From positions 2,081 to 66,080 of the IMG/VR virus record IMGVR_UViG_3300032216_001376: 64,000 nt of DNA; one strand, given 5' to 3'. A program made the position numbers and the translations under genes. Below the pieces are notes generated by a model, which was not told the DNA's origin, did not search any database, and saw only the letters and a list, made by a program, of their open reading frames with translations. Origin of the DNA: a virus. Lineage: Duplodnaviria > Caudoviricetes. Below are positions 1 through 64,000 of this stretch, in pieces; positions within the stretch are counted from its first letter, which is position 1, and the number at the start of each line of letters is the position of its first letter.

Positions 1-337
1 AAACTCTAAATACATTTTTTACTGTTTCATCACTAATTTTGTTGTTGTTATAGCCTTCGGAAAGCAATTGTTGATATGCAGCATTTTTAATTTCTTCATT
101 CATATTGACAGGATTGTAATTTCTGTCTTCTTTAAGATAGTCTGTCCAATAATTAAAAGCGTTTTCATTGCCTGCTAATTTATTTTGAGTAGCTTGTCTT
201 ATTAATTCATCTGTACCTAATTCAGATAAATTATCTATAAAATCACCACCCATCATTCGTAGAATGCCTTCGCCCTGATAAGTATCAGGGTCTTGCATAA
301 AGTTTCTCTGACCTACGGAAGTATTTATCCAAGGCAT
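1..337 (-). CDS. Partial ORF (starts MPWINTSVGQRN, runs off the window start); probable virion protein
   Basis: Manually translated: ATG at 337, no stop before position 1; same strand as the late operon. Confidence 0.6.
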   Translation of the reverse strand, partial: MPWINTSVGQRNFMQDPDTYQGEGILRMMGGDFIDNLSELGTDELIRQATQNKLAGNENAFNYWTDYLKEDRNYNPVNMNEEIKNAAYQQLLSEGYNNNKISDETVKNVFRV

Positions 338-370
338 AATTAATAACTCGTATTCATATTAATGTTCATA

Positions 371-640
371 TTAATGGCTTTTTCCGTTAATCATTAGGGT
401 TACTTCTTTTGCCCAGTCTTGCCAATTTTCATAAGAGTCAGAACTTGGCAGTGGAAACGCCGAAAACGTAAACGTACTAGCTATAGTATCGGCTGTATTT
501 TTCCAGTTCTCTTCTATATTATACGGTATATTTAACTGCCCGTAATAAATAATAAAGTTACCGTTCCAGTCTTCCCAAGTAGAATTTTCTGGTATGAAAG
601 GAAAAAACTGCTGGTTGTTTTTATTAACATAAATTGTCAT
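371..640 (-). CDS. Hypothetical virion-module protein (89 aa)
   Basis: Directly follows the tail hub gene; repeated W-x-D-W motif. Confidence 0.6.
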   Translation of the reverse strand: MTIYVNKNNQQFFPFIPENSTWEDWNGNFIIYYGQLNIPYNIEENWKNTADTIASTFTFSAFPLPSSDSYENWQDWAKEVTLMINGKSH

Positions 641-642
641 GC

Positions 643-2799
643 TTACGGCCTTTCATCGCCAAACTCTGCCGTAATCATTAACCTACCCATTTCAAAGTTT
701 CCATCAATTTCATTTGACTCAAACCTTAAACGCATCAAACGATGCTCTACGCGCAAGTCAATCTTATCTGTATGTGGCTCAAAGTAATATGGCCCAGAAA
801 CTTCTTCGGTTGCACTATTAGCAAACTTACGACCCAAAATGGTCATTGCCATGGTGCCAGTTTGTAAAAAGTTTGGCTCAACACGACGTAAGTGCATACG
901 GCGGTTAACCCCAATCAGCCCCTCTTGGCTCGGGCTACCAGTCAACCAACTAATATCGCTTGTAGTAACGCTAGAATATACCGCAACCTCTGTGTTAAGG
1001 TTAACTTGATTTTGACCAAACTCATGTTGCCAAATTGTATAACCACTAGTTTGGTGGTACACCAATGATCCTGGCAATACGTTGATACTGTTTGAACCAG
1101 AAAACGTAATAAAAGTAACCCCCGGCATTCCAATGGTTGTGTTAATGGTGAACGCTGCCGACGTCACTTGGTAGGTTTGTGTTGGGTCGTTGCCTAATGA
1201 AAAGGTTAATATACTGCCTGGCGGAAATATAGACGTCACGTTACCAGCAATATACATTTGGTTATTAGTAGCCGCGGGTAAACTGGCGGGGTTTGTAATG
1301 GCAGTATATGGCGCACTAAATGACGGCGTGTAGTTCCAGTCCGCCCATATTGGCGTTGGAAATAACTCAGTAGTGTAACCGCAAGAACGTTGTGCTCCAG
1401 TAGCTTGTCCGGCGTCGTACCAAAGTTTGTCTTTTACGTTATAAATAATAGCGTCAGTACACTCTGAAGCCGTACCACGAGGATAAAAGAACCAAATCTC
1501 GTTGTATCTAGGCACTTTAGTCGCCCAGACTTTTTGACGTTGTGTGTAGTTTAAGTTGTTAAATAAGTAGTTTACGTTCTTATCATTTGCCACTACTGAT
1601 ACGTTACCGTTGTACTGGTAAAATCGATCAACACCCATCCAATAAAACACACCGTCCATCTCCACTACTGCGTTTGATGATATGATAGAGATTTGGCTTG
1701 AAACGATGTCGTAGTTCCAGTATTGACTTACCGTAGCCGTGCTAGACGCCGATGAGTTAAATGAAACACGAATTAAACTATCCGTTGCCCAAAACAATCC
1801 AGCGGGTGAATTTGTACCACCGCGCATTGGCATGCCTTTAATAATCTTAGAAGCGGCAACGTTGACTTGGTTGGCTAATGGGCCATTCCAATCATAAAAA
1901 TTTTGTTGTGCGTACGTGCTACTGACGTTGTTGTTAGCAATGTAACCGTGTGATCCATACACAAAAATAAATGGATACAGCACACAAATACCGCCGTCTA
2001 CACTGATAGGTTGATAGGTTGGGTTTTGTCCTGCGCTATCCGACAATCCACTAAACGACCATGTGTTGCCTGATGTTGGCGTAATGTTACCAACTAGTAG
2101 TTGTGATGGAACGCCGTTATCAACGTCAACAAGGTTGTACCCTGGGTGAGCAAATATTTGTAACTGCCCGCCCTGTGGGCTGAATTGTGAGTCAAACTGC
2201 CACGTTATTCTGTATGGTCCAAAGTTTGGATCTTGTGTAAACACCGCCGAGTTGTTTAACCAAACTTTTGTTGGGCTACCAGTAATGGTGCCCGTCACGT
2301 TAACTGTGGTGTTTGGCGATGAGTACGTAGCCGTTGTCGTTACAAAATTAACTGGTGATGACTGGTTAAAAATAACATTAGTGCCCCCAGGGAATTGTGC
2401 GGTTACGTTACCGGCAATTACAAAACTCGAGCTAGTTTGGGACACTAACGTAAATTGCACCGTGCCGGGTAATATGTTAACTTTGAACGGTCCACTACCA
2501 GTGCCGTAGTTAATCCCGCAGGTAAACACATCTAGTTCTTTATAGTTCCCAGCAAAAATATAGTTGACGCCATCATACGGCTGTGAAACCATGCCACGAT
2601 AAATACCAACGTTACTGGTAAACAATGTGCGATAACCACCCATTTTTTTAGGATCGCCACGTTGAAACCTACACCATACACCTTCGGTATACTGTTCATT
2701 TTGAAACTGTGTACCATCGCGCTTAATTCCAGCTGGTATTGCTAGGCTGTAAATTGAAGTGTATTGCGACTTATCCTGTTGCTGATTATCAGCCGCCAT
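643..2799 (-). CDS. Tail hub/nozzle protein (P22 gp10-like position and size, 718 aa)
   Basis: N-terminal PGIKRDGT...WCRFQRG..KMGG motif typical of podovirus tail stabilisation proteins; beta-rich; follows the adaptor genes. Confidence 0.6.
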   Translation of the reverse strand: MAADNQQQDKSQYTSIYSLAIPAGIKRDGTQFQNEQYTEGVWCRFQRGDPKKMGGYRTLFTSNVGIYRGMVSQPYDGVNYIFAGNYKELDVFTCGINYGTGSGPFKVNILPGTVQFTLVSQTSSSFVIAGNVTAQFPGGTNVIFNQSSPVNFVTTTATYSSPNTTVNVTGTITGSPTKVWLNNSAVFTQDPNFGPYRITWQFDSQFSPQGGQLQIFAHPGYNLVDVDNGVPSQLLVGNITPTSGNTWSFSGLSDSAGQNPTYQPISVDGGICVLYPFIFVYGSHGYIANNNVSSTYAQQNFYDWNGPLANQVNVAASKIIKGMPMRGGTNSPAGLFWATDSLIRVSFNSSASSTATVSQYWNYDIVSSQISIISSNAVVEMDGVFYWMGVDRFYQYNGNVSVVANDKNVNYLFNNLNYTQRQKVWATKVPRYNEIWFFYPRGTASECTDAIIYNVKDKLWYDAGQATGAQRSCGYTTELFPTPIWADWNYTPSFSAPYTAITNPASLPAATNNQMYIAGNVTSIFPPGSILTFSLGNDPTQTYQVTSAAFTINTTIGMPGVTFITFSGSNSINVLPGSLVYHQTSGYTIWQHEFGQNQVNLNTEVAVYSSVTTSDISWLTGSPSQEGLIGVNRRMHLRRVEPNFLQTGTMAMTILGRKFANSATEEVSGPYYFEPHTDKIDLRVEHRLMRLRFESNEIDGNFEMGRLMITAEFGDERP

Positions 2800-4074
2800 T
2801 TAGAACGTCCCGCCACTAATCAGTGTGGCATTAAGTTGAGCGTTAACCGTCACCAGTGGTGCAGATAAGTTGGTAGCATTAATGTCAACTATTTCTACAG
2901 CGTTTGCTGATAGTCCCAAGATGCCTATACCACGCAAGTACATACCCGTAGTGGCGTCGTTTAAGAAAGAGTAAGACGGCGCACCAGCGGTGCCATTAAT
3001 AGCTTTAAACGTTGACGATGACGATGCGTTTAGTACATATAAAAACTGACCGTCACTTAACAATGTATAAATATTACCAGTGGACAACACTAAAGGCGAT
3101 TGACTACTGCCTTGATTTTGGAATGTAATATTGTAACCAGACTGATTGGTGCTGTTTGATAAAATGTATAACTGCGTAATTGCTGGTAGTGTTACAGCCA
3201 AGGTTGTAGTGCGTGATCCAGATTGTGCTACGTATGTTTGAATAATTGGTGCATTAGACACTAGGTTTAACGTGCTGCCCGTGATAGCGTCAACGTCGTA
3301 TGTAGCAGAAGTAAACACCACATTATTTGGTGTCACCCAACCAACGGTAATGTACTGGTTGGCACTAGCATCATAAAATATAAACCCAGAGTCGCCGGGG
3401 TTTGTGCTAATGGACGACGACCCGTTAATTGTTTGTGGTGATGGTGGCGTAAATGATAACGCACCAGATCCGCTGTTTCTAAAGGCAATAAACCAACCTG
3501 TCGTCAGTGTTGCTACTGATGGTAGTGTAATGTTACCAAGTCCACCAAGCCAGTTATATGTTGAGGCGCGGTTGGCGTTAGTAATGGTTGGTGCTACAGA
3601 TATGTCAATTACGTTTTGCGTGGTTGCTAATTGACCACTAACGGTTGTTAAACCCGCACCAGCCAATGTAGCGGCGTCTGCTGAAGACGTGCCCGCACCA
3701 AATGTTACGTTACCCCAAGTGCCCGCCGCCGTTGTATTGTCTTGTAGATAAAAATACTTTGATACGCCCGCAGCAATCGTAACTGAGTTTCCACCAGCGT
3801 AATCCTTAATTGAAAATGAATTGGCGCCAAGGTTGCGGAACAAAATATCGGCACCAACAGTCCCTTGGTTTGCTTGTGGTAGACTAATAGATAACCCAGT
3901 TGTCGTGGCCGTGCAGTCAATGATGCGTGTCGCTGGGTTTTCACCATCTCCTTGGTTAACAATTGCTGGCCAAAATAATGGGGTATCGGCACCAAATGAA
4001 AGTGATGAATAGGAAACGTCAGTTGGCGTGACAACGGTGCCTGTAAATGGTGAGGTATAAACTGGTGTAGTCAT
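2800..4074 (-). CDS. Tail-associated structural protein (424 aa)
   Basis: T/S/G/A-rich beta-strand composition; lies in the tail gene block. Confidence 0.55.
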   Translation of the reverse strand: MTTPVYTSPFTGTVVTPTDVSYSSLSFGADTPLFWPAIVNQGDGENPATRIIDCTATTTGLSISLPQANQGTVGADILFRNLGANSFSIKDYAGGNSVTIAAGVSKYFYLQDNTTAAGTWGNVTFGAGTSSADAATLAGAGLTTVSGQLATTQNVIDISVAPTITNANRASTYNWLGGLGNITLPSVATLTTGWFIAFRNSGSGALSFTPPSPQTINGSSSISTNPGDSGFIFYDASANQYITVGWVTPNNVVFTSATYDVDAITGSTLNLVSNAPIIQTYVAQSGSRTTTLAVTLPAITQLYILSNSTNQSGYNITFQNQGSSQSPLVLSTGNIYTLLSDGQFLYVLNASSSSTFKAINGTAGAPSYSFLNDATTGMYLRGIGILGLSANAVEIVDINATNLSAPLVTVNAQLNATLISGGTF

Positions 4075-4077
4075 ATA

Positions 4078-4692
4078 TTAGGGCTCTTGTACGTTCGTAT
4101 TACGATCCACACGACGAATATCGTCTTCTTTTTTCAATGCATTTACTGCGTCTGTGTAGTATTGTTTCCACACTGGGAGCTTGTCTAAAGCTTTTAAATA
4201 GCCCTGCGCTTGTAATAATGCACCGTAAAGCATCGCCTGTGGGGCAACTTGTGTCCATAGGTTCTGTTGGTTGTTTTCATCCAGTGGCTGAACTTCGGCG
4301 TAGTAAATAATCTCCACTGGGTACGCTACGTCTGGTTTTGGTGCAAAATTCCAGTTGCTGTAGTCATAGTCTGCGTAGTACAGTGGCTGTCCGCCAGATG
4401 ATTCTGACAAGTACATAGACACATAGTCTTGACTACGTAACAGTATCGGCTGGCCGTTAACCTTCATTGACACAGTCTTGCGCCAACGCGCGGGTTTGTT
4501 GAGCACCGTTTGGTTAACCGCTAGGTTAGTCTCAACCACAATCAACTGCATGTATGTCTTTAACTCAGCCGCAATGGACGACTCAGCCAAAGCAATAAGG
4601 TTAGGAATCTGCGCAATAAAGTCAGCGTCATCTCGCTCCATGTATTGCTGGATATTTGACACCAGCGAGTCATATGTCATTATTACGCTCAT
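4078..4692 (-). CDS. Head-tail adaptor-like protein (204 aa)
   Basis: MTYDSLV..IQQY.ER N-terminus, G.P.YYA and LYGALL.A..YLK motifs seen in podovirus adaptor proteins. Confidence 0.55.
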   Translation of the reverse strand: MSVIMTYDSLVSNIQQYMERDDADFIAQIPNLIALAESSIAAELKTYMQLIVVETNLAVNQTVLNKPARWRKTVSMKVNGQPILLRSQDYVSMYLSESSGGQPLYYADYDYSNWNFAPKPDVAYPVEIIYYAEVQPLDENNQQNLWTQVAPQAMLYGALLQAQGYLKALDKLPVWKQYYTDAVNALKKEDDIRRVDRNTNVQEP

Positions 4693-5762
4693 CTTGTGTA
4701 GTAGCTTATGTTAGGTTGGAAATAGATAGGTGATTTGTCCCTATCCTCTTCACTGGCTTGTAAGAATGCCTTTGCGGCTTGCGCTTCTAAGTACTGAACC
4801 CTAGCCATATCCACACCTGGTAACTGCAATGACATAGAGTGTGACAACTGTTTTTGTACGCAGTTAATCCAACGATCCGGCACGTAGATTTGGTTTGTTA
4901 ACGAGCCAACGTCCATCATTTGTTTTTCAACAAGCAACTGAAACATTTGGTATGGGTTGTTAGGCACTGGCCATAAGTACATAGACGGCTCAATGGTTCT
5001 GTCAAACCAGTACTGCAACGAGCGTACTGACGGAAACTGTTTGTTTGGTAGGTTCCAATAGTCGTCACGATTGAGTCGTGCTAACGGAATAACTTGTTGG
5101 CTGGTTGAGAATACAATTTGACGTACTGAGAAGGTTGTCGCTACGGTTTCACGCAAACGGTAAAACAAGTGTGGCTCTGTGATAGATATGTTGTAGTACT
5201 GCCACTGCTTGTCCACCATGGTAATTTCTGGGAACGTTTGTTTGGTAATCCAATTAATACCGTCGTCACTGTACTCATACACTAGGTTAAACGTCTGCGT
5301 GCCACTACCGTTAACGTAACAGTTCCAACCAACGTAATAGACGCTTTGTGCTTGTTGATATCCAAGACCAAGCCAGTTCTCTGAAATCGTTGACGTTGCT
5401 AAGGATGTTAACGTGGAGTTTTGGTTGAATGCGTTGGGAGACGTTGAGTTGTCTGTTGGTAAGTACGTAGACGCTTGAATGTTCTGAACGTACACCCAGT
5501 TAGCCTCACGCACGTCGATGACTGTCTTTGGGAGTACCAACTGTTGTTGCTGTGTCAAAGCACCATACAGTTGGTTTTCTAATAGCCACAGATTTACGCC
5601 AAGGTTGGATAGGTTTTGTAGGTTGTAAAACAGCGCCTGCTTGCCGGCGTCAATGTACTCAGGCGTCATTTCTTCTGCTGTCTTACCAGCATCACGGAAC
5701 GCATAAGAAAGTAACTGGTCAACATTAATCGTTGTGCTACCAGTTGTATTAGAATAAGCCAA
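4689..5762 (-). CDS. Head-tail connector / tail tubular protein A-like (357 aa, TTG start)
   Basis: N-terminal helices (LNxxLQNLSNLGVNLW), G.P.QYWFDR..P..YLWPVP motif; inserted beta domain. Confidence 0.5.
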   Translation of the reverse strand: MAYSNTTGSTTINVDQLLSYAFRDAGKTAEEMTPEYIDAGKQALFYNLQNLSNLGVNLWLLENQLYGALTQQQQLVLPKTVIDVREANWVYVQNIQASTYLPTDNSTSPNAFNQNSTLTSLATSTISENWLGLGYQQAQSVYYVGWNCYVNGSGTQTFNLVYEYSDDGINWITKQTFPEITMVDKQWQYYNISITEPHLFYRLRETVATTFSVRQIVFSTSQQVIPLARLNRDDYWNLPNKQFPSVRSLQYWFDRTIEPSMYLWPVPNNPYQMFQLLVEKQMMDVGSLTNQIYVPDRWINCVQKQLSHSMSLQLPGVDMARVQYLEAQAAKAFLQASEEDRDKSPIYFQPNISYYTR

Positions 5763-5764
5763 GG

Positions 5765-5932
5765 TTATCTCCCGCGGCCAGAAGCTCGCTTAGTTACTTT
5801 TTGTGGTAGTTTATTAGTTGCTGGCCCAGCTTTAACAAACTCTTTACCAACCTTCTTAGGTATGCCAATGTTACTTTTACCGGCGGCGGCCGCGTACATT
5901 GCGCCCTGCTGGTCTTTTGACTGATAGGGCAT
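5765..5932 (-). CDS. Small basic virion-module protein (55 aa, [36 protein letters not shown]...)
   Basis: Manually translated; ATG overlaps the upstream TAA; [11 protein letters not shown] motif common in aquatic phages. Confidence 0.7.
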
Positions 5933-6813
5933 TAACGTTTTCCAAATAAATTGGCCATTAAGTCTGGGGAACCAGGCTGGACTTGTGGTCCATCAGGATA
6001 CGGGCCGTCACCATAACCGGGATCTATTTGTACCGGCGGTTGTATTACGGGTCGACCACCAAATCCACCACCACCAAGCCCGCCACCAAATCCAGTGTTA
6101 AAGTCGTTACTATTGTTTGTGTTAGTGTTAGTATTAGTGTTGTTATTAACGTTGTTATTCATATTACTATTACTATTACTATTACTATTAACGTTACTAT
6201 TCATATTTGGATTGTAAGGACCATACCCGGGGGCTGGATATCCGGGGTCTGGCTGTTGTGGAAATGGCTGTGGATTAAATGGTGGTTCATCTGGAATTGC
6301 TGAACCGCCCGTAGCAAACTTTTTGATTGTTTTTCCACCCTTGCCGGCCGCGCTAGGTGCGTCAGCCTTTTTGTTACCCGTTGGCTTTACTTTTTCCATT
6401 TTAACAGCGTCGCCAGATTTTTTAGATTTTTCTTTCTCTACGTCACTAACGCCAGTTTTACCGCCAGCCTTTAACATCTTAGGCTTTTCTTTTTTAACCG
6501 CAGCAATTTCTTTTTTGTCTGTGCTATCTTTTTTGACACCATAAACAGCGCTGCCGTCTTTAAACTTCTTTACGGTGCCGACTTCTTTTTTAGAACGGCC
6601 ACCCTTTTTTAACTTAATCTCTGTTGGCTCTTTGTCGTGCTCGGCTCTGTCGTGCTGCTTGAACGCCTTCTTAATCATTGCCTTGTCTTGTTTTTTGTCG
6701 TCGACTTCGCCGCCTTTTTTCATGGCTTTGCCGCCGCCACAGTACGCTTCTGATTGAACAGAGCCGCCTACTTTGAAGCATTTCATTTTAGGTAATGTTT
6801 TAAATCCGTCCAT
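5932..6813 (-). CDS. Lys-rich, low-complexity virion-module protein with repeated xKxGG/AxGG motifs and an Asn-rich tract (293 aa)
   Basis: [33 protein letters not shown] motifs; N/S repeat near 6105-6205; downstream of a late promoter. Confidence 0.7.
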
Positions 6814-6862
6814 TTTATATCCTCGAGGTTGTTATTATTAAAAGGGTGATCAGGCCCTATAT

Positions 6863-6895
6863 TTATTAATGCAAAAAAATCAACATTTAAGCCCT
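6863..6895 (-). promoter_or_regulatory. Phage late promoter, class A (GGGCTT-N16-GCATTAATAA)
   Basis: Same 16-nt spacing as six other copies; overlaps the endolysin stop codon. Confidence 0.6.
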
Positions 6896-7409
6896 AAGTA
6901 TCCTTTAAAAACAAGGCTTTTTCTTGTTTTCTTCTGTTGACTAAGACACTAGGATGCACCCAGTCCATAAAGTAATCCGCCGCCAGTTTGTAGTTGCCGG
7001 CGTTAAGTGCCTTGACTAGCCTTGATGTCTTAAAGCCGTTGGCTCCAATGTTGTAGCACAGGCTCGCTAGGGCGTCGTATTGGTTCTGGGTAATGGGTAC
7101 CTTCACCGCAGTCCTAATAGCGTCGTCACACCACTGTGCGTCGCTTTTAAACAGCTCTTCTACCTGCTGGTCTGTGAGTACTGTGTTGATGAGGTGCTGC
7201 TCGTTGGGCTTGATAAGGTGCCCAACGCCAGTTGTCCACAATCCTTGTGTGTCCTTGTAGGCCTTGTTACGCTTGCCCTCAAATCGAATAATGGTGTCAA
7301 GGGTTGACTTAGTAATTGCCATAATTGCCTCTATTTCTTGATCTCTATAGTTGGTAAATAATGGCAACAGTAATCCTGCCAATACAATACATACGATAAA
7401 TTTTTTCAT
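6894..7409 (-). CDS. Endolysin, GH24 phage lysozyme with a hydrophobic N-terminus (possible SAR)
   Basis: E-x8-D-x5-T triad (FEGKRNKAYKDTQGLWTTGVGH); Q.QYDALASLCYNIG; RRKQEKALF. Confidence 0.9.
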   Translation of the reverse strand: MKKFIVCIVLAGLLLPLFTNYRDQEIEAIMAITKSTLDTIIRFEGKRNKAYKDTQGLWTTGVGHLIKPNEQHLINTVLTDQQVEELFKSDAQWCDDAIRTAVKVPITQNQYDALASLCYNIGANGFKTSRLVKALNAGNYKLAADYFMDWVHPSVLVNRRKQEKALFLKDT

Positions 7410-7909
7410 TACTTTTCGGTGGGAGTTGATTTCCAGAGCATTTGATCTTTTGCCTGACTGCCACTTGACGACCCAAAGTAAAATGATATAACTTGTTCTG
7501 CCTTGGCAGACAGATAGCCAACCAGTGTTCCCGCCATTGCCGACTCTATTTTTGAGTAGCCTAAAAGCGTGCCCACCACTACGGTAATAAAAGAGATAAC
7601 AATAATAACGGCGAGGGTTGGAACCAGTGTGGACTTTACCTCTGTCTGCATCTGACGCGCCGACTTACGATCGGAAACCGCCAACGCCTCAAAGTTTAAA
7701 CCCAATTCTTTTTCTGTCTTCTTAAGCTCCATCTCGGCTATTTTGACCTGTGCAATCTGCTCGGATGTCATGTTACCGTCGTCTAGCATCTGCTTGACAA
7801 CCTCTTGAGACACGCCGAATACCTTTGCTATAGCCTCGTAGGCAAGACCGCCTAGCGGCCCGCCAATTGCCCTTGCAATGGTTGGTGCGATGGTTTCTAG
7901 CCAAGACAT
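7409..7909 (-). CDS. Putative holin (3TM/GTA-holin-like)
   Basis: APTIA.A.GGPLGG N-terminus, coiled coil, two C-terminal hydrophobic helices ending FYFGSS; adjacent to the endolysin. Confidence 0.65.
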   Translation of the reverse strand: MSWLETIAPTIARAIGGPLGGLAYEAIAKVFGVSQEVVKQMLDDGNMTSEQIAQVKIAEMELKKTEKELGLNFEALAVSDRKSARQMQTEVKSTLVPTLAVIIVISFITVVVGTLLGYSKIESAMAGTLVGYLSAKAEQVISFYFGSSSGSQAKDQMLWKSTPTEK

Positions 7910-7910
7910 A

Positions 7911-8144
7911 CTATTTCTCCTGTAACTTATCTAACTTGTCCTCGATGCGGTGGATGGCTTTTAAAACCTCCTCCCAACGATCTGAAAAGTCTTCCTTGTG
8001 CATGTAGTTTTCTGCTAAGTGTGTGCGTAGGTTATTAAGGTCATTTTTAAGAACCTGAACGGCTGTCCAGAGCTCTTTACAAAACCAACCAATTGCCACA
8101 CAGATAATTGGTAGTACGGTGTTGATAAGTGTCTGGACGTCCAT
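7911..8144 (-). CDS. Small membrane-anchored coiled-coil protein (77 aa, likely start MDVQTL); lysis-associated
   Basis: N-terminal TM segment followed by a coiled coil; sits just upstream of the holin. Confidence 0.55.
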   Translation of the reverse strand: MDVQTLINTVLPIICVAIGWFCKELWTAVQVLKNDLNNLRTHLAENYMHKEDFSDRWEEVLKAIHRIEDKLDKLQEK

Positions 8145-8145
8145 A

Positions 8146-8307
8146 TTACTCTTCTTTCGGTTGTTCTGCCTGTACAGCCTGTGCACCTTGCTCAGATGCT
8201 TGCTTTTGTACTTCGGCAATTAATCCTGCAACTTCCACAAAGGGGCGTGTTCCTAAGTATTGCATGATTCCGTTTAATAATTCAGTTGACAAAGTGATCT
8301 TATCCAT
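8146..8307 (-). CDS. Small tail-fibre-associated protein (53 aa, MDKITLSTELLNGIMQYLG.RPF.EV)
   Basis: Likely ATG at 8307; motif frequently follows tail fibre genes. Confidence 0.55.
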   Translation of the reverse strand: MDKITLSTELLNGIMQYLGTRPFVEVAGLIAEVQKQASEQGAQAVQAEQPKEE

Positions 8308-8371
8308 TACTTTTCCGTTTAAAAAAATATCCGTCAAAATAGGGTGACGGTTTCCCTATTACTATTATATA

Positions 8372-8716
8372 CTAAACTGTAGCCCAAGGCAACGGTTGTA
8401 CGCTTGGTGATACAGGTGGGTTAACAATGCTTTCTATAGAGCCATCAATGCTTGCCTCTAAATTAGATACGCCTTGTGGTGTAAGAACATCTTGCACCCA
8501 TCCAATAACTTGTTCTTCTGTTAAGTCTTCATACGGTGTGAAGTTGCTTGTTGCTGATACTGTGAATTGCACGTTGACATTTTGGCTTGCTGTTACGGGC
8601 GGTGTTGCACCGTTTGAGCCTGTTACTAATGCACTTGCTAACACAACATAGTTTGGGTCACCGTCTACGATTGGTAGTGTAGACATGGAGGTAATTTTCC
8701 ATTCGTAATTATTCAT
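8372..8716 (-). CDS. Putative tail fibre assembly chaperone (114 aa)
   Basis: Y.W.I..M...P and F.PY.DLTEEQVIGWVQ motifs ending in LPW; downstream of the tail fibre. Confidence 0.6.
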   Translation of the reverse strand: MNNYEWKITSMSTLPIVDGDPNYVVLASALVTGSNGATPPVTASQNVNVQFTVSATSNFTPYEDLTEEQVIGWVQDVLTPQGVSNLEASIDGSIESIVNPPVSPSVQPLPWATV

Positions 8717-9000
8717 TTTAATATCCTATAGTTTTGATATACAACATAAGCATACAACAAGTTAAAAATACATAACACAAAGATTGAAGCATTAACGGGC
8801 GTTGTATATACAATAAAGCTTACTGCACCGATAGCCATTAGTTTAGCAATCACAAAGCCTTTAATCACTCCAACTTTGGAGAATAACCACGCCATAATCG
8901 GATTGCCTTCGTGTCCTTTGTCTGACTTAATGACGTGATACGTTGTCCAAAAGTCTAGGAATTGAAGAAGAATAAAGATAGCAAAGAGGATGTAGGTCAT
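8713..9000 (-). CDS. Small multi-pass membrane protein (DUF5658-like)
   Basis: LD..TTY...G.EGNPIMAWL motif; three hydrophobic helices. Confidence 0.6.
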   Translation of the reverse strand: MTYILFAIFILLQFLDFWTTYHVIKSDKGHEGNPIMAWLFSKVGVIKGFVIAKLMAIGAVSFIVYTTPVNASIFVLCIFNLLYAYVVYQNYRILK

Positions 9001-12000
9001 TTGTTTTCCAAGGTTGCAATACGGGCTTTAAGGTCTTGTATTTCTTTTATCATCATAGGCACAAGTTTAGAGTAGTCGACCCCCATCATTTCTTCAGGGT
9101 CTTGTGGTTGGCTTACTGCGTATGGTGCTACTTCTAATAACTCTTGTGCAACCATACCGTATTCTTGATGTGAACCGTCTGCCTTCCAATCAAATGAACG
9201 AACCTTAATGTCGTTAATGTTACCCGATGGTGCGTCAACAATGTTTTCTTTTAGACGTTGGTCGGATGATGTGTTATAAAGAACGGCAGTTGTTCCTGAT
9301 TGGGTGATAGAACCAATTGTTGATGTACCGTTATAGTTAAATGCTAAATAGAATGTTCCTGATGATGTTCCTGTAACGTGACCAATATAAGCTCTTGAAG
9401 CTCCTGAACTAACATAAAACTCAAAACCACCCGTATTAGTACCAGTATTATCTGTAGTACCCACCAACAAATTACCACTTGAATCAAGACGTAATCTTTC
9501 AGCATAAGCCGAACCATTATATCCTTGGATAACAAATGAACCTGCACCACCTGATTCTTGAACATAGCCAACAAAATTTTCATTACTACCACCACAACTA
9601 AATTCTATGCCGTTAGCTGCACTAGTTGCATTTCCACCCGATATTAAAATTCGTGCCGTTGTTGAATTAGCTGCTGTTGCTGAATAAGCGGTTGTTAAAG
9701 TTGAGCCAAGCGATAAAGTATTAATAGATGCCGAGCCCGAAGAAACTTGTAACTGTGCTGATGGACTAACCGTCCCTAAACCCATATACCCACTATTATT
9801 CACAACAACTCTAGGATTCCCATCACCATCAGATAAGACAATGTAGTTACTAGATGTACGGATGTCTAAGCCACCGTAGTTTCCGTTGTAATTACCTAAA
9901 ATTGTGTTTTTAGCACCGCTTGTTACTTGATAGCCAGCACCATTACCAATAAAAGTATTATTAGAAGAAGTGGTAAGTTGACCTGAGTAATAACCATAAA
10001 AAGCATTATTAGAACCAGTTGAATTACTAAACCCTGATTGCCAACCTACTGCGGTATTTTGAGTACCTGTAGTATTTGTATAAAGAGATTGATAGCCTAC
10101 TGCTGTATTGTTTGATGCTGTTGTGTTTAATCTTAGTGCTTCACGACCAACGGCTGTATTGTAACTACCCGTTGAGTTTGTATAAAGAGATACTGCACCA
10201 ATACCTACGTTAAACTGACCTGTGGTAGTTCCGTATAAAGCTGCGTAACCAAAAGAATCATTAGTTCCACCTGTTGTATTAGAATATCCTGCCTGATAGC
10301 CCACAGCAGTATTGTAGTCAGCCGTAGTATTTGAAACTAATGCCGTGTATCCAAGAGCTGTATTACCGACACCCGTAGTATTTGCAGTAAGTGCTGAAAC
10401 TCCTGATGCTACATTATAACTTCCTGTAGTATTCGCATATAAACTTGCTCTACCAACAGAAGTATTTTGTTGACCTGTTGAGTTTGTATATAAAGCAAGT
10501 TGACCAATAGCGGTGTTGTACGCACCTGTTGTATTAGAATATCCTGCCTGATAACCAACCGCAGTATTAAAAGATGCTGTGGTGTTTGAGCGTAATGACT
10601 GGAAACCTAAAGAAGTATTGCTACCTCCTGAAGTCATAGCATAACTAGAAAAATATCCTACGGCAGTATTACTTCCACCACTACCTGTATATAAAGCTCC
10701 ACCACCAATTCCCACATTATAGTTAGAAGCCCCTATATTAAACCCTGTGTATGAACCAACAAAAGTATTGTCAAGTCCTGTACTCATGGAATAACCAGCA
10801 CTAAACCCAACAAATACGCTAGGATAAGATTCAGATGCAGTATTAAAACTATACCCAGCTCTATAACCCAAAGCAGTAATGCCTGTACCTGTAGTGTTAC
10901 TAACTCCAGCTTGATAACCCATTACTGTGTTGTTTGTTCCTGTAGTGTTTGCGTATGACGCTTGATAACCTACTGCTACGTTGCTAGAAGCCGTATTAAA
11001 TTGTAATGCACTAGTTCCAATTGCTGTATTGTAAGAACCTGTAATGTTTGTATATAAAGCTCCATAACCCGTGGCAGTATTACTTGAGCCTGTGGTGTTT
11101 GCAGTCAATGTTGAAGAACCTACAGAAACATTATATGCACCGCTTGTATTTACATTAAGAGCTAATCTTCCTATAGCAACTTGGTCTGTGCCAGTATTAG
11201 AACCACTTGCTAAAGCACTTAAACCAACTGCCGTATTCGTACTTACACTACCACCACCCAATCCCACCGTAAGACCTTGAATTGTTGCTCCGGGCGTAAC
11301 GGATAAAACTGTATCTGAAAGACGCATATACTCGTTACCAATACCACCAACACTATCAGAAAGGTAAAATGATATTTGACCACGAGTAGATGAGTTTATA
11401 CCCCATGCACCAAGCAAACTTGTTCCTGAACCTTGATACGCTAAAACTGCACCTGTAGTGTTAGAGGCTATTGCACCTGTTGCACGAATAGCACCACTAA
11501 CTTGAAGTTTTTCACCCGGACTACTTGTACCTATACCTACGTTACCACTTGTGTCAATGCGGGCTTTTTCAGAGCCGTTTGTATAAAACGCTTGATAGTT
11601 AGATGTGTTGTTATAGTAAACACCTACCCCAGTTGCACCTGTGTTTGTAAACCAACCTAATCCTGCTGAATCGGAATATCCATACAATGAAACAGTACCG
11701 TTAGTGAATTTACTTATATCGCCCGAACCTTGTACCGTTAATCTGTTTGTAATGCTTGTTGTACCTATACCTAAACTACCGCCAGATGTAAGACGCATTA
11801 ACTCTGAACCACCAACTACTCCCCAACCAAAAGCATCGGCATTTACAACACGACCATAATAAATATCTGATGTAACAGCACCAGCAAAACGAATAAATGC
11901 ACCCGTTGTACTAGGTGTTCCAATATTTAAATATAATCCGTAATTTGTAGTTCCTGAATTTGATGACCCTGAAGTCATTGAAACAACTGTTTGTGGTGCT

Positions 12001-12623
12001 GTTAATGTTGTACCATTAAATGTTAATGAACTACTACTTCCAAAAGCACTCGTACCATTACCATAAGGTATATACCCTGCTGTGAGGGTTGTGAGTCCTG
12101 TACCACCGTTGGCTACGCCTAGTGTGCCCGCCAATGTAATTGCACCGCTTGTTGCTGTGTTTGGTGTTAAGCCTGATAGGGATGTTTGAAATGTAGTAAC
12201 AGCAACGCCTGATAGTGTTGCCCATTGTGGGGCTGTGCCCGTTGATCTAAGAATCTGTCCACTAGTACCAATACCCAACTTAGATAGCGCGGTTCCAGAT
12301 GCGTAGTAGGGTATGTCGCCCGCTGTGTAGCTCGCTAACCCAGTACCCCCGTTGCTAGTAATTAATGTACCACCAACCGTAACAGCACCCGTTGTAGCCG
12401 TACTTGGCGTTAAGCCGGTTGATCCAAAACTAATAGACGAGACGTTGACGTTGCCAGCCTTTGAGGCAATGATCTGCACCACGCCAGAGTTGTCCTTGTA
12501 AAACAACTTGCCGTCTGTAATGTTAATCGCCAACTCGCCGTTGACAAGGTTGCTCGCCAACGGAACGTTAGTCGCTGTTATGCTGGTGTACAAGGAGATA
12601 GGTGTGTAGCCACTTTGTGACAT
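8997..12623 (-). CDS. Tail fibre / receptor-binding protein with C-terminal intramolecular chaperone (peptidase S74-like), 1208 aa
   Basis: N-terminal GELAINITDGKLFYKD anchor; about 14-residue NTA(V/I)GYQAxxSNTTG beta-roll repeats; SDQRLKENI...GMVAQEL...VDYSKLVP chaperone. Confidence 0.9.
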   Translation of the reverse strand: MSQSGYTPISLYTSITATNVPLASNLVNGELAINITDGKLFYKDNSGVVQIIASKAGNVNVSSISFGSTGLTPSTATTGAVTVGGTLITSNGGTGLASYTAGDIPYYASGTALSKLGIGTSGQILRSTGTAPQWATLSGVAVTTFQTSLSGLTPNTATSGAITLAGTLGVANGGTGLTTLTAGYIPYGNGTSAFGSSSSLTFNGTTLTAPQTVVSMTSGSSNSGTTNYGLYLNIGTPSTTGAFIRFAGAVTSDIYYGRVVNADAFGWGVVGGSELMRLTSGGSLGIGTTSITNRLTVQGSGDISKFTNGTVSLYGYSDSAGLGWFTNTGATGVGVYYNNTSNYQAFYTNGSEKARIDTSGNVGIGTSSPGEKLQVSGAIRATGAIASNTTGAVLAYQGSGTSLLGAWGINSSTRGQISFYLSDSVGGIGNEYMRLSDTVLSVTPGATIQGLTVGLGGGSVSTNTAVGLSALASGSNTGTDQVAIGRLALNVNTSGAYNVSVGSSTLTANTTGSSNTATGYGALYTNITGSYNTAIGTSALQFNTASSNVAVGYQASYANTTGTNNTVMGYQAGVSNTTGTGITALGYRAGYSFNTASESYPSVFVGFSAGYSMSTGLDNTFVGSYTGFNIGASNYNVGIGGGALYTGSGGSNTAVGYFSSYAMTSGGSNTSLGFQSLRSNTTASFNTAVGYQAGYSNTTGAYNTAIGQLALYTNSTGQQNTSVGRASLYANTTGSYNVASGVSALTANTTGVGNTALGYTALVSNTTADYNTAVGYQAGYSNTTGGTNDSFGYAALYGTTTGQFNVGIGAVSLYTNSTGSYNTAVGREALRLNTTASNNTAVGYQSLYTNTTGTQNTAVGWQSGFSNSTGSNNAFYGYYSGQLTTSSNNTFIGNGAGYQVTSGAKNTILGNYNGNYGGLDIRTSSNYIVLSDGDGNPRVVVNNSGYMGLGTVSPSAQLQVSSGSASINTLSLGSTLTTAYSATAANSTTARILISGGNATSAANGIEFSCGGSNENFVGYVQESGGAGSFVIQGYNGSAYAERLRLDSSGNLLVGTTDNTGTNTGGFEFYVSSGASRAYIGHVTGTSSGTFYLAFNYNGTSTIGSITQSGTTAVLYNTSSDQRLKENIVDAPSGNINDIKVRSFDWKADGSHQEYGMVAQELLEVAPYAVSQPQDPEEMMGVDYSKLVPMMIKEIQDLKARIATLENK

Positions 12624-12629
12624 ATAGGA

Positions 12630-13067
12630 TTATTCCTTATTAATGTATTTTAAAATAATATGTGGCTCAACAAACCGTTCAGATTGGTGCTCTGCTGCCT
12701 CCCACCAAATAAACTGGTTTTCTACCAAATGAAATCGATCTTTTAATAAATTAGTATTCTCTGGGTGTCCAAATATTAGAGGATCAGACGGCCCCCACAG
12801 CACCACGCCGGGCTTGCCCTCATCCCACGCTAGGTGCTGAAAAAAACTATCAACCCCCACCCATGTGCGACACGCGCGAATTAACTCACGCAATTCACTA
12901 ATTGGCAAACCTTTACGAAAATCTTCTACTAGTTGTTCTTCACCCTCAACGCCAACTTGAACAATTGGCTCGTCAATCATGCTAATTAACTCTTTCCAAT
13001 AAGGGTAGTTCTTTGGGTTTAATTTACCCGTTCTTAACTTCTGTGCAAATGGTGCAATAATAATCAT
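12630..13067 (-). CDS. Glycosyltransferase family 9-like (heptosyltransferase C-terminal-like) protein, likely start MIIIAPF
   Basis: KNYPYW, WVGVDSFFQHLA...KPGVVLWGPSDP motif; ATGA overlap with the upstream gene. Confidence 0.7.
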   Translation of the reverse strand: MIIIAPFAQKLRTGKLNPKNYPYWKELISMIDEPIVQVGVEGEEQLVEDFRKGLPISELRELIRACRTWVGVDSFFQHLAWDEGKPGVVLWGPSDPLIFGHPENTNLLKDRFHLVENQFIWWEAAEHQSERFVEPHIILKYINKE

Positions 13068-14059
13068 AGGTACAACTTTCGAAATGCGTCTTCTAAACTG
13101 CCCTTCCACTTCCACTGATCCATTTTTTTGTAAATGCTCCAAGGGTCAATGTCACCAAATAACTCAATTGCCTTGGCTATAGATTGACCTTGTACAACTT
13201 CAGGATAGCACGTAAACACTTCAGCATTAGGTATTGAAGGCAAAACGTGACTAAATACAATATGGTCACCAAGACCACAGTTAAGAACCACAATAGTTTT
13301 GTCACGGTGCGCAAGGATGTTGTTAAATATTTGCTCATCATGCACGTACAACTCCTTGTTTTTCTCCATCCGTATACCACCGTTTTGTTCCTTTACATGC
13401 CACGTTATAGCACCAGGAACCGCTAGTATCTTGTAACCCTTACGAAACAAGTCATACGTAAACAATGTCTCTTCTCGGTGTGCTACTCGGGACAAGCCCA
13501 AATTATAGTCGCTGATACCAGCACGATATAAAAAACTACAATGTAAATGCTCAACTGTTCTTACCCTTTGAACCATACCCCACTGGATATTTGGCTCGTT
13601 GTTAATGTTATCTATCTTACCAGTAACCTTACTAGTGTCTGGCATGTAAGGCGGTGTTAGTATTGATCCACCCACCGCGCCAATTTTAAGGCTTTCTGTT
13701 TCGTCTACGTTTTTAGCGTAGTAAAATAATGTCTCCAACACGTCGGGCTCAGGTATTGCGTCATCGTCAACGCGCCACACCCAATCAAAACCCAGCTCAT
13801 TAGCACGTTGGTGGATGTGGTGTTGCCCCTTTTTATCGGTAAACTGCCACTCCCACGGTATGCCTTTAATTTCTAATATCTGGAAAAAATATGAGTAAAT
13901 CATTTCTTTCCGCATATCTTGTGGTTCATCGTTATCATCAAACACAATCAGTTTGTCTGGTTGTTTTGTCTGGTTGATGATAGCATTTAATACTAAAGGC
14001 AGTGTTGTAAAATACCTGCCACGTGTTGCCACAGAACACAACACTCTATCCATTTGCAC
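13064..14059 (-). CDS. Glycosyltransferase family 2
   Basis: VLCSVATRGR N-terminal strand; WRVDDDAIPEPD DxD motif; H...EET. Confidence 0.8.
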   Translation of the reverse strand: MQMDRVLCSVATRGRYFTTLPLVLNAIINQTKQPDKLIVFDDNDEPQDMRKEMIYSYFFQILEIKGIPWEWQFTDKKGQHHIHQRANELGFDWVWRVDDDAIPEPDVLETLFYYAKNVDETESLKIGAVGGSILTPPYMPDTSKVTGKIDNINNEPNIQWGMVQRVRTVEHLHCSFLYRAGISDYNLGLSRVAHREETLFTYDLFRKGYKILAVPGAITWHVKEQNGGIRMEKNKELYVHDEQIFNNILAHRDKTIVVLNCGLGDHIVFSHVLPSIPNAEVFTCYPEVVQGQSIAKAIELFGDIDPWSIYKKMDQWKWKGSLEDAFRKLYL

Positions 14060-15323
14060 TCCATTTACAAATCATTAGGTTGCAAGGGTTTGCCTGTGTA
14101 ATTGGCTCAGGCACTTCTGTAATGATTCCTTGCTCGTTGATATAGTTAAACTCAAAGCCAGGGAAGTGTCTTTCATTCAAGCCATGCAACTTATGATGTG
14201 GTCCCCAAAATCCTGGCGGCTCGTTCATTGGCACGGTGATCAACAACCTCTTGCAGTGCTTCTTTAACTTCTCGACTATCTCTAAGCCGTTGTCAAGGTG
14301 TTCAATCACCTCAAACGCCACGATGGTGTCGTAGTCACCTAATATAAACTGGTTGATGTCACCACTAACAAATAAGTTATTAAAGCCAGTCCAATTTTGC
14401 TCTTTAGCCACCTCAACAATAATTGGATCATAATCTAAACCAATATAGTTGATACGTTCTGAAAAAAACTGTCTGCCGTAACCAGAAGAACAACCAAGTT
14501 CAAATACTGACGTGCCCACCATGTTTCTTGCTGCCCAAGTGTATCTTGTCACCTCGCGCGAGAAGACTAAGTCGCCTTTAAGAAACACCGCACGCTCCCA
14601 ATAATTTGACAGCCTCCAGCGGTACCACTCCATGTTATATTTTTTTGCTAACTTTAATGAATTAAGCAAAAAGATATTATCCCAACCTTGCACTAAATTG
14701 GTGTCGTGCATGGTTCCTTCACCTTTATGGTAGATTGGAAATCCACCAGTGTACTGCTCACCATTCCAAAGCTTTTCAAACACCTCTATAACCTTAAATC
14801 CAGCCTTCTCAGCCTCGATACAGAACTCGGTGTCCTCACCCCCTCCAACGCCATATTCTTCGTTCAGAAGGCCTATTTTGTCGAATACCTTGCGGTGTAT
14901 CATTACACAGAAGAACACAGCAAAGAAGTGATTGGCTGGCTCTGAGTGACCCTTAATGATGCACGATATACCGCACTCTGGATCAGCAAACGGCTTGTCT
15001 AAAATATTCAGCCAATCGTTTTTAGCCTGACCTAACAGCACCGTATCATTGTTCAACAATACAATCTTGTCACACGTTGCCTCTTTAATTGCTACGTTGT
15101 TAGCACCAGAGTAACCTAGTGCCTTGTCGTTCCAAATCACCTTGATGTTTGGTATAGCAGTTATTAAGTAGTGTAAATAAGCACTTGTGTTGTCTGTACA
15201 ACCGTTGGCAGATATAATTAATTCCACATCTTCCACGTTGGTATGCTGTATAATAGAGTCGATACACGGCTTTAAATACTTTTCACAGTTGTTATACGTT
15301 GGTATAACGATGCTATATTTCAT
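14046..15323 (-). CDS. GT2 glycosyltransferase fused to a class I SAM-dependent methyltransferase
   Basis: YSIVIPTYN, LLNNDT, GGEDTEFC in the GT2 part; FELGCSSGYG and D.IVAFEVIEHL in the methyltransferase part. Confidence 0.85.
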   Translation of the reverse strand: MKYSIVIPTYNNCEKYLKPCIDSIIQHTNVEDVELIISANGCTDNTSAYLHYLITAIPNIKVIWNDKALGYSGANNVAIKEATCDKIVLLNNDTVLLGQAKNDWLNILDKPFADPECGISCIIKGHSEPANHFFAVFFCVMIHRKVFDKIGLLNEEYGVGGGEDTEFCIEAEKAGFKVIEVFEKLWNGEQYTGGFPIYHKGEGTMHDTNLVQGWDNIFLLNSLKLAKKYNMEWYRWRLSNYWERAVFLKGDLVFSREVTRYTWAARNMVGTSVFELGCSSGYGRQFFSERINYIGLDYDPIIVEVAKEQNWTGFNNLFVSGDINQFILGDYDTIVAFEVIEHLDNGLEIVEKLKKHCKRLLITVPMNEPPGFWGPHHKLHGLNERHFPGFEFNYINEQGIITEVPEPITQANPCNLMICKWSANG

Positions 15324-15352
15324 GTTGTCCTTAAAGTTTTTTCAAACTTTTA

Positions 15353-15517
15353 TTATACCAGACTTTGTATCTTTTGTAAGGTTGAAGTAACCGTCAGTAT
15401 ATCAATATCCATTTGAGCCAATACGTCCATTTGACCATTGGCAACAGCGGCAGACCTTGCGTTCTGCAATACTGTTAGCCTGTTCTGTAATACCGTAATT
15501 ACTTCGTCTATAGTCAT
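15353..15517 (-). CDS. Small helical hypothetical protein (54 aa, MTIDEVITVLQNRL...)
   Basis: Manually translated; fills the gap between neighbouring genes on the same strand. Confidence 0.6.
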   Translation of the reverse strand: MTIDEVITVLQNRLTVLQNARSAAVANGQMDVLAQMDIDILTVTSTLQKIQSLV

Positions 15518-15521
15518 AATA

Positions 15522-16163
15522 TTAAATAGTTACTGAAACTTCTTCCCACATCATTCCAAATGCTAATGATGATGCAACAGATGCAGCAGATGTATAAATA
15601 GCAGCGTAACCACCAGGAGGAATGACTACAGAGCCTTCCATATCAGTTACAGAACCATTTAACAATGTTTGAGTAATTGCACCTGTTGTCAATGTACCTA
15701 AAAGAATTAAACGAGTAGGAGCAACAGGTAAAGTTGCTGATGAGTCAATTAATCCTGTACCTGCTGGTTGACCAACAAAGTTAGACAAAGGAACTAATGG
15801 TGTTGTATGTGTTACGTTAACTGATGCTGAATAACCAGTCATAATACCCATGACTAACGCAGCAGTTTGAGCCACTACAGGAGCATAAGTTACTTTAGTC
15901 AATACTAAGTTAACTGTAGAACCAATAGGATTAGATAAACACATACCTGTATAAGTTGTTGCAAACGCTGCAGTTGTTGTTACACCTGTTAAGTTTGCAC
16001 CTGAAAACATAGCTTTACGCACAGTAGTTTCATAATAACGACCATGAAGTTCGTCAACAATAAGTTCTGATGTAGAACCGATTCTTAATGCTAAGTTCGT
16101 TGGGTTAGTACCAACAGCTTGTGCTGCTGATCCACCGACTGTTCCGTTGATTGGTAATGCCAT
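15522..16163 (-). CDS. Virion structural protein (213 aa)
   Basis: Beta-rich, A/T/G-rich; in the structural operon with an RBS (GGAG). Confidence 0.6.
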   Translation of the reverse strand: MALPINGTVGGSAAQAVGTNPTNLALRIGSTSELIVDELHGRYYETTVRKAMFSGANLTGVTTTAAFATTYTGMCLSNPIGSTVNLVLTKVTYAPVVAQTAALVMGIMTGYSASVNVTHTTPLVPLSNFVGQPAGTGLIDSSATLPVAPTRLILLGTLTTGAITQTLLNGSVTDMEGSVVIPPGGYAAIYTSAASVASSLAFGMMWEEVSVTI

Positions 16164-16172
16164 AATTTCTCC

Positions 16173-17120
16173 TTAAATAAATGCGTAGTTAACTACAAGT
16201 GAAGGCGATGTAAGTGCTGTAGCATCACCTGAAGTAATAAGACCTGATACTGTAAAAGCGATACCTGCTGATAAATACAATCCACCGTCAGGTAAACTCA
16301 CGTTAACAGTTGCACCAATACTTGCAGGTATTACATAGGTTTGCACAGATGCTGTGGATGTTGTAGCTGTACCGTTGTTCTGTAAGTGCAAAAACGCAAT
16401 GTTTGCAGAATTATTCTGCATATTTAGCATTGTTATACGACCAGCAGTAGCTTTTACTTGAACCACTGCTGCAGCCGTTGCAGTAATAATACTCTGCCCA
16501 ATCGTTTGGTTGTTTGTCGCTGCTAATGCTAAAGGCGATACGTATAATGGGTTAGTCGATGATTGAGCAGCTGCACCGATGTTAACTATTGACATACCTA
16601 ATTGTGCAGCCGATGCTGATACTGCCGAGCCACCAATCGCTGCTACGTTATTACCCATAAATGGCACAGTTCTTAAATTGTAAGAAAATGCACCAACTGT
16701 TGTAGAAGTTACTTTAATGTATCTACCTTGACATGGAAAAATATAATTTGTGTTGACTGCTGCTAAAGTTGTAACCCATGCACCTGCGTTGTTAATACCA
16801 CCAATTGCAGAATAAGTAATGTTATCGTTTGAACCCAATACAGTACCAATAAATGCTTGAGTCGTAAATTCAATGCTGTTATAGCCTAATGTATCAATTG
16901 TAAACGCTTGACCAATAGTAGATGCTACAAGTTTAATAACCTGTGGCGAATCACTAAGAATTAAGTTACCGTTAATATCTCTTGTAGGCTGATTAATTAC
17001 CTGAGTAGATAAAGCAAGATCACCACGAACTACGTTATCTAATAATGGTACAGAATCAAAATCACCACCGACTTGACCAACTAATGTTGCAGATTGAGGA
17101 GCATTTCCAATATATGACAT
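16173..17120 (-). CDS. Virion structural protein (315 aa)
   Basis: MSYIGNAP N-terminus; jelly-roll-like C-terminal domain (G...SAGIAF.V). Confidence 0.6.
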   Translation of the reverse strand: MSYIGNAPQSATLVGQVGGDFDSVPLLDNVVRGDLALSTQVINQPTRDINGNLILSDSPQVIKLVASTIGQAFTIDTLGYNSIEFTTQAFIGTVLGSNDNITYSAIGGINNAGAWVTTLAAVNTNYIFPCQGRYIKVTSTTVGAFSYNLRTVPFMGNNVAAIGGSAVSASAAQLGMSIVNIGAAAQSSTNPLYVSPLALAATNNQTIGQSIITATAAAVVQVKATAGRITMLNMQNNSANIAFLHLQNNGTATTSTASVQTYVIPASIGATVNVSLPDGGLYLSAGIAFTVSGLITSGDATALTSPSLVVNYAFI

Positions 17121-17452
17121 TAGCTGACCTCCACCGCAGACACAGTTACATCAACAGCACCACTTGAAACTACTTTAACTGCGTAATTTTGTGGCACAAC
17201 TATTTTTGCTGATTGCACTACATCTAATGCTGTTCCATTGGGAATTACTACGTTATTAACTATATTTGTCGTTACAGTCGCACCTGAATTGACTAAAGTT
17301 ACAGATGCAGTTACTGAAGAAGAAGTTGTATTTGCAATCAATAATCCAATTAAAGTGGATTGAACTCCAGATGTAACAGGATTATAGACTGTTGTATTTG
17401 TCGTAACTGATGCTGATTGTGCAGAAACGTAATTTATGGGCATATTAAGCAA
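17120..17452 (-). CDS. Small virion structural protein (110 aa)
   Basis: STLIGLLIANTT...IVNNVVIP.G.AL...KIVV..VDVTVS.VE pattern common in tail-associated beta proteins. Confidence 0.6.
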   Translation of the reverse strand: MLNMPINYVSAQSASVTTNTTVYNPVTSGVQSTLIGLLIANTTSSSVTASVTLVNSGATVTTNIVNNVVIPNGTALDVVQSAKIVVPQNYAVKVVSSGAVDVTVSAVEVS

Positions 17453-19007
17453 TCATAGAAAGTGCTAATGCTATTTTAGCACTAGACGTTGCAGAATTAG
17501 ATGTTCCAAAAGGTATATTAACATCATTTCCTGTGTAGGTGAAGTTGGCGTTGCCAGCTAAACTTCCACTATTGTTGTATTGAACCTGTGTGTTTAATCC
17601 ACCAGCTGAGGCAACCCCGTTTTGACCGCTATACCCAGAGATACCGCTGTAGCCAGATAAACCTAAGCCAGAGTAGCCTGAAAAACCAGACACACCAGAT
17701 CCACTATAGCCAGATATGCCAGAGCCACTGTAGCCTGATACACCACTGTACCCAGACACACCGCTTCCAGAGTATCCACTGTAGCCAGATAAACCTAAGC
17801 CAGAGTAGCCTGAAAAACCAGATACACCAGATCCACTGTAGCCAGATATGCCAGAGCCACTGTAGCCCGAGATACCACTGTACCCAGACACACCGCTTCC
17901 AGAGTATCCACTGTAGCCAGATAAACCTAAGCCAGAATAGCCTGAAAAACCAGATACACCAGATCCACTGTAGCCAGATATGCCAGAGCCACTGTAGCCC
18001 GAGATACCACTATAGCCTGATACACCACTGTACCCTGATACACCGCTTCCAGAGTACCCACTATAGCCAGATAGACCCGCGCCGGAGTACCCACTATAGC
18101 CAGAAACACCAGATCCACTATAGCCAGAAACACCAGAGCCACTGTAGCCAGACTGACCACTATAGCCAGACAGACCCGCGCCAGAGTACCCGCTATAGCC
18201 AGACAAGCCAACACCAGAGTACCCACTGAACCCAGATTGACCAGATCCACTGTAACCCGATATACCCAAGCCACTGTAGCCTGACACACCACTGTACCCA
18301 GACACACCACTATACCCAGATACGCCACTGTAACCCGACAAACCAGCGCCAGAGTAACCACTGAATCCAGACTGACCAGAACCACTGTAGCCAGACTGAC
18401 CGCTGTATCCCGACACACCGCTGTAGCCAGACACGCCACTAAACCCAGACACGCCACTGTAGCCAGATAAACCCAAGCCAGAGTACCCCGAGAAACCAGA
18501 TACACCCGAACCACTGTAGCCAGAGATTCCAGATCCGCTGTATCCAGACGTGCCACTGAACCCAGACACACCGCTGTAGCCAGAGATACCACTGTAGCCC
18601 GATAACCCTAAACCAGAGTAGCCAGATCTGCCGCTGTAACCCGACACGCCCGAACCACTATAGCCAGAGATTCCACTGAATCCAGAAAACCCACTATAAC
18701 CAGACTGCCCACTGTATCCTGATACACCACTGTAGCCAGAGATACCACTATAACCACTAAAGCCACTGAAGCCTGACGAGCCAGAAACAGGACCTACTGT
18801 AGAAGTTGTGCCGTCACTATAATAAAATATTAAGAAACCATTGACTGGATTGTAACCAACGTTGGTAATCAATTTACCAGGCGACGCAGCATTAGCAAGT
18901 TGCGATACCGACGCTTGCTTAGTTACTCCACCTTGTACAACTACCGTTTGCTCTTCACCCGTTAGGTTATATGCAATCGGTAGTTGGGTTATCGATCTAT
19001 CTGCCAT
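17445..19007 (-). CDS. Ser-Gly-Tyr repeat fibre-like protein (520 aa)
   Basis: ITQLP anchor-like N-terminus; about 380 aa of SGYSG/SGFSG repeats; GGLNTQVQYNNSG.LAG C-terminus. Confidence 0.8.
   Translation of the reverse strand: MADRSITQLPIAYNLTGEEQTVVVQGGVTKQASVSQLANAASPGKLITNVGYNPVNGFLIFYYSDGTTSTVGPVSGSSGFSGFSGYSGISGYSGVSGYSGQSGYSGFSGFSGISGYSGSGVSGYSGRSGYSGLGLSGYSGISGYSGVSGFSGTSGYSGSGISGYSGSGVSGFSGYSGLGLSGYSGVSGFSGVSGYSGVSGYSGQSGYSGSGQSGFSGYSGAGLSGYSGVSGYSGVSGYSGVSGYSGLGISGYSGSGQSGFSGYSGVGLSGYSGYSGAGLSGYSGQSGYSGSGVSGYSGSGVSGYSGYSGAGLSGYSGYSGSGVSGYSGVSGYSGISGYSGSGISGYSGSGVSGFSGYSGLGLSGYSGYSGSGVSGYSGISGYSGSGISGYSGSGVSGFSGYSGLGLSGYSGYSGSGVSGYSGVSGYSGSGISGYSGSGVSGFSGYSGLGLSGYSGISGYSGQNGVASAGGLNTQVQYNNSGSLAGNANFTYTGNDVNIPFGTSNSATSSAKIALALSMIA
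17620..18780 (-). repeat. Coding tandem repeat array (SGYSG-type units), including three near-identical 132-bp blocks at about 17647-18042
   Basis: CTGTAGCCAGATAAACCTAAGCCAGA recurs at 17647, 17779 and 17911. Confidence 0.9.
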
Positions 19008-19016
19008 TTATTATTC

Positions 19017-19640
19017 TTATGTGTATGTGAATGCACCATGCAGTGTAGAAGTTCCAAATGTAGATATGATTGACACGTCTACAATACCTGTAATTGTATA
19101 CACTGGTGTAACCGCAGTCATTTGTGTTGGGCTTACAATATTAAAGCTTGCCGCGTTGGTTCCACCAATCTTAACATTTGTAATGTTAACAAAGTTAGTG
19201 CCAGTAATCGTTATGTTAGTGCCACCAGCCAATGGCCCCGTTGTGGGGGATATAGAATACAACGACGGTATGGTGGATGATGGAAAGAACTGGTAAATAC
19301 TGTCTAGGTTTAAGTCACCCTGCGGTACCGTTCCTGGCTCTACGCCAGTAACAAAGAACGAGTTATCGTTTTGGAATCCATTTTCTGTAACAATTTGATT
19401 GCCTGCTACTGGACCCGTTGCTATATCAATGTCGGGTCTTGGGAACCGTAATGCTATGTTTTCTGTTTGTCTTGCTGGTAACCGCCAAGGGTCAAAATTA
19501 TCTAAATCATCCTTACACACGCGCATGCCGGGGAAGTTCGGATCTGGCATTAAGTCCACGTAGGCAAACTTTCTACTACAGCGGTCACAGACCGCCACAG
19601 ACAGTACAGAATTACCTCGAGTGTCAAGGTAGACTGACAT
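19017..19640 (-). CDS. Head-associated protein: Cys-rich N-terminal domain plus IPT/TIG (Ig-like) domain
   Basis: CDRC...C...D.FDP....RFPRPD; ISPTTGPLAGGTNITITGTNF IPT signature. Confidence 0.7.
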   Translation of the reverse strand: MSVYLDTRGNSVLSVAVCDRCSRKFAYVDLMPDPNFPGMRVCKDDLDNFDPWRLPARQTENIALRFPRPDIDIATGPVAGNQIVTENGFQNDNSFFVTGVEPGTVPQGDLNLDSIYQFFPSSTIPSLYSISPTTGPLAGGTNITITGTNFVNITNVKIGGTNAASFNIVSPTQMTAVTPVYTITGIVDVSIISTFGTSTLHGAFTYT

Positions 19641-19642
19641 GA

Positions 19643-20434
19643 TTAGGCAGTCTGGCTATCGTTTTTAATTAACTTACCAGTAATAATTACACCCGCAGCA
19701 ATTGTGGTTGCGGTGCTTGTCACCAACTGCCACTGAATGTCAGTTTTTTCTGTGTAAGCAAACGGCTCAGATGATCTGTTAACTACATAAATAGACACAA
19801 ATGGTTGCTGTAAAACAGCTAATTTAACGCCCGTTGTGTTATTAATTGCTTGTACTGAGTAAGTCACAATGTTTGATGACGTGTAACTATTTGACGTGTT
19901 AACTTCAGCTAAGTCTAAATAAAACGTATAGCCAGCGGGAACTGTATAAACCGTGCTTTGTGACTTACCAATACCAGCATTAATTTGTGACACAATGTTT
20001 GACGATTGCTTTAAAGTAATTGTGCCAACGTTAGTTGTCTGGCTAGTACCTGGTGTGGTCATTATCATACTGTTAACACGGAAGTAGCTGTTAACTGTTG
20101 TAACGCCCGTTACACCGTTTAAAGCCAATGTTTCTGATATAGGATTAAAGTTTGAATCCAAACCACTAATAAAAACTTTTGCTGTTGTGTTATCAGACGC
20201 TGACGTGCTAACTAATGTAAGCGTTGAAGCGGACGTAATGTAAGTGTACGCTGTTGCGTTTTCCCACACAGGAACTTTTGTGTTCCCAATAGCAGCTTGA
20301 TAACCAAAAAGACTAAGTACTTGGTGACCCATAATTTGATTACGAGCAACTTGAAGGTCAAAGGGCTCATAGGCACCTTGAACCGTCACGGAATGTGGTG
20401 GAGATGTTTGTTGCAGATTTGTTGTAAGCGCCAT
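19643..20434 (-). CDS. Virion structural protein (263 aa)
   Basis: YEPFDLQVARNQI.GH...FGY motif; structural operon context. Confidence 0.6.
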   Translation of the reverse strand: MALTTNLQQTSPPHSVTVQGAYEPFDLQVARNQIMGHQVLSLFGYQAAIGNTKVPVWENATAYTYITSASTLTLVSTSASDNTTAKVFISGLDSNFNPISETLALNGVTGVTTVNSYFRVNSMIMTTPGTSQTTNVGTITLKQSSNIVSQINAGIGKSQSTVYTVPAGYTFYLDLAEVNTSNSYTSSNIVTYSVQAINNTTGVKLAVLQQPFVSIYVVNRSSEPFAYTEKTDIQWQLVTSTATTIAAGVIITGKLIKNDSQTA

Positions 20435-20486
20435 AATTAATTTCCTTAAATGTTAGACAAAGGGGGCGAACCCCCTAGGTAATTAA

Positions 20487-21014
20487 TTAGTTGTTTGTGT
20501 AACCGGAGCCGTAGGCAACAATAGAACCGTCAAAGTTACGGGCTAAGTACTCAACCACAAATACTCCAGCCAATGTGCCTGTCACGCCAGATGTTGAGCC
20601 AACGGTAAAGGTTACTGTTGCATCAGATGTTCCAACGCTTAGTGCTGCCGTTGCTGTAGTTGTAGCTGTGAAAGCCATGTTGATAACACCACCTGTTGTT
20701 AACGGTGTAATTGTACCAACTGTAACACCACCAACGGCAACGGTAATGACTAATCCAGTAAATGCTGATGGAGCTGTTGTTTCAATAAGTTTTACGTTAT
20801 AAACTAACGCGCCAGCCGGCAAAACCACTGGATCTGCTGTAGTGGACGCACTACCTGTTCCGTAAGTTGTGATTGCTCCAGCAGCGTTTACGCCAGAGAA
20901 AGAAACTGGTTGGGCACACATAACTACGCCAGTGTTGTCTAGGGCGATTGTGCCGTTGTTTGTTGGGTTGTTGCGTTTAAATACACGAATTGGTTGTGTA
21001 AATGTACTGGACAT
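20487..21014 (-). CDS. Minor capsid/decoration-like protein (175 aa)
   Basis: First gene after the MCP terminator, with its own late promoter; TFT.PIR N-terminus. Confidence 0.55.
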   Translation of the reverse strand: MSSTFTQPIRVFKRNNPTNNGTIALDNTGVVMCAQPVSFSGVNAAGAITTYGTGSASTTADPVVLPAGALVYNVKLIETTAPSAFTGLVITVAVGGVTVGTITPLTTGGVINMAFTATTTATAALSVGTSDATVTFTVGSTSGVTGTLAGVFVVEYLARNFDGSIVAYGSGYTNN

Positions 21015-21038
21015 TATAATTCCTTATCTTAGTGGCTA

Positions 21039-21092
21039 TCTCAAACTGTCTCTAAGTCGTCTCGCTGGGAAGGGTCAGCGGTCAGTATGAGA
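21039..21092 (-). ncRNA. Putative structured 5' leader (cis-regulatory RNA)
   Basis: TCTCA-T-ACTG pairs with CAGT-T-TGAGA, enclosing a CGCTG/CAGCG hairpin and a 14-nt purine-rich bulge. Confidence 0.4.
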
Positions 21093-21107
21093 TTAATCTT
21101 CCTATTT

Positions 21108-21140
21108 CTATTAATGCAAATTAAATGGATTTTCCGCCCT
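21108..21140 (-). promoter_or_regulatory. Phage late promoter, class A (AGGGCGG-N16-GCATTAATAG)
   Basis: Exact motif between the MCP terminator and the next gene. Confidence 0.75.
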
Positions 21141-21147
21141 AAAATGC

Positions 21148-21173
21148 AAAAAACCCACCTTGTGGGTGGGCTT
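21148..21173 (-). terminator. Intrinsic terminator after the major capsid gene
   Basis: CCCACC-CACAA-GGTGGG followed by T6. Confidence 0.75.
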
Positions 21174-21196
21174 TCTGTTTTTTGTGGTTTATTGGA

Positions 21197-22114
21197 TTAT
21201 AAACCTGCTGTACCAAAGATATTACGGGCATCGTGCCATCCTGTGGCGTAACGCTCAGTAGCTTTGTAGCGCATGCTATCAGTCTCAAAGTCCCCCTCCA
21301 TGGATTTTTCCATAGGACGACGCATAATTAGCATTAAGCCGTTTTCTGCGTCAGTCTGGATCCACCAAGCTTTGCTTGAGCTCAAACGAGTAACAACGTG
21401 TGCGCCTTTTGGCAACATACCTGTTGACTTGATTGGGTTCAAATCGTTGTCAGCTGTGCCAGAACGGAGAACAGACTTGAGGATAACCTCTGCCTGGAAC
21501 TCGAGTGCTGGAGGAACAACTAACTGCTCTGCTTTCAAGCGAATACGCTTACCGTTGTTGTCAACAGCAGAGCGAATTTGAATTAACAACTGTTCAACAG
21601 AAGTTTGGCTCAAAGAAGCAGCTGTAGATAACTGGTTAGAGTAAGAAGCGCCGTTAGCGATTGGGTGTGCTGTGTTGATCAATGTTACGCCATCACCACC
21701 GATGTAGCCTGCTGTGAAAGCAAAGTTCAGAATGTTTGCACATAATGTTTCTTTGGTTTCAATCATAGACTGCGCTAAGTGTTTAGCAAACGTTGAGCCG
21801 ATACGGATGTGATCACCATCTTCCATCAACACTTTGGTCATAGCGTACGCTAAACCATAGATTTGATAGATGAAACGTGTGATGTACAATGTACCACCCT
21901 GGTCGTAGCTGACAGGAGTTCCGTCAGGCATCGCAGGAGCAGCATTCATACCATACAACATTACTTCTTCGTGGTAATTACGTGGAATACCTTGGATTTG
22001 TTCTACGAATCCCTTCCACTCGTCATCGCGTTGTTCATAAACGCCATCAAAGACTTCGTTGATAATCGGTTCGACTACCGCACGAAAGTCGGTACTACGC
22101 ATTGGAGTTGCCAT
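21197..22114 (-). CDS. Major capsid protein (305 aa)
   Basis: L.EDG....GS...K.LA.SM.ETKE...AN; G.DGV.L....HP; L.VPP.L.F.A; DFETDS.RYKATERY..GW.D.R. Confidence 0.9.
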   Translation of the reverse strand: MATPMRSTDFRAVVEPIINEVFDGVYEQRDDEWKGFVEQIQGIPRNYHEEVMLYGMNAAPAMPDGTPVSYDQGGTLYITRFIYQIYGLAYAMTKVLMEDGDHIRIGSTFAKHLAQSMIETKETLCANILNFAFTAGYIGGDGVTLINTAHPIANGASYSNQLSTAASLSQTSVEQLLIQIRSAVDNNGKRIRLKAEQLVVPPALEFQAEVILKSVLRSGTADNDLNPIKSTGMLPKGAHVVTRLSSSKAWWIQTDAENGLMLIMRRPMEKSMEGDFETDSMRYKATERYATGWHDARNIFGTAGL

Positions 22115-22132
22115 AGCTATATCCTTTCGTTA

Positions 22133-22798
22133 TTATACAGAGACTGACGGAGCAGCGAACTGATTGTTACAAATCTGAACTTGAACGATTGTGTAAGTGT
22201 CACCCCAAGCATTTGTATTGCCTGCTGGGTATGCTACTTCACGTCCAAGTCCAACCACACGAACTTGACCTTGTGCGCCAGAAGAAACAGCACTTGCCGC
22301 TAACGCTGTAGTAGAGAAGCCCGCACCACCGTTACCGATAGCGTAACCATCGGATACTGTGTAGCCAGTAGTTGTGTCAAAGTTGTATTCAGTACCAATA
22401 GCTGCTGAAGTTGCAGAGCCATTGATTTGTGCTTCATACACGAGTGCTGGATCAGAGAAGATCCAGAAAACGATGTTTGTAGCAGCATCAAGAGTTGTTT
22501 TAGCAGCGTATTTAGCCACTGAACGACGGCCTTCAGCGGATGTATATTCTACACCGTTGAATACGCCATATACTTTACCGCTTGAAGCAGTTTGGTTTGC
22601 AATTGTCAATTGACCAGAAGATGTGATCGCTACAGGTTGGAACTGCCAGAAAGACTGGCCAGAAGACAACGAGTAAGGAGCAGAATATCCAGATACTCCA
22701 GTAACAAAGGTGTTAGTACCAGCGAATGGTACTGCACGATCTAAGCCACTTGGGTGGTATGCAGGTTTCAGGCCAAAGGGTTGAAATGTTGTTGACAT
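22133..22798 (-). CDS. Capsid cement/decoration protein (221 aa)
   Basis: PFGLKP N-terminus, GVFNGVEY, DP..VYEAQ; conserved position just upstream of MCP. Confidence 0.65.
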   Translation of the reverse strand: MSTTFQPFGLKPAYHPSGLDRAVPFAGTNTFVTGVSGYSAPYSLSSGQSFWQFQPVAITSSGQLTIANQTASSGKVYGVFNGVEYTSAEGRRSVAKYAAKTTLDAATNIVFWIFSDPALVYEAQINGSATSAAIGTEYNFDTTTGYTVSDGYAIGNGGAGFSTTALAASAVSSGAQGQVRVVGLGREVAYPAGNTNAWGDTYTIVQVQICNNQFAAPSVSV

Positions 22799-22825
22799 TT
22801 ATTTTTTCCTTTGTTTTTAAGTTTG

Positions 22826-23377
22826 TTATTGGAAACGAATATTGCTATTCGCTTTTTGTGCTTCTTTTTCCATTTCCAAGATTCCGCCTTCAAGAATAGA
22901 TCTGCCACCCTTGCCTTCTTGTGCAGTGCTTCTTACCTGTGCGGTAATGTTGCGCTGGTGTTCAAGTGGGTCTTCTAGGTGTAACATTTTCATAACTTCT
23001 TGGTAGACGTCTTCTGGTAATTTAAAAAGAACCATCTCATTGCAAGAAACACAGCCTTCAAACTTGCCCGAGTTCATCTTACCTAGTCCTTCAAAGCTTT
23101 TGCCTAACTCCGCAGCTTTAACTGGTTCATAACCCAACGCCATACGTTTGTCGATACTGTCATAAGTATTAGTTGTTGACAACCAACACAAATGCATCCC
23201 GGGGATTGAATCCTTTGGGATGTCGGGCAGCGCACTGTTTGCCCATTTATCACGGAACGCGTCAAGGCGTTCCCGGTGCGCAATAGAAGAACTATCTAAT
23301 GTGGTTCTGTCTTTAACTTCTTGTATACGATCCGCTAAACGATCGTCTAAATCTCTTTTTATTCTAGTATTTGCCAT
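22826..23377 (-). CDS. Head-module hypothetical protein (183 aa)
   Basis: LP.IP...PG.H.CWLSTTN..D.I.KR..LGYEPV motif; between scaffold and cement genes. Confidence 0.6.
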   Translation of the reverse strand: MANTRIKRDLDDRLADRIQEVKDRTTLDSSSIAHRERLDAFRDKWANSALPDIPKDSIPGMHLCWLSTTNTYDSIDKRMALGYEPVKAAELGKSFEGLGKMNSGKFEGCVSCNEMVLFKLPEDVYQEVMKMLHLEDPLEHQRNITAQVRSTAQEGKGGRSILEGGILEMEKEAQKANSNIRFQ

Positions 23378-23382
23378 TTCAA

Positions 23383-24369
23383 TTATCCTTTATTTGCACG
23401 ATCATACGCAGCATAGGCGCGGATCATTTTGTTTCGTTTCTCAACACTATCCCAAGCTCCCGCGTCTTTAATCGCTTGCACTCTATCACGACTTAGTGTG
23501 ATTGTCCCAGGTTTATTACTGGTTGACTGTGCTGTGCGACTTGACGCCGTTGGGTTTGCTCGTTTTGCGCCGCCTTTACTTGAGTATCGGTGTGGTAAAC
23601 GGTTTGATAAACGACTATCTAGCTCTTCCCAATACTCTGGGTCCGCTGGGTCCCACCCATCGGCAGCTAGTTCGGAGTCTATTACTTTGGCAATTCTACT
23701 GTCTGTATCTCGCGCCTGTGGGTCGTACCAAGAATTTCTTTTTAACCACTGTGTCGCATTTTGTTGAATTTCATTGGCCGCCGGATTGGGCACGTTTTGT
23801 TTTGGCGATTTGGCCGCCTCAACTTGTTGTTTCTTATAATGTTGAACCTGTTGCAGTCGCTGCTTGGCGTCTGTTAACTGTTCTAAATATTCTACTTGAG
23901 CGGCTGCGTCGCCTCGTTGAGCCGCGTCTAGCATTTTCATTTTTGCGTACTCAACACGGGTTGCCTCGTCTTCAAGGGCCTTATCAATCTGCGCAAATTC
24001 ATACGATGCTGCAGTATTTTCTACCGCGGCCAATCTTTTTGCTAGTTCTTCATTTCTGCGCTCAAGTGCTGAAATTTTATGTTTTGCGGATACTTCACGC
24101 TGTTTTGAAAGCTCTTTTTTTAGCTTACGTTCTTCACGTCTAGCCTCGCGAATTTTCTCGCGCTCTTCTTCTGTCTCATTTTCATCTGCTTCGTTGGTGT
24201 CTGATTCGTTTTGATCTGTGTCATCGTCAACGGAACCACCTTCGGCTTTTTCTTCTACTTCGTCGTCCAGTACGTCGTCTGGATGCTCACCGACGCTCGC
24301 TATTACTGTACCATCTTCACGTTCTTTAATTGGAACATCTTTTTCATTTTCACTCATACTTTTTCCCAA
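23383..24369 (-). CDS. Capsid scaffolding protein
   Basis: Acidic N-terminus, long coiled coil, W..RN.WY...D...A..ID..L...G.DP..Y..ELD.R; C-terminal helix. Confidence 0.75.
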   Translation of the reverse strand: MGKSMSENEKDVPIKEREDGTVIASVGEHPDDVLDDEVEEKAEGGSVDDDTDQNESDTNEADENETEEEREKIREARREERKLKKELSKQREVSAKHKISALERRNEELAKRLAAVENTAASYEFAQIDKALEDEATRVEYAKMKMLDAAQRGDAAAQVEYLEQLTDAKQRLQQVQHYKKQQVEAAKSPKQNVPNPAANEIQQNATQWLKRNSWYDPQARDTDSRIAKVIDSELAADGWDPADPEYWEELDSRLSNRLPHRYSSKGGAKRANPTASSRTAQSTSNKPGTITLSRDRVQAIKDAGAWDSVEKRNKMIRAYAAYDRANKG

Positions 24370-24376
24370 AAGTTAA

Positions 24377-24814
24377 TTAATCAACAAACGCTTTCATTTT
24401 TTGTGCGTGAGCAAAGCTCTTAATACGTGAAATGATTTCTCGTGCTTGTAGTGTGATAAACACTACGGCTGCACCACCATCTCCTGCATCAATTACACAA
24501 CGATCGCCACCATACTTAATTGTACGCACTAAGTCACCCTCTTTACACCACGGTCCCTCAATCCAATTGCTTAGATCGTCTAGGTTACGGTACGCTAACG
24601 GGCCTACTTGAATTACTTTGGCTACGGTTTCGTTAAACTTAATCGTCTGTCTGGTTTCATCAACTAAGATGATCCCACCCTTGCTGGTTATTTTTTCACG
24701 TCTTAGTTGGACTAAAACACGGTCACCAGCCACGTCAATACCATGATCTACAACAGGAAAACACTCCTCTTCCGTGCGTAAATCCGGCTCGTCTTTTTCT
24801 TTTACGTCAATCAC
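24377..24814 (-). CDS. groES: Co-chaperonin GroES/Cpn10-like protein
   Basis: GDRVLV...TSKGGIIL...AKVIQVGP.AY...WCKEGD.V...KYGG. Confidence 0.8.
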   Translation of the reverse strand: MIDVKEKDEPDLRTEEECFPVVDHGIDVAGDRVLVQLRREKITSKGGIILVDETRQTIKFNETVAKVIQVGPLAYRNLDDLSNWIEGPWCKEGDLVRTIKYGGDRCVIDAGDGGAAVVFITLQAREIISRIKSFAHAQKMKAFVD

Positions 24815-24834
24815 TCTACAGTGCTCCTTAACCT

Positions 24835-25026
24835 TTACAGGTCTTCGTCATCTTCCGATAAAATTGCTTCAATAATCGCTAGGGCATCGGACAAACCCTC
24901 GCGCTTACCGACAAGTCTTTGATACGAGTCAAAGCTATGTACGTTTGCACCAGAAGCTATCGCCTCTGTCATGTCTTTTTGTGTGTTCTTAATCCTCTTC
25001 AGGATCTCACTTAAAATGTCTTTCAT
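24835..25026 (-). CDS. Small helical hypothetical protein (63 aa), probably leaderless
   Basis: Y..LVG..EGL..AL..I motif; ATG 7 nt after the promoter ATTAAT. Confidence 0.65.
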   Translation of the reverse strand: MKDILSEILKRIKNTQKDMTEAIASGANVHSFDSYQRLVGKREGLSDALAIIEAILSEDDEDL

Positions 25027-25030
25027 AATT

Positions 25031-25063
25031 CTATTAATACAAAAGAGCTAAAAAATCCGCCCT
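25031..25063 (-). promoter_or_regulatory. Phage late promoter, class A (AGGGCGG-N16-GTATTAATAG)
   Basis: Matches the motif and spacing. Confidence 0.7.
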
Positions 25064-25068
25064 TACAA

Positions 25069-25284
25069 TTAATAAAAATTGCCACCACCAATTTCATTAA
25101 GGTTTTTATCTGGTCCAACTTTAGGTGATTTAGCCATTTTAGCTTGTTTAGCTCCGGCCTTCCAGTTGTTGTCGCGGTGTGAGCCTGACGCTCCGTTTTC
25201 TACTTTTTGGTCGGGGCCACCAGCGTAACCTGGAGTGCCAGTCATCTTGTATGCTTTTTTGTAGCCTAGTTCTTTTTCTGCCAT
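25069..25284 (-). CDS. Small basic head-module protein (71 aa)
   Basis: Directly after the portal gene; K/G-rich. Confidence 0.6.
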   Translation of the reverse strand: MAEKELGYKKAYKMTGTPGYAGGPDQKVENGASGSHRDNNWKAGAKQAKMAKSPKVGPDKNLNEIGGGNFY

Positions 25285-25285
25285 G

Positions 25286-28183
25286 TTATTGTCCTTCTTG
25301 CGGTTGTGATTGCGGTTGCGGTTGCTGCATTTGTTGTTCTATTGTGTTTTGGTGCTGTTGATCATTTTGCACTACTTGCTGCTGATGTTGTTGATCATTT
25401 TGCATTAATTGCTGCTGATGCTGTTGATCAGCTAGTCCAATTTGTGCTTGGTGTTGTGCATCTTGTTGTGCTTGCTGCTTTACCATTTCGGCCTGTTGTT
25501 GGAAGTTTTGCTGCTCAATTGACAATCCATGCTGCCTAATGTCTTGATTGGCTGCGGCAATTGCCTCCATAGCTGACATGTCTTGTTCGTGTTCCAACTG
25601 CATTTGTTGCTGATCCATTTGAGCGCCGGCTGTAATCATTGCCACACGCTCGCGCGCGGCGTTGTTAATGTTAGCCATTGCAATGTCTGTTGCGTTGCGC
25701 TGGTTATCAATGCTGGTTTGTGTTGAGTACTTAGCCTGCAATTCCGCCACTTTTTGCTGTAATTCAGCAACCTTAAGCTGGTAGTCTTGTGTTGCTTTTT
25801 GTACATCTGACTGCATTTTGGCTTGGAACTCTTTAGCTTTACGTTCTGTTTCTGCCATTTGAGTTTTAAGAATAACCTGTGCTGTTGGATCAGCTCCTGC
25901 AGCTTCTTGTTGTTTTGCCTGATGCATTTGCTGTACTTTTTGTACTAAAGCCATAATGTCTTGCATGTACGGCTGTAAGACTTGTTGTGAGTCTTGGTCA
26001 ACAATCTTAGAGCAAAGCGCTATAGCTTGCTGTGACTCTTTATCTAACGCTTTTTCTTCGTGTAGATTTAGTACGTCTTTTCCTTCCGAGGCTTGTGCAA
26101 CAACACTACGCATAGACTGCAGATAAAACAACATTAAGTGTTGCTTGATATGTTCTAAACACACCGGAGCAAATGATGGTCCAATGACCGGGCTGCCACC
26201 GTATACCGGATTCTTTGCATACTCCAGGTGAACCTGTATGTGTGACATGTGATCTTGGTCGGGGTAGGCAGCAGCTGGTCTGCCCATCGTCATAGAAACG
26301 TTTTCTAACGCTGGGTTGGATTCTTTTGCGCCTTGTGGGTTTGGTAGTATTTGTTCCGCTTCCGGTATCTTTAGTTGTTGCACAATACGGCTGTAAACGG
26401 CGCGTAAGTCAAACATTCCGGGAGGCGCAGACGTTGCCATTTGCAACAAGGCTTGATTTTGTGCAAGACGTTGTGTCTCAGAAAAAATGTTAGGGTCTGA
26501 AACAGGGCGTACGTCGCTATTGTAGGCAAAGTCACGAACTTCTACTTCTTCGCCTGACTGATTGTCCATTTCAGACAAGTACCAGTTATTAATTCGCGAA
26601 ATAATTTTTAATGACTTGGCTTGGCTGCGGTGCAATCGTGCATGAATGCTAGAAAATACTTTGGCACCTTGCTCAATCAATGCCTGGGTTGTACCCACCG
26701 GCATGTTATTATTTGCTTCGCCAATCTTTTCTTCTGCGGTGGTTACCACACCCTTAGCCGCGTCTGTAAGCCATCCTAGAAGGTTAAATAGGACGCTAGA
26801 GGGCTGGTTAAATGGCAAGGCCATCGCCAACTTGCGCACGTCGTCAACACCTGGAGCGCCTTCAATTTCTATTACTTGCGTCGGCTCGATCCGATCAGAC
26901 TGTCCACCAATGCGTCCGCCCTTGAGTTTAAGCATTGTCTGGCTATTGTTAATATGTGCAGCGTCAAGGAGAGCACGAAGTGCGCCAGTAAGAGCGGCGC
27001 TAAGACCACCAATAAGGTGAGGTAAACCAATAGCATAAGCGCCACGCCAAGGTATAAACTTAAATTCAACGTACCAGTCCAATTTCTCAAGTTTTTCATC
27101 GCCGTCTGCCCAGTTTCTATACAAAGACAATACCTTACCGGTTGTCTCGTCGATTGTTAAAATGTAAGGTGCGCGCTTGCCGTCTGTTTTGTCATCGTCT
27201 TCCAAGCGCATAAAGCAAGTAATCTCGTATATGCGACGCAAACCGTCAATATTTTTACCGGGTAAGTCTTTGCCTTCAATTTTATTGTTTGCTTTTTCAG
27301 ACTGTGTTTGATCATTTAACGGCGCGTCGGATGAGTAAGTTGAATCAATTTCTCTGTAGATTTTTTGCTCTACGCGCTGTAAAAAAATGTCTTCTGTAAT
27401 GTCTTGTACTTCTGTTACACGCTGTGCTGTGTAAAAATTGGTAGAGGAGTAAGGTAATAGGATGTTGTCAATTGGTATCCACTCACACATTGGGCGAGTT
27501 TGTTCACTATCCCAGCGCCATTTTAAAAACTGTGAACCACCCAATGGCAACTGTGTGAGTAGCTGTTCCATCTCATCGCGGTACTCTGGAATTTGTTCTG
27601 TTAACTGCCAATTTAAAAAATTAGCCTTACGTTCTGCTATTTCTAACTTGTCTTTGTTATCCGTGCCTTTAATGTTGGCCTTAACAATGCCTTCAGGTGG
27701 AAGTAACTCTTTTGCAGAACTTGCAGCAAAGTCTACGCATGACTCCGCCATAACTGGATGAACAACTTTAGAAGCACCATCAAAAGTAGCGCCGCCAGGA
27801 GCGTCCTTACCAAGACCAGTGCGGCGTAGCCCCTCTTCATATTGCTTGTCTCTTGTTTTTCTGGCATCTTGGTCATTGTCGATAAAGTCTAAGTAGTCAT
27901 TGGCCAATTGGTCCAACGTAGCATCATCTAATGACTCGGCTAAATTTTCATAAAACTTAGGGCTGTCTTTAGGGCCCTTGGTTTGTTCCATGTTAATAAT
28001 CACGGAACCGTCTTCTAATTCAATTATTTCGCCTTCTGTTTCGCTTTCATCCAAACCCAATTTTTGCTCAAGCTCAGATATCTCTTCTTCTTGAAGCTGT
28101 TCTTTTTTAACTTCTTCGTCTTTTTTAAAATCCAAAGCTGGTAAATTACCACCTTGTTGAATCGGTATGTTTGGGTTTGCCAT
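25286..28183 (-). CDS. Portal protein (P22-like, long Gln-rich C-terminal barrel), 965 aa
   Basis: F.GAS.V.HP...E.C.DF.A; YGL...H..GGLS.A.T..LR.LLDA; PVGTT.AL.EQG; IHARLH. Confidence 0.9.
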   Translation of the reverse strand: MANPNIPIQQGGNLPALDFKKDEEVKKEQLQEEEISELEQKLGLDESETEGEIIELEDGSVIINMEQTKGPKDSPKFYENLAESLDDATLDQLANDYLDFIDNDQDARKTRDKQYEEGLRRTGLGKDAPGGATFDGASKVVHPVMAESCVDFAASSAKELLPPEGIVKANIKGTDNKDKLEIAERKANFLNWQLTEQIPEYRDEMEQLLTQLPLGGSQFLKWRWDSEQTRPMCEWIPIDNILLPYSSTNFYTAQRVTEVQDITEDIFLQRVEQKIYREIDSTYSSDAPLNDQTQSEKANNKIEGKDLPGKNIDGLRRIYEITCFMRLEDDDKTDGKRAPYILTIDETTGKVLSLYRNWADGDEKLEKLDWYVEFKFIPWRGAYAIGLPHLIGGLSAALTGALRALLDAAHINNSQTMLKLKGGRIGGQSDRIEPTQVIEIEGAPGVDDVRKLAMALPFNQPSSVLFNLLGWLTDAAKGVVTTAEEKIGEANNNMPVGTTQALIEQGAKVFSSIHARLHRSQAKSLKIISRINNWYLSEMDNQSGEEVEVRDFAYNSDVRPVSDPNIFSETQRLAQNQALLQMATSAPPGMFDLRAVYSRIVQQLKIPEAEQILPNPQGAKESNPALENVSMTMGRPAAAYPDQDHMSHIQVHLEYAKNPVYGGSPVIGPSFAPVCLEHIKQHLMLFYLQSMRSVVAQASEGKDVLNLHEEKALDKESQQAIALCSKIVDQDSQQVLQPYMQDIMALVQKVQQMHQAKQQEAAGADPTAQVILKTQMAETERKAKEFQAKMQSDVQKATQDYQLKVAELQQKVAELQAKYSTQTSIDNQRNATDIAMANINNAARERVAMITAGAQMDQQQMQLEHEQDMSAMEAIAAANQDIRQHGLSIEQQNFQQQAEMVKQQAQQDAQHQAQIGLADQQHQQQLMQNDQQHQQQVVQNDQQHQNTIEQQMQQPQPQSQPQEGQ

Positions 28184-28213
28184 TGTTTTTTAAGCCTACT
28201 GTTGGTCTTATTT

Positions 28214-28246
28214 CTATTAATGCACAAAGCGGATAATTACCGCCCT
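28214..28246 (-). promoter_or_regulatory. Phage late promoter, class A (AGGGCGG-N16-GCATTAATAG) upstream of the portal gene
   Basis: Exact motif; the TAG stop of terL forms its first bases. Confidence 0.75.
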
Positions 28247-29690
28247 ATTGTGCGTAAGGGTTTGAAAATTTTCTGTTTAGCTGGTCGTCAATGTAAGAGT
28301 AGTCCCTAGCCGGCAGTGGGTCTAACTGGATCCAGCCTGAGTCTCTAAGCACCCGCAAGGCTTGTGATAGTGAGTCCACGTAGTCGTCATGTCCTTTGGC
28401 CTCAGGAAACGAGCACACTTGCCGAATAAATCTTTTGGACCAGTGGGCAAATTCGCCTTTTTGTGTTGGCTCTTCTGGTATGAACACTTTGCCCTTGGCC
28501 ACAATTGGCGCGACAATGTTGATACGCTGGACCTTATCGGCACGTCCCGGGTTGTAGCCGCGCACTGGTACGCCTGCGCCTTGTAGCTCTTGAATGAGTG
28601 AGATACCGGCGGATTTGTCCTCCATGAGCAGTAAGTCAGCCTTACGGCCCTTGGCAAACGTGTTGTCCGCGCCGTACACCACCTCCTTAAAGTCGTTGAT
28701 TACTTTACGTCTAAGCTCTGGGTACGCCAAGTGGGCATCCCACGAGTCTAAAAGAATGATGGCCGTGCCGGCGTCTTCTTGTTCAAACACACCCCAGACC
28801 GTGCAGGCCGTCGGATCGTTGACTGTTTTTTCACTGGTGGCTGGATCGTACGAGGCAATCACGTACTCTAGATTGGGTGTTGGCTTATTGGCTGGCCACA
28901 TGCGAAACTGTTTACGTTTAATAATTCCCGCCTCTTCGGGGTCAAGAATCTCCCCATAAATTTCTTGGCGTCCTAGGTTAGTGCCGTCGTAAGACTCGAG
29001 CTGTTTGAAAAATGTGTCCGACAAGTTGGCGCGGTTGTCGTACGAGCTAGCGCTGGCCACGTACACGTCGCCGCCAACCTTGCCCTCGTTTAAGTCAACT
29101 ATTAATTCCAGTGGCTTGGGGGTTGTGGTGATAATCTGTTGCACGCGCGGTATGCGCGGGTCTGTAAGACGCAACGTAAACTGTGCCTGATCGTACGCGT
29201 CGTCGATGTACTCAAAGGCGCACAGCTCGTCAAACCACGCGCCATGGTATTGCTTACCGCGGTAACGTTCTGGCTCCGAGCCAGGTATGCCCTGAATCAG
29301 CGAGCCGTTGATGAGTGTGATTTCCAGTAAAGACTTGTTGTAGTCGCGGATAATCGATCGAGGCAGGATGTTTAGTAGCCCTGAGTCGCCCTCAAAGCAT
29401 GTCGCGCGTATGTCGTTTGTTGTTGGCGCGGTGACTAGCCACCGGGTCTTGTCAAACTTCCACGCACGCTCGCCAATCCAATTGGACGCGGTCCACGTCT
29501 TACCGGCACCTCGACCAGCAAGCATTAAAAAAGTGTCGTACTCGCCATCTTCCGGCTCTTTTTGGTGTGGCAATGCTGATAGCTGGTACTTAACCATCCA
29601 CATAGCACCCTCTACCTCAGACTTAGGAAGGTCTTTGTACTTGTTTGCAAATTCTGCTAGAATTTTTTCTTGTATTGCTGTTAACGACAT
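28245..29690 (-). CDS. terL: Terminase large subunit
   Basis: Walker A LAGRGAGKT, Walker B WFDEL, TTTPKP motif C, nuclease YDPA...D.TAC and HDDYVDS.SQA. Confidence 0.95.
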   Translation of the reverse strand: MSLTAIQEKILAEFANKYKDLPKSEVEGAMWMVKYQLSALPHQKEPEDGEYDTFLMLAGRGAGKTWTASNWIGERAWKFDKTRWLVTAPTTNDIRATCFEGDSGLLNILPRSIIRDYNKSLLEITLINGSLIQGIPGSEPERYRGKQYHGAWFDELCAFEYIDDAYDQAQFTLRLTDPRIPRVQQIITTTPKPLELIVDLNEGKVGGDVYVASASSYDNRANLSDTFFKQLESYDGTNLGRQEIYGEILDPEEAGIIKRKQFRMWPANKPTPNLEYVIASYDPATSEKTVNDPTACTVWGVFEQEDAGTAIILLDSWDAHLAYPELRRKVINDFKEVVYGADNTFAKGRKADLLLMEDKSAGISLIQELQGAGVPVRGYNPGRADKVQRINIVAPIVAKGKVFIPEEPTQKGEFAHWSKRFIRQVCSFPEAKGHDDYVDSLSQALRVLRDSGWIQLDPLPARDYSYIDDQLNRKFSNPYAQ

Positions 29691-30670
29691 GTGATAAACC
29701 CTTCACCTACTAAAAATGAGCCATCCGGCCCGTTGGTTTCAATGTGTACACATTGATGTGTGCCAATCTCTTCAATCTTTGTAATGTACCTACGCGTTTG
29801 GTGTATGCGTATCGGTGGTGATTCTTGATGCTCACATAATTTGTAACGACTTTTAAAGCTAATGGTGTAAGACTTGATGTATTCTTGTGAATGGATGGTT
29901 GTCTTGCAACCAATTGACTCAATCAGCGCCTGTAGCTGCCTAACTCTTAGCCAATTAGCACAACCAATCTTAAAACGATCTATTTTTTTATGGTACTGCC
30001 TGATTCTGCCATTAATAATGCCACTTAGGAGCTCAATTCGTTGCTCCTGGCTGGCTAAAAGGTAGTTATTGGGTATTTGTGGGGGTATAAATGGGTATAG
30101 CTGCGACTCGACGCTTGGCTCCAGGCTAAAAATGTGTGCGCTGTCGTGTCTTTTTGATAATTTAATAACCTTGTAGCCAAAATCTTTTAATTTTTGCGTC
30201 GTTTCTTTAAAGTTTATGTCTTTTAGTGCAAAAACGTTATTCTTTAGTCGGTTCCAGTACCAAAAGCCAAAGACAAACGGCGGAACTGGCAAGTCTTGGT
30301 GCGGTAACTTGAGCGGTTCGCAGGTTGGGATTGAAAAAAATAGCTTGTTGCCCTTGTAGCGCAGTGGTTTTTCAAGCAACTCAAGCACGGACAGCTTTAG
30401 TAGGGGCCGCCTAAACTCTTTTTTGCCCTTGTACTCCAGCGACCTGATCCTGTACTTGGGAGTTTCCAATAAAAAACTAAGCGCGCCGTTACCGTTGACA
30501 GACATCAAATCGTCCAGGTGGATGGTGTAGCACCTAGACTCAAAGTGCTGGATGCTGGTGACCTTAACCAGGTCGCCCTTCCTGTCAAACACATAGTCTC
30601 CCACAACTACTTTATCCGCAGTCTTCCAATAATCAAGTGTTAATATCTTTTCGTTCGCTAAAATAGCCAT
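29681..30670 (-). CDS. Free-standing degenerate intein (Hint) / LAGLIDADG homing-endonuclease-like protein
   Basis: A-block-like AILANEKILTLDYWK....VGDYVFDRKG; LPVPPFVFGFW and ASQEQRIELLSGII LAGLIDADG-like helices; F/G blocks QCVHIET...FLVGEGFITCR. Confidence 0.75.
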   Translation of the reverse strand: MAILANEKILTLDYWKTADKVVVGDYVFDRKGDLVKVTSIQHFESRCYTIHLDDLMSVNGNGALSFLLETPKYRIRSLEYKGKKEFRRPLLKLSVLELLEKPLRYKGNKLFFSIPTCEPLKLPHQDLPVPPFVFGFWYWNRLKNNVFALKDINFKETTQKLKDFGYKVIKLSKRHDSAHIFSLEPSVESQLYPFIPPQIPNNYLLASQEQRIELLSGIINGRIRQYHKKIDRFKIGCANWLRVRQLQALIESIGCKTTIHSQEYIKSYTISFKSRYKLCEHQESPPIRIHQTRRYITKIEEIGTHQCVHIETNGPDGSFLVGEGFITCR

Positions 30671-30935
30671 CTGTATTTTCTAAGACCCAAAAGTCAAGGA
30701 AACGCCCTAACGGCGTTCTAATCTTATTTTGAATAGGCACAGGCAGGTTCTTCATGTTCATGTGTGAATTTACCGCCAGCCTAAACTTAATGTACTGTAA
30801 GGTGCTTCTATCAAACAACTCTGCTGGTGCGTCCACGTTATAAAAATGATACGCCGTGCACAAGATAACCCGAAATCCTGTGATTTCCTGGTTTTGATCC
30901 TCCAGTGCACCTTGTATCTGATATGCGTATTTCAT
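30633..30935 (-). CDS. First late-operon gene, hypothetical (100 aa, likely start MKYAYQI), probably leaderless
   Basis: ATG 7 nt after the promoter ATTAAT; overlaps the Hint gene. Confidence 0.6.
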   Translation of the reverse strand: MKYAYQIQGALEDQNQEITGFRVILCTAYHFYNVDAPAELFDRSTLQYIKFRLAVNSHMNMKNLPVPIQNKIRTPLGRFLDFWVLENTDGYFSERKDINT

Positions 30936-30940
30936 ACTTA

Positions 30941-30971
30941 CATTAATGCACACTTTGTTGTTTTTCCGCCG
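30941..30971 (-). promoter_or_regulatory. Phage late promoter, class A (CGGCGG-N16-GCATTAATG) heading the late operon
   Basis: Motif variant with the same 16-nt spacer. Confidence 0.65.
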
Positions 30972-30981
30972 TTGTATTCCA

Positions 30982-31092
30982 ATTTGTACCACTAGTACCA
31001 CTTGTACGACGTTTTTGACCTTACCCCCAGTATATTTATTTTATTTTTTTAAAAATAATAAAAAGAATAAAAGAGTAGTACTAGTGGTACAA
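30982..31092. repeat. Inverted repeat copy 1 (quasi-palindromic, AT-rich core; ori/pac-like)
   Basis: Near-identical to the reverse complement of 38017-38137; ends TTGTACCACTAGTAC ... GTACTAGTGGTACAA. Confidence 0.85.
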
Positions 31093-31451
31093 CCCAGACA
31101 AATATCAAGGACTTACAGAAGTCACTAAGGGTTTACCCTAAGTAAACCTTATAGAATTTCCCAAAAAAAAAAATTTAAAAGTCACTTTTTTGCACAAACA
31201 CTGGAAAATTATACGAGCTACTGATCTGTGGGGCCCCCGGCCCCGGCCCGCCGGACAGGACCCGTTAAGGGTGTGTGGTTTATAAACAACACCCCCCGAA
31301 GTGAGCACTCACACACATAGGCACAATGTAAGTAAGCGCTCACTGGGGCGGTGCGCTATGTAAGTAAGCGCTCACTGGGGCGGTGCGTTAAGTGAGCACT
31401 TACACACATAGTCTAGGCGCCCTACAGACTTAACTAGCACCAAGCGCAGAT

Positions 31452-31470
31452 GAGAATGATTCTCATTCGC
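31452..31470. promoter_or_regulatory. Fur-box-like site 1 (GAGAATGATTCTCATTCGC)
   Basis: 14/19 match to GATAATGATAATCATTATC. Confidence 0.45.
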
Positions 31471-31614
31471 AATCAGCCTCGGCGCCCACTCTGTCCCTCA
31501 CTGTATGTTAGTGCACACTGACTTAGTGGCAAACGGGCCCACTCTGTCCCTCACTGTTAGTGTGCGCTTACTGACTTACTGGCCACTCTGTCCCCCTGCG
31601 CACCGAGCCTAGAT

Positions 31615-31633
31615 GAGAATGATTATCATTACG
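31615..31633. promoter_or_regulatory. Fur-box-like site 2 (GAGAATGATTATCATTACG)
   Basis: 15/19 match to the Fur consensus; same AGATGAGAATGATT prefix as site 1. Confidence 0.45.
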
Positions 31634-31983
31634 GTCTGATAGGCCATGCGGGCGCGACGGACACGGTGCGGTGGGCGCCCCAACATGGCTAATAACATCT
31701 TCCACAATTACCCACGATATCCCACTGTTGCACGCCCACAACATGGCATTTAAACGCCAATAGAGGGGGCTACAAGGCGTTTAATTCTTGTCTGAGGCGT
31801 CTGCACTAGACCCGATAAGATAACGCAACACAGAGCGTTCTGAGAGGCAGGCCTGCGAGCCTTATAGAACAAGCGTGTCAAGTGAAATATTTATGACAAT
31901 TGGGGCGAATTGTGTAACATATGTGTAATCATTTCACGATGTGATAAAGTCCAATTATTTTGCATAACCTAGGGTTTACCCCA

Positions 31984-32012
31984 ATGACAGACGCCAAAAA
32001 TGCGAGGAGAAT
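31984..32012 (+). promoter_or_regulatory. Host sigma70-type early promoter (ATGACA-N17-GAGAAT)
   Basis: Canonical spacing; preceded by TAGGGTTTACCC; upstream of the first early gene. Confidence 0.55.
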
Positions 32013-32120
32013 AGTAGTTATTGGAGGGGCGGTGCTAATCACCGCAAGTGGCGAGTTAAAGTACCTACCACTGTAAACATGAGGCAAGCCTAGAGGATGG
32101 AAACGCTCTAGAAGACCTAA

Positions 32121-32172
32121 AGGGTCTACTGGTTATGTACCAGTACTGACGAGCACGTAAGTGCGAAACCCT
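32121..32172 (+). ncRNA. Hammerhead ribozyme, type III
   Basis: AGGGT-C | TACTGGT-tatgt-ACCAGTA | CTGACGA | GCAC-gtaa-GTGC | GAA-ACCCT: full core and three stems; predicted cut after C32126. Confidence 0.9.
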
Positions 32173-32191
32173 AACATAAAGGATATATACC

Positions 32192-32446
32192 ATGGCAAAC
32201 TTTACATTCTTAAAATTAATTGACTCACACAAAGTAGTTCCACTTGCATTACTGCCTGAGAAACTAGGCGACGATGTATATACGTGGCAAGTAGGTGATA
32301 CAGACGTTTTAGAGTACAACACAAAGACAAAGCAGTTTAAGTATGAAATATATGATTTCATCGACGACGATTACCAATTGGTTAAAACACTTGACCATAA
32401 AGACGCACAGTTAATCGCATATGCTGAGAACATTATTTACCAGTAA
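32192..32446 (+). CDS. Early hypothetical protein (84 aa)
   Basis: AAAGGA RBS; first ORF after hammerhead 1. Confidence 0.7.
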   Translation: MANFTFLKLIDSHKVVPLALLPEKLGDDVYTWQVGDTDVLEYNTKTKQFKYEIYDFIDDDYQLVKTLDHKDAQLIAYAENIIYQ

Positions 32447-32449
32447 ACA

Positions 32450-32503
32450 AGTCGAAACAGCCGTCGAGGCTGTCTGAGCGTAAGGCGCTCACTGATGATG
32501 ACT
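32450..32503 (+). ncRNA. Hammerhead ribozyme, type II
   Basis: AGTC-GAA-ACAGCC-gtcga-GGCTGT-C-TGAGCG-taagg-CGCTCA-CTGATGA-T-GACT; predicted cut after C32474. Confidence 0.85.
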
Positions 32504-32523
32504 AACAACCTGAAAGGATTACC

Positions 32524-32742
32524 ATGTTACCAAAGCAATTACTTAGAGATAAGACCGTCATGGACATGATGTTAAAGATAACCACAGACGACTTAAAAGA
32601 ATACGCCAACACAACAGACAAACAAGTGTTCGTCACGGACTTGTTTGACTGCTCAATTAGTGACAGGTTCATTAACGTATACGAGCAGATAGTCATTGAC
32701 TTGTGCAACGCCAACAACATAACCATCGATTGGAAAGACTAA
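32524..32742 (+). CDS. Early hypothetical protein (72 aa)
   Basis: GAAAGGA RBS right after hammerhead 2. Confidence 0.7.
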   Translation: MLPKQLLRDKTVMDMMLKITTDDLKEYANTTDKQVFVTDLFDCSISDRFINVYEQIVIDLCNANNITIDWKD

Positions 32743-32743
32743 T

Positions 32744-32890
32744 ATGAAAGTTAAAGACCTAATCGAGCAGTTAAAAGACTGCGACCAAGAGCAGTACGTT
32801 TTCCTTTATATTGACGGTAACCGATACAGTGCCGACATGGTCGACGAGTTGGACGACTGTGTGGATATCAACACTCATGCTGAAAGGTAA
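32744..32890 (+). CDS. Early hypothetical protein (48 aa, MKVKDLIEQLKDCD...)
   Basis: Manually translated; MKV.DLI..L N-terminus common in phage early genes. Confidence 0.65.
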   Translation: MKVKDLIEQLKDCDQEQYVFLYIDGNRYSADMVDELDDCVDINTHAER

Positions 32891-32894
32891 TAAT

Positions 32895-33104
32895 ATGAAA
32901 TACAAATTAAACATTAAACGTGATGTGGACATTTCGAGCGATTATTTCGGTAATACAGATTACATTTTAAATACGCCGGCCGGTTTTCGTATTAATGACT
33001 CTGATATTTATCATATTAGGGGGTTTGACTCACTGGCTGACTTAAGAAAGTATGTTAAAGAAGGAAATGTTATTTCTTGCAATTGTGAGGGGTGCACAAA
33101 ATAA
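32895..33104 (+). CDS. Early hypothetical protein (69 aa, MKYKLNIKRD...)
   Basis: GAAAGG RBS; ends C.C..C. Confidence 0.65.
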   Translation: MKYKLNIKRDVDISSDYFGNTDYILNTPAGFRINDSDIYHIRGFDSLADLRKYVKEGNVISCNCEGCTK

Positions 33105-33107
33105 CCA

Positions 33108-33160
33108 AGTCGAAACAGCCGGCCGGCTGTCTGCACGTGAGGCGTGCACTGATGATGACT
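33108..33160 (+). ncRNA. Hammerhead ribozyme, type II
   Basis: AGTC-GAA-ACAGCC-ggcc-GGCTGT-C-TGCACG-tgagg-CGTGCA-CTGATGA-T-GACT; stem I covaries with the 32450 copy; cut after C33131. Confidence 0.85.
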
Positions 33161-33180
33161 AACAACCTGAAAGGATTACT

Positions 33181-33315
33181 ATGTACACACTATATAAAAC
33201 TACAAGCATTAACGAGCCGTTTAGAGAAGAGAAGTTTGCCACAATAGAAGAGGCCGTCGAAGAGGCCGGCTACTTGTTAGAGATGGGCTACATCGTACAA
33301 ATACTAGAGGACTAA
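33181..33315 (+). CDS. Early hypothetical protein (44 aa)
   Basis: Manually translated; same RBS cassette as 32524. Confidence 0.65.
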   Translation: MYTLYKTTSINEPFREEKFATIEEAVEEAGYLLEMGYIVQILED

Positions 33316-33316
33316 T

Positions 33317-33565
33317 ATGAATACTAGACGATTACAACAGGCCGTAGACATTATCAAAGAGCGTTGCAAGCACGACCTGTATGCGGACGGGGACGTTTGG
33401 TACTTTCTCAATAATTACTCAGTCAACATCCACGACAACGAGGGCGAGGACGTGTTTGTCGTCAACGTGTACCCGTACGACAGGGATACAGGCATCACGG
33501 ACTACAGTGTGCAGATAGACCTAGAGCCGTTCAATAAACAGTTTGAATTAATTTTTGAGAACTAA
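33317..33565 (+). CDS. Early hypothetical protein (82 aa)
   Basis: GAGG RBS; compact spacing. Confidence 0.65.
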   Translation: MNTRRLQQAVDIIKERCKHDLYADGDVWYFLNNYSVNIHDNEGEDVFVVNVYPYDRDTGITDYSVQIDLEPFNKQFELIFEN

Positions 33566-33578
33566 GGGTTTCCCCTAA

Positions 33579-33607
33579 TTCACAAACCCGAAATAACCCA
33601 CGACAAT
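33579..33607 (+). promoter_or_regulatory. Host sigma70-type early promoter (TTCACA-N17-GACAAT)
   Basis: Canonical spacing; preceded by TAAGGGTTTCCCCTA. Confidence 0.55.
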
Positions 33608-33638
33608 AGATACATCTAAACAACAAAGGAAATACACC

Positions 33639-33929
33639 ATGATTACAAGATTTGACCCACTAGCAAAAGCAAGACAAGAAGAGCACGAGCGTGCCGAGGC
33701 TTGTTATGAGCGTGTAATGAGTGCTGAAGCCCACGAGGCAGTAAGTTTGCCTTACAGTTTTGAGACGGTTCCAATGAATTACCGTGCGCCTACGCCACGT
33801 CTTTCGGACGAGCAAAAAGAAGAGCAAAGACGCAAGTCTCTTGCTATCAAAAAGGCAAACGGCGACCTTTTCAGGTCTATTTGTAAGGACTTAGGGATTG
33901 AACTATTAAGTGACGAGGAGATTCAATAA
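33639..33929 (+). CDS. Early hypothetical protein (96 aa)
   Basis: AAAGGA RBS. Confidence 0.65.
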   Translation: MITRFDPLAKARQEEHERAEACYERVMSAEAHEAVSLPYSFETVPMNYRAPTPRLSDEQKEEQRRKSLAIKKANGDLFRSICKDLGIELLSDEEIQ

Positions 33930-34063
33930 TGTTTTACATCATGCTAGGCGGTTCAATAGTCGCACGGTTTTATAACGAGTCACAGGCACAAGCCTACCTT
34001 GCCGGCATAAGCGCCGAAGAGTTGTCGGTTTGGGATTATCGCATCGCAGTACAACCCTATTAA
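33929..34063 (+). CDS. Early hypothetical protein (44 aa)
   Basis: Manually translated; TAATG coupling. Confidence 0.55.
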   Translation: MFYIMLGGSIVARFYNESQAQAYLAGISAEELSVWDYRIAVQPY

Positions 34064-34078
34064 CTGAAAGGATACACA

Positions 34079-34213
34079 ATGGACTATGAGTACTTAGTTG
34101 TATACGTTGACAAGAGCGGTGAACAGGTATCAATACCGTTTTACAATTTAAAGCACGCAAAGAAGTACGCCAAGGTAACAGGCGGTTTAATCATCGACAT
34201 TAGGAGAAATTAA
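34079..34213 (+). CDS. Early hypothetical protein (44 aa)
   Basis: Manually translated; GAAAGGA RBS. Confidence 0.6.
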   Translation: MDYEYLVVYVDKSGEQVSIPFYNLKHAKKYAKVTGGLIIDIRRN

Positions 34214-34214
34214 C

Positions 34215-34589
34215 ATGGCACTACTAGACATACAGCCGGAAGTAAACCCAATCGAGTACACGCACTTTGACAGTTGGTTTGAGTACGAGGAGGGCGACGA
34301 GGAGGACGGCCACTACATGGACGCAGAGGACGCAACGCCTCAGCAGTTGTCGGACCAAGCCAACGACATCTTAGACTCGTGGGAGGATACACTCAGCATT
34401 AAAATCGACAGGGAGGGCTTGGACTTTAGCACGTGGGACGCAGTGTACGATTCATTTGGCACGGTTGCATTTCAAGTCGCTGAGGCTGGGTACGACGTGT
34501 ACGTGTCCGACGAACAGGGCTTTATTGAGGTGTACAAAGAAGTAGAACCAACATTTATTATTCACAAGGGAGAAGCATATGGCATCTAA
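34215..34589 (+). CDS. Highly acidic early protein (124 aa), possible DNA mimic
   Basis: 32 D/E versus 4 K/R by hand count; AGGAG RBS. Confidence 0.6.
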   Translation: MALLDIQPEVNPIEYTHFDSWFEYEEGDEEDGHYMDAEDATPQQLSDQANDILDSWEDTLSIKIDREGLDFSTWDAVYDSFGTVAFQVAEAGYDVYVSDEQGFIEVYKEVEPTFIIHKGEAYGI

Positions 34590-34794
34590 ATTTGAGGTAC
34601 AGACAGAGTTTTTGTACGGGTGGGAGAACGTATGGACGGACGAACGGGGCAACCCAACAACGTACGACACCAAGGAAGAGGCGGAGAAAGAACTCGAAGA
34701 GTTTATTGCCTGCACCCTTGTGGACTTCCAAAACGGTGACCTAGAGGAGCCGTACGACATAGAGCAGTACAGAATCGTCGAGGTGGCACAATGA
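34579..34794 (+). CDS. Acidic early hypothetical protein (71 aa)
   Basis: FEVQT....GWEN.W..E...P.T..T.EEAE.EL motif. Confidence 0.65.
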   Translation: MASKFEVQTEFLYGWENVWTDERGNPTTYDTKEEAEKELEEFIACTLVDFQNGDLEEPYDIEQYRIVEVAQ

Positions 34795-35000
34795 AAAACA
34801 CGTACATTGACGAAGAGGTAGCCATCGAGGTGGGGTGGCAGTTGGACCATTTGCTGCAAGGTCACCCAAGGGCGAGCGCAAGGCACCTAATATGTCAAAT
34901 CGCTGAAGGCATCATTGCACAGGGCGTAGTGAACTCAGAGACTGAGGACATCGACGAGGTTATCAACCAGTACTTAATTGAAAGCGGATACATTAAATGA
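34791..35000 (+). CDS. Early hypothetical protein (69 aa)
   Basis: ATGA coupling. Confidence 0.6.
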   Translation: MKNTYIDEEVAIEVGWQLDHLLQGHPRASARHLICQIAEGIIAQGVVNSETEDIDEVINQYLIESGYIK

Positions 35001-35293
35001 AGGCATCTATACACGACGTAAGACTCACTAACAGGGTCACCATTACATTAATTTTTAATCTTGATACAGACCAATGGATTATCATCAACGACGGCACTAG
35101 GGGCTCTATACGGGGTCGTCTGTGGCAATCAGGCGCAGACCATAGAGAGCGCACCCACCACCATTTTTGGATTGGTTCACGTGACTATGAAATGGTTATT
35201 GACCCCACTGAGGACGGCACGGCGTGGGAGACGTTTAGTTTTTTTGACATTAAGAAACAAGAGTACATACAGGGCGCAGAGGGCACAATATGA
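34997..35293 (+). CDS. Early hypothetical protein (98 aa)
   Basis: ATGA coupling. Confidence 0.55.
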   Translation: MKASIHDVRLTNRVTITLIFNLDTDQWIIINDGTRGSIRGRLWQSGADHRERTHHHFWIGSRDYEMVIDPTEDGTAWETFSFFDIKKQEYIQGAEGTI

Positions 35294-35505
35294 AAATAGC
35301 AATGAATCGAAATAGGCACGTTGAAAAGATATTGAATGAAAAAATGCCGTGCACGGGCTGTGAGCACGTCCACAGGTGCGGGCTTGACCTTAAGGCCTGT
35401 GCAGACTTTAAGAAGTACTACAACACGGGTCGGTTTGAGGCTGATACGGTGCGCAAGCCAACACGTGAGTTGTACGTAAAAATATTTTGGGACGGCAGAG
35501 ACTAG
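35290..35505 (+). CDS. Early Cys-rich (putative Zn-binding) protein (71 aa)
   Basis: PC.GC....RC.....AC..F..YY..GRF. Confidence 0.6.
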   Translation: MKIAMNRNRHVEKILNEKMPCTGCEHVHRCGLDLKACADFKKYYNTGRFEADTVRKPTRELYVKIFWDGRD

Positions 35506-35569
35506 GCTCACTTTATGAGCCACAGACCCGATACAATAGAATCTTAATAACAAAGAAAGGAATACAACC

Positions 35570-35737
35570 ATGAAAAAGTATAGAATTTATATTGAAGTAA
35601 AATCAATTATCACTAAAGATATAGAGGCGGTAAACGACCAACACGCTGAAACATTGCTCAATGATTTAGATATACAAGCCATGTACGGCAATGGTGGTCA
35701 AGCAGACGCATCTGTTTATAAAATGGAGGAAATTTAA
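35570..35737 (+). CDS. Early hypothetical protein (55 aa)
   Basis: Manually translated; GAAAGGA RBS. Confidence 0.6.
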   Translation: MKKYRIYIEVKSIITKDIEAVNDQHAETLLNDLDIQAMYGNGGQADASVYKMEEI

Positions 35738-35739
35738 TT

Positions 35740-36024
35740 ATGAAACGAAACCATAGACTAGCATTTAACGCACTTAAGAAGATTGGTGCGCCGGTGTACG
35801 AGCGCAGTGACTTAGAGAATTTTCAGATTAGTGCTGAGGGTTTGGGTAGTAGGTCAGCCTACGAAGGGTACAAAGACTACATTATGTGGGCTAGTTTTTA
35901 TGAGGGGCCTGACATTGCCCACTGGGAGTTTGGTATTAATCCGTTGATTACGGATATATTAAAGAAGTATGGGCTTCATGCCGAGTGGATTAACGCAGGA
36001 GAGATAGGAGTTTACAATGATTAA
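35740..36024 (+). CDS. Early hypothetical protein (94 aa)
   Basis: F.ISAE...W..FY..FGINP.I..IL.KYGL..EWIN.GE.GVY pattern. Confidence 0.65.
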   Translation: MKRNHRLAFNALKKIGAPVYERSDLENFQISAEGLGSRSAYEGYKDYIMWASFYEGPDIAHWEFGINPLITDILKKYGLHAEWINAGEIGVYND

Positions 36025-36316
36025 GGAAGAGGTAATGGACGACTTGAGAGAGTCGGAGTTGGGCAGGGTCATGGGACGTGTAAGATACACCTACACATCA
36101 CCAACCCACTGGTGCAAGGACGGCATCTGTCAGGTGACCCTGAACTACGGATGGATGGAGAGGCCTGATATCAGCATGCATTGGGGCAGTGGTGGCGTTA
36201 ACAGGGGCTACAGTGAGCGTGAGATAGCCGACGCCATGTCGGAGGCGTTTAAGATGGCATCAAAGCGCCTTGAGAAGTTAGAGAGGATTGTTAAAATAGC
36301 ACAGGGGGAAGCATGA
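36017..36316 (+). CDS. Early hypothetical protein (99 aa)
   Basis: Overlap coupling with neighbours. Confidence 0.6.
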   Translation: MIKEEVMDDLRESELGRVMGRVRYTYTSPTHWCKDGICQVTLNYGWMERPDISMHWGSGGVNRGYSEREIADAMSEAFKMASKRLEKLERIVKIAQGEA

Positions 36317-36486
36317 ACGACTTAGACTACAACGACTTGGTACTGCTGTCACGTGCGCTGTATTGGTACATTGACAGGGTGTCGAACACGGAGCGTCAGA
36401 TGGGGCGTGACGACTCCGAATGGGACAGAGCCATGTGGCTGAAGCAAAAAATTGCACATAAAATTGAACAGGATGCGTTTATATGA
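36313..36486 (+). CDS. Early hypothetical protein (57 aa)
   Basis: Manually translated; ATGA coupling. Confidence 0.55.
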   Translation: MNDLDYNDLVLLSRALYWYIDRVSNTERQMGRDDSEWDRAMWLKQKIAHKIEQDAFI

Positions 36487-36601
36487 GAAATATTTTTATT
36501 AAAAGGACCACCTTTATGGATTATTTGTATGCTACAATATTCAGTATTGCAGTCGGTTGTACATTAGCAGTTGTTTATTTATATAAAATAGGAGAATTAC
36601 C

Positions 36602-36868
36602 ATGGTGAATATTATTGACGAATTAGGCGCAGTAAACCAAGCAATCAAAGAGTTAGAGGCTACCGCACGTAAACTCAAGGCAGAGTTAATCGCTCGTGGC
36701 GTTGGGACGTACGACGGCGAGCAGTACATTGCAGAGGTGCAGTCATACGACCGTGCTAACATCGACGCAACGTTGGTACGTGAGTTGGCTGACGAGGACT
36801 TTATCAGCCAAGTAACAAAGATTCAGCACGTTAACGCCGTCGTTGTTAAGATGCAAAAGGCAGTTTAA
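36602..36868 (+). CDS. Hypothetical protein (88 aa)
   Basis: AGGAG RBS; IDELG...I.EL.A...LK..L N-terminal helix. Confidence 0.65.
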   Translation: MVNIIDELGAVNQAIKELEATARKLKAELIARGVGTYDGEQYIAEVQSYDRANIDATLVRELADEDFISQVTKIQHVNAVVVKMQKAV

Positions 36869-37443
36869 TGAAGGACAAGGACCTGCTGACGACTTACTTA
36901 CAGGGGATGCTCGCTGAGGACATCGGCGGGCTTACCAAGGAGCAGGAGTACAAACTGTCTGAGCAGATAGGCAAGGGTGACACGGACGCATTAAACACGC
37001 TGATACGCCATAACTTACGGTTGGTTGTCTTCATGCTTAGGAAGACAACGGCGTGGCAACACAGCATCATACCCCCCGAGGACTTGGTGCAGATGGGCAA
37101 CGTCGCACTGGTGCTCGCAGCAAGGCGTTGGACGCCAACGAAGGGCGCACGGTTTGCCAGTTACGCCGGCAATTATATTTTGCGGTTCGTGACACGAGAG
37201 TTGGACAACACGGAGCGCACCATTAGGCTACCGATTAACATCGTCGAGGCGGTCAAGAAGATGAACTACATCGAGCGACAGTTAAGGCAGGCCCTTGGAC
37301 GGGAGCCAAAGATTAAAGAACTGGCGGACGCTATGGACGTATCGACCAAGCGAATCAGTCAGTTAAGGGGGTACGTTATGCGTGAGCCCATCTCACTAGA
37401 AGCATTTTTAAATGACAGGCACGAGGAAACAAACGATGAGTAA
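36868..37443 (+). CDS. Phage sigma70-family factor, regions 1.2-3 only (no region 4)
   Basis: LTKEQE..L...G...A...LI.HNLRLVV; EDLVQMGN.AL..AA.RW.P.KG.RFASYA; RTIRLP; LGREP...ELA; stops after EPISLE. Confidence 0.85.
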   Translation: MKDKDLLTTYLQGMLAEDIGGLTKEQEYKLSEQIGKGDTDALNTLIRHNLRLVVFMLRKTTAWQHSIIPPEDLVQMGNVALVLAARRWTPTKGARFASYAGNYILRFVTRELDNTERTIRLPINIVEAVKKMNYIERQLRQALGREPKIKELADAMDVSTKRISQLRGYVMREPISLEAFLNDRHEETNDE

Positions 37444-37768
37444 CACACTGGAGTTGACCCAAGAACAAAGAAAGGCCTACGACCGATTCATCAGGGCACG
37501 TGACAAGGTGCGCAAGGGATCGAAGTGGGTCAAGCCGTCACCCATAGAGTCGTCGGTCGACATCGAGGGGTTTAACCACCCGTTCTACGTCGCCAACGAG
37601 GCCTATCAGGAGTACATGGACGCCTTCATGGCGTGGCTAGACATCGAGCCCAAGTTCAGGGACGCCGAGCGCATGAGGGCAAGCAGGGGCGACTACGGAC
37701 TGGCGGACAGTTGGGAAGACAAGGTGAGCAGGGCGCAGGACACATACAGCAAACTAAAGGAGGGGTAA
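37436..37768 (+). CDS. Hypothetical protein (110 aa, likely start MSNTLEL)
   Basis: Overlaps the sigma stop codon; GAGG RBS. Confidence 0.6.
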   Translation: MSNTLELTQEQRKAYDRFIRARDKVRKGSKWVKPSPIESSVDIEGFNHPFYVANEAYQEYMDAFMAWLDIEPKFRDAERMRASRGDYGLADSWEDKVSRAQDTYSKLKEG

Positions 37769-37986
37769 TGGACGCTAAGAAAGACAGCATGGGTGTTGCA
37801 AATCTGTACGACATCCACGACAAGGACGGGAACCTGACACGTATCGAGGTCGTCGACTCGGAGGGTGAGTTCGTCTTTGACATAATTTGGGACGAGAACG
37901 ACTCGCAGTCCCAAGAAAATCGAGCCAACTTCCGCAGGTGGTCCAAGGAGGTTGTTAGACGATACGGTTATATAGTTGCCGATTGA
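37768..37986 (+). CDS. Hypothetical protein (72 aa, MDAKKDS...)
   Basis: GGAGG RBS; TAATG coupling. Confidence 0.6.
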   Translation: MDAKKDSMGVANLYDIHDKDGNLTRIEVVDSEGEFVFDIIWDENDSQSQENRANFRRWSKEVVRRYGYIVAD

Positions 37987-38016
37987 TATAACTAAAAGTA
38001 GTATAAAGGGGCAAAT

Positions 38017-38137
38017 TTGTACCACTAGTACCACTAGTACTACTCTTTTATTCTTTTTATTCTTTTTAAAAAAATAAAATAAATATATGGGGGTAATAGT
38101 CAAACTAAGTGGTACAAGTGGTACTAGTGGTACAAAT
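38017..38137. repeat. Inverted repeat copy 2 (ori/pac-like)
   Basis: Reverse complement of 30982-31092 with a few substitutions and one extra ACCACTAGT unit. Confidence 0.85.
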
Positions 38138-38180
38138 AAAAAACTTTATTATTAACTATCAAGCACTTAGAAAAATTGAC

Positions 38181-38360
38181 ATGGTAAACGAGCACGACAT
38201 AGAAGACTGGCACGAGAAGCCAAAGAAAGAGCCCCTAGGAGGCGTTAAGGTACCCACTGGCTACCTACCCCTTAACTTCTCATTAAAACCGCTCCTAGGC
38301 CCCGCTATTGGCCTCCAAATCGATTTTGCAATTAAACCCTACAAGGAACCCAATGTATAA
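38181..38360 (+). CDS. Hypothetical protein (59 aa)
   Basis: ATG at 38181 in the ORF-track frame. Confidence 0.4.
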   Translation: MVNEHDIEDWHEKPKKEPLGGVKVPTGYLPLNFSLKPLLGPAIGLQIDFAIKPYKEPNV

Positions 38361-38514
38361 ACTATACGACGAGGACAACAACTACATGCGGTGGGTGGCA
38401 CGTAAGGAAGAGGCGCGTGCTATACTGGACACCCATACGGACTGGACGGTGCGTTTTGTTAGGATGGAACGTAAAGTCGTCGATTTGACAACCTTCGAGG
38501 AGGCACCATTTTGA
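38353..38514 (+). CDS. Hypothetical protein (53 aa, MYKLYDED...)
   Basis: AAGGA RBS; ends EEAPF. Confidence 0.6.
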   Translation: MYKLYDEDNNYMRWVARKEEARAILDTHTDWTVRFVRMERKVVDLTTFEEAPF

Positions 38515-38684
38515 AAACGATCGCAATTTTTATGGCAGCATTTATCTGTGGCTTTGTGATGTTCATCACCGCACTGCCCGAGAAGCAGACCGTATGGAAG
38601 TTAAAGAACTGTGAGTTGGCTGAGATTAGCCCTGACTTCACACCGAAAGAAAAACAAGATTGCAGAATAGCGAGGAAGAAATGA
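38511..38684 (+). CDS. Small secreted/membrane protein (57 aa, TTG start)
   Basis: Hydrophobic N-terminus; C..AEISPDF...K..CR; GGAGG RBS. Confidence 0.55.
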   Translation: MKTIAIFMAAFICGFVMFITALPEKQTVWKLKNCELAEISPDFTPKEKQDCRIARKK

Positions 38685-38863
38685 AACAAAAAGAACTTAT
38701 GAGTTTAGAAAATCCATTTGGTTTAGCACCACTTAAAGGCGAGGGTATGCTTGTTGACCCTGATATGGTTACGTTCCAATGTGATTGTGAAAAATGCCAA
38801 GAAGGTTATCGTAAATGGAAAGCTGATTACTTAGCAGAACAAAAGGAAGCGAGGAAGAAATGA
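38681..38863 (+). CDS. Hypothetical protein (60 aa) with C.C..C
   Basis: Starts inside the 16-bp junction repeat. Confidence 0.6.
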   Translation: MKQKELMSLENPFGLAPLKGEGMLVDPDMVTFQCDCEKCQEGYRKWKADYLAEQKEARKK

Positions 38864-39009
38864 TAACTAAAGAGCAAGCATTAATAAATGTTAACAAAAA
38901 AATTTTAGACCAAAACTATGACCTAAAAGCTCAATGCGAAGGGTATAGAAAAATTGTTAAAAGGTTGGAAGTAAAAATTAAATCATTAAAGAAAGCGAGG
39001 AAGAAATGA
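38860..39009 (+). CDS. Hypothetical coiled-coil protein (49 aa)
   Basis: Manually translated; bounded by junction repeats. Confidence 0.55.
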   Translation: MITKEQALINVNKKILDQNYDLKAQCEGYRKIVKRLEVKIKSLKKARKK

Positions 39010-39251
39010 AAAAAATATTTGGATGTAATTGTAGAGAAGAGTTGCATGAACTAAAAATGAGAATAGATTTTTTAGCAAACCGTTTAGATTATCAGACAGA
39101 TGATTATTGGTTTTATATGGGCGAAAGACCAGCGGCACCACTTGAAACTGTTGTGCGTAGAATAGCAAATCATTTAGGTATGCAGATACACAGGCAGTCA
39201 GCGACAGAAGTAACATATAGAACTGAATTTAAAAAAGGAAATGATAAATGA
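39006..39251 (+). CDS. Hypothetical protein (81 aa)
   Basis: Starts inside the junction repeat. Confidence 0.6.
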   Translation: MKKIFGCNCREELHELKMRIDFLANRLDYQTDDYWFYMGERPAAPLETVVRRIANHLGMQIHRQSATEVTYRTEFKKGNDK

Positions 39252-39430
39252 TATTTACATTTGCAAAAGAAGGTGATGGCACGGTTTATGAAGAGAACCA
39301 AGTCAACGTGGGTATGGAATTTAAGGCAGTCAGGCTAGATGAAATTGTGGCTAACTTTGAAGACTTCTTGCGTGGCTGTGGGTTTGTGTTTGAAGGACAC
39401 TTGGACTTTGTTGTGGGGGATGAGAAATGA
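39248..39430 (+). CDS. Hypothetical protein (60 aa)
   Basis: EF.A..LD.I...FEDFLRGCGFVF.G motif common in phages. Confidence 0.7.
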   Translation: MIFTFAKEGDGTVYEENQVNVGMEFKAVRLDEIVANFEDFLRGCGFVFEGHLDFVVGDEK

Positions 39431-39822
39431 CTGCATTTAAAGAATTTGCCATTGGTAAGTTTGTATTACGGTTCTACAAGACCGACCATGTGTGGACTTG
39501 CACGGTTACGGAAGATATGTTGGATGAAGTAAAGAAAGAACTAGCACTACAAAGGCTATCTGATATTGGTCAAGAGATTGAAGACCGAGACTCTGCTATA
39601 TATGCAACAGGTTACTGGAAAGGCATTGAGTATAAAAAGCAACATGACGAACTACAAACCCTAGTCAAGTCATTCTTTGAGGACTACTTAAACTACGAAG
39701 AGGAATCGGATAGTGGTCGAGTGTTTAACCCTATCCATGTAAGTTGTACTCGTGCCATGATGATTGAACCATTGGCTAAGTTGTTAATGCGTATGAAAGA
39801 ACTGTCGGGGGTGAAGGAATGA
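39427..39822 (+). CDS. Hypothetical protein (131 aa)
   Basis: ATGA coupling; ALQRLSDIGQEIE motif. Confidence 0.6.
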   Translation: MTAFKEFAIGKFVLRFYKTDHVWTCTVTEDMLDEVKKELALQRLSDIGQEIEDRDSAIYATGYWKGIEYKKQHDELQTLVKSFFEDYLNYEEESDSGRVFNPIHVSCTRAMMIEPLAKLLMRMKELSGVKE

Positions 39823-40094
39823 GTAAGCCAATAGGGTGGATAGATACATTTGAATTAATTGAATTTGAGGATGCTTTTTGGATTGAAATTTCTCCATATA
39901 AAACAGATACTTTTAAAACTCCTCTTTACACCCACCCAATGCGTGAACTAACAGATGAGGAAATCATGGAAGTGCTTATTGAAGAAGGTATTTATGTAAA
40001 CCTAAAAGGTGGAAGTTTTGCAGCATATCAAGCAGATGCTGATTTACATAAGTTTGCAAGAGCAATACTAAAGAAAGTAAGTGAACGTGCATAA
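39819..40094 (+). CDS. Hypothetical protein (91 aa)
   Basis: PLYTHP.RELTDEEI...FARAIL.K motif common in phage accessory genes. Confidence 0.65.
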   Translation: MSKPIGWIDTFELIEFEDAFWIEISPYKTDTFKTPLYTHPMRELTDEEIMEVLIEEGIYVNLKGGSFAAYQADADLHKFARAILKKVSERA

Positions 40095-40270
40095 AAGTGT
40101 ACACAAACCCTAAAAAAAGGTAGGGAAAGTGTAGATTTGTACGAAAAAGTGTGTAAGTGTAAGAAAAAGTTTGAGTTTCCAAGTAATTGTACGATTTTGT
40201 GTGTTGTACGGAAAAAAAAGTTGTTCACGTTACGTGAACAAAATAAAAAATTGTACGTTTTTGTGTATTA
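40095..40270. repeat. AT-rich iteron-like region: TTGTACG x4 and a 21-bp palindrome TTGTTCACGT-T-ACGTGAACAA
   Basis: Repeats at 40137, 40187, 40204 and 40250; palindrome at 40221-40241. Confidence 0.65.
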
Positions 40271-40337
40271 TATTGAAATGATAAAAAAATACTGGAGTGA
40301 CTGGAAGGTCGTTGATAAAATTAAAATAGGAGGAATT

Positions 40338-40673
40338 ATGGCAGAATATATACCAGATAGGTGGCAGGTTGTTAACTTAAAAATAGACGAACTGGACGTC
40401 GACAAGGTGATGGGCAGTTGGTACGGTGGCTTCTTGGGATCGGACAACTGGCGTCTGAGCTCGGGCATCGTCGAGGTGGTTGAGAAGGACACCTACTACG
40501 AGGTTCATAACCAGTCAGGCAGCGTGTACATGTGCCACAAAAAGTCACAGGGCATGAGCGCCTACACCGCGCAGGTTTTCTTGGACTTTGAGAAGCAACT
40601 CAAAGAACAGGGCGGGTCGTTAGAAGTGTGCGACATGGCTAACATTTTGGACAAATATCAACATAAATGTTAG
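40338..40673 (+). CDS. Hypothetical protein (111 aa, MAEYIPDRWQVV...)
   Basis: AGGAGG RBS; Y.PD.W.V...W.GG.L.SD.WRL.SGI...SGS.Y.C motif. Confidence 0.7.
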   Translation: MAEYIPDRWQVVNLKIDELDVDKVMGSWYGGFLGSDNWRLSSGIVEVVEKDTYYEVHNQSGSVYMCHKKSQGMSAYTAQVFLDFEKQLKEQGGSLEVCDMANILDKYQHKC

Positions 40674-40688
40674 TCGCGTCACACATTT

Positions 40689-40702
40689 TTTGCATTAATA
40701 TA
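40689..40702 (+). promoter_or_regulatory. Phage middle promoter, class B (TTTGCATTAATATA) before the primase gene
   Basis: Perfect 14-mer, one of four. Confidence 0.7.
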
Positions 40703-40721
40703 GGCAACTGAAAGGATAAGA

Positions 40722-43043
40722 ATGTCAGATAGGCCAGTAGCACTACCAGTACTGTTTCAAAACATACCCTACGAGCTCAAGAAGATACCCCGTTGGGTGA
40801 TGTGGCGTTTTATGGAGGTTGGCGCCTCGGACAACAAGCGATGGAGCAAGATACCAGTCAGGCCCACCGGCGAGCAGGCTAAGGCCAACGACCCGAGCAC
40901 GTGGGTGGACTTTCTGTCGGTCCAAGAGGCGTATAACTCAGGCAAGTTTGACGGCGTGGGCTTTGTGTTCACGGACGACGACAACCTAGCCGGTGTGGAC
41001 TTGGACGACTGCTTTGACCACCAGTCTGAGCGTTTCACAAATGCTGCACTGCAACAAATTGCCGACAAGGTCGTCGGCTACATGGAGATTAGCCCGTCGG
41101 GGACTGGCGTTAAGATATTTACGCGGGCCAACCTAGGCGCGGCGCACGTCGACCACGCCTTAGGACTGGAGGTGTACAACCGCGGGCGCTACTTCACGGT
41201 GACGGGCCACCACCTGTCAGGCGAGATACCGGCCGACGAGCAGGACATCACGTCCTTCGTGCCGGAGCGTATCATCCACCGGACTGGCGACGCGTTTGCA
41301 GACTACGTGCCACCACTGGAGGGCTACGACCTGCACAGGGTGGAGACTGAAATACTGGCCCAATTAGACCCGAACTGTGGGTACACGGACTGGTTGCAGG
41401 TAGGCTTCGCGCTACACCACCAGTTCTCAGGCGACCTTGAGGCCTTAGAGTTATGGGAGAATTGGAGCTTTGGCAACGGTGACGTGGCGAACTACGTGGA
41501 GTCAGGCCCCATGAGTTGCGAGGGGAAGTGGTCCACGTTTAGGGGTCAGGGCTCAACGCTACGCTCGTTGCTGTTCAAGGTTAATCAGGAGGCGCGCAAG
41601 GAGGCCATGGCTAGGGGCGAGGTTATACTGGACAACGCCAGCCCGCTGAACCACGCCAAGAACTTCTTAGACAACATGTTCTCGTGCGAGGAGGGCTACC
41701 GGCTCGTGCACTACGCCGACGAGTTTTTTGTGTACGTGTCGACGCACTATGAGTTGATCGAGGAGTCAACGGTCCGATCGAAGCTGTACGCCTTCTTGGA
41801 CAAGTGCAAGAAGTCAGGCAAGAAGGGCGAGCTGATGCCGTTCAACCCAACCCCGTCTAGCGTGTCGGCCGCAATGGACGCGGTGAAGGCCATCACGCAC
41901 TTGGCCAACCACCCGAACACAAAGCCGCCGATTTGGTTGTCGGGCTACGAGGTTAACCGCCCCGAGGCGTCGCAGCTGGTCAGTTTAAAGAATGGCCTGT
42001 TTCACCTGAAGGACTCGGCGGTACTGCCGCACTCGTTGGGGTTCTTTACGCAGAACGCCCTGCCGTTTGAGTACAACCCAAGGGCGCTGTGCCCGTCGTG
42101 GATGAAGTTTTTAGACGACCTGTGGGGCCACGACCAAGAGTCGATCGACTGCCTGCAGGAAATGTTTGGGTACATCCTGAGCGGTGACACAACCCAGCAG
42201 AAGTTTTTTAACCTGATTGGCCCACGTCGTTCGGGCAAGGGAACGATTAACAAGGTGCTCGTGAGCCTGCTAGGTCAGCACAACACGGTCGCGCCACAAA
42301 TGGAGGAACTCTGTGATACTTTCGGTCTTCAACCTTGGTTGGGTAAGCTACTCGCTTCTTTCACCGACGCCCGTGCCCCTGAGCGTAACCGTAGTGCTGT
42401 TGTCTCTCAACTCCTTAGAATTAGTGGCGGCGACACTGTTACAGTCAATCGAAAGAACAAGGAAGCATGGAACGGTTACCTGCCAACGCGAATTGTAATC
42501 TACTCCAACGAGGCATTACAGCTGACGGAGAACTCCAACGCGCTCACCGGTCGTATGATTGTCTTAAAGATGGTGAACGACTTCTACAACAAGGAAGACT
42601 CTACGCTGTCAACAAGGCTCGAGGCCGAGCTTAGTGGCATCTTTAACTGGGCGATGGAGGGGCTTTCAAGACGACTGGCGCGCGGTGGCTACTTCTTACA
42701 GCCAAAGAGCGGGCAGGAGTACTTAGACCTGATGCAAGAGATTGGCAACCCGATGAGCACGTTCGCAGAGGACGCCTTAGAGTTTGATCCGGCGGCGTTT
42801 GTCACCAAGGACGACGTGTTTAACTGCTACAACCATTGGGCGATTAAGAAGAAGATGCCGGTGGGGACTGAGATGGCGTTTAAGCGTAGGTTCTTGGCGT
42901 CCACGCAGGAGCACAGGGTTACGACCGACCTGATACGCGAGGCCGGCGACAGGAAGCACATTTACAGGGGCGTGCGCTTGAACAGCAAGGCACAGAAGTA
43001 CATTGAGACAATTGGAAGCAGTTTTGACACGGAGATATTTTGA
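40722..43043 (+). CDS. Primase-polymerase (AEP/prim-pol) + PriCT + D5-type SF3 helicase (773 aa)
   Basis: GVGFVFT...GVDLDDC; E.SPSGTG.KIF; LEVYN.GRYFTVTG; Y.DWL.VG.ALH; GPRRSGKGT Walker A. Confidence 0.9.
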   Translation: MSDRPVALPVLFQNIPYELKKIPRWVMWRFMEVGASDNKRWSKIPVRPTGEQAKANDPSTWVDFLSVQEAYNSGKFDGVGFVFTDDDNLAGVDLDDCFDHQSERFTNAALQQIADKVVGYMEISPSGTGVKIFTRANLGAAHVDHALGLEVYNRGRYFTVTGHHLSGEIPADEQDITSFVPERIIHRTGDAFADYVPPLEGYDLHRVETEILAQLDPNCGYTDWLQVGFALHHQFSGDLEALELWENWSFGNGDVANYVESGPMSCEGKWSTFRGQGSTLRSLLFKVNQEARKEAMARGEVILDNASPLNHAKNFLDNMFSCEEGYRLVHYADEFFVYVSTHYELIEESTVRSKLYAFLDKCKKSGKKGELMPFNPTPSSVSAAMDAVKAITHLANHPNTKPPIWLSGYEVNRPEASQLVSLKNGLFHLKDSAVLPHSLGFFTQNALPFEYNPRALCPSWMKFLDDLWGHDQESIDCLQEMFGYILSGDTTQQKFFNLIGPRRSGKGTINKVLVSLLGQHNTVAPQMEELCDTFGLQPWLGKLLASFTDARAPERNRSAVVSQLLRISGGDTVTVNRKNKEAWNGYLPTRIVIYSNEALQLTENSNALTGRMIVLKMVNDFYNKEDSTLSTRLEAELSGIFNWAMEGLSRRLARGGYFLQPKSGQEYLDLMQEIGNPMSTFAEDALEFDPAAFVTKDDVFNCYNHWAIKKKMPVGTEMAFKRRFLASTQEHRVTTDLIREAGDRKHIYRGVRLNSKAQKYIETIGSSFDTEIF

Positions 43044-43267
43044 TGAATAAAGAAGCGCAGGAAGCATACAGTAGATGGAAGAAACAGCATACGGTCGACA
43101 TGCAGGTAAGAACCGACGAGCAGATGTTCGCTGTTGGCTTTGAGGAGTGCCAAGGGGTTGTTAAAGAACTGACCGAGTTGGTGCTCGACTTGGAGAAGGA
43201 AAACAAGCGACTGGACGCCATGGTAAAGAAACTACAGAAGGAGTTAAAGAATGCCAAAAAAGTTTAA
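43040..43267 (+). CDS. Hypothetical coiled-coil protein (75 aa)
   Basis: Coupled to the primase stop codon. Confidence 0.6.
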   Translation: MMNKEAQEAYSRWKKQHTVDMQVRTDEQMFAVGFEECQGVVKELTELVLDLEKENKRLDAMVKKLQKELKNAKKV

Positions 43268-43811
43268 CTACTACCACGTCGACGCCGGCCACTTCAAGGT
43301 GCAGATTAAGCTTTGCTTTGATCAGTTGGAGTTTCAAAAGATACTGCAAGACCACGACATCAAGGCCAAGACAACCGCACTGGACGCCGGCATAGCGGAG
43401 ACACACTACCTGTCAGACGGTCGTGAGGGCATCATCATCTTGGTGTTTGACTTGGCAGAGTGCGACGAGAACCCAGCCTATCTAGCCGGCGTGATTGCGC
43501 ACGAGGCCACGCACTGTGTCTGCAGGATATTTGAGCATATCGGCGAAGAGGTTGAGGACATCGGCGAGGAGTCGCGCGCCTACTTGACGGAGCACATTGT
43601 CATGCAGCTAACGCAGGCCGTCATTACAGAGAAAGAAAAGCATGCTGGAAAAGGAAATCGAGCAGCACCTAAGCAAAAAGGTAAAGGCACTGGGCGGACT
43701 AAGCTACAAGTGGATCTCAACGATAACGGGGGTCCCAGACCGGATAGTTATATACAGGGGCCGGCTGTGGTTAGTGGAACTGAAAACACAAACCGGACAA
43801 ATATCTTCTAG
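43251..43811 (+). CDS. Hypothetical protein with HEA.H (HExxH-like) motif
   Basis: GVIAHEATH.V.RIFEHIGE....EE.RAYL; C-terminus overlaps the VRR-NUC gene. Confidence 0.55.
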   Translation: MPKKFNYYHVDAGHFKVQIKLCFDQLEFQKILQDHDIKAKTTALDAGIAETHYLSDGREGIIILVFDLAECDENPAYLAGVIAHEATHCVCRIFEHIGEEVEDIGEESRAYLTEHIVMQLTQAVITEKEKHAGKGNRAAPKQKGKGTGRTKLQVDLNDNGGPRPDSYIQGPAVVSGTENTNRTNIF

Positions 43812-43914
43812 GCAGGAGCTGGTATTTAAAGAACTGGAGGCTCACGGGTTTCCGGTGTTAATCATTCGCAGCAAAGAAGACGTAAATGATTTTATAGGGC
43901 GAATTAATGAATAA
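43642..43914 (+). CDS. VRR-NUC domain nuclease
   Basis: LEKEIE...G..YKW...GVPDRIV....VELK...G..S..Q. Confidence 0.9.
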   Translation: MLEKEIEQHLSKKVKALGGLSYKWISTITGVPDRIVIYRGRLWLVELKTQTGQISSRQELVFKELEAHGFPVLIIRSKEDVNDFIGRINE

Positions 43915-43928
43915 CATTGCATTAATAG
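43896..43928 (+). promoter_or_regulatory. Phage late promoter, class A (AGGGCGA-N16-GCATTAATAG) before the HNH gene
   Basis: Matches the motif and spacing. Confidence 0.7.
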
Positions 43929-44019
43929 ATATAGAGGTAAGCGAAAAGACCGGCCAGTCCCGTTATGCCATTAACATAACTAGCACCTCTACTATCAATT
44001 ACTTTAATGGAGTATCACA

Positions 44020-44484
44020 ATGAAACAATGCAAAGTTTGCAATACCACAAAACCTGTGTCTGAATTTTTTAAAAAAAATAATAGCAAATCTGGATATCAG
44101 GGTAAATGTAAATCTTGTTCGGCAAAATACAAAACAGAATATAGTAAAACTAAACGTGGGCATTTATCTAGCTATCTTTCTGATAGCAAACATAGAGCCA
44201 AAGAAAAAAATTTACCCTTTAATTTAGATTTAAAATATTTAGAAAGTATTTCTACAAATGAATGTCCCATTTTTAAAACAACATTTGATTGGGGCAGAGA
44301 TAAAAAGGGGCAGGGTAACGAACGACCATCATTAGATAGAATTATTCCAGAGTTAGGTTATATAAAAGGCAATGTGGCTTTTATTTCTATGTGGGCGAAT
44401 TCAATTAAACAAGATGCAACAGAAAAAGAATTGTACGCTGTCGCTGATTGGATACATGAAAAAAGAAAATATGTTAAAACGTAA
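44020..44484 (+). CDS. HNH-type homing endonuclease with N-terminal Zn finger
   Basis: CKVC...CKSC; CPIF; PSLDRIIPELGYIKGNVAFIS.WAN.IK. Confidence 0.8.
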   Translation: MKQCKVCNTTKPVSEFFKKNNSKSGYQGKCKSCSAKYKTEYSKTKRGHLSSYLSDSKHRAKEKNLPFNLDLKYLESISTNECPIFKTTFDWGRDKKGQGNERPSLDRIIPELGYIKGNVAFISMWANSIKQDATEKELYAVADWIHEKRKYVKT

Positions 44485-45808
44485 CCAATTACACAAATAC
44501 CAGCTTGATATAATAAATAAAGCCAAGACAACGCCTAACTTAGCATTATTTTTGGACATGGGACTAGGCAAGAGTGTAACAACTTTAACAATTATTGCCG
44601 AACAATTTGAAGGCACAACCCTTATTGTGGCGCCAAAACGGGTAGCGGAATCGGTATGGGAACAAGAAACTAAAAAATGGGAGCATTTATGTCATCTAAA
44701 GGTAGCGAAAGTAATGGGGACACCCAAGCAAAGGCAGACAGCATTAGAAAGTTCATCGAACATCTATGTAGTCAATCTCGAGAATTTAGTGTGGCTGTTA
44801 GAGCAGGGGAAAAAGTTCGACAATCTAGTGATAGACGAGAGCAGCCGGTTCAAGGATCCGAGCACGAAAAGGTTCAAGGCGCTGAAGAAGCACTTGAAGT
44901 CTTTCAAGCGGAGGTTGATATTGACTGGGACGCCGTCGCCGCAAGGTTTACAAGACCTATGGAGCCAGGTTGGTATACTGGATTTGGGACAGAGGCTGGA
45001 GACGAGCCTGACAAAGTTTAGGGATAAGTACATGGACCCCGGTCAACGTAACAGACACACCGGCGTGGTTTATAATTGGGTACCAAAGCCAACCAGTAGT
45101 TTACTTATACAGAATAAAATAAACGACATATGCTTGTCACTAAAAGCCGGTGATTATTTACAATTACCGACATTAAGTAACATTTACCATCAAATTGAAA
45201 TTGACACTAATGTAAGGAAACAGTATGACGAACTTAGAAAAGACATGGTGCTTAGTACAGATACGGGGAGTATCACAGCTACAACAGCAGCGACGTTGGC
45301 GGGCAAGCTACTCCAATTCACCAGCGGCGCAATTTATGCGGAAGATGGAACAACGCAGGAAATACACAGTGCTAAATTGGAATTCCTTACTGAGATCTTG
45401 GAAGGTACTTCAACGCCCACGCTTATTTTCTACCACTTTAAACATTCGCTGCAACGATTACGAATTCAATTCCCAGAGGCGGTGGTGCTGGACAATGACA
45501 ACATTGAGGCGTGGCAAAGTGGTAAAATTCGTTTGCTCTTGGCCCATCCCCAAAGTTTCGGAGTCGGCGTCAATCTTCAGTGCAACATTGGTGACACAGC
45601 ACAAATCGTGTGGTGGGATTTACCGTGGTCTTCAGAAAACTACACGCAAGGGAACGCTAGGGTACACCGCCAAGGGCAAAAAGTCCCGGTTATCATACAC
45701 CATTTAGCCATAAAAAATACAATTGATGAACGTGTCATAAATGTGCTTGAAGGTAAAATTAATATTCAAGAAGCTGTTTTAAAATCCCTAAAATTTGCAT
45801 TAATATAA
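44471..45808 (+). CDS. SNF2-family helicase (likely start MLKRNQLHKYQ)
   Basis: LDMGLGKSVTTL, VIDESS, LTGTP, G.G.NLQ, Q.NAR.HRQGQ. Confidence 0.9.
   Translation: MLKRNQLHKYQLDIINKAKTTPNLALFLDMGLGKSVTTLTIIAEQFEGTTLIVAPKRVAESVWEQETKKWEHLCHLKVAKVMGTPKQRQTALESSSNIYVVNLENLVWLLEQGKKFDNLVIDESSRFKDPSTKRFKALKKHLKSFKRRLILTGTPSPQGLQDLWSQVGILDLGQRLETSLTKFRDKYMDPGQRNRHTGVVYNWVPKPTSSLLIQNKINDICLSLKAGDYLQLPTLSNIYHQIEIDTNVRKQYDELRKDMVLSTDTGSITATTAATLAGKLLQFTSGAIYAEDGTTQEIHSAKLEFLTEILEGTSTPTLIFYHFKHSLQRLRIQFPEAVVLDNDNIEAWQSGKIRLLLAHPQSFGVGVNLQCNIGDTAQIVWWDLPWSSENYTQGNARVHRQGQKVPVIIHHLAIKNTIDERVINVLEGKINIQEAVLKSLKFALI
45794..45807 (+). promoter_or_regulatory. Phage middle promoter, class B (TTTGCATTAATATA) before the sigma region-4-like gene
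   Basis: Perfect 14-mer overlapping the helicase 3' end. Confidence 0.7.
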
Positions 45809-45813
45809 GCACA

Positions 45814-46125
45814 ATGAAAAAAATAATACTGTACAAATTAAGCGCCGCAAAAACCCGTCTTTCAGACGAAGAAGTTGACCCTATTGAGCAGGATGACTCT
45901 GACTCACACCCGGAGATCATCACGGATGGTTGGTTACCGTGGGACGCTGAGGATATTAGGGACATAAAACGCCTGATTGAAGAAAAGATGCCGGGGAAGC
46001 AGCGCGTCGTTATGGAGGCATTTTTAGAGGGAAGGACACACAGCGAAATTGGTGTTACAGAAAAGCACTGGCGCTGGCATTTTTACAAGGGCGTAGAATT
46101 TATTAAGGAGGAGTTAAAGCTATGA
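45814..46125 (+). CDS. Stand-alone sigma70 region-4-like HTH protein (103 aa)
   Basis: Acidic linker, then IKRLIEEKMPGKQRVVMEAFLEGRTHSEIGV...HF.KGVEFIKEEL, resembling sigma 4.1-4.2 with a shortened HTH. Confidence 0.6.
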   Translation: MKKIILYKLSAAKTRLSDEEVDPIEQDDSDSHPEIITDGWLPWDAEDIRDIKRLIEEKMPGKQRVVMEAFLEGRTHSEIGVTEKHWRWHFYKGVEFIKEELKL

Positions 46126-46295
46126 TATTTGTTATTGAGCATGAAAACGGTGGCCCTTGGCAGGTGCAAATATTGGTTGATGTGGAAGAAATTGACACGA
46201 CAAAGTTTGAGCCGTTTAAAAAGATTTTTTTGTGTGAGAGTATGGAAGAAGCGACTATAATAGTGGATGAAATTAGAAAGGAAAGGCTAAAGTGA
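46122..46295 (+). CDS. Hypothetical protein (57 aa)
   Basis: Manually translated; ATGA coupling, GGAG RBS. Confidence 0.55.
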   Translation: MIFVIEHENGGPWQVQILVDVEEIDTTKFEPFKKIFLCESMEEATIIVDEIRKERLK

Positions 46296-46519
46296 GCGCG
46301 TATGACATTGTTAACAAACCAAAGCATTACACAGCGCACCCAAGCGGTGTCGAGTGTATCCAAATTACCGAGCACATGGGATTTAATCTTGGTAATGCCG
46401 TTAAGTATATATGGCGAGCGGATCTTAAAAACAACGCAGTCGAGGATTTACGAAAGGCGGCTTGGTATATCAACCGAGAGATTACTAAACGGGATAAATA
46501 TGGAGAGTGTGGAAAATGA
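46292..46519 (+). CDS. DUF3310 (SaV-like) protein
   Basis: D.VNKPKHY....GVECI......GFNLGNAVKYIWRA..K....EDLRKA.WY. Confidence 0.9.
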   Translation: MSAYDIVNKPKHYTAHPSGVECIQITEHMGFNLGNAVKYIWRADLKNNAVEDLRKAAWYINREITKRDKYGECGK

Positions 46520-46743
46520 AAATTGAAATTGATGATGAATTTGCTGATGAGATATTAAGGGGTACACTAATGGAAACCTACCTTAACCTGTCAGAAGATT
46601 TAAAAAATCCCGAAAAACTGGACGACGATGATAAAGAGATTTATGAAAAAGTAGTTGCAGCTATTGAGGTATTGGGAACATGGTTTTTTTATGATTTTAA
46701 AGGTAAGGTTAAAGAAGCAAAAGCAAAAAGGAAAAAGAAATGA
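46507..46743 (+). CDS. Hypothetical protein (78 aa)
   Basis: ORF in operon. Confidence 0.6.
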   Translation: MWKMKIEIDDEFADEILRGTLMETYLNLSEDLKNPEKLDDDDKEIYEKVVAAIEVLGTWFFYDFKGKVKEAKAKRKKK

Positions 46744-47063
46744 AACTATTTAGCCAGTACGACCGATTTGATTTAGAGCAAGACATCATTAAGATGTGGA
46801 ACACTGCTGAGTTGATGAAAGAATTTATTCGTCAATATATAGACAAACCACGCATAATGGATGAAGACGAGGTGGCAAACTATCTTGAAGGCATCATGCG
46901 CGTTCACGAATTACAGTGCGAGCGCCTATGGGATGGGTTTGAAACAATGATTAAAGCTGGCCATTTTAGTAAATGGGATGATGAATTTTTTAAAAAGTTA
47001 AGACCGGACGTAAAAAATGAAAATGAAATTAAACCAAAGAAAGGTAAAAAGAAAAATGACTGA
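46740..47063 (+). CDS. Hypothetical protein (107 aa)
   Basis: DRFDLEQ.I...W....D...N.L.G....EL...LW..FE motif. Confidence 0.65.
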   Translation: MKLFSQYDRFDLEQDIIKMWNTAELMKEFIRQYIDKPRIMDEDEVANYLEGIMRVHELQCERLWDGFETMIKAGHFSKWDDEFFKKLRPDVKNENEIKPKKGKKKND

Positions 47064-47274
47064 AGAGGTAAAAAACCCATTGAGCGACAAAGTGGTGGTA
47101 TTACAGTACACCATCGAGTCCATTAACGACATGATTAACATGATGAACAAGCCACTCACAACGCCGGTAATGGCTTGGGCTAACCTCATCATAAACATTC
47201 AAGATCAGTGCGCCCCACAGATTGACGCATTTAACCAAGAGTTAAGGGAAAAAAATGAGCAACCTACTAAATAA
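47056..47274 (+). CDS. Hypothetical protein (72 aa)
   Basis: Likely start MTEEVKN; Q..PQI motif. Confidence 0.6.
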   Translation: MTEEVKNPLSDKVVVLQYTIESINDMINMMNKPLTTPVMAWANLIINIQDQCAPQIDAFNQELREKNEQPTK

Positions 47275-47437
47275 AATGATGGATAGGGCCGACGCAAGCC
47301 CCAAGCTAGACCCTAAGCGAGCTGAGTTAGCAAGCGCAATCACCAAGACGTTCTTAAACAAGGTAATGCCAGACATTAAGGCAACACTGGCGCAAGTTGA
47401 AGGAATGAAGAAGCCCGAGGGCGGAAAGACTGAGTAG
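47255..47437 (+). CDS. Hypothetical protein (60 aa)
   Basis: ORF in operon. Confidence 0.55.
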   Translation: MSNLLNKMMDRADASPKLDPKRAELASAITKTFLNKVMPDIKATLAQVEGMKKPEGGKTE

Positions 47438-47450
47438 TTTGCATTAATAG
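47418..47450 (+). promoter_or_regulatory. Phage late promoter, class A (AGGGCGG-N16-GCATTAATAG)
   Basis: Exact motif; drives the small basic protein and terS-like island. Confidence 0.75.
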
Positions 47451-47512
47451 ATATAGGGTAGTAAAACTCGTCGGGAGACGCTTTGAGGCCCCACCTAATT
47501 TAAGGAGGTATC

Positions 47513-47665
47513 ATGGCAAAGCCAGGACTATACGAAAATATTCACCGAAAGCAAGAGCGCATCAAGGCCGGCTCGGGTGAAAAAATGCGCAAGGCAGGAG
47601 AAAAAGGCTCCCCATCCGCTAAAGACTTTAAAGAGTCGGCTAAAACAGCAAAGAAACCAAAATAA
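47513..47665 (+). CDS. Small basic protein (50 aa, MAKPGLYENIHRKQERIKAGSGEKMRK...)
   Basis: Manually translated; strong AAGGAGG RBS; family usually seen in virion modules. Confidence 0.8.
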   Translation: MAKPGLYENIHRKQERIKAGSGEKMRKAGEKGSPSAKDFKESAKTAKKPK

Positions 47666-48048
47666 TGTCAGCCAAATTTAAGTTTACAAAAGAACACGCA
47701 CAGGAAGTACTAGAGCTTGGCAAGCGGGGAGCATCCCAAAAGACTATGTACGCAACCCTTGGCATTAGCAAGGCCACCGCCGCTCGCCTTAAAAAAGAAG
47801 ACTCATTTTTTGCTGAATCCATGGACTTAGCGACGGTACACGGGCAAGCGTTTTGGGAGTCACAACTCCTAGCAAACATCGAAAATAAGGCCTATAACAG
47901 CCGCTTGGCTGAGATTGCTCTTAGGGGTCAATACCCTGATGACTACCGTGAGACACGCGAGCAGAAGATCGACGTTAAGGCTGACGTTAACATTGACTTT
48001 AAGGGTGCGGTGGATGATTTGATCAAAAAGTTAAAGGCTGCAGCATAA
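47665..48048 (+). CDS. terS: Probable terminase small subunit (HTH)
   Basis: N-terminal HTH (G.S.K.MYATLGISKAT), F.E....A....Q.FWE, N......L....P.DYRE, C-terminal beta strand. Confidence 0.6.
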   Translation: MSAKFKFTKEHAQEVLELGKRGASQKTMYATLGISKATAARLKKEDSFFAESMDLATVHGQAFWESQLLANIENKAYNSRLAEIALRGQYPDDYRETREQKIDVKADVNIDFKGAVDDLIKKLKAAA

Positions 48049-48081
48049 CCGCCCTTAACTAGCAAAAAAAATATATTTGAA

Positions 48082-48109
48082 AAAGGGTCCTTCGGGGCCC
48101 TTATTTTTT
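48082..48109 (+). terminator. Intrinsic terminator after the terS island
   Basis: AAGGGTCC-TTCG-GGGCCCTT followed by ATTTTTT. Confidence 0.75.
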
Positions 48110-48120
48110 GCATTAATATA
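48107..48120 (+). promoter_or_regulatory. Phage middle promoter, class B (TTTGCATTAATATA)
   Basis: Perfect 14-mer before the DUF2800 gene. Confidence 0.7.
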
Positions 48121-48148
48121 AGTAGATAAACAGACTAAAAAGGTAAAC

Positions 48149-49303
48149 ATGACGGCTCACGCACTTCTATCAGCCTCCGGCAGTAAACGATGGCTGACCT
48201 GCACCCCAAGCCCCCGCCTCGAGGCAACACTTCCCGAACTAAAAAAACCAGTTAACGCATTTGACTTTTCAGCCGAAGGGACACTGGCCCACGAGTTAAG
48301 TGAAATTCGTTTAAGACTTTACTTCAACCAAATAACCCAATCAGATTATGACAATCAGTACAAAGAGATTAAAAACCATCCAATATACACAAAGTACGAA
48401 GATAGTGAAAAGGCAGACTTTGAGGCGAACGTTGACAACTACGTACTCTACGTACGCTCACAGGTTGGCGAGGGGGACACACCACTATTTGAGCAACGTG
48501 TCGACTTCTCTGACTGGGTTAATGACGGATTTGGCACGGCCGATGTGGTTATACTTTCTGAGCACACCATTCGCGTCATCGACCTCAAGTTTGGAAAGGG
48601 GATACCCGTTTCCGCAACCGACAATCCCCAACTCAGACTCTACGCCCTTGGAGCCTACTCAAAGTTCAAGGAGGAGTACCCCAACATCAAAGAGGTTGAG
48701 TACACCATCCACCAGCCCCGACTTGACTCCATCAGCACCGACGGAACGACCATTTCCAAGCTCCTCGACTGGGCGAACTACTTCGTCAAGCCCAAGGCCA
48801 AGAAGGCGTGGGCCGGCTCCGGCGAGTTTGTCCCCGGCGATCACTGCGGCTTCTGCAAGGCCAAGGCGCAGTGCCGCGCCCGCAGCGATTTTAACACCGA
48901 GCTCGCCAAAAACGAGTTCAGGGAGCCAGCCCTTCTCACCGAAGAAGAGATCTCCGAGGTACTCAGCAAAGCCCAGCAATTAAGGACGTGGGCCGGTGAC
49001 GTAGAAGAGTTTGCGCTTAACCGCGCGGTCCTTGAAAACAAGGTACCCACTGGCTACAAGCTTGGCACAACGTCAGCGCACCGTAAGATTACAGACACAG
49101 AGTTAGCGTCGGTTATTTTAAGAGAGCGTGGATTGTCCGAGCAGGAGCTATACGAGCCAAAGAAGTTAAAGACAATCGCCAACCTAGAAAAGCTTGCGCC
49201 TAAGGGCATAGTTGTTGGCTGGCTAGGCGACCTGGTGCAAAAGCCTGAGGGCTCACCAAAGCTTGTCAAGGTTAAGGAGACTGCCGAGGAGGATTTTAAA
49301 TGA
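48149..49303 (+). CDS. DUF2800 PD-(D/E)XK (Cas4-like) exonuclease
   Basis: HALLSASGSKRWL.C.PS; EGTLAH; FGTAD...IDLKFGKG..V.A.DNPQL.LYALG; PG.HC.FCKA...CRAR. Confidence 0.9.
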   Translation: MTAHALLSASGSKRWLTCTPSPRLEATLPELKKPVNAFDFSAEGTLAHELSEIRLRLYFNQITQSDYDNQYKEIKNHPIYTKYEDSEKADFEANVDNYVLYVRSQVGEGDTPLFEQRVDFSDWVNDGFGTADVVILSEHTIRVIDLKFGKGIPVSATDNPQLRLYALGAYSKFKEEYPNIKEVEYTIHQPRLDSISTDGTTISKLLDWANYFVKPKAKKAWAGSGEFVPGDHCGFCKAKAQCRARSDFNTELAKNEFREPALLTEEEISEVLSKAQQLRTWAGDVEEFALNRAVLENKVPTGYKLGTTSAHRKITDTELASVILRERGLSEQELYEPKKLKTIANLEKLAPKGIVVGWLGDLVQKPEGSPKLVKVKETAEEDFK

Positions 49304-49557
49304 GCATCAGAGAAGATTTAGCCGAGCAGTACGGCGAAGATTTATTGTTTTTGGAGGAAGAATTTTTTGACAAGGCCATCGTTGGCGTGGTGCATCAGTT
49401 TAACAACACGGTGGTTTGCTACGATAAAAACATGGTGATAGAGTTACTGTCGGTTGAGAATGAGATGAGCGAAGAAGACGCGCTGGATTATTTTTACTAC
49501 AACACCATTGGCGCGTACGTTGGCGAAAAGACGCCGGCGTTCTTGGAGTTGCTATGA
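49300..49557 (+). CDS. Hypothetical acidic protein (85 aa)
   Basis: FD.AIVGV....VCYD...I..L...M.EE.A..YF.YN..GAYVGE.TP.F motif. Confidence 0.7.
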   Translation: MSIREDLAEQYGEDLLFLEEEFFDKAIVGVVHQFNNTVVCYDKNMVIELLSVENEMSEEDALDYFYYNTIGAYVGEKTPAFLELL

Positions 49558-49697
49558 GTTCGTGGCTGATAGCAGTAATTGGCGCGGCGTATTTTTTTAT
49601 TGGCTGTGATCTTTTAAGGAAAGGAAACATTGGTTTGGCGATCAGTTTTTTTGGCTACTCGCTTGGCAACGTAGGCTTGTATATTGTCACAAAATAA
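49554..49697 (+). CDS. Small membrane protein (47 aa)
   Basis: Manually translated; two hydrophobic segments; GY..GNVGL motif. Confidence 0.65.
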   Translation: MSSWLIAVIGAAYFFIGCDLLRKGNIGLAISFFGYSLGNVGLYIVTK

Positions 49698-49716
49698 TAA
49701 AAACAAGGGTCATAAT

Positions 49717-49974
49717 ATGCAATATCAAATGGAAAGCATTATAATAGAAGTACCAATTCATTTAATTAACAAGTACACAAATGATTTTAAGGGCCTTGTT
49801 GGTGGTAAGGATAGAGACATGGTGTACTCATTAAGAAACTCAATTAACGACGTAATGGATTATGTGTACGAAGACCCTAGCATGCTAGAAGATCCGGAAC
49901 TAAAAAGTGATTACGTAAAAGCAATAGCGATGAAAGAAGCTCTCATAAAGCACGGTATTTATTTTGACGCGTAA
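49717..49974 (+). CDS. Hypothetical protein (85 aa)
   Basis: Likely ATG at 49717. Confidence 0.6.
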   Translation: MQYQMESIIIEVPIHLINKYTNDFKGLVGGKDRDMVYSLRNSINDVMDYVYEDPSMLEDPELKSDYVKAIAMKEALIKHGIYFDA

Positions 49975-49989
49975 AATAGTTTGTGAAAG

Positions 49990-50003
49990 TTTGCATTAAT
50001 ATA
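49990..50003 (+). promoter_or_regulatory. Phage middle promoter, class B (TTTGCATTAATATA)
   Basis: Perfect 14-mer before the SSB gene. Confidence 0.7.
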
Positions 50004-50069
50004 TGTGTAGTAAGGTTAATGTGTTGTCACCTTTAAGATAGCACAATCTAAATAGGGTAAACAGGTAAA

Positions 50070-50588
50070 ATGGCTACTAAATCGACTAAAATTAAGTTTG
50101 TAACTGGCAAGGTTCGCTTCTCATTCGCTCACGTGTTTGAGCCGGCTGAAACACTTAGCGGATTAATGAAGTACTCCGTAATGATTATGATTCCAAAGTC
50201 AGACAAAGACACGGTGGCGCGATTCCAAAAAGCGTTTGAGGAGTGTAAGCAAGCAAACGCGGCGTACTTTGGTGGCTCGGTGCCAAAGGTATTAAAAGGC
50301 GGCTTGCGCGACGGTGACGCAGAGCGAGACGACCCAAGCTTCGCTGGCTATTATTTTATTAACGCGCTGTCTAACGAAAAGCCCGGCGTTGTAGACGCGG
50401 ACTTAAACCCGATTACGGACAAGGATGAGTTTTACAGTGGTTGCTACGGTCGCGCGTCGATTACGCTATATCCGTACGATGTAACAGGCGCCAAGGGCAT
50501 TACCGCCGGATTAAATAACGTTATGAAGCTGGAAGACGGCGAGCGTTACGGCGGAGGAACTTCCGCAGCAGTAGATTTCGCAGTATAA
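50070..50588 (+). CDS. Single-stranded DNA-binding protein (DUF2815 / gp2.5-like)
   Basis: VRFSFAHVFEP; KYSV...IPK.D; LRDGD.ER.DP...GYYFINA; YSGCYGRASI; GLNNV.K..DGER.GG...A..DF. Confidence 0.9.
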   Translation: MATKSTKIKFVTGKVRFSFAHVFEPAETLSGLMKYSVMIMIPKSDKDTVARFQKAFEECKQANAAYFGGSVPKVLKGGLRDGDAERDDPSFAGYYFINALSNEKPGVVDADLNPITDKDEFYSGCYGRASITLYPYDVTGAKGITAGLNNVMKLEDGERYGGGTSAAVDFAV

Positions 50589-50608
50589 GTAGTACTCACG
50601 CAGTGAGC

Positions 50609-50639
50609 GGGCTGACTAGAAACTGGTCAGCCCTTTTTT
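50609..50639 (+). terminator. Intrinsic terminator after SSB
   Basis: GGGCTGACTAG-AAA-CTGGTCAGCCC followed by T6. Confidence 0.8.
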
Positions 50640-50666
50640 ATCAACTAATAACAATAAAGAGAAGCC

Positions 50667-52541
50667 ATGGATCAATATAGAGAATATATTGCAGCAAGCA
50701 GATATGCCCGTTTTATCGACGACAAGGGCAGACGTGAAACCTGGGATGAAACAGTAACACGTTTTGTCGATTATGTTTTTACAAGAACCCCCGTAATCTC
50801 CGCAAATAATGCGTTGAAAAAAGAATTATTCTCCGCAATTTTAAACCACGAAGTAATGCCTTCGATGAGGGCAGTAATGACCGCTGGAAAGGCAGCTGAC
50901 CGTGATAACACCTGTATCTATAATTGCTCGTATCTACCAGTCGATGACCCAAAGTCCTTCGACGAAGCTATGTTCATCTTGCTCTGCGGTACTGGCGTCG
51001 GGTTCTCAGTTGAATCCAAATACATCTCTCAGTTGCCCGAGGTGCCAGACAACCTCTACGCAAGCGAACACGCTATCAGAGTGCACGATTCCAAAGAAGG
51101 ATGGGCAAAAGCCCTTCGACTTATCATTGCACACCTATATGCAGGAGAGATCCCACGCTGGGACACTTCTGGGGTTAGACCTGCCGGAACAAGACTCAAA
51201 ACATTTGGCGGACGGGCTTCAGGGCCACAACCATTAGAAGACTTGTTTGCATTTACTGTAGCAATGTTTAAACACGCAAAGGGTCGTAAGTTAAACTCAC
51301 TTGAGTGCCACGACTTGATGTGTAAAATTGGTGAGGTTGTAGTTGTGGGCGGCGTGCGTCGCTCGGCTATGATATCACTGTCAGACCTAGACGACGAAAG
51401 GATTCGACATGCTAAAGCTGGACCTTGGTGGGACACTGCGCCTCATCGTGCGCTCGCCAACAATAGCGCAGTTTATAATGAAACGCCTACCGTTGGAAAG
51501 TTTATGGAAGAGTGGCTGTCTCTATACAATTCACACAGCGGAGAGCGTGGGATATTCAACCGTGAGGCTGCGCGTAAAACTGTGGAGAAGTACGGTTTTC
51601 GTGATCCTAACTTTGAGTTCGGGACTAACCCCTGCTCAGAGATTGTTCTTCGGCCATACCAATTTTGTAACCTTACGGAGGTAGTAATACGCCATGACGA
51701 CACAAGAGAAACTTTGCTGCGTAAAGTGCGGCTCGCAGCTATCCTTGGCACCATCCAAGCCACTTTTACAAAGTTCCCCTATTTGCGGAAGGTGTGGCAG
51801 AGAAATACTGAAGATGAACGGCTTTTGGGTGTCTCCCTCACTGGCATTTACGACAACCAACTCACATGTACAAGAGGAGAACAATTAGATGAACTACTCT
51901 GCGAACTCAGAGAAGAGGCTAGACGAACAAACGAGGAATTTGCTGGATTGCTTGGAATCCCTGTATCAGCTTCAATTACTTGTGTTAAGCCATCAGGCAC
52001 AGTTTCCCAACTCGTCGACTCGGCATCGGGGATTCACCCGAGACATTCTAAGTATTATATCCGACGAGTGCGTGGAGATTCAAAAGACCCTCTCACCCAA
52101 TTTTTAATTCAACAAGGCATACCAAATGAACCATGTGTTTACAAACCCGAACAAACGACCGTATTCTCTTTCCCCCAACGAGCTCCTGACGGACTCACTC
52201 GAGAGGATGTTGATCCAATCTCACACCTCGAACTGTGGCTTACGTATCAGCGCGCTTGGTGCGAACATAAACCCTCGGTCACTATCTCGGTTGAAGAGAA
52301 AGACTGGCCTAGCGTGGGTGCTTGGACTTGGAACAACTTTTCGGAAATCAGCGGAGTCAGTTATCTTCCTTACGATGGTGGCACTTACCGTCAAGCGCCG
52401 TATGAAGAGTGCACAGAGAACGAGTACCTGGCATTAAAGGCTAAGGTGCCGAGCATTGATTGGACAGCATTCAAAGAGATAACAGACAACGTAGAAGGTG
52501 CCCAAATGCTTGCTTGCGTCGCTGGTGCCTGCGAGATTTAA
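50667..52541 (+). CDS. nrdJ: Class II (B12-dependent) ribonucleotide reductase
   Basis: PSMRA.MTAG, NCSY, GTGVGFSVE, VVVGGVRRSAMISL, TNPCSEI, CNLTE, TCVKPSGTVSQL, WCEHKPS, CVAGACEI. Confidence 0.95.
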   Translation: MDQYREYIAASRYARFIDDKGRRETWDETVTRFVDYVFTRTPVISANNALKKELFSAILNHEVMPSMRAVMTAGKAADRDNTCIYNCSYLPVDDPKSFDEAMFILLCGTGVGFSVESKYISQLPEVPDNLYASEHAIRVHDSKEGWAKALRLIIAHLYAGEIPRWDTSGVRPAGTRLKTFGGRASGPQPLEDLFAFTVAMFKHAKGRKLNSLECHDLMCKIGEVVVVGGVRRSAMISLSDLDDERIRHAKAGPWWDTAPHRALANNSAVYNETPTVGKFMEEWLSLYNSHSGERGIFNREAARKTVEKYGFRDPNFEFGTNPCSEIVLRPYQFCNLTEVVIRHDDTRETLLRKVRLAAILGTIQATFTKFPYLRKVWQRNTEDERLLGVSLTGIYDNQLTCTRGEQLDELLCELREEARRTNEEFAGLLGIPVSASITCVKPSGTVSQLVDSASGIHPRHSKYYIRRVRGDSKDPLTQFLIQQGIPNEPCVYKPEQTTVFSFPQRAPDGLTREDVDPISHLELWLTYQRAWCEHKPSVTISVEEKDWPSVGAWTWNNFSEISGVSYLPYDGGTYRQAPYEECTENEYLALKAKVPSIDWTAFKEITDNVEGAQMLACVAGACEI

Positions 52542-52548
52542 AGATCAA

Positions 52549-52636
52549 TGGGGTTAGTAGTGAGGCCACTAGGTGTAACTAGGAACCACAAGGATGGACT
52601 GGATTCGTAAGCCTGAACCCACCCAAACTAACCCCA
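52549..52636 (+). ncRNA. Putative structured RNA downstream of nrdJ (unknown class)
   Basis: 9-bp closing stem TGGGGTTAG/CTAACCCCA; internal TAGTG/CACTA hairpin; GAACCAC can pair with downstream GTGGTTC. Confidence 0.4.
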
Positions 52637-52659
52637 CCTATTTCACATGGTGGTTCTTT

Positions 52660-52684
52660 AGGGCACTTCGGTGCCCTTTTTTTT
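52660..52684 (+). terminator. Intrinsic terminator after nrdJ and the structured RNA
   Basis: AGGGCAC-TTCG-GTGCCCT followed by a T run. Confidence 0.85.
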
Positions 52685-52685
52685 A

Positions 52686-52714
52686 TTGCACGATAACATA
52701 AAGCATGTTATGAT
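52686..52714 (+). promoter_or_regulatory. Host sigma70-type promoter (TTGCAC-N17-TATGAT, extended -10 TG) upstream of the polymerase unit
   Basis: Canonical spacing right after the terminator. Confidence 0.6.
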
Positions 52715-52736
52715 GTATTTTTAAAGGAGAAATAAA

Positions 52737-52907
52737 ATGAATCTAAGAGAAATGTATGATTTAACAATTGCTATTGACCTAGCAATTAAAGCGATCGAAA
52801 GTGGTGGTGATGATGAAAAAAGACGTCGGAAGCCTAATTATGATTGGCAACTTATGAATGACGCGCTTTATTGTTTAAAAAAAATACGTGACGGAGAAAC
52901 TTTATAA
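52737..52907 (+). CDS. Hypothetical protein (56 aa)
   Basis: Manually translated; AAGGAG RBS. Confidence 0.6.
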   Translation: MNLREMYDLTIAIDLAIKAIESGGDDEKRRRKPNYDWQLMNDALYCLKKIRDGETL

Positions 52908-52947
52908 AATTTTAATCGCAGATACGTCTGCTTGCCTAGGAGCATTT

Positions 52948-54885
52948 ATGATTTACAGCATTGACTTTGAGACACGTAGTTGTATTGACCTAACAGAACA
53001 AGGGCTAGACATATACGCCAACGACCCATCAACCGAGGTACTGTGCGTTGCGTTCGGCACATCACCACAGGCTATAGGCCTTTATGTACCAAGTAGAAAA
53101 ACTCCGGGTGCTTTAATGGAGCACGTTGCCGAGGGAGGCAAGATACAGGCGTGGAATGCCATGTTTGAGTACGCTATCTGGAACTGTGTGTGCGTGCCCA
53201 AGTACGGCTGGCCGGTACTAAAACTGGAGCAGGTAATTGACTCCATGGCCATAGCCGCGGCCAATAACATACCGCAAAACTTAGACGACGCCGGCAAGTT
53301 TTTAGACTCAGAGTTTCAGAAGGACGCAACCGGCAAAAAATTAATCCAAAAGCTCTGCAAGCCATTGAAAACAAACGATGTTAACCGGCAAAATAACCGG
53401 CAATTTAATGAGGACCCGGAGCTGTTAAGCCAGTTGTATAAGTACTGTCAACAAGACGTGCGCACCGAAATGTCGATCGTCTCCAAACTGCGCCCGCTGT
53501 CTGATAGCGAGCAGGCAGTCTGGGAATTAACCCAGCGTATTAATTTGCGCGGCGTGCCAGTTGATCCAAAAGAGCTCCAAAACGCCGTAAAAGCCGTTCA
53601 GAGCGCACAGAAAGCACTGGATGATGAGTTGGTATCACTGACAGGCTGCAAGCCCTCTGAGCGTGCCAAATTGTTGGACTGGATTAACAGAAACAGTGCG
53701 GACAAAATGGACAACCTGACCGCTGAGACGGTTGAAAAAATGTTGCAGTGCAACATAGACTCAAAGGTTCGTAGGGTGTTAGAATTAAGACAAGAAGGAA
53801 GCCAGACTAGCGTGGCTAAGTACGCTAAAATGATGGAGATACAAAGAGATGGAAAAATTAGGAATACGCTGGTATATCATGGCGCTAGTACCGGCCGCTG
53901 GGCGAGCCGTGGGGGACTTAACTTACAGAATATTGCCAGGCCTACGCTCGAAGATGATGATATTAAATTGGCAATACCGAGAGTATTTGGAGAAGGAAAG
54001 GCAAGCATGGCTGAACTCTCCTCACTCGTCCGATCTGCCATCAAATCTCCGAGCGGACAAACCTTCGTTGACGTGGATTTTAGCTCAATTGAAAACCGAG
54101 TTGGGGTTTGGCTCGCAGGACAAAACGACAAGGTCGAGCTCTTCAGAAAGGGACTAGATGAGTACAAAGTATTTGCGTCGGAAAGTTTATATCATGTGCC
54201 TTATGATGCAGTTACGAAGGATCAACGGCAAGTTTCCAAGTCGGCAGTTCTTGGAGCAATGTTCGGACAAGGGGCTAAAGGACTTGTCAGTTACGCTGAG
54301 GGAATGGGAGTCAAGATATCCGAAGCACAGGCTAAAGAGGCTGTGGAGAACTATCGTAGGTCTTACTCCAAGGTAAAAAACCTATGGTACGCCTGTGAGC
54401 AGGCAGCGATTGGCGCGGTTGATAACCCCGGAGAGGTGATAAAGGTTGGCAAGCACCTTGTTTTGCACTGTGCAAAAAACACACTTTGGATGCAACTACC
54501 CAGCGGTCGTTCCATCTGCTGGCAAAGGCCACAGCTCGAGCTGCGCCCAACCCCTTGGGGCGAGGAGAGGTACGGCGTCACTGTCAACAGCCAGAACACC
54601 TACACCCGGCAGTGGGGCAGGAACATTCTGATTGGGTCCAGCATATTTCAGTCTGCGGTCCAAGGGACAGCTCGTGATTTTCTTGCCTTTGCTATGACTA
54701 GCCTTGATGACGCTGGTTACAACGTAATAAACTCCATCCATGACGAGGTACTCCTGTTAGTTGAAGAACAAAACGGGGAGTCCGCGCTGGATGACGTGGT
54801 CAAAATAATGACCAAATCACCAGCATGGGCGCCCGATTTTCCTCTTGCAGCCGAGGGATGGCATGGAAAACGTTACAGAAAGTAG
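52948..54885 (+). CDS. polA: DNA polymerase family A (phage type; likely start MIYSIDFETRS)
   Basis: Exo I SIDFETRS; TGRWAS...NLQN; motif A DFSSIENRV; motif B RQVSKSAVLGAMFG; motif C IHDE. Confidence 0.95.
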   Translation: MIYSIDFETRSCIDLTEQGLDIYANDPSTEVLCVAFGTSPQAIGLYVPSRKTPGALMEHVAEGGKIQAWNAMFEYAIWNCVCVPKYGWPVLKLEQVIDSMAIAAANNIPQNLDDAGKFLDSEFQKDATGKKLIQKLCKPLKTNDVNRQNNRQFNEDPELLSQLYKYCQQDVRTEMSIVSKLRPLSDSEQAVWELTQRINLRGVPVDPKELQNAVKAVQSAQKALDDELVSLTGCKPSERAKLLDWINRNSADKMDNLTAETVEKMLQCNIDSKVRRVLELRQEGSQTSVAKYAKMMEIQRDGKIRNTLVYHGASTGRWASRGGLNLQNIARPTLEDDDIKLAIPRVFGEGKASMAELSSLVRSAIKSPSGQTFVDVDFSSIENRVGVWLAGQNDKVELFRKGLDEYKVFASESLYHVPYDAVTKDQRQVSKSAVLGAMFGQGAKGLVSYAEGMGVKISEAQAKEAVENYRRSYSKVKNLWYACEQAAIGAVDNPGEVIKVGKHLVLHCAKNTLWMQLPSGRSICWQRPQLELRPTPWGEERYGVTVNSQNTYTRQWGRNILIGSSIFQSAVQGTARDFLAFAMTSLDDAGYNVINSIHDEVLLLVEEQNGESALDDVVKIMTKSPAWAPDFPLAAEGWHGKRYRK

Positions 54886-54886
54886 A

Positions 54887-57800
54887 CTAGCACTTCCACT
54901 TGCGTAAAGCCTTGTTGATGCGTGAGTCAGGATCGTTGGCAGTCTCAGAGGATGTTAGCTTCTTTTTCATGCCGGTCATCCTGGCGCAGAACGAGTCTTT
55001 GCGTGAGCCACCCTCAGGCTGTGGCGCCTTCAAGTGCGCGCCGTGTGCCTTGTTGTACGAAGCACGACCCTTGGCATTCAAACCACCCTCAGGGTTCTTG
55101 CCCTCCGAGCGCTGCCAGGCCTCACCACCACCGGCTAGGTGCATCAGGCCACCCTCTGCCTTGGTGATGTCTGGGTTTGTAAAATCGTACGTGCCCTGAT
55201 TGCCAATAGCAGACTTGATTTGTTTAGGGTCATAAATGCCTAGATTTTTTTGACCACCTTCACGCACCCAAAAGCTGTCATGTCCCATGTTTTTAATTGC
55301 CTGCTGTACCGCGGGCGATTCTATTTCTGACCAGTTACCACCCATAAGGTTGTTTACCTGTTTGTAGGCGTCTCGCACGTCAGCATTTTTTGCCAAGTTT
55401 AGCCTTAACGCGTCTAAGTGCTTTTGGTTCTCGTAGTCAAACGGATTGGTGGCGTTTACGTGCACCGGCATAGTGTTTGCACGAGTAGTCAATTGATTTC
55501 TAGCCAAGGTTTCTAACTCGTCGCCCCAACTACTACCACTTTTATTTGCAATACGAACGGCATCTTTTTTTAACAATTCAAACTTACCTGGATCTTCTAC
55601 TTTAAGTTTTCTTAGGAAATTGTTAGCCAGATAGTTTTCGCTTGAGTCACTAAAGTCTTGTGCAAACCTAGGGGTGGGCGATAAGAACGTCGCGTTTGCT
55701 TGCTTGGGAACAAACTGGTTAATGTCCGCCGAGGTGCCATGGTACATCACGTCCGGCACGTCTAGGTGCCTGTTAGCAAATGCCTTAGCCTTGTTCGTTT
55801 CCCGCTGAGCCAGCGGGAGGAGCTTTTTTGCTAGTTCAGCCAGCCCGCCCCCAGCGTAGTGTTTCTTTGGAAAGTCTTTTAGCTCTAAGCGCGGGTCTTC
55901 CCAGTGCGTTGACTCTAGGCCCTGTTTTGGCACCATGACTAGCGGCCCTGACTGTAGTTTTTGTTCCGCCGACCACACCGGCATGCCGGTAGACTTGTCA
56001 TAGAACTGTGAGTGCCGGCGCGGGTCCATGCCGATCTGTGTCCACTTAGGATCGTTCAGGTACTCTGCCATCATGCGACGCACTTCGTCATCATGCGTGC
56101 CAACGTTAGTGCCCTTTATCATCGCTATAGGGGCCTTAGACTTGCCTATTTCTGCCCCTAAGGGGGTAAGGGCTTGCTCGGCTGTTCCGAGGCCCATACG
56201 TACCGCAGAATTGGGCAGGGAACTAAAATCCACATCTGTCAGGTGACCAGTTCGGTTATAACTAACTGCTTTATTTTTATTGTTAATATCGTGCACGGTG
56301 TCAACGTACACGCCGTTTTGTGTGTACGCCGGAATGTCTAGTCGGTTACCAACCCGCATGCCTGCTGGCACTTCTGCCAACGCCAAGGGTTGTTTGTTTG
56401 ACATTAACGCATTACGAATTTCTTCGTCCGTGGCGTTAGGAGGTAATCCGGACCACTTACGAATGGGCAGGTGCTGGTTCATAATATTAATACGCTCGGC
56501 GTTGCTGATGTTGCCTTTTAAATAATGCTCAAGAGCCTGCGCCACCTTAGGCAGTTGGCTTACTGACTTACCACCAGCGTAGCCTTGAATTGAGCCACCT
56601 TCTGCATAGTCACCAGATTTATTACCATAAATAAATTTGTGGATATCATCAAGACTATTAGGATTAATTTTGTCGGATTTAACAGCTTCTTTATATCTTC
56701 CTAAATTATCAACTACTTGTTGATTCATTGTTTGAGCTACGCCAGATTCTTGTGAACTAAGAATGTTTCTAGCCATTGCTCTTTGTTCGTTAGGATTTGC
56801 ATTTGCTGTTTTTGGCGCGGCTTTTATTTTAGATAATGCATCCCTGTAACTGTCAGGCATCCACAAAGAAACAGGTGCATTTACACCTTGCCCAACAAAT
56901 TTACTTGCATCCCCTGAATTATATGCGCTGTGATTTCCAAAATTAAATCCCCGATGGAACGGTTGAGATTCCATCACATTTAATCCCATATAGCCGGCCG
57001 GCGTGTTTCTTAAATCCGGATCCCTAAGAGCATGATATAAATCTTCCGCGTTATAATCAAGTAATTTTTGATTTTCCTTGGTGCCAAGTCTTCCAGTAAT
57101 TGCTTTTCTAAGTTGCCCTGGAGTTGTTCCTAAATCAAAACCACCCGTTAAAATTTGCTGTTGTAAACGCGGATCATCAAAACCTACAAAATTTTGTAAT
57201 TTAGGATGAAATGATTGAACTTGGTTATTTAATTTTTTAATTATTTCCGGTGAAAATTGCCGTTGTTTTAATAAATCAAGTTGAACGTTAATTGGCATTG
57301 TTGAAAATGCTTCAGAACCATATCCCATAGAAGAAGGTATATTTAATACTCTACCACTACCCCCTCGCTCCGCACTACCTTCTCGCGATGCAGCATCAAC
57401 ACGCTTTAAAATACGATCATTAATTTCTTTTTGTGACGCACCACCAAGGCCAATTGATTGATTATATATGTCACGACCAAATCCCTGTCCACCTTCTGTA
57501 ATAATTGGGTTTATTAATTTATGACCAGACACCTCATCAACTCTGTAATTCCTACTAGATAAATCATAAGGCCTATGTAATATTTTAGCACCCATATATT
57601 TTGCAGGATCAAATTCGTATGGCATAATTAGCCCACCTAAATCTGTCGTTTTGTATCTTGTACCAACCAATGGATTAGGATTAATATCTGTATGGTGTAA
57701 ATACCCTTTAATACTATTAGTTATATTTTGTACTTGTTTACCTTTAGAGTATCCCTGTATTGGCCCACCCTCGGCGTGCTTGAACACAACTGATTGTCTT

Positions 57801-59131
57801 GCTTCATCCCTAAGTTTTTTGTCTTGCAGGGCGTGCATAAGTTTAATCTGCGCATCTTCGCCCTCATTTAACGTTCCAGGTTTTAGTGCGTCATATATTG
57901 CCAATGGGGCAAACAATTTACTCATTCCAGCCATACCAATCTTACCCGCCATTTTAGGAGCCATTGCCGCCCCAGATGCTAAGGTATTAGCTGTGTTTAC
58001 GCCAGCGTCGACGTAGTTACCCTTTTCTATATCGTGCGGTATTTCCATCGCGCTTAAAAGACCAAGACCTTGTAATCCCTTGTTTCCAACACCCATCGTT
58101 TTTTTAACAATCGGACTGTTTTGTACGCGTGACAACCCACCCATCACTGCGCCGGTGTAGTCGTTCAGCATGTTTGAACCAATTGACCCACCACCAGCGT
58201 GTCCTTCCGGTTCTTTATTAAACAGGTAGTTGTATCCTTGTTCAACAAGTGGGCTGGTAGCAAGCCCAATTATTCCGCCAAGTACTCCGCCGCGTAGCCC
58301 CTTCTTTTGGTACAATGGGCGGTTTTGGTGCGCCTGTTTTTGTAACTCTTGTTGGTAAACAGCTTCATTACGTTTGTTAACATCCGCAACGTGCTGCTCT
58401 TGTTTTGCCTTGTGTTCTTTTTGATCGTACTCGTGCGAGAGCTTTTGTTTTTGCGTTGCGGTTGCGTGCTCTTGGTTAAGCCTATTAACTTCTTGAGCGT
58501 GAGCAGCCTTTTCCCTGTTGTACTGGTTTAGCAGGTCTTCTCTTGCTTTTTGTAACTCTGCGCGGTGCTGTGCTTGTTGCTGTCGCACCATGTCCATATT
58601 TTGTTTTTGATCAGACTGTAAGGATATCTGGTCCATAATGCCTTGAACATTTAATGGACCCGTAATATTTTTAGCAACCTTACCACCGCCAATTGGCGCA
58701 TTTTGTGCTTTCTTATGCTCCACAACGTCTTCTACGGTGTAGCCTGGGCCTGACCCGTAACCAGTTGCGGCGGAGTACGCCTGTCCAGGAGACACCCCTG
58801 GCGTAGACGTCCCAATACTTGGCAGTATAGGTTTTGCTGGCGCTGGGGGAATTACTGGTTTTGGAATAGCGACCGGTGGTACCGGACCGGGGCCAATACT
58901 TTGTACCGGTGGAATCGGTATGCTAATCCTATTAAGCTTGGCATTGTCGGCCATGGAACCAAGTTTACTACCCACCAAAGCACCGGCGGCGGTACTTGCC
59001 ACCGCAGCGCCAGGCGTTACATTAAAAGCTCCTGACTCATTTTCTTCTTTTAAAAACTCATCCGGGTCAAATTCTTTTTTTGGTTTTATTGGATCTGGTT
59101 CACTAATAAATTTATCTGGGTCAAAGGCCAT
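54887..59131 (-). CDS. Large multi-domain internal virion protein (1414 aa) with ART-PolyVal-like domain and C-terminal DUF6321-like module
   Basis: FDPDxF repeats; five AxGG junctions; YHGT...F...TFLS...FA...MPVHV...PFD...DPKQIKSAIGN.GT.D; AWQR.EGKNPEGGLNAKGRASY...RK.SFCARM...LRKWKC. Confidence 0.75.
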   Translation of the reverse strand: MAFDPDKFISEPDPIKPKKEFDPDEFLKEENESGAFNVTPGAAVASTAAGALVGSKLGSMADNAKLNRISIPIPPVQSIGPGPVPPVAIPKPVIPPAPAKPILPSIGTSTPGVSPGQAYSAATGYGSGPGYTVEDVVEHKKAQNAPIGGGKVAKNITGPLNVQGIMDQISLQSDQKQNMDMVRQQQAQHRAELQKAREDLLNQYNREKAAHAQEVNRLNQEHATATQKQKLSHEYDQKEHKAKQEQHVADVNKRNEAVYQQELQKQAHQNRPLYQKKGLRGGVLGGIIGLATSPLVEQGYNYLFNKEPEGHAGGGSIGSNMLNDYTGAVMGGLSRVQNSPIVKKTMGVGNKGLQGLGLLSAMEIPHDIEKGNYVDAGVNTANTLASGAAMAPKMAGKIGMAGMSKLFAPLAIYDALKPGTLNEGEDAQIKLMHALQDKKLRDEARQSVVFKHAEGGPIQGYSKGKQVQNITNSIKGYLHHTDINPNPLVGTRYKTTDLGGLIMPYEFDPAKYMGAKILHRPYDLSSRNYRVDEVSGHKLINPIITEGGQGFGRDIYNQSIGLGGASQKEINDRILKRVDAASREGSAERGGSGRVLNIPSSMGYGSEAFSTMPINVQLDLLKQRQFSPEIIKKLNNQVQSFHPKLQNFVGFDDPRLQQQILTGGFDLGTTPGQLRKAITGRLGTKENQKLLDYNAEDLYHALRDPDLRNTPAGYMGLNVMESQPFHRGFNFGNHSAYNSGDASKFVGQGVNAPVSLWMPDSYRDALSKIKAAPKTANANPNEQRAMARNILSSQESGVAQTMNQQVVDNLGRYKEAVKSDKINPNSLDDIHKFIYGNKSGDYAEGGSIQGYAGGKSVSQLPKVAQALEHYLKGNISNAERINIMNQHLPIRKWSGLPPNATDEEIRNALMSNKQPLALAEVPAGMRVGNRLDIPAYTQNGVYVDTVHDINNKNKAVSYNRTGHLTDVDFSSLPNSAVRMGLGTAEQALTPLGAEIGKSKAPIAMIKGTNVGTHDDEVRRMMAEYLNDPKWTQIGMDPRRHSQFYDKSTGMPVWSAEQKLQSGPLVMVPKQGLESTHWEDPRLELKDFPKKHYAGGGLAELAKKLLPLAQRETNKAKAFANRHLDVPDVMYHGTSADINQFVPKQANATFLSPTPRFAQDFSDSSENYLANNFLRKLKVEDPGKFELLKKDAVRIANKSGSSWGDELETLARNQLTTRANTMPVHVNATNPFDYENQKHLDALRLNLAKNADVRDAYKQVNNLMGGNWSEIESPAVQQAIKNMGHDSFWVREGGQKNLGIYDPKQIKSAIGNQGTYDFTNPDITKAEGGLMHLAGGGEAWQRSEGKNPEGGLNAKGRASYNKAHGAHLKAPQPEGGSRKDSFCARMTGMKKKLTSSETANDPDSRINKALRKWKC

Positions 59132-61134
59132 TATTTTATCCCTAATTTTTTCTTGATTGCTGGAACTCTTGGATCGTTGGGGTTGTTTTTAATCCAATCC
59201 ATCGCCTCTGAGTTTGCTGCAGACTTACCTAATGAGATTTTTTCATTGTGTAGTTGGTCTGCTTTTTCGCCATACTCATTGACAAGTTTTTTGTATTCTT
59301 TTGAACCTTCAAACTTAGAAAAATCTTTGTAGCTGTCACGATTAGCGTCGTACATATCTCGAGATTTTTGTCTAAACTCTGATGCCAATGCAAGTGCTTT
59401 TGCGGTCTTAACAACTACCTCAGCTGGGTCAGATATACTACCGGCGGCGCGTTGTAATATGGCGCGTTCATTATCTGACACAGGACCCTGTCCTTTTAAT
59501 ATGGCGGACTTTGCTAACTCCAGGTTTGCAAACATTTGTTTTACTTCTGCTCTTGTAACTGTATCTGCTTTGCCATATTTTTTGTCAAACGCCTGTAAGT
59601 ACGCGTCTTCCAGGTTAATACTAAGCGTACCAAACCTGCCAAGCTCTACGCCGTTCTTTAACAATGCGCCCGCCGCGTTAACAAATCCTGGGTCGGAAAA
59701 CACGCCGGCAATTTTAGGATTCTCAGATACTTTTTTAGCGATTGACGTTGCATTTGAACGTTGCTGATCAACAGTGTACGGCTCCGTAACCGCCTCAAAA
59801 TCAGTCCTACGCTTTTCGGCCAACTTAGCCTGTTCTCCAGCGGCCGTTTTTGGCCCTTCTTCTGCCAATCGAATCTGTGACTTGTATAGTTCTTCTGCCT
59901 GCGCCATACGTGATTTATAGGTTTCGTCTGACTCGCCCTGAACCCTTTTAGGAGGTACAAACACTGGCACTGCATTTGCTGTGGCAGTTGGTTGAACTGA
60001 CGTAGAACTTGCTCCATGCTCCATGCGTGTCTGTGCGTCACGGAATGTTTTTTGTTGTTCAGGGGTTAGCTGTCTGTAAGACTTAGACATCGTCGCGTCA
60101 TCAAATCCAGTGATAGACTGTAGCCCCCTTGCATAAGCCGCAGGATCATTTGCCCCGTCGCCTTTAGGCGCCCAAACAGACGGCACGTCTTTAAGTGCCT
60201 TGTTACCATACAAGCTACCATTTAATAGCTCATGCTGGGCTTTGCTGCCAGCCTCTAAGCTTGGGAATACTGCAATACCATTAGGAGATCCGTCAACGCT
60301 ACCAGTTGCGCCCTGAGACTTAGCAAAGGGTCCAAACCTAATGTTACCGGAGTTGTTGTTCTTAATACTTGAAGTCTGCGCAGTTGGTGTGACTTGCGCA
60401 GTTGGTGCGGCAGCAACCGGCTTGGTGTCTTGAACAACATCAGGGGAAACTTTTTTGCCGTTTGGTAAAATTCCTGTTCTTTTAAACTCAGACCATTGAT
60501 TGGCATCCATTTTTTGGTACGTGCCGTCAGGTAATTCGTACTCGTTCTGTTTAAGAGACTCTGCACGGTATGTGCTTTGAGTTACGTTTTTAGTGAGCTC
60601 TTTATTGTAATTATCAATAATGTCTTGGGCACCCGCATAGTCACCTAATGCTTTTTTGGCAGCTGCTTGCTTTATTATAAAGTCAGGCAATTGAGCAATA
60701 CTACCAGCACCGCCAGCACCGCCAGCACCGCCAACACCACCAGCACTACCAGCACCGCCGCCTAATTGAGTGTCCAAGGACTTACCAAGAATTTCGTTTT
60801 GTTGTTGCTGGCTTCTTAAAACAGCCAACTGATTACGCATGCCAAACAAACTTTCTTGCTGTGCGCGCTTTTCTTGGTCACGTGCTTGAAGGGCCATTCC
60901 AGGGTTGCCTGACGTAAACGCCGACGCGTCCTTTAAGCCCTCAATGAACGGTGATAGAATCCCTTTTTGTGGGGCCTCACGTTCTGCTATCATAGCCTCT
61001 AAATTTTTGAGTAAGTCCGACCCTATAGCAGTCCTAAGCGGCACCTTACCAACGCCCTTAATATCCACGTTGGTTTTTGTTGGCGTGGAGTTTAGTGTGT
61101 CTAACGGACTTGATTCTTCTTCTTGAATTGCCAT
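59131..61134 (-). CDS. Internal virion/ejection protein (667 aa) with a putative muralytic NNxGNI domain
   Basis: KNNNSGNIRFG...G.AVFPSLEAG..A...LL...WAP..D.AND..AYA; coiled coils. Confidence 0.6.
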   Translation of the reverse strand: MAIQEEESSPLDTLNSTPTKTNVDIKGVGKVPLRTAIGSDLLKNLEAMIAEREAPQKGILSPFIEGLKDASAFTSGNPGMALQARDQEKRAQQESLFGMRNQLAVLRSQQQQNEILGKSLDTQLGGGAGSAGGVGGAGGAGGAGSIAQLPDFIIKQAAAKKALGDYAGAQDIIDNYNKELTKNVTQSTYRAESLKQNEYELPDGTYQKMDANQWSEFKRTGILPNGKKVSPDVVQDTKPVAAAPTAQVTPTAQTSSIKNNNSGNIRFGPFAKSQGATGSVDGSPNGIAVFPSLEAGSKAQHELLNGSLYGNKALKDVPSVWAPKGDGANDPAAYARGLQSITGFDDATMSKSYRQLTPEQQKTFRDAQTRMEHGASSTSVQPTATANAVPVFVPPKRVQGESDETYKSRMAQAEELYKSQIRLAEEGPKTAAGEQAKLAEKRRTDFEAVTEPYTVDQQRSNATSIAKKVSENPKIAGVFSDPGFVNAAGALLKNGVELGRFGTLSINLEDAYLQAFDKKYGKADTVTRAEVKQMFANLELAKSAILKGQGPVSDNERAILQRAAGSISDPAEVVVKTAKALALASEFRQKSRDMYDANRDSYKDFSKFEGSKEYKKLVNEYGEKADQLHNEKISLGKSAANSEAMDWIKNNPNDPRVPAIKKKLGIK

Positions 61135-61147
61135 AATTTATTCCTTA

Positions 61148-62146
61148 TTAACCGTCGCCGTATGAACTTGCATCATACGGATTGACATTTGTTGCTAAAC
61201 TAACATCATTAATCGGAGTGTTGTCTGAATTAACAATAATACCATCCGGGTTAGTGTATGTTCCGTCACCTCTAGGTTGTAAAGTAATGCCCCCTGGTGT
61301 TGTTATTGAATTTACATTGTCCATTGAAACACCGCCACCACCACCAGAAGAACTATCAAACAATTTACCTATAGAACCAGCCAACCCGCTTAACCCACCT
61401 TTTATACCCAATTGTGTTAGAATATTATTTGCAGATGTTCCTAAACCAGCCAGCCCAGAAGTAAGGCCACCAAGTTGGCTATAAAAATCAGGTGTCTTTT
61501 CCGTTTTAACTGTTTGAGGAGCGTTGATACTAGCAAGTATGTTACCATAGTTAGCGGCGTTAGTAAACGGCGCGGCCATTTGTTCTTGGCCCACTTTCAT
61601 TTGGTCTGTCAATAATTGGTTTGCCGCGTTACTTTGCCCGATGCCGGCGTTTACGCCAGTGGCCTGGTTTTGCAGTGCTGACTGCATTTGCTGCGCTTGT
61701 AATTGCGCTAGTGCGTTTGCCTTAGCGGTATCGACCGCAGTCTGACCACGCAGGCTACCAAAGTTGCCAGAGCCAATCGCACCAGCCTCTGTGCCTGAAG
61801 TTAATGTGGGCAGCATTTGGTTTAACTGATCTCTTTGCGCCGCAAACAATCCACCCATTGCGGTGTTAGTATTTGGTGTTACGGCGCCAGTGGTGGGGTC
61901 TGTAATCCACGGATTAGCCGCACCGGAGGCTATAGAGCCTAGCGTATTGGTTGCCTGGTTAAACGCGTTATTAGGCTGTTGCAAAGTATTAATGGCACCT
62001 TGCGCAACCGTCTGGTTCAATTGAGGCGCAGAACCAGCTGCGGAGGCAGCGTTGTTAATTAAGTTTTGTTGGGCGGCATCGTACCAGCTTGGTAACGTTG
62101 TGGTTGATGACCCCGTGGATGTTGCTAAATTAGACAGTGCTGACAT
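61148..62146 (-). CDS. DNA ejection/pilot protein-like (332 aa)
   Basis: TTTLPSWY; A/G/Q-rich; GNFGSLRGQTA; ends in a Gly-rich helix. Confidence 0.6.
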   Translation of the reverse strand: MSALSNLATSTGSSTTTLPSWYDAAQQNLINNAASAAGSAPQLNQTVAQGAINTLQQPNNAFNQATNTLGSIASGAANPWITDPTTGAVTPNTNTAMGGLFAAQRDQLNQMLPTLTSGTEAGAIGSGNFGSLRGQTAVDTAKANALAQLQAQQMQSALQNQATGVNAGIGQSNAANQLLTDQMKVGQEQMAAPFTNAANYGNILASINAPQTVKTEKTPDFYSQLGGLTSGLAGLGTSANNILTQLGIKGGLSGLAGSIGKLFDSSSGGGGGVSMDNVNSITTPGGITLQPRGDGTYTNPDGIIVNSDNTPINDVSLATNVNPYDASSYGDG

Positions 62147-62148
62147 AA

Positions 62149-64000: not shown

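Follow-up and report, generated by a model that had tools for sequence, protein, structure and literature searches.

Hammerhead ribozyme motifs at the head of a putative early operon in a tailed phage, and a related type II subfamily in uncultivated phages

Background

Hammerhead ribozymes that occur in clusters in phages and prophages cleave as predicted in vitro (PMC3088659), and the processing of a long phage RNA into gene-length mRNAs was already proposed as the role of these clusters (PMC3088659; review PMC6765202); the role of hammerheads in phages is still considered an open question (PMC6765202; PMC13725137). In Agrobacterium tumefaciens, for instance, the hammerheads flank ardA, an anti-restriction gene (PMC3088659). 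In Burkholderia phage Bcep176, an intergenic hammerhead with an A6C core change cleaves slowly (<0.1 per min; PMC3088659), and in the haloviruses HF1/HF2, a hammerhead is located 13 nt before the start of the first early ORF, with a mapped 5′ end at most 3 nt from the cut (PMC3088659). In the published type II consensus, fast cleavage is conferred by a pseudoknot in which loop I pairs with the 3′ tail.

Here, we analysed the window, i.e., a stretch of 64,000 nucleotides belonging to a tailed phage genome of 66 kb with direct terminal repeats (judged from this size and these repeats, the lifestyle looks lytic). As in the clusters of Perreault et al. 2011 (the A. tumefaciens ardA locus, Clostridium scindens and Azorhizobium caulinodans), several coding-strand hammerheads of mixed types flank single genes or short blocks in the window. 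The processing hypothesis discussed below goes back to Perreault et al. 2011, so it is not new, and the window holds no new kind of system. The tight packing of stop codon, ribozyme and ribosome-binding site (RBS) is quantified here; we found no statement of it in PMC3088659.

Results

The motif descriptor demanded the core CUGANGA, the GAA, the A15.1-U16.1 pair, H17 and three helices. When both strands of the 64 kb were scanned, exactly three complete hammerheads were detected, all on the + strand, compared to a chance expectation of 0.07 matches per window on average (100 dinucleotide-preserving shuffles). Direct reading of the sequence agrees with the scan on these three motifs, so that the one type III and two type II hammerheads given in an earlier note on this DNA, with their positions and cut sites, were exact. 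Their anatomy is as follows.

32121-32172, + strand: HH1, type III; stem III pairs 32121-32125 with 32168-32172; predicted cut after C32126
32127-32133 with 32139-32145, + strand: HH1 stem I
32146-32152 and 32165-32167, + strand: HH1 core CUGACGA and GAA
32153-32156 with 32161-32164, + strand: HH1 stem II, closed by a GUAA loop
32450-32503, + strand: HH2, type II; stem II strands 32450-32453 (5′) and 32500-32503 (3′); GAA 32454-32456
32457-32462 with 32468-32473, + strand: HH2 stem III; predicted cut after C32474
32475-32480 with 32486-32491, + strand: HH2 stem I, loop UAAGG
32492-32498, + strand: HH2 core, followed by an extra U at 32499
33108-33160, + strand: HH3, type II; stem II strands 33108-33111 (5′) and 33157-33160 (3′)
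33115-33120 with 33125-33130, + strand: HH3 stem III; predicted cut after C33131
33132-33137 with 33143-33148, + strand: HH3 stem I, loop UGAGG
33149-33155, + strand: HH3 core, followed by an extra U at 33156

By the descriptor, stems I, II and III measure 7, 4 and 5 bp in HH1 and 7, 4 and 6 bp in both HH2 and HH3, and the open helices of the three motifs are short (4-5 bp). The conserved core of the hammerhead clan (Rfam CL00010; C3 U4 G5 A6 N7 G8 A9, G12 A13 A14, A15.1-U16.1 and H17) is complete in every copy. In HH2 and HH3, a single extra U separates A9 from G10.1, a position at which an additional nucleotide is a documented and tolerated variant (PMC3705267, PMC4209133) and where an extra U may even accelerate cleavage (PMC3705267); compared with each other, HH2 and HH3 show compensatory differences at two stem I pairs. 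Folded in isolation, each of the three sequences adopts the hammerhead as both its minimum-free-energy and its centroid structure, and the centroid of HH2 and HH3 is still the hammerhead in native context. Note that reading HH1 as a type II motif through GAAAC at 32100 was ruled out, because stem III of that reading has mismatches. A covariance model (R1) scored HH2 at 69.9 bits and HH3 at 72.8 bits; neither this model, run with filters off, nor the descriptor revealed a fourth hammerhead in the window, and the 2 kb of the genome outside the window contain none. Judged from sequence, HH1-HH3 are genuine hammerhead motifs, for which cleavage is predicted.

The motifs span 1040 nt and flank one ORF, then three ORFs. 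Their surroundings are organized as follows.

Up to 31001, − strand: terL and structural genes
After 31001 and before the small ORFs: non-coding control region of 1.2 kb
From 32192, rightward: small ORFs, then a sigma-like gene, primase, SNF2 helicase, RNR and PolA
32178-32194, + strand: AAAGGA Shine-Dalgarno (32178-32183) and ATG of ORF1 (start 32192)
32192-32446, + strand: ORF1, an 84-aa ORFan and sole gene of the 348-nt fragment; its stop codon (32444-32446) is the one upstream of HH2
32513-32526, + strand: AAAGGA Shine-Dalgarno (32513-32518) and ATG of ORF2 (start 32524)
32524-32742, 32744-32890 and 32916-33104, + strand: the three small ORFs of the 657-nt fragment
33170-33183, + strand: AAAGGA Shine-Dalgarno (33170-33175) and ATG of ORF5 (start 33181)
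33181-33315, + strand: ORF5

A place for the hammerheads at the start of an early rightward operon agrees with the genome layout, and the first 1.5 kb of this operon comprises the three ribozymes and six ORFan genes. The attribution to a 'first early transcript' in the earlier note is consistent with this layout, but the search for a promoter gave little: a sigma-70 scan returned only weak matches at background frequency, and the phage's own TTGCATTAATA motif is not present in 31000-32190. Since the promoter is inferred, so is the transcript bearing HH1-HH3. The predicted cuts bound fragments of 348 nt (one ORF) and 657 nt (three ORFs), as had been calculated before. A Pfam search of the hammerhead-flanked ORFs gave no match, PHROG matched only the 48-aa ORF among them (function-unknown families, best phrog_5861), and no homologue of ORF1 was found in any fetched locus.

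The position of the motifs relative to genes is strongly constrained. On the coding strand, each one precedes an AAAGGA RBS and a start codon located 19-20 nt past the last base of the hammerhead, in line with what had been described. HH1 sits in the first gene's leader, and HH2 and HH3 each fill an entire intergenic gap: 3 nt separate the stop codon from the ribozyme, and 19-20 nt that include the Shine-Dalgarno lead from the ribozyme to the start codon. In the 24 bases that start right after the hammerhead and run one base past ATG, the tails of HH2 and HH3 display a single difference (the base preceding ATG). The same organization was recovered among relatives: a Shine-Dalgarno and a start codon lie within 70 nt downstream in 96 of 104 distinct subfamily contexts (median 19 nt), and the stop codon of the upstream ORF lies 0-5 nt before the element in 76 of the 88 contexts having such an ORF. 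Two or more hammerheads are found on 31 of 52 related locus strands, with up to eight elements per locus and a median spacing of ~460 nt. Across the 104 relatives, the element occupies the whole gap between genes with a fixed stop-ribozyme-RBS architecture.

HH2 and HH3 belong, by their sequence traits, to a large and strongly covarying subfamily of uncultivated phages, in which stem II always has 4 bp and is bordered by A residues that do not vary, and loop I has 5 nt (UNANG); the extra U after A9 occurs in roughly one third of the members. Among 102 distinct subfamily sequences, compensatory changes occur at 14 of the 16 pairs and 99.9% of cells are paired, a level which none of the shuffle and slid controls approaches. 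Variation is free in stems I and III but almost lacking in stem II. The covarying set includes members found without constraining stems I and III, as one search pattern was limited to the 3′ half of the motif and left both stems free: among its 86 matches, 59 have a matching 5′ half, and stems I and III are fully paired in 55. A pseudoknot of loop I with the 3′ tail was ruled out, as HH2 and HH3 allow only a 3-bp AGG/CCU match (at least 4 bp in the Perreault 2011 consensus, RF02276) and no loop I/3′-tail covariation was detected across 93 subfamily members, in which loop I is fixed as UNANG.

Concerning cultured phages, a BLAST of two modules against GenBank phages matched Bcep176 alone. The nearest cultured relatives according to TerL (Caulobacter phage GB2A, together with a spring metagenome phage) gave no significant module match. 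A stem III pattern scan of bacterial genomes recovered solely pseudoknot-type hammerheads, mostly Clostridia-type (Ruminococcus, Tyzzerella and Lachnospiraceae), and yielded no clue about the host.

A check with the Rfam hammerhead models, as proposed in the earlier note, gave weak support. Hammerhead_II (RF02276) matched HH3 (33108-33171) with 31.5 bits (E-value 9e-4 in 3 kb and 0.019 in the whole window), near but below the gathering score of 37, and HH1 and HH2 gave fragmentary matches and were not recognised as whole motifs. At the gathering threshold, no Rfam match was obtained in the window or in 12 related loci. Because no hammerhead in these 12 loci reached the threshold, the low scores reflect the models rather than the motif, which suggests that annotation pipelines under-count such hammerheads. 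Our survey thereby defines a large pseudoknot-free subfamily that is missed by Rfam at threshold.

For HH1, a type III family pattern scan identified the L037 contig as the only true relative. The homologue in L037, which is the closest relative (L037:6226-6277), has a core, a stem III and an RBS identical to those of HH1, and differs by four compensatory pair changes, of which three fall in stem I and the other in stem II. Conservation with L037 extends over the Shine-Dalgarno and start codon (32178-32194) and ends at 32198, 7 nt inside ORF1; the segment 32199-33559 is swapped for 278 nt in L037. In native context, HH1 has a competitor, as follows.

32113-32127, + strand: upstream hairpin of 6 bp with an AAA loop, sequestering the 5′ strand of HH1 stem III and the cleavage site

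The minimum-free-energy fold with this hairpin reaches −21.3 kcal/mol versus −19.4 kcal/mol for the hammerhead fold (a gap of about 2-3), and HH1 may therefore cut slowly or only conditionally. L037 has the same 12-nt hairpin core, but since the hairpin shows no covariation, selection on its RNA structure is unproven. In the relatives L038-L040, the same region contains neither a hammerhead nor another known ribozyme, and the elements are therefore dispensable for the lineage. No other ribozyme class was found in L037-L040, and microRNA-like matches there were rejected as long palindromic hairpins.

Discussion

Using the combination of motif integrity, covariation and gene context, we consider it probable (roughly 60%) that HH1-HH3 are functional self-cleaving ribozymes built into an early polycistronic transcript, which they would process into gene-length mRNAs. 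Across about 100 relatives, the motifs, the selection revealed by covariation and the stop-ribozyme-RBS architecture are direct observations, and because the core is under strong purifying selection and compensatory changes occur in all three stems, selection acts on RNA structure and not merely on DNA homology. During transcription, the local hairpins (for type II, stems III and I) would form first, then the open helix of 4-5 bp would close, and the core would cut after C32126, C32474 and C33131. The upstream mRNA would end with the G+C-rich hairpin of stem III plus one nucleotide bearing a 2′,3′-cyclic phosphate, and the downstream mRNA would begin with a 5′-OH directly on the stem I hairpin, followed by a short A/C-rich leader, the Shine-Dalgarno and the start codon. 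If such cleavage takes place in vivo, every small early gene would receive an identical and context-independent 5′ leader, acting as an insulator; neighboring cistrons would be uncoupled, and both mRNA ends would be poor substrates for 5′- or 3′-end-dependent RNA decay, with expected effects on stability and translation. Gene-length processing without a protein, as put forward in the earlier note, is a reasonable idea; the stabilisation of messages and the host takeover that it added are inferences. Arguments against self-processing are the short open helices, the competition of HH1 with its upstream hairpin, the lack in HH2 and HH3 of the pseudoknot linked to fast cleavage, the slow cleavage of the Bcep176 member (which does carry an A6C core change) and the absence of the elements from L038-L040. 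The resulting model is testable, namely that natural ribozyme insulators give the mRNAs of mobile early genes standard ends on both sides.

The ribozyme-RBS module might, however, chiefly be a portable cassette boundary, i.e., a repeated linker of ~85 nt which spreads within and between phage genomes, supplies homology by which small accessory genes are shuffled, cleavage being secondary. This reading is compatible with self-processing and, as a replacement for it, unlikely. In T4-type phages, promoter-stem-loop cassettes are analogous gene-shuffling linkers. Several results point in this direction: when the phage is compared with a relative whose TerL is 80% identical, no DNA similarity other than the hammerhead modules is seen in the ribozyme-bearing start of the early region (32.2-36.6 kb), which is otherwise hypervariable; the homology with L037 breaks off straight after the HH1-RBS-ATG module; the 49 ORFs downstream of elements fall into 40 unrelated clusters; copies of the same genome have common tails through the start codon (in the window and in L005); and, of 12 near-complete records carrying the subfamily, 11 have no detectable TerL homologue. 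On the other hand, the right-hand breakpoint with L037 (33560) does not coincide with a hammerhead, the elements have no associated recombinase, and a mere linker would not account for the strong purifying selection on the catalytic core or for the compensatory changes in the three stems.

It is also conceivable, though quite unlikely, that cleavage is conditional, HH1 being blocked by the upstream hairpin or a bound factor and the type II copies by ribosomes terminating 3 nt upstream, in which case the cut fraction would tune the dosage or timing of early genes. The hairpin at 32113-32127 is indeed favoured in context and conserved in sequence in L037; moreover, with stop codons 0-5 nt before the element in most contexts having an upstream ORF, the 5′ strand of stem II would lie under a terminating ribosome. 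Regulated cleavage was also raised by Perreault et al. for slow phage variants (PMC3088659). However, no ligand-binding or switch domain is present, the hairpin does not covary, and HH2 and HH3 keep the hammerhead as centroid fold in context.

A further reading, which we regard as very improbable, is that the 348-nt and 657-nt RNAs, once excised, are circularised, either by an RtcB-type ligase of the host or by the hammerhead reaction running backwards. Stable and translatable circular mRNAs would result and, if this is true, provide the phage with exonuclease-proof early messages. Ends with a 5′-OH and a 2′,3′-cyclic phosphate have the right chemistry for RtcB. In addition, the ends of the 657-nt RNA can re-form a nicked hammerhead because the stem II strands are identical in HH2 and HH3 (AGUC and GACU), and this stem is almost invariant in the subfamily, where stems I and III are free to vary. 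Yet the ends of the 348-nt RNA are unable to rebuild a hammerhead, and a general rule that stem II strands are cross-compatible for circularisation is contradicted by L019, whose successive hammerheads have incompatible stem II strands. The RtcB-type circularisation suggested in the earlier note found no support either, since RtcB (PF01139) is absent from the phage and from 19 other carrier records, with positive controls, and Perreault et al. detected none of the circular or spliced products that they sought from clustered hammerheads (PMC3088659). Finally, that the motifs are functionless, as inactive relics or chance look-alikes, can hardly be credited in view of three complete motifs with intact cores versus 0.07 by chance, compensatory changes in ~100 relatives and in the HH1 homologue, and a fixed position relative to neighboring genes, even if the Rfam scores are below the gathering score and some relatives lack the elements.

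The clusters of Perreault et al. 2011 belong to prophages of cultured bacteria and their cleavage was demonstrated, whereas that of HH1-HH3 is predicted from sequence. HH2 and HH3 share with the type II consensus RF02276 the open stem II permutation, the core and the loop-closed stems I and III; however, the Rfam/Perreault consensus combines a stem II of 1-3 bp with a loop I/3′-tail pseudoknot of at least 4 bp, and the present subfamily has a 4-bp stem II and no pseudoknot. The Bcep176 hammerhead, the sole member found with experimental data, belongs to the same subfamily: its 5′ stem II strand reads GGUC, its stem I hairpin is almost the same, and it begins 2 nt after a stop codon; it differs by a longer stem III and by its location at an operon end facing a convergent gene, not before an RBS. 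Like the HHphage of HF1/HF2, HH1 directly precedes the opening ORF of an early polycistronic RNA, a putative one in the window, but the HHphage comes from an archaeal virus, in single copy, with core insertions and salt-dependent activity, when compared to the three copies of the window.

In phage T7, RNase III, a host protein cutting double-stranded RNA, cleaves the early transcript between cistrons, which leads to gene-length mRNAs with 3′ hairpins, and leaves 5′-phosphate and 3′-OH ends. The analogy with these sites is only functional, since HH1-HH3 are predicted to cut themselves and to leave 5′-OH and 2′,3′-cyclic phosphate ends. RiboJ is an engineered type III hammerhead from a satellite RNA, with an added hairpin, which is placed upstream of an RBS to give a fixed 5′ leader. 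Like RiboJ-type insulators, the phage modules put a hammerhead directly before the RBS; unlike them, they are natural, mostly of type II, and would also set the 3′ end of the preceding mRNA.

Three hammerheads at the apparent head of an operon

A hammerhead descriptor (core CUGANGA, GAA, the A15.1-U16.1 pair, H17 and three helices; any of the three circular permutations, one optional nucleotide tolerated after A9) was run over both strands of the window and returned three matches and no others:

32121-32172, +, HH1, type III hammerhead, cut after 32126
32450-32503, +, HH2, type II hammerhead, cut after 32474
33108-33160, +, HH3, type II hammerhead, cut after 33131

Since 100 dinucleotide-preserving shuffles gave a mean of 0.07 matches per window, three hammerheads on one strand within 1040 nt are far beyond chance. 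Direct reading of 31900-33400, together with the scan, confirmed exactly the three motifs described in the earlier note, and also agreed with it on the fragments of 348 and 657 nt (with one and three ORFs) and on the AAAGGA sites and start codons 19-20 nt past the hammerheads. The hammerhead fold is both the minimum-free-energy and the centroid structure of each motif folded in isolation, and it is still the centroid structure of HH2 and HH3 in context. Between A9 and G10.1, both type II copies display an extra U; such an insertion is known from the CChMVd viroid hammerhead, in which U makes trans-cleavage 3-4 fold faster (PMC3705267), and from Penelope-like element hammerheads (PMC4209133). 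The Rfam check proposed in the earlier note gave no match to these hammerheads at gathering score; in E-value mode, it recovered Hammerhead_II at 33108-33171 (31.5 bits vs a threshold of 37) and only fragmentary matches to HH1 and HH2. Rfam by itself is insufficient to confirm the three hammerheads.

The window (bases 2081-66080) comes from a complete IMG/VR virus record of 66,080 bp that has direct terminal repeats, and is organized as follows:

28245-29690, minus, terminase large subunit (TerL); the preceding genes are also minus and the block runs to 31001
31002-32191, non-coding repeat-rich region
from 32192, +, long gene block starting with about twenty small ORFs
36868-37443, +, sigma-factor-like gene
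40722, +, primase-helicase, after the sigma-factor-like gene
later in the + block, SNF2 helicase, DUF2800 nuclease, ribonucleotide reductase and family A DNA polymerase

Given this layout (minus structural side, non-coding region, + block), the three ribozymes sit at the head of what looks like the early-to-middle operon. That they lie on the 'first early transcript' is a reasonable inference and not a result, since no promoter was identified: sigma-70-like matches were weak and not commoner than in shuffles, and the phage's own TTGCATTAATA motif is absent from 31000-32190. This motif has eight perfect copies in the window (40690, 43917, 45795, 47439, 48108 and 49991 on the plus strand; 6864 and 21109 on the minus strand), for a much lower chance expectation; all follow the local gene orientation and none lies inside the early region, in keeping with a promoter for middle or late genes, specific to this phage and read with the sigma-like protein.

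At 31300-31640, the non-coding control region contains dense direct and inverted repeats, including a duplicated unit of ~30 nt and a CCACTCTGTCCCTCACTGT-like word present three times. In addition, AGGGTTTACCC occurs twice in the control region (31969-31990 and 31129-31141), with one copy conserved in the nearest relative, L037; its arms, AGGGT and ACCCT, have the sequences of the two HH1 stem III strands, which may be a coincidence or mark an operator. Long palindromic, AT-cored elements at 30982-31092 and 38017-38137 bracket the early region and keep their position in L037 and three more distant relatives (L038-L040), in which Rfam E-value mode labels their counterparts microRNA-like hairpins (about 110-130 nt long); they may serve as origins, as terminators or as sites of recombination.

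Conservation of HH1

The sigma-like protein led to L037 (77% identity), in which a type III hammerhead occupies the same place as HH1. The two have the same core, stem III, RBS and spacing and differ by compensatory pair changes, three of them in stem I and the fourth in stem II; around them, DNA identity is only about 64%. This is good evidence for selection on the HH1 structure. Type II copies are absent from L037, and in L038-L040 the region has no hammerhead or other known ribozyme class, so that the lineage carries the elements as accessory features. An upstream hairpin (32113-32127) pairs with the HH1 cleavage site and competes with the hammerhead fold, being about 2-3 kcal/mol better in context, and its sequence is conserved in L037; HH1 cleavage may therefore be slow or conditional. 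Note that a block at 32020-32050, about 75 nt upstream of HH1, is almost identical in the two phages between poorly conserved flanks; a 6-bp hairpin (loop CUAAU) lies inside the block, which may act as a leader RNA element or bind a protein.

A type II subfamily without pseudoknot

In IMG/VR, 32 loci share the stem III sequence of HH2 and HH3, nearly all with complete hammerheads. As a guard against circularity, a second scan was restricted to the motif's 3' half (two bases of stem I, core, optional extra base, stem II 3' strand and AAC) and gave 86 matches: the 5' half was present within 55 nt in 59, and stems I and III, neither of which was in the query, were fully paired in 55, the remaining matches being chance ones inside genes. 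A covariance model (R1, alignment A1), built from 33 sequences, found 106 matches in 52 sources; among the 102 distinct sequences, 99.9% of pair cells hold standard pairs and 14 of the 16 pairs show both-sided changes, and none of the shuffled and slid controls came near this level. With filters off, R1 scored HH3 at 72.8 bits and HH2 at 69.9 bits, partly by construction because both were training sequences, and found nothing else in the window except a partial match to HH1.

The subfamily is characterized by a 4-bp stem II (GGUC/GACC in 97% of members; this phage has AGUC/GACU) flanked by an invariant A on either side, a 17-nt stem I hairpin with loop UNANG, and a 3' tail starting with AAC; about a third of members (37/104) carry the extra U. 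Loop I and tail do not covary across members, so the subfamily has no pseudoknot, whereas one defines both the Rfam model and the published consensus for type II; hence the sub-threshold Rfam scores.

No TerL homologue was detectable in 11 of 12 near-complete carrier records, indicating that the subfamily crosses phage lineages. Five records with TerL 80-83% identical to this phage's carry type II copies; one of them, a complete 63.7-kb genome, has four, located as in this phage at about 2.8 kb from where terL starts. The densest cluster of the survey, eight copies within 5.6 kb (2061-7659), lies in a 75-kb phage record (IMGVR_UViG_3300049458_000012).

Packing between stop codon and RBS

Of 104 distinct type II contexts, 96 are followed within 70 nt by a Shine-Dalgarno sequence and the start codon of an ORF with 25 codons or more. 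The median distance is 19 nt (14-30 nt in 83 contexts), the leader is A/C-rich (44% A, 22% C), and 76 of the 88 contexts that have an ORF upstream show its stop codon 0-5 nt ahead of the ribozyme. Two or more copies occur on 31 of the 52 strands of loci; a single locus can hold as many as eight, and a median of about 460 nt separates successive cuts. The genes that come immediately after the elements are short (median 81 aa) and highly varied: 49 fell into 40 clusters, 8 of 100 scanned had a Pfam match, and PHROG matches were mostly to families of unknown function, with a few replication/recombination genes (e.g., sliding clamp, clamp loader and RusA). The window's arrangement fits this class, with the stop codon 3 nt before the ribozyme, the start codon 20 nt after, spacings of 348 and 657 nt, and ORFan genes. 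An array in the cultured Firmicute Marinithermofilum abyssi (NZ_BMHQ01000020.1, 7055-7776) differs in kind from this gene-punctuating arrangement: its five tandem pseudoknot-type type II hammerheads are only 120-270 nt apart, with no clear Shine-Dalgarno sequence and start codon in the 35 nt downstream of each copy.

Proposed role and comparison with known systems

Judging from these sequence features, we consider it somewhat probable (about 0.6) that the hammerheads process the transcript and give every gene the same leader. The processing hypothesis is that of Perreault et al. 2011, in which three clustered arrangements cleaved as predicted in vitro (PMC3088659), and the insulator aspect is our sharpening of it. 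The type II order of elements suits folding during transcription, with two local hairpins forming first and the short open helix last. After cleavage, the 3' end of the upstream mRNA would consist of the G+C-rich hairpin of stem III and a single further nucleotide with a 2',3'-cyclic phosphate, and the downstream mRNA would open immediately with the hairpin of stem I, which carries the 5'-OH, followed by an unstructured leader carrying the Shine-Dalgarno sequence. Since RNase E and RNase J sense 5'-monophosphate, and 3' exonucleases and poly(A) polymerase require a free single-stranded 3'-OH end, both cleaved ends should offer decay enzymes poor entry points, and every gene would have an identical leader irrespective of the upstream sequence.

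The module may also be a portable cassette boundary, which is compatible with processing. Indeed, the modules are the only similar DNA between the window and the 63.7-kb relative in the ribozyme-bearing early head (32.2-36.6 kb), homology to L037 stops 7 nt into the first ORF, copies of one genome share tails through the start codon, and the subfamily crosses lineages as described. Circularisation of the released RNAs by an RtcB-type ligase, the alternative raised in the earlier note, has no support: RtcB was not found in this phage or in 19 carrier records, successive copies at one carrier locus (L019) have incompatible stem II strands, and Perreault et al. found no circles (PMC3088659).

Type II hammerheads, and clusters flanking genes in phage transcripts, have been known since 2011 (PMC3088659); what is new is the present three-hammerhead member, the definition of a large pseudoknot-less type II subfamily that Rfam misses, and the figures for stop-ribozyme-RBS packing. 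Since the function of phage hammerheads is still open in the literature (PMC6765202; PMC13725137), the locus is a convenient test case and no surprise. The window hammerheads have short open helices and no pseudoknot; the only tested subfamily member, from Bcep176, is slow but carries an A6C core change (PMC3088659). With regard to transcript processing, the phage hammerhead modules resemble T7 RNase III processing and the synthetic RiboJ insulators in function only.

Follow-up and report, generated by a model that had tools for sequence, protein, structure and literature searches.

A candidate two-gene sigma factor in widespread uncultured phages of fresh water

One group of freshwater phages, uncultured and widespread, appears to specify its sigma factor through two genes that lie 6 to 12 kb apart, one specifying a sigma70-like protein that stops in region 3.2 (P0001) and the other a small protein with a region-4-type domain (P0002). 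The interpretation of P0001 and P0002 as a two-subunit sigma is well supported, and domain content, fold, co-occurrence, and the conservation and placement of promoters were all observed directly. Stepwise assembly of this sigma from two genes under different promoter types may time middle and late gene expression; judged from sequence, the layout of genes and promoters fits a two-step promoter cascade.

Results

We analyzed a 64,000-nucleotide stretch of phage DNA (the window), in which the two genes and the region ahead of the first are located as follows.

31104..36867, + strand: early region ahead of the sigma-N gene, without a phage-type promoter on the coding strand
36868..37443, + strand: sigma-N gene (P0001, 191 aa), with regions 1.2, 2, and 3.0-3.1, the first residues of 3.2, and a 13-aa acidic tail
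45814..46125, + strand: sigma-4 gene (P0002, 103 aa), with an acidic disordered segment (RLSDEE.DP.E.DD) and then a sigma region-4-type helix-turn-helix

P0001 ends 13 residues past the EPISLE motif that opens region 3.2. Pfam recognized Sigma70_r2 (30.6 bits; cut-off, 24) and Sigma70_r3 (34.9 bits; cut-off, 25.3), scored region 1.2 under its cut-off, and found no real region 4. Residues 17-183 matched Salmonella RpoD 350-515 by BLASTP (E 5e-27) in an alignment ending at EPISME-TPIGD; the hhalign match to full sigmas (99.9%) stopped at the SLD of 3.2, and the predicted model resembled sigmaS/sigmaA chains (E 5e-9). Pfam, BLASTP, hhalign, and fold thus concur with the original prediction that this gene encodes sigma70 regions 1.2, 2, and 3 and ends at the start of 3.2. 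Every one of about 90 related protein clusters terminates at the same end point; the relatives are all about 190 aa long, and region 4 was found in none of them. The family never varies at E127 and N124, which align with the E and H of RpoD PVHMIE; in E. coli sigma70 these are E458 and H455, known to read the extended -10 TG. The truncation in 3.2 is a natural one, conserved across hundreds of phage contigs.

The evidence on P0002 comes mainly from structure. Residues 45-103 were predicted with pLDDT of about 90, and the predicted fold of residues ~40-103 resembles sigma region-4 domains. When the model was compared by VIA-align with 48,161 representative chains, 23 of the best 25 structures were sigma chains aligned over region 4 (Z 8.3-6.1), with an rmsd of 2.0 A over 57 residues for SigR region 4; LuxR/NarL-type domains scored lower (Z ~5). 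The best Foldseek matches were also sigma-4, at E ~0.5. The predicted domain therefore matches the sigma-4 type best, and the fold check proposed for this gene product came out in favor of region 4 (Z ~8). Sequence support for a region 4 is weak: P0002 itself had no Pfam match, and a search of PDB profiles with it returned nothing significant. In favor of region 4, Sigma70_r4_2 was recognized in 12 of 29 family members (best E, 3.6e-5). Against full sigmas, hhalign gave a probability of 1-4% in the right register across all of region 4, with a gap that bears out the description of the helix-turn-helix as about 4 residues short.

The acidic N terminus of P0002 is disordered and highly conserved; in family alignments, conservation is strongest in this motif and not in the DNA-reading helix. 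Its best RpoD match begins at residue 515, exactly where P0001 stops, and is nonsignificant (E 0.55). The earlier description of the gene as a 3.2-like linker followed by a region-4 helix-turn-helix therefore holds for the sigma-4 fold, while the likeness of the N terminus to region 3.2 had no statistical support. An exhaustive profile search of 1.84 billion proteins with the family returned proteins of 33-129 aa and a single 229-aa protein, which carries an OMP-decarboxylase domain, and no sigma fusion; the small P0002-type protein is a stable stand-alone family.

A complex predicted between P0002 and the E. coli beta flap (residues 831-1057), a stand-in from another host, scored 0.47, compared with 0.11 for the best control, with at least 33% of contacts shared between runs and a partner pLDDT of at least 60. 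Among solved complexes, 58 of 80 reach the mark applied, as do 2 of 110 mismatched pairs; scores of 0.60 or under include only 7 of those 80 complexes plus both mismatches. The modeling gives weak support to flap binding, and the pass may mirror likeness only, because sigma-4-flap complexes have already been solved.

The two genes travel together. The N-terminal half was present in 21/22 sigma-4 loci having 10 kb of upstream sequence, and the sigma-4 half in 42/43 sigma-N loci having about 10 kb downstream (one of the 42 being counted via the sigma-4 scan of the same contig); in both exceptions, the locus ends at a contig edge. The anticipated co-occurrence in relatives hence holds in both directions, and it extends to the promoters, since both classes described below are conserved there.

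Class B promoters have the consensus TTTGCATTAnTATA and lack a -35 box. In the window, GCATTAATA occurs 10 times, compared with 0.78 expected, and the four perfect copies of TTTGCATTAATATA stand just where class B sites had been placed, before the primase, DUF2800, SSB, and sigma-4 genes.

40689..40702, + strand: class B (TTTGCATTAATATA, no -35 box), before the primase gene 40722-43043
45794..45807, + strand: class B, within the final codons of the SNF2 helicase gene and before the sigma-4 gene; kept in relatives
48107..48120, + strand: class B, before the DUF2800 nuclease gene 48149-49303
49990..50003, + strand: class B, before the Enc34-type SSB gene 50070-50588

A terminator hairpin (48083-48102) lies immediately ahead of the third of these. 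At the second, the sigma-4 ATG is 17 nt past the G of GCATTA and has no Shine-Dalgarno sequence before it; the helicase stop codon falls inside the promoter, 6 nt ahead of the ATG. Across relatives, the promoter closest to the sigma-4 gene on its upstream side was class B in 83/83 contexts and class A in none; in 47 of 49 direct contexts, its distance to the ATG was 13-19 nt.

Class A promoters consist of the class B core plus AGGGCGG upstream. GGGCGG-N16-core had 8 matches in the window with at most 3 mismatches, compared with 1.4 expected, and 7 of the 8 were promoter-like.

43897..43927, + strand: class A (GGGCGA-N16-GCATTAATAGATATAG), before ORF 44020 and the SNF2 helicase gene 44372-45808
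47419..47449, + strand: class A (GGGCGG-N16-GCATTAATAGATATAGG), before small genes 47513-47665 and 47665-48048
30941..30971, - strand: weak class A-like site (CGGCGG-N16-GCATTAATG), heading the terminase operon
28215..28245, - strand: class A, between the large terminase and portal genes
25032..25062, - strand: class A (core GTATTAATA), before late genes 23383-24369 and onward
21109..21139, - strand: class A, downstream of the head protein gene and before 20487-21014
6864..6894, - strand: class A-like site with a degenerate box (GGGCTT), before 5932-6813

The fixed spacing reported for this class is borne out, with the box at exactly 16 nt in 102 of 107 cases; its position is where a -35 element would be, 18 nt from ATTAnT. 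The copy before the portal gene is retained in 20 of 21 distinct relatives. Two copies, at 43919 and 47441, are + strand sites within the replication region and serve nonstructural operons (the SNF2 helicase and the small genes). Class A had been assigned to late genes; the late-gene copies are there, and the restriction to late genes gives way to these two early-strand operons. The same correction applies to the proposed cascade driven by two halves of a sigma70, which keeps its split sigma and loses a purely late class A. Since class A shares the class B core, sequence does not argue against its firing without P0002.

The supply of the two halves differs. On the + strand between 31100 and 38800, we found no TTTGCATTA-type site apart from in-frame chance 9-mers; upstream of the sigma-N gene, a relaxed promoter pattern found nothing in 42 of 53 relatives, and the matches in the other 11 were not promoter-like. 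The only candidates there were sigma70-like promoters. With no phage-type promoter ahead of the gene, either in the window or among relatives, P0001 probably depends on transcription by host RNA polymerase. We found no clear + strand terminator separating the two genes; the first P0002 could therefore come from read-through or from coupling to helicase translation, in which case P0001 would not have to act alone. The operon behind the class A promoter at 43897..43927 runs on through the helicase gene into the sigma-4 gene and therefore would provide positive feedback.

Discussion

We lean, with modest confidence, toward a split sigma in which P0001 acts alone at class B promoters and P0002 completes it for class A. 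Host RNA polymerase would produce P0001 (regions 1.2-2-3) early; P0001 would bind core polymerase and read the phage extended -10-like element TTTG(C/T)ATTAnTA. It retains the region-3.0 glutamate whose sigma70 counterpart contacts the TG of extended -10 promoters. The box-less class B promoters (primase, DUF2800, SSB, and the P0002 gene) could then fire with P0001 alone. P0002 would contribute the missing region-3.2-like acidic linker and the region-4 domain, which on the beta flap would read AGGGCGG exactly 16 nt upstream of the promoter core. Class A promoters (terminase, portal, head and tail operons, and the two early-strand operons) would need P0002 or gain strongly from it, and because of this the completed sigma would turn on the late genes and, via the helicase operon, boost the supply of P0002. 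We infer that the two proteins bind core, flap, and DNA and, most of all, that P0001 acts alone at class B.

It is possible, if on balance doubtful, that the two proteins are an obligate pair without a cascade, both being needed at every phage promoter. P0002 would then carry the 3.2 finger and the flap anchor and hence be needed everywhere, the first P0002 would come from host-driven read-through of the early operon or from helicase-frame coupling, and the GGGCGG box would just make some promoters stronger or later. The peak of P0002 conservation in the acidic motif suggests such a general role in core binding or initiation, the lack of a clear terminator between the genes would permit read-through, and the helicase stop just ahead of the P0002 ATG makes coupling possible. 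In SigO-RsoA, both subunits are required. Both subunits are likewise required in the T4 and SPO1 two-protein pairs (preprint review, bioRxiv 10.64898/2026.10.01.756105). Under read-through, however, P0002 would not need the box-less promoter that its gene keeps close to the ATG, nor would there be a need for class A never to be its nearest promoter, and P0001 has retained region 3 and the TG-reading glutamate, equipment for -35-independent initiation.

Other readings loosen the tie between the proteins. P0002 might be no sigma subunit but a free sigma-4/LuxR-GerE-type activator that binds GGGCGG and recruits P0001 holoenzyme, or a sigma-4 decoy that sits on the beta flap and shuts off host -35-dependent transcription. 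Weak profile matches to GerE and FixJ helix-turn-helix domains and the LuxR/NarL domains in the fold list point this way, small stand-alone Sigma70_r4_2/GerE proteins that occur in bacteria offer a lead, and the rigid 16-nt spacing would suit a class II-type activator too. We nevertheless think this unlikely: region-4 domains rank clearly above LuxR-type ones, P0002 strictly co-occurs with a sigma lacking exactly that domain, the domain follows a conserved acidic linker, as it does in sigma factors, and the box sits at the -35 position. That the genes are unrelated, with P0001 a complete -10-only gp55-type sigma, another factor reading GGGCGG, and P0002 doing a different job, strikes us as very improbable. 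The weak sequence support for region 4 and the inferred interaction of the two halves leave some room for it, against which stand the near-perfect co-occurrence, the sigma-4 fold, and the complementary domains, whose colinear RpoD matches meet at residue 515.

The split sigma that we favor has several known counterparts. In late transcription of T4 (gp55, gp33, and the gp45 sliding clamp), two small separate proteins also replace the host sigma and time the late genes, one doing the sigma-2 job and the other occupying the beta flap, as proposed here for P0001 and P0002; by itself, the T4 sigma-2 piece gives basal transcription from -10-only promoters. However, gp55 has region-2 likeness only, whereas P0001 has regions 1.2, 2, and 3; gp33 lacks a sigma-4 fold and does not bind DNA, whereas P0002 has a sigma-4-type helix-turn-helix; T4 late promoters have no -35 element, whereas this phage has a matching box at a fixed distance; and T4 uses the gp45 clamp, a dependence not indicated here.

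Even without region 4, a sigma that has regions 2 and 3 starts transcription at TG-extended -10 promoters and needs neither a -35 element nor contact with the flap, as reportedly seen with region-4-less E. coli sigma70 by Kumar et al. in 1993, Barne et al. in 1997, and Kuznedelov et al. in 2002. The activity is the one proposed for P0001 at class B, but that protein was engineered, while P0001 is a natural truncation paired with a separate region-4 protein.

SigO-RsoA (YvrI-YvrHa) of Bacillus subtilis and Sig7-Sig8 of Tn916 (bioRxiv 10.64898/2026.10.01.756105), said to have been described as two-subunit sigma factors by MacLellan et al., similarly bring regions 2 and 4 to one holoenzyme on two polypeptides. 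These pairs are ECF-like or small sigmas encoded by neighboring, coexpressed genes, whereas in this phage the sigma is group-1/2-like, the cut falls in the 3.2 linker, and the genes lie far apart under different promoter regimes. In SigO-RsoA, the small protein supplies region 2, whereas the small P0002 would supply 3.2 and region 4. We found no sequence relationship to these pairs. The two-protein sigma is thus a known kind, represented by T4 gp55/gp33, SigO-RsoA, and Sig7-Sig8, and the present case would be a variant on that theme.

Genome organization and relatives

A sigma factor of some kind made from two proteins is probably encoded by this phage, and our searches support the assignment of regions 1.2, 2 and 3 to P0001 (the N-terminal half, sigma-N) and of a 3.2-like linker plus region 4 to P0002 (the C-terminal half, sigma-4). 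The window covers 64,000 of the record's 66,080 bases, and the two genes lie among the following features.

Main features of the window
643-30,949, minus strand: virion gene block
21197-22114, minus strand: head protein
25286-28183, minus strand: portal
28245-29690, minus strand: large terminase
about 32,000 to 54,900, plus strand: early small genes, then replication genes
36868-37443, plus strand: P0001, N-terminal sigma half
40722-43043, plus strand: D5/PriCT-type primase
44372-45808, plus strand: SNF2 helicase
45814-46125, plus strand: P0002, C-terminal sigma half
48149-49303, plus strand: DUF2800 nuclease
50070-50588, plus strand: Enc34-type single-stranded DNA-binding protein (SSB)

The minus-strand virion block also encodes tail fibres, and the plus-strand block likewise holds a ribonucleotide reductase and a family A DNA polymerase. 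No tRNA genes were found in the window, and a scan of ten large virion-strand proteins gave no match to an RNA polymerase family. A DNA search of GenBank phages with a 10.5-kb region and a tblastn search of phages with P0002 (E up to 1) both gave no match, so no cultured relative is at hand; in the literature searched, no published description of the P0002/P0001 family was found. Only four contigs from metagenome-assembled genomes carry the gene, in bins assigned to Bacteroidetes (two), a betaproteobacterium (one) and a gammaproteobacterium (one), and the strong Shine-Dalgarno sites would lean against a Bacteroidota host.

The early block, including the sigma-N gene, is flanked by 90-nt inverted repeats (31014-31103 and 38015-38104; 86% complementary). 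Each arm carries an inward-pointing sigma70-like sequence, TTGAC(C/T)-N16-TATTTT, and the candidate in the right-hand arm would read antisense to the early genes. The control region 5' of the early genes (31299-31630) is dense in repeats: two tandem 32-nt copies (31321-31384) end in CACTGGGGCGGT and include the hexamer GGGCGG of the class A box, alongside a 47-nt pair (31484-31583) and further pairs of 31 and 22 nt. These repeats could be an origin or an operator array, or possibly extra sites for the sigma-4-like protein.

P0001 ends in the 3.2 linker

The original prediction read 36868-37443 as sigma70 regions 1.2, 2 and 3, ending at the start of 3.2, and the profile and fold searches that it proposed agree with this reading. 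The 191-aa product exceeds the Pfam cut-offs for Sigma70_r2 (PF04542; 30.6 bits against 24) and Sigma70_r3 (PF04539; 34.9 bits against 25.3), region 1.2 falls under its cut-off, and the PHROGs match is an RNA polymerase sigma factor family (E 1.9e-30). Salmonella RpoD aligns over its residues 350-515 (E 5e-27), the alignment ending with EPISLE/EPISME and a few residues of the 3.2 linker; against a full-length sigma profile, hhalign covers columns 9-170 of 269 (probability 99.9%), as far as the SLD motif. In the AlphaFold model (pLDDT 80) the tail 174-191 is disordered, and the fold matches chains of sigmaS and sigmaA with E 5e-9 at about 30% identity. Neither Pfam nor hhalign found region 4 in this protein, which stops 13 residues past EPISLE; a region-4 Pfam match below the cut-off (13.3 bits) was rejected, as it sits on the region-3 helix-turn-helix.

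The relatives of P0001 form about 90 clusters, 44-85% identical and all of about 190 aa, that share the end REP(I/V)SL(D/E) followed by a 13-residue acidic tail, whereas the full-length sigmas in the same list are less than 40% identical. With so many clusters equally short, the truncation is no accident of this genome. E127 and N124 do not vary among family members; they align with the E and H of RpoD PVHMIE, known as the region 3.0 residues (the E being sigma70 E458) that read the TG of an extended -10 element.

P0002 resembles sigma region 4

P0002 has 103 aa and belongs to a family of 57 clusters at 90% identity, found on 557 IMG/VR contigs. In the family alignment an acidic N-terminal motif, (R/K)LSDEE.DP.E.DD, is invariant in close relatives and is the best-kept feature in distant ones, and the conserved C-terminal part reads MP.KQR.ILEAFLEG.TY.DI.VTEKYWRYHF.KG.EFIKKEL; E83, K84, W86 and R87 of the putative recognition helix are invariant.

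The evidence from fold is the stronger part of the case for region 4 that the original prediction made by eye. In the model, residues 1-40 are disordered and residues 45-103 (pLDDT about 90) contain three helices. When this fold was compared with 48,161 representative PDB chains (VIA-align), sigma-factor chains aligned over their region-4 part took 23 of the 25 top places (Z 8.3-6.1), including SigR region 4 (rmsd 2.0 A over 57 residues) and SigE region 4 on -35 DNA (Z 7.8); LuxR/NarL-type domains scored lower (Z about 5), and Foldseek gave the same ranking, with sigma region 4 first, at E about 0.5. As modelled, P0002 has a four-helix region-4-type fold with a helix-turn-helix. The first helix of that helix-turn-helix is about four residues short, seen as a four-residue gap in the hhalign alignment, and is not modelled as a helix; the caveat to this effect in the original prediction was therefore correct.

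Sequence comparison gives weak yet consistent support for region 4. P0002 itself has no Pfam match, and its PHROGs match to a sigma family is weak (E 0.011). Sigma70_r4_2 is matched by 12 of the 29 relatives examined (best E 3.6e-5) and by 4 of 18 more distant ones, and hhalign of the family against full-length sigmas places the whole of region 4 in register with E 0.01-0.035 but with a probability of only 1-4%. PDB profile searches with the family alignments A1 and A4 gave chance-level matches only, and a PDB sequence search with the N-terminus alone gave no match. The best local match of that N-terminus in RpoD pairs DDSDSH-PEIITD with DDEDSHLGDFIED and is not significant (E 0.55); it begins at RpoD 515, the point at which the P0001 alignment ends, and is colinear with it. 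The likeness to RpoD 3.2 (DDSDSH against DDEDSH) is only suggestive. The idea that the N-terminal motif copies the C-terminal tail of P0001 was rejected, since hhalign of A4 against A3 showed no such match.

The predicted complex of P0002 with the E. coli beta flap (residues 831-1057, a stand-in from another host) scored 0.47, against 0.11 for the best control; in these runs at least 33% of the contacts agreed and the partner pLDDT was at least 60. Of 80 solved complexes 58 reached the mark for such scores, as did 2 of 110 mismatched pairs; with scores of 0.60 or less, it was reached by only 7 of the 80 and by both mismatches. The score weakly supports flap binding, and because sigma-4-flap complexes have already been solved it may reflect likeness to these alone.

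The two genes are never fused and occur together

Searched with the P0002 family profile, 1.84 billion representative proteins yielded 34 clusters, none of which was a full-length sigma or a sigma fused to P0002. All matches were of 33-129 aa except one of 229 aa (P0192), which was rejected as a sigma fusion: it carries an OMP-decarboxylase domain and is the product of a low-coverage contig. This protein and another distant member, P0196, are on contigs too short for context.

Among sigma-4 loci with 10 kb of upstream sequence, the N-half was present in 21 of 22 (18 within the locus and 3 at 10.5-11.7 kb upstream on the same contig). Conversely, where about 10 kb of downstream sequence was available, 42 of 43 sigma-N loci had the sigma-4 gene (37 within the locus, 4 further along the contig and 1 through the sigma-4 scan). 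In each set the contig of the one remaining locus ends too early. Wherever both genes were seen, they lay on one strand at a distance of 5.8-11.7 kb, the N-half upstream of the C-half, so that the co-occurrence in relatives anticipated at the outset is borne out. On the sequence and model evidence taken together, the two polypeptides would jointly supply region 2 and region 4, and are in that sense a split sigma.

Two promoter classes share one core

The core GCATTAATA occurs 10 times in the window, against 0.78 expected. Four of these occurrences are the perfect 14-mer TTTGCATTAATATA, directly 5' of the primase, P0002, DUF2800 and SSB genes, exactly the set for which class B promoters (the core lacking a -35 box) had been proposed. 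At seven sites GGGCGG or a near match lies 16 nt upstream of the core, which is then followed by (G/A)A(T/A)ATAG. The equation of this class A with late genes holds for five sites, which precede virion operons on the minus strand, but not for two on the plus strand: that at 43919 drives the helicase operon, which runs into the P0002 gene, and that at 47441 drives two small genes. The first of these (47513-47665) encodes a 50-aa lysine-rich protein behind a strong AAGGAGG ribosome-binding site. A further AGGGCGG (40609-40615) precedes the core of the class B primase promoter by 76 nt, far from the usual 16 nt.

Both motifs recur in relatives, class A as tAGGGCGgatt-N-TTTGcATTAnTAtAtATAGGa (58 distinct sites) and class B as TTTGCATTAnTATA (100 distinct sites), the latter often directly 3' of a terminator hairpin. 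The fixed spacing also stands: of 107 GGGCGN boxes lying up to 40 nt upstream of a core, 102 are at exactly 16 nt, which fits an element recognised by a protein with a set place on the polymerase. The possibility that GGGCGG is an arm of a degenerate terminator hairpin was rejected, as its sequence is kept at a fixed distance and no complementary arm is conserved.

The start of class B often lies within the T-run of a strong GC-rich terminator hairpin, as in GGGTCCTTCGGGGCCC-TTATTTTTT-GCATTAATA (48083-48120, and many sites in loci L002-L049). Judged from this arrangement, hairpin and promoter form a compact terminator-promoter unit that would insulate successive operons.

Across the relatives (loci L001-L163), the seventh base of the core, n in ATTAnTA, differs by lineage (A, G or T) and is uniform within a genome, and one clade has TGCGTATTAGT(A/G) in place of TTTGCATTA. 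Such lineage-wise variation suggests that the sigma and its -10-like element may have co-evolved, with the limit that the n variants follow clades, so that phylogeny confounds covariation with sigma residues. We infer that TG-c-ATTAnT may act as an extended -10 element, in which case 18 nt would separate the class A box from the hexamer and the conserved ATAGG would fall at about +1.

Transcription of the two halves and a possible cascade

The two genes appear to be under different control. No convincing phage-type promoter was found 5' of the sigma-N gene in the window or in relatives; the gene lies within the early block, where the promoter candidates are sigma70-like only. The nearest promoter 5' of the sigma-4 gene, by comparison, was class B in all 83 distinct contexts with a recognisable promoter, and never class A. 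Where class B is directly 5' of sigma-4, the ATG is 13-19 nt (mode 14) past the G of GCATTA in 47 of 49 contexts, including the window (45794-45816); no Shine-Dalgarno sequence was seen before the ATG in the 49 direct contexts, and the helicase stop codon falls within the promoter. With such spacing the sigma-4 transcript would be leaderless or nearly so, or else its translation would be coupled to that of the helicase. Between terminase and portal, 20 of 21 distinct relatives retain the class A promoter.

This layout matches the cascade originally proposed, since the N-half would be served by host-type transcription, the C-half by a promoter that lacks its element, and the virion genes by promoters that carry it. 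Host polymerase would make the region 1.2-3 half, P0001, which alone would read the -35-less middle promoters; one of these would yield an mRNA, leaderless or almost so, for the half with 3.2 and region 4, P0002. By docking on the flap, P0002 would enable the same holoenzyme to read AGGGCGG-N16 promoters, turning on the virion genes, and the class A promoter at 43919, through the helicase operon, would return to the P0002 gene as positive feedback.

A sigma70 lacking region 4 initiates at TG-extended -10 promoters, where the flap contact is dispensable, and for this reason activity of P0001 alone at class B is plausible. The alternative, that P0001 and P0002 form an obligate heterodimer, is hinted at by the N-terminal motif, whose place as the strongest conservation in P0002 points to a general holoenzyme role; and as no clear plus-strand terminator was found from one gene to the other, the first P0002 could come from read-through. 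The gene layout, for its part, agrees with stepwise use of the halves. We regard the stepwise cascade as plausible but tentative; about equally tentative is the reading that the phage times its development by assembling one sigma in steps, with -10/-35 modularity as the temporal switch.

If the halves act in sequence, they would constitute a simple natural timer built from a modular sigma70, with -10 reading first and -35 reading added, as well as an orthogonal promoter pair ready for synthetic biology. The system offers a natural test of older in vitro results in which region 4 and its flap contact were dispensable at extended -10 promoters, and it bears on the role of the 3.2 finger when this is on a separate chain. 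With the small subunit on 557 IMG/VR contigs, the mechanism would cover a large uncharacterised group of freshwater phages. The system combines abundance with a clean organisation and lends itself to direct tests in vitro.

Comparison with known two-subunit sigma factors

To our knowledge, few two-subunit sigmas have been described; we know of none in which a group-1/2-like sigma is cut in the 3.2 linker and its halves are under different promoter regimes. SPO1 gp33/gp34 is often cited as a split sigma. We do not use this pair as a precedent, because gp33 is described as a sigma-A-binding inhibitor and gp34 as the late sigma (PMC13401047, 2026). Recognised cases are T4 gp55/gp33, Bacillus subtilis SigO-RsoA and Tn916 Sig7-Sig8 (bioRxiv 10.64898/2026.10.01.756105). 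The late promoters of T4 consist of a -10 element only and are clamp-activated, whereas class A here has a conserved upstream box at a fixed spacing. In contrast to all three systems, what is split here is a group-1/2-like sigma, the cut falls in the 3.2 linker and leaves region 4 intact on the small protein, and the two genes lie 6-12 kb apart under different promoter regimes, accompanied by two matching promoter classes.
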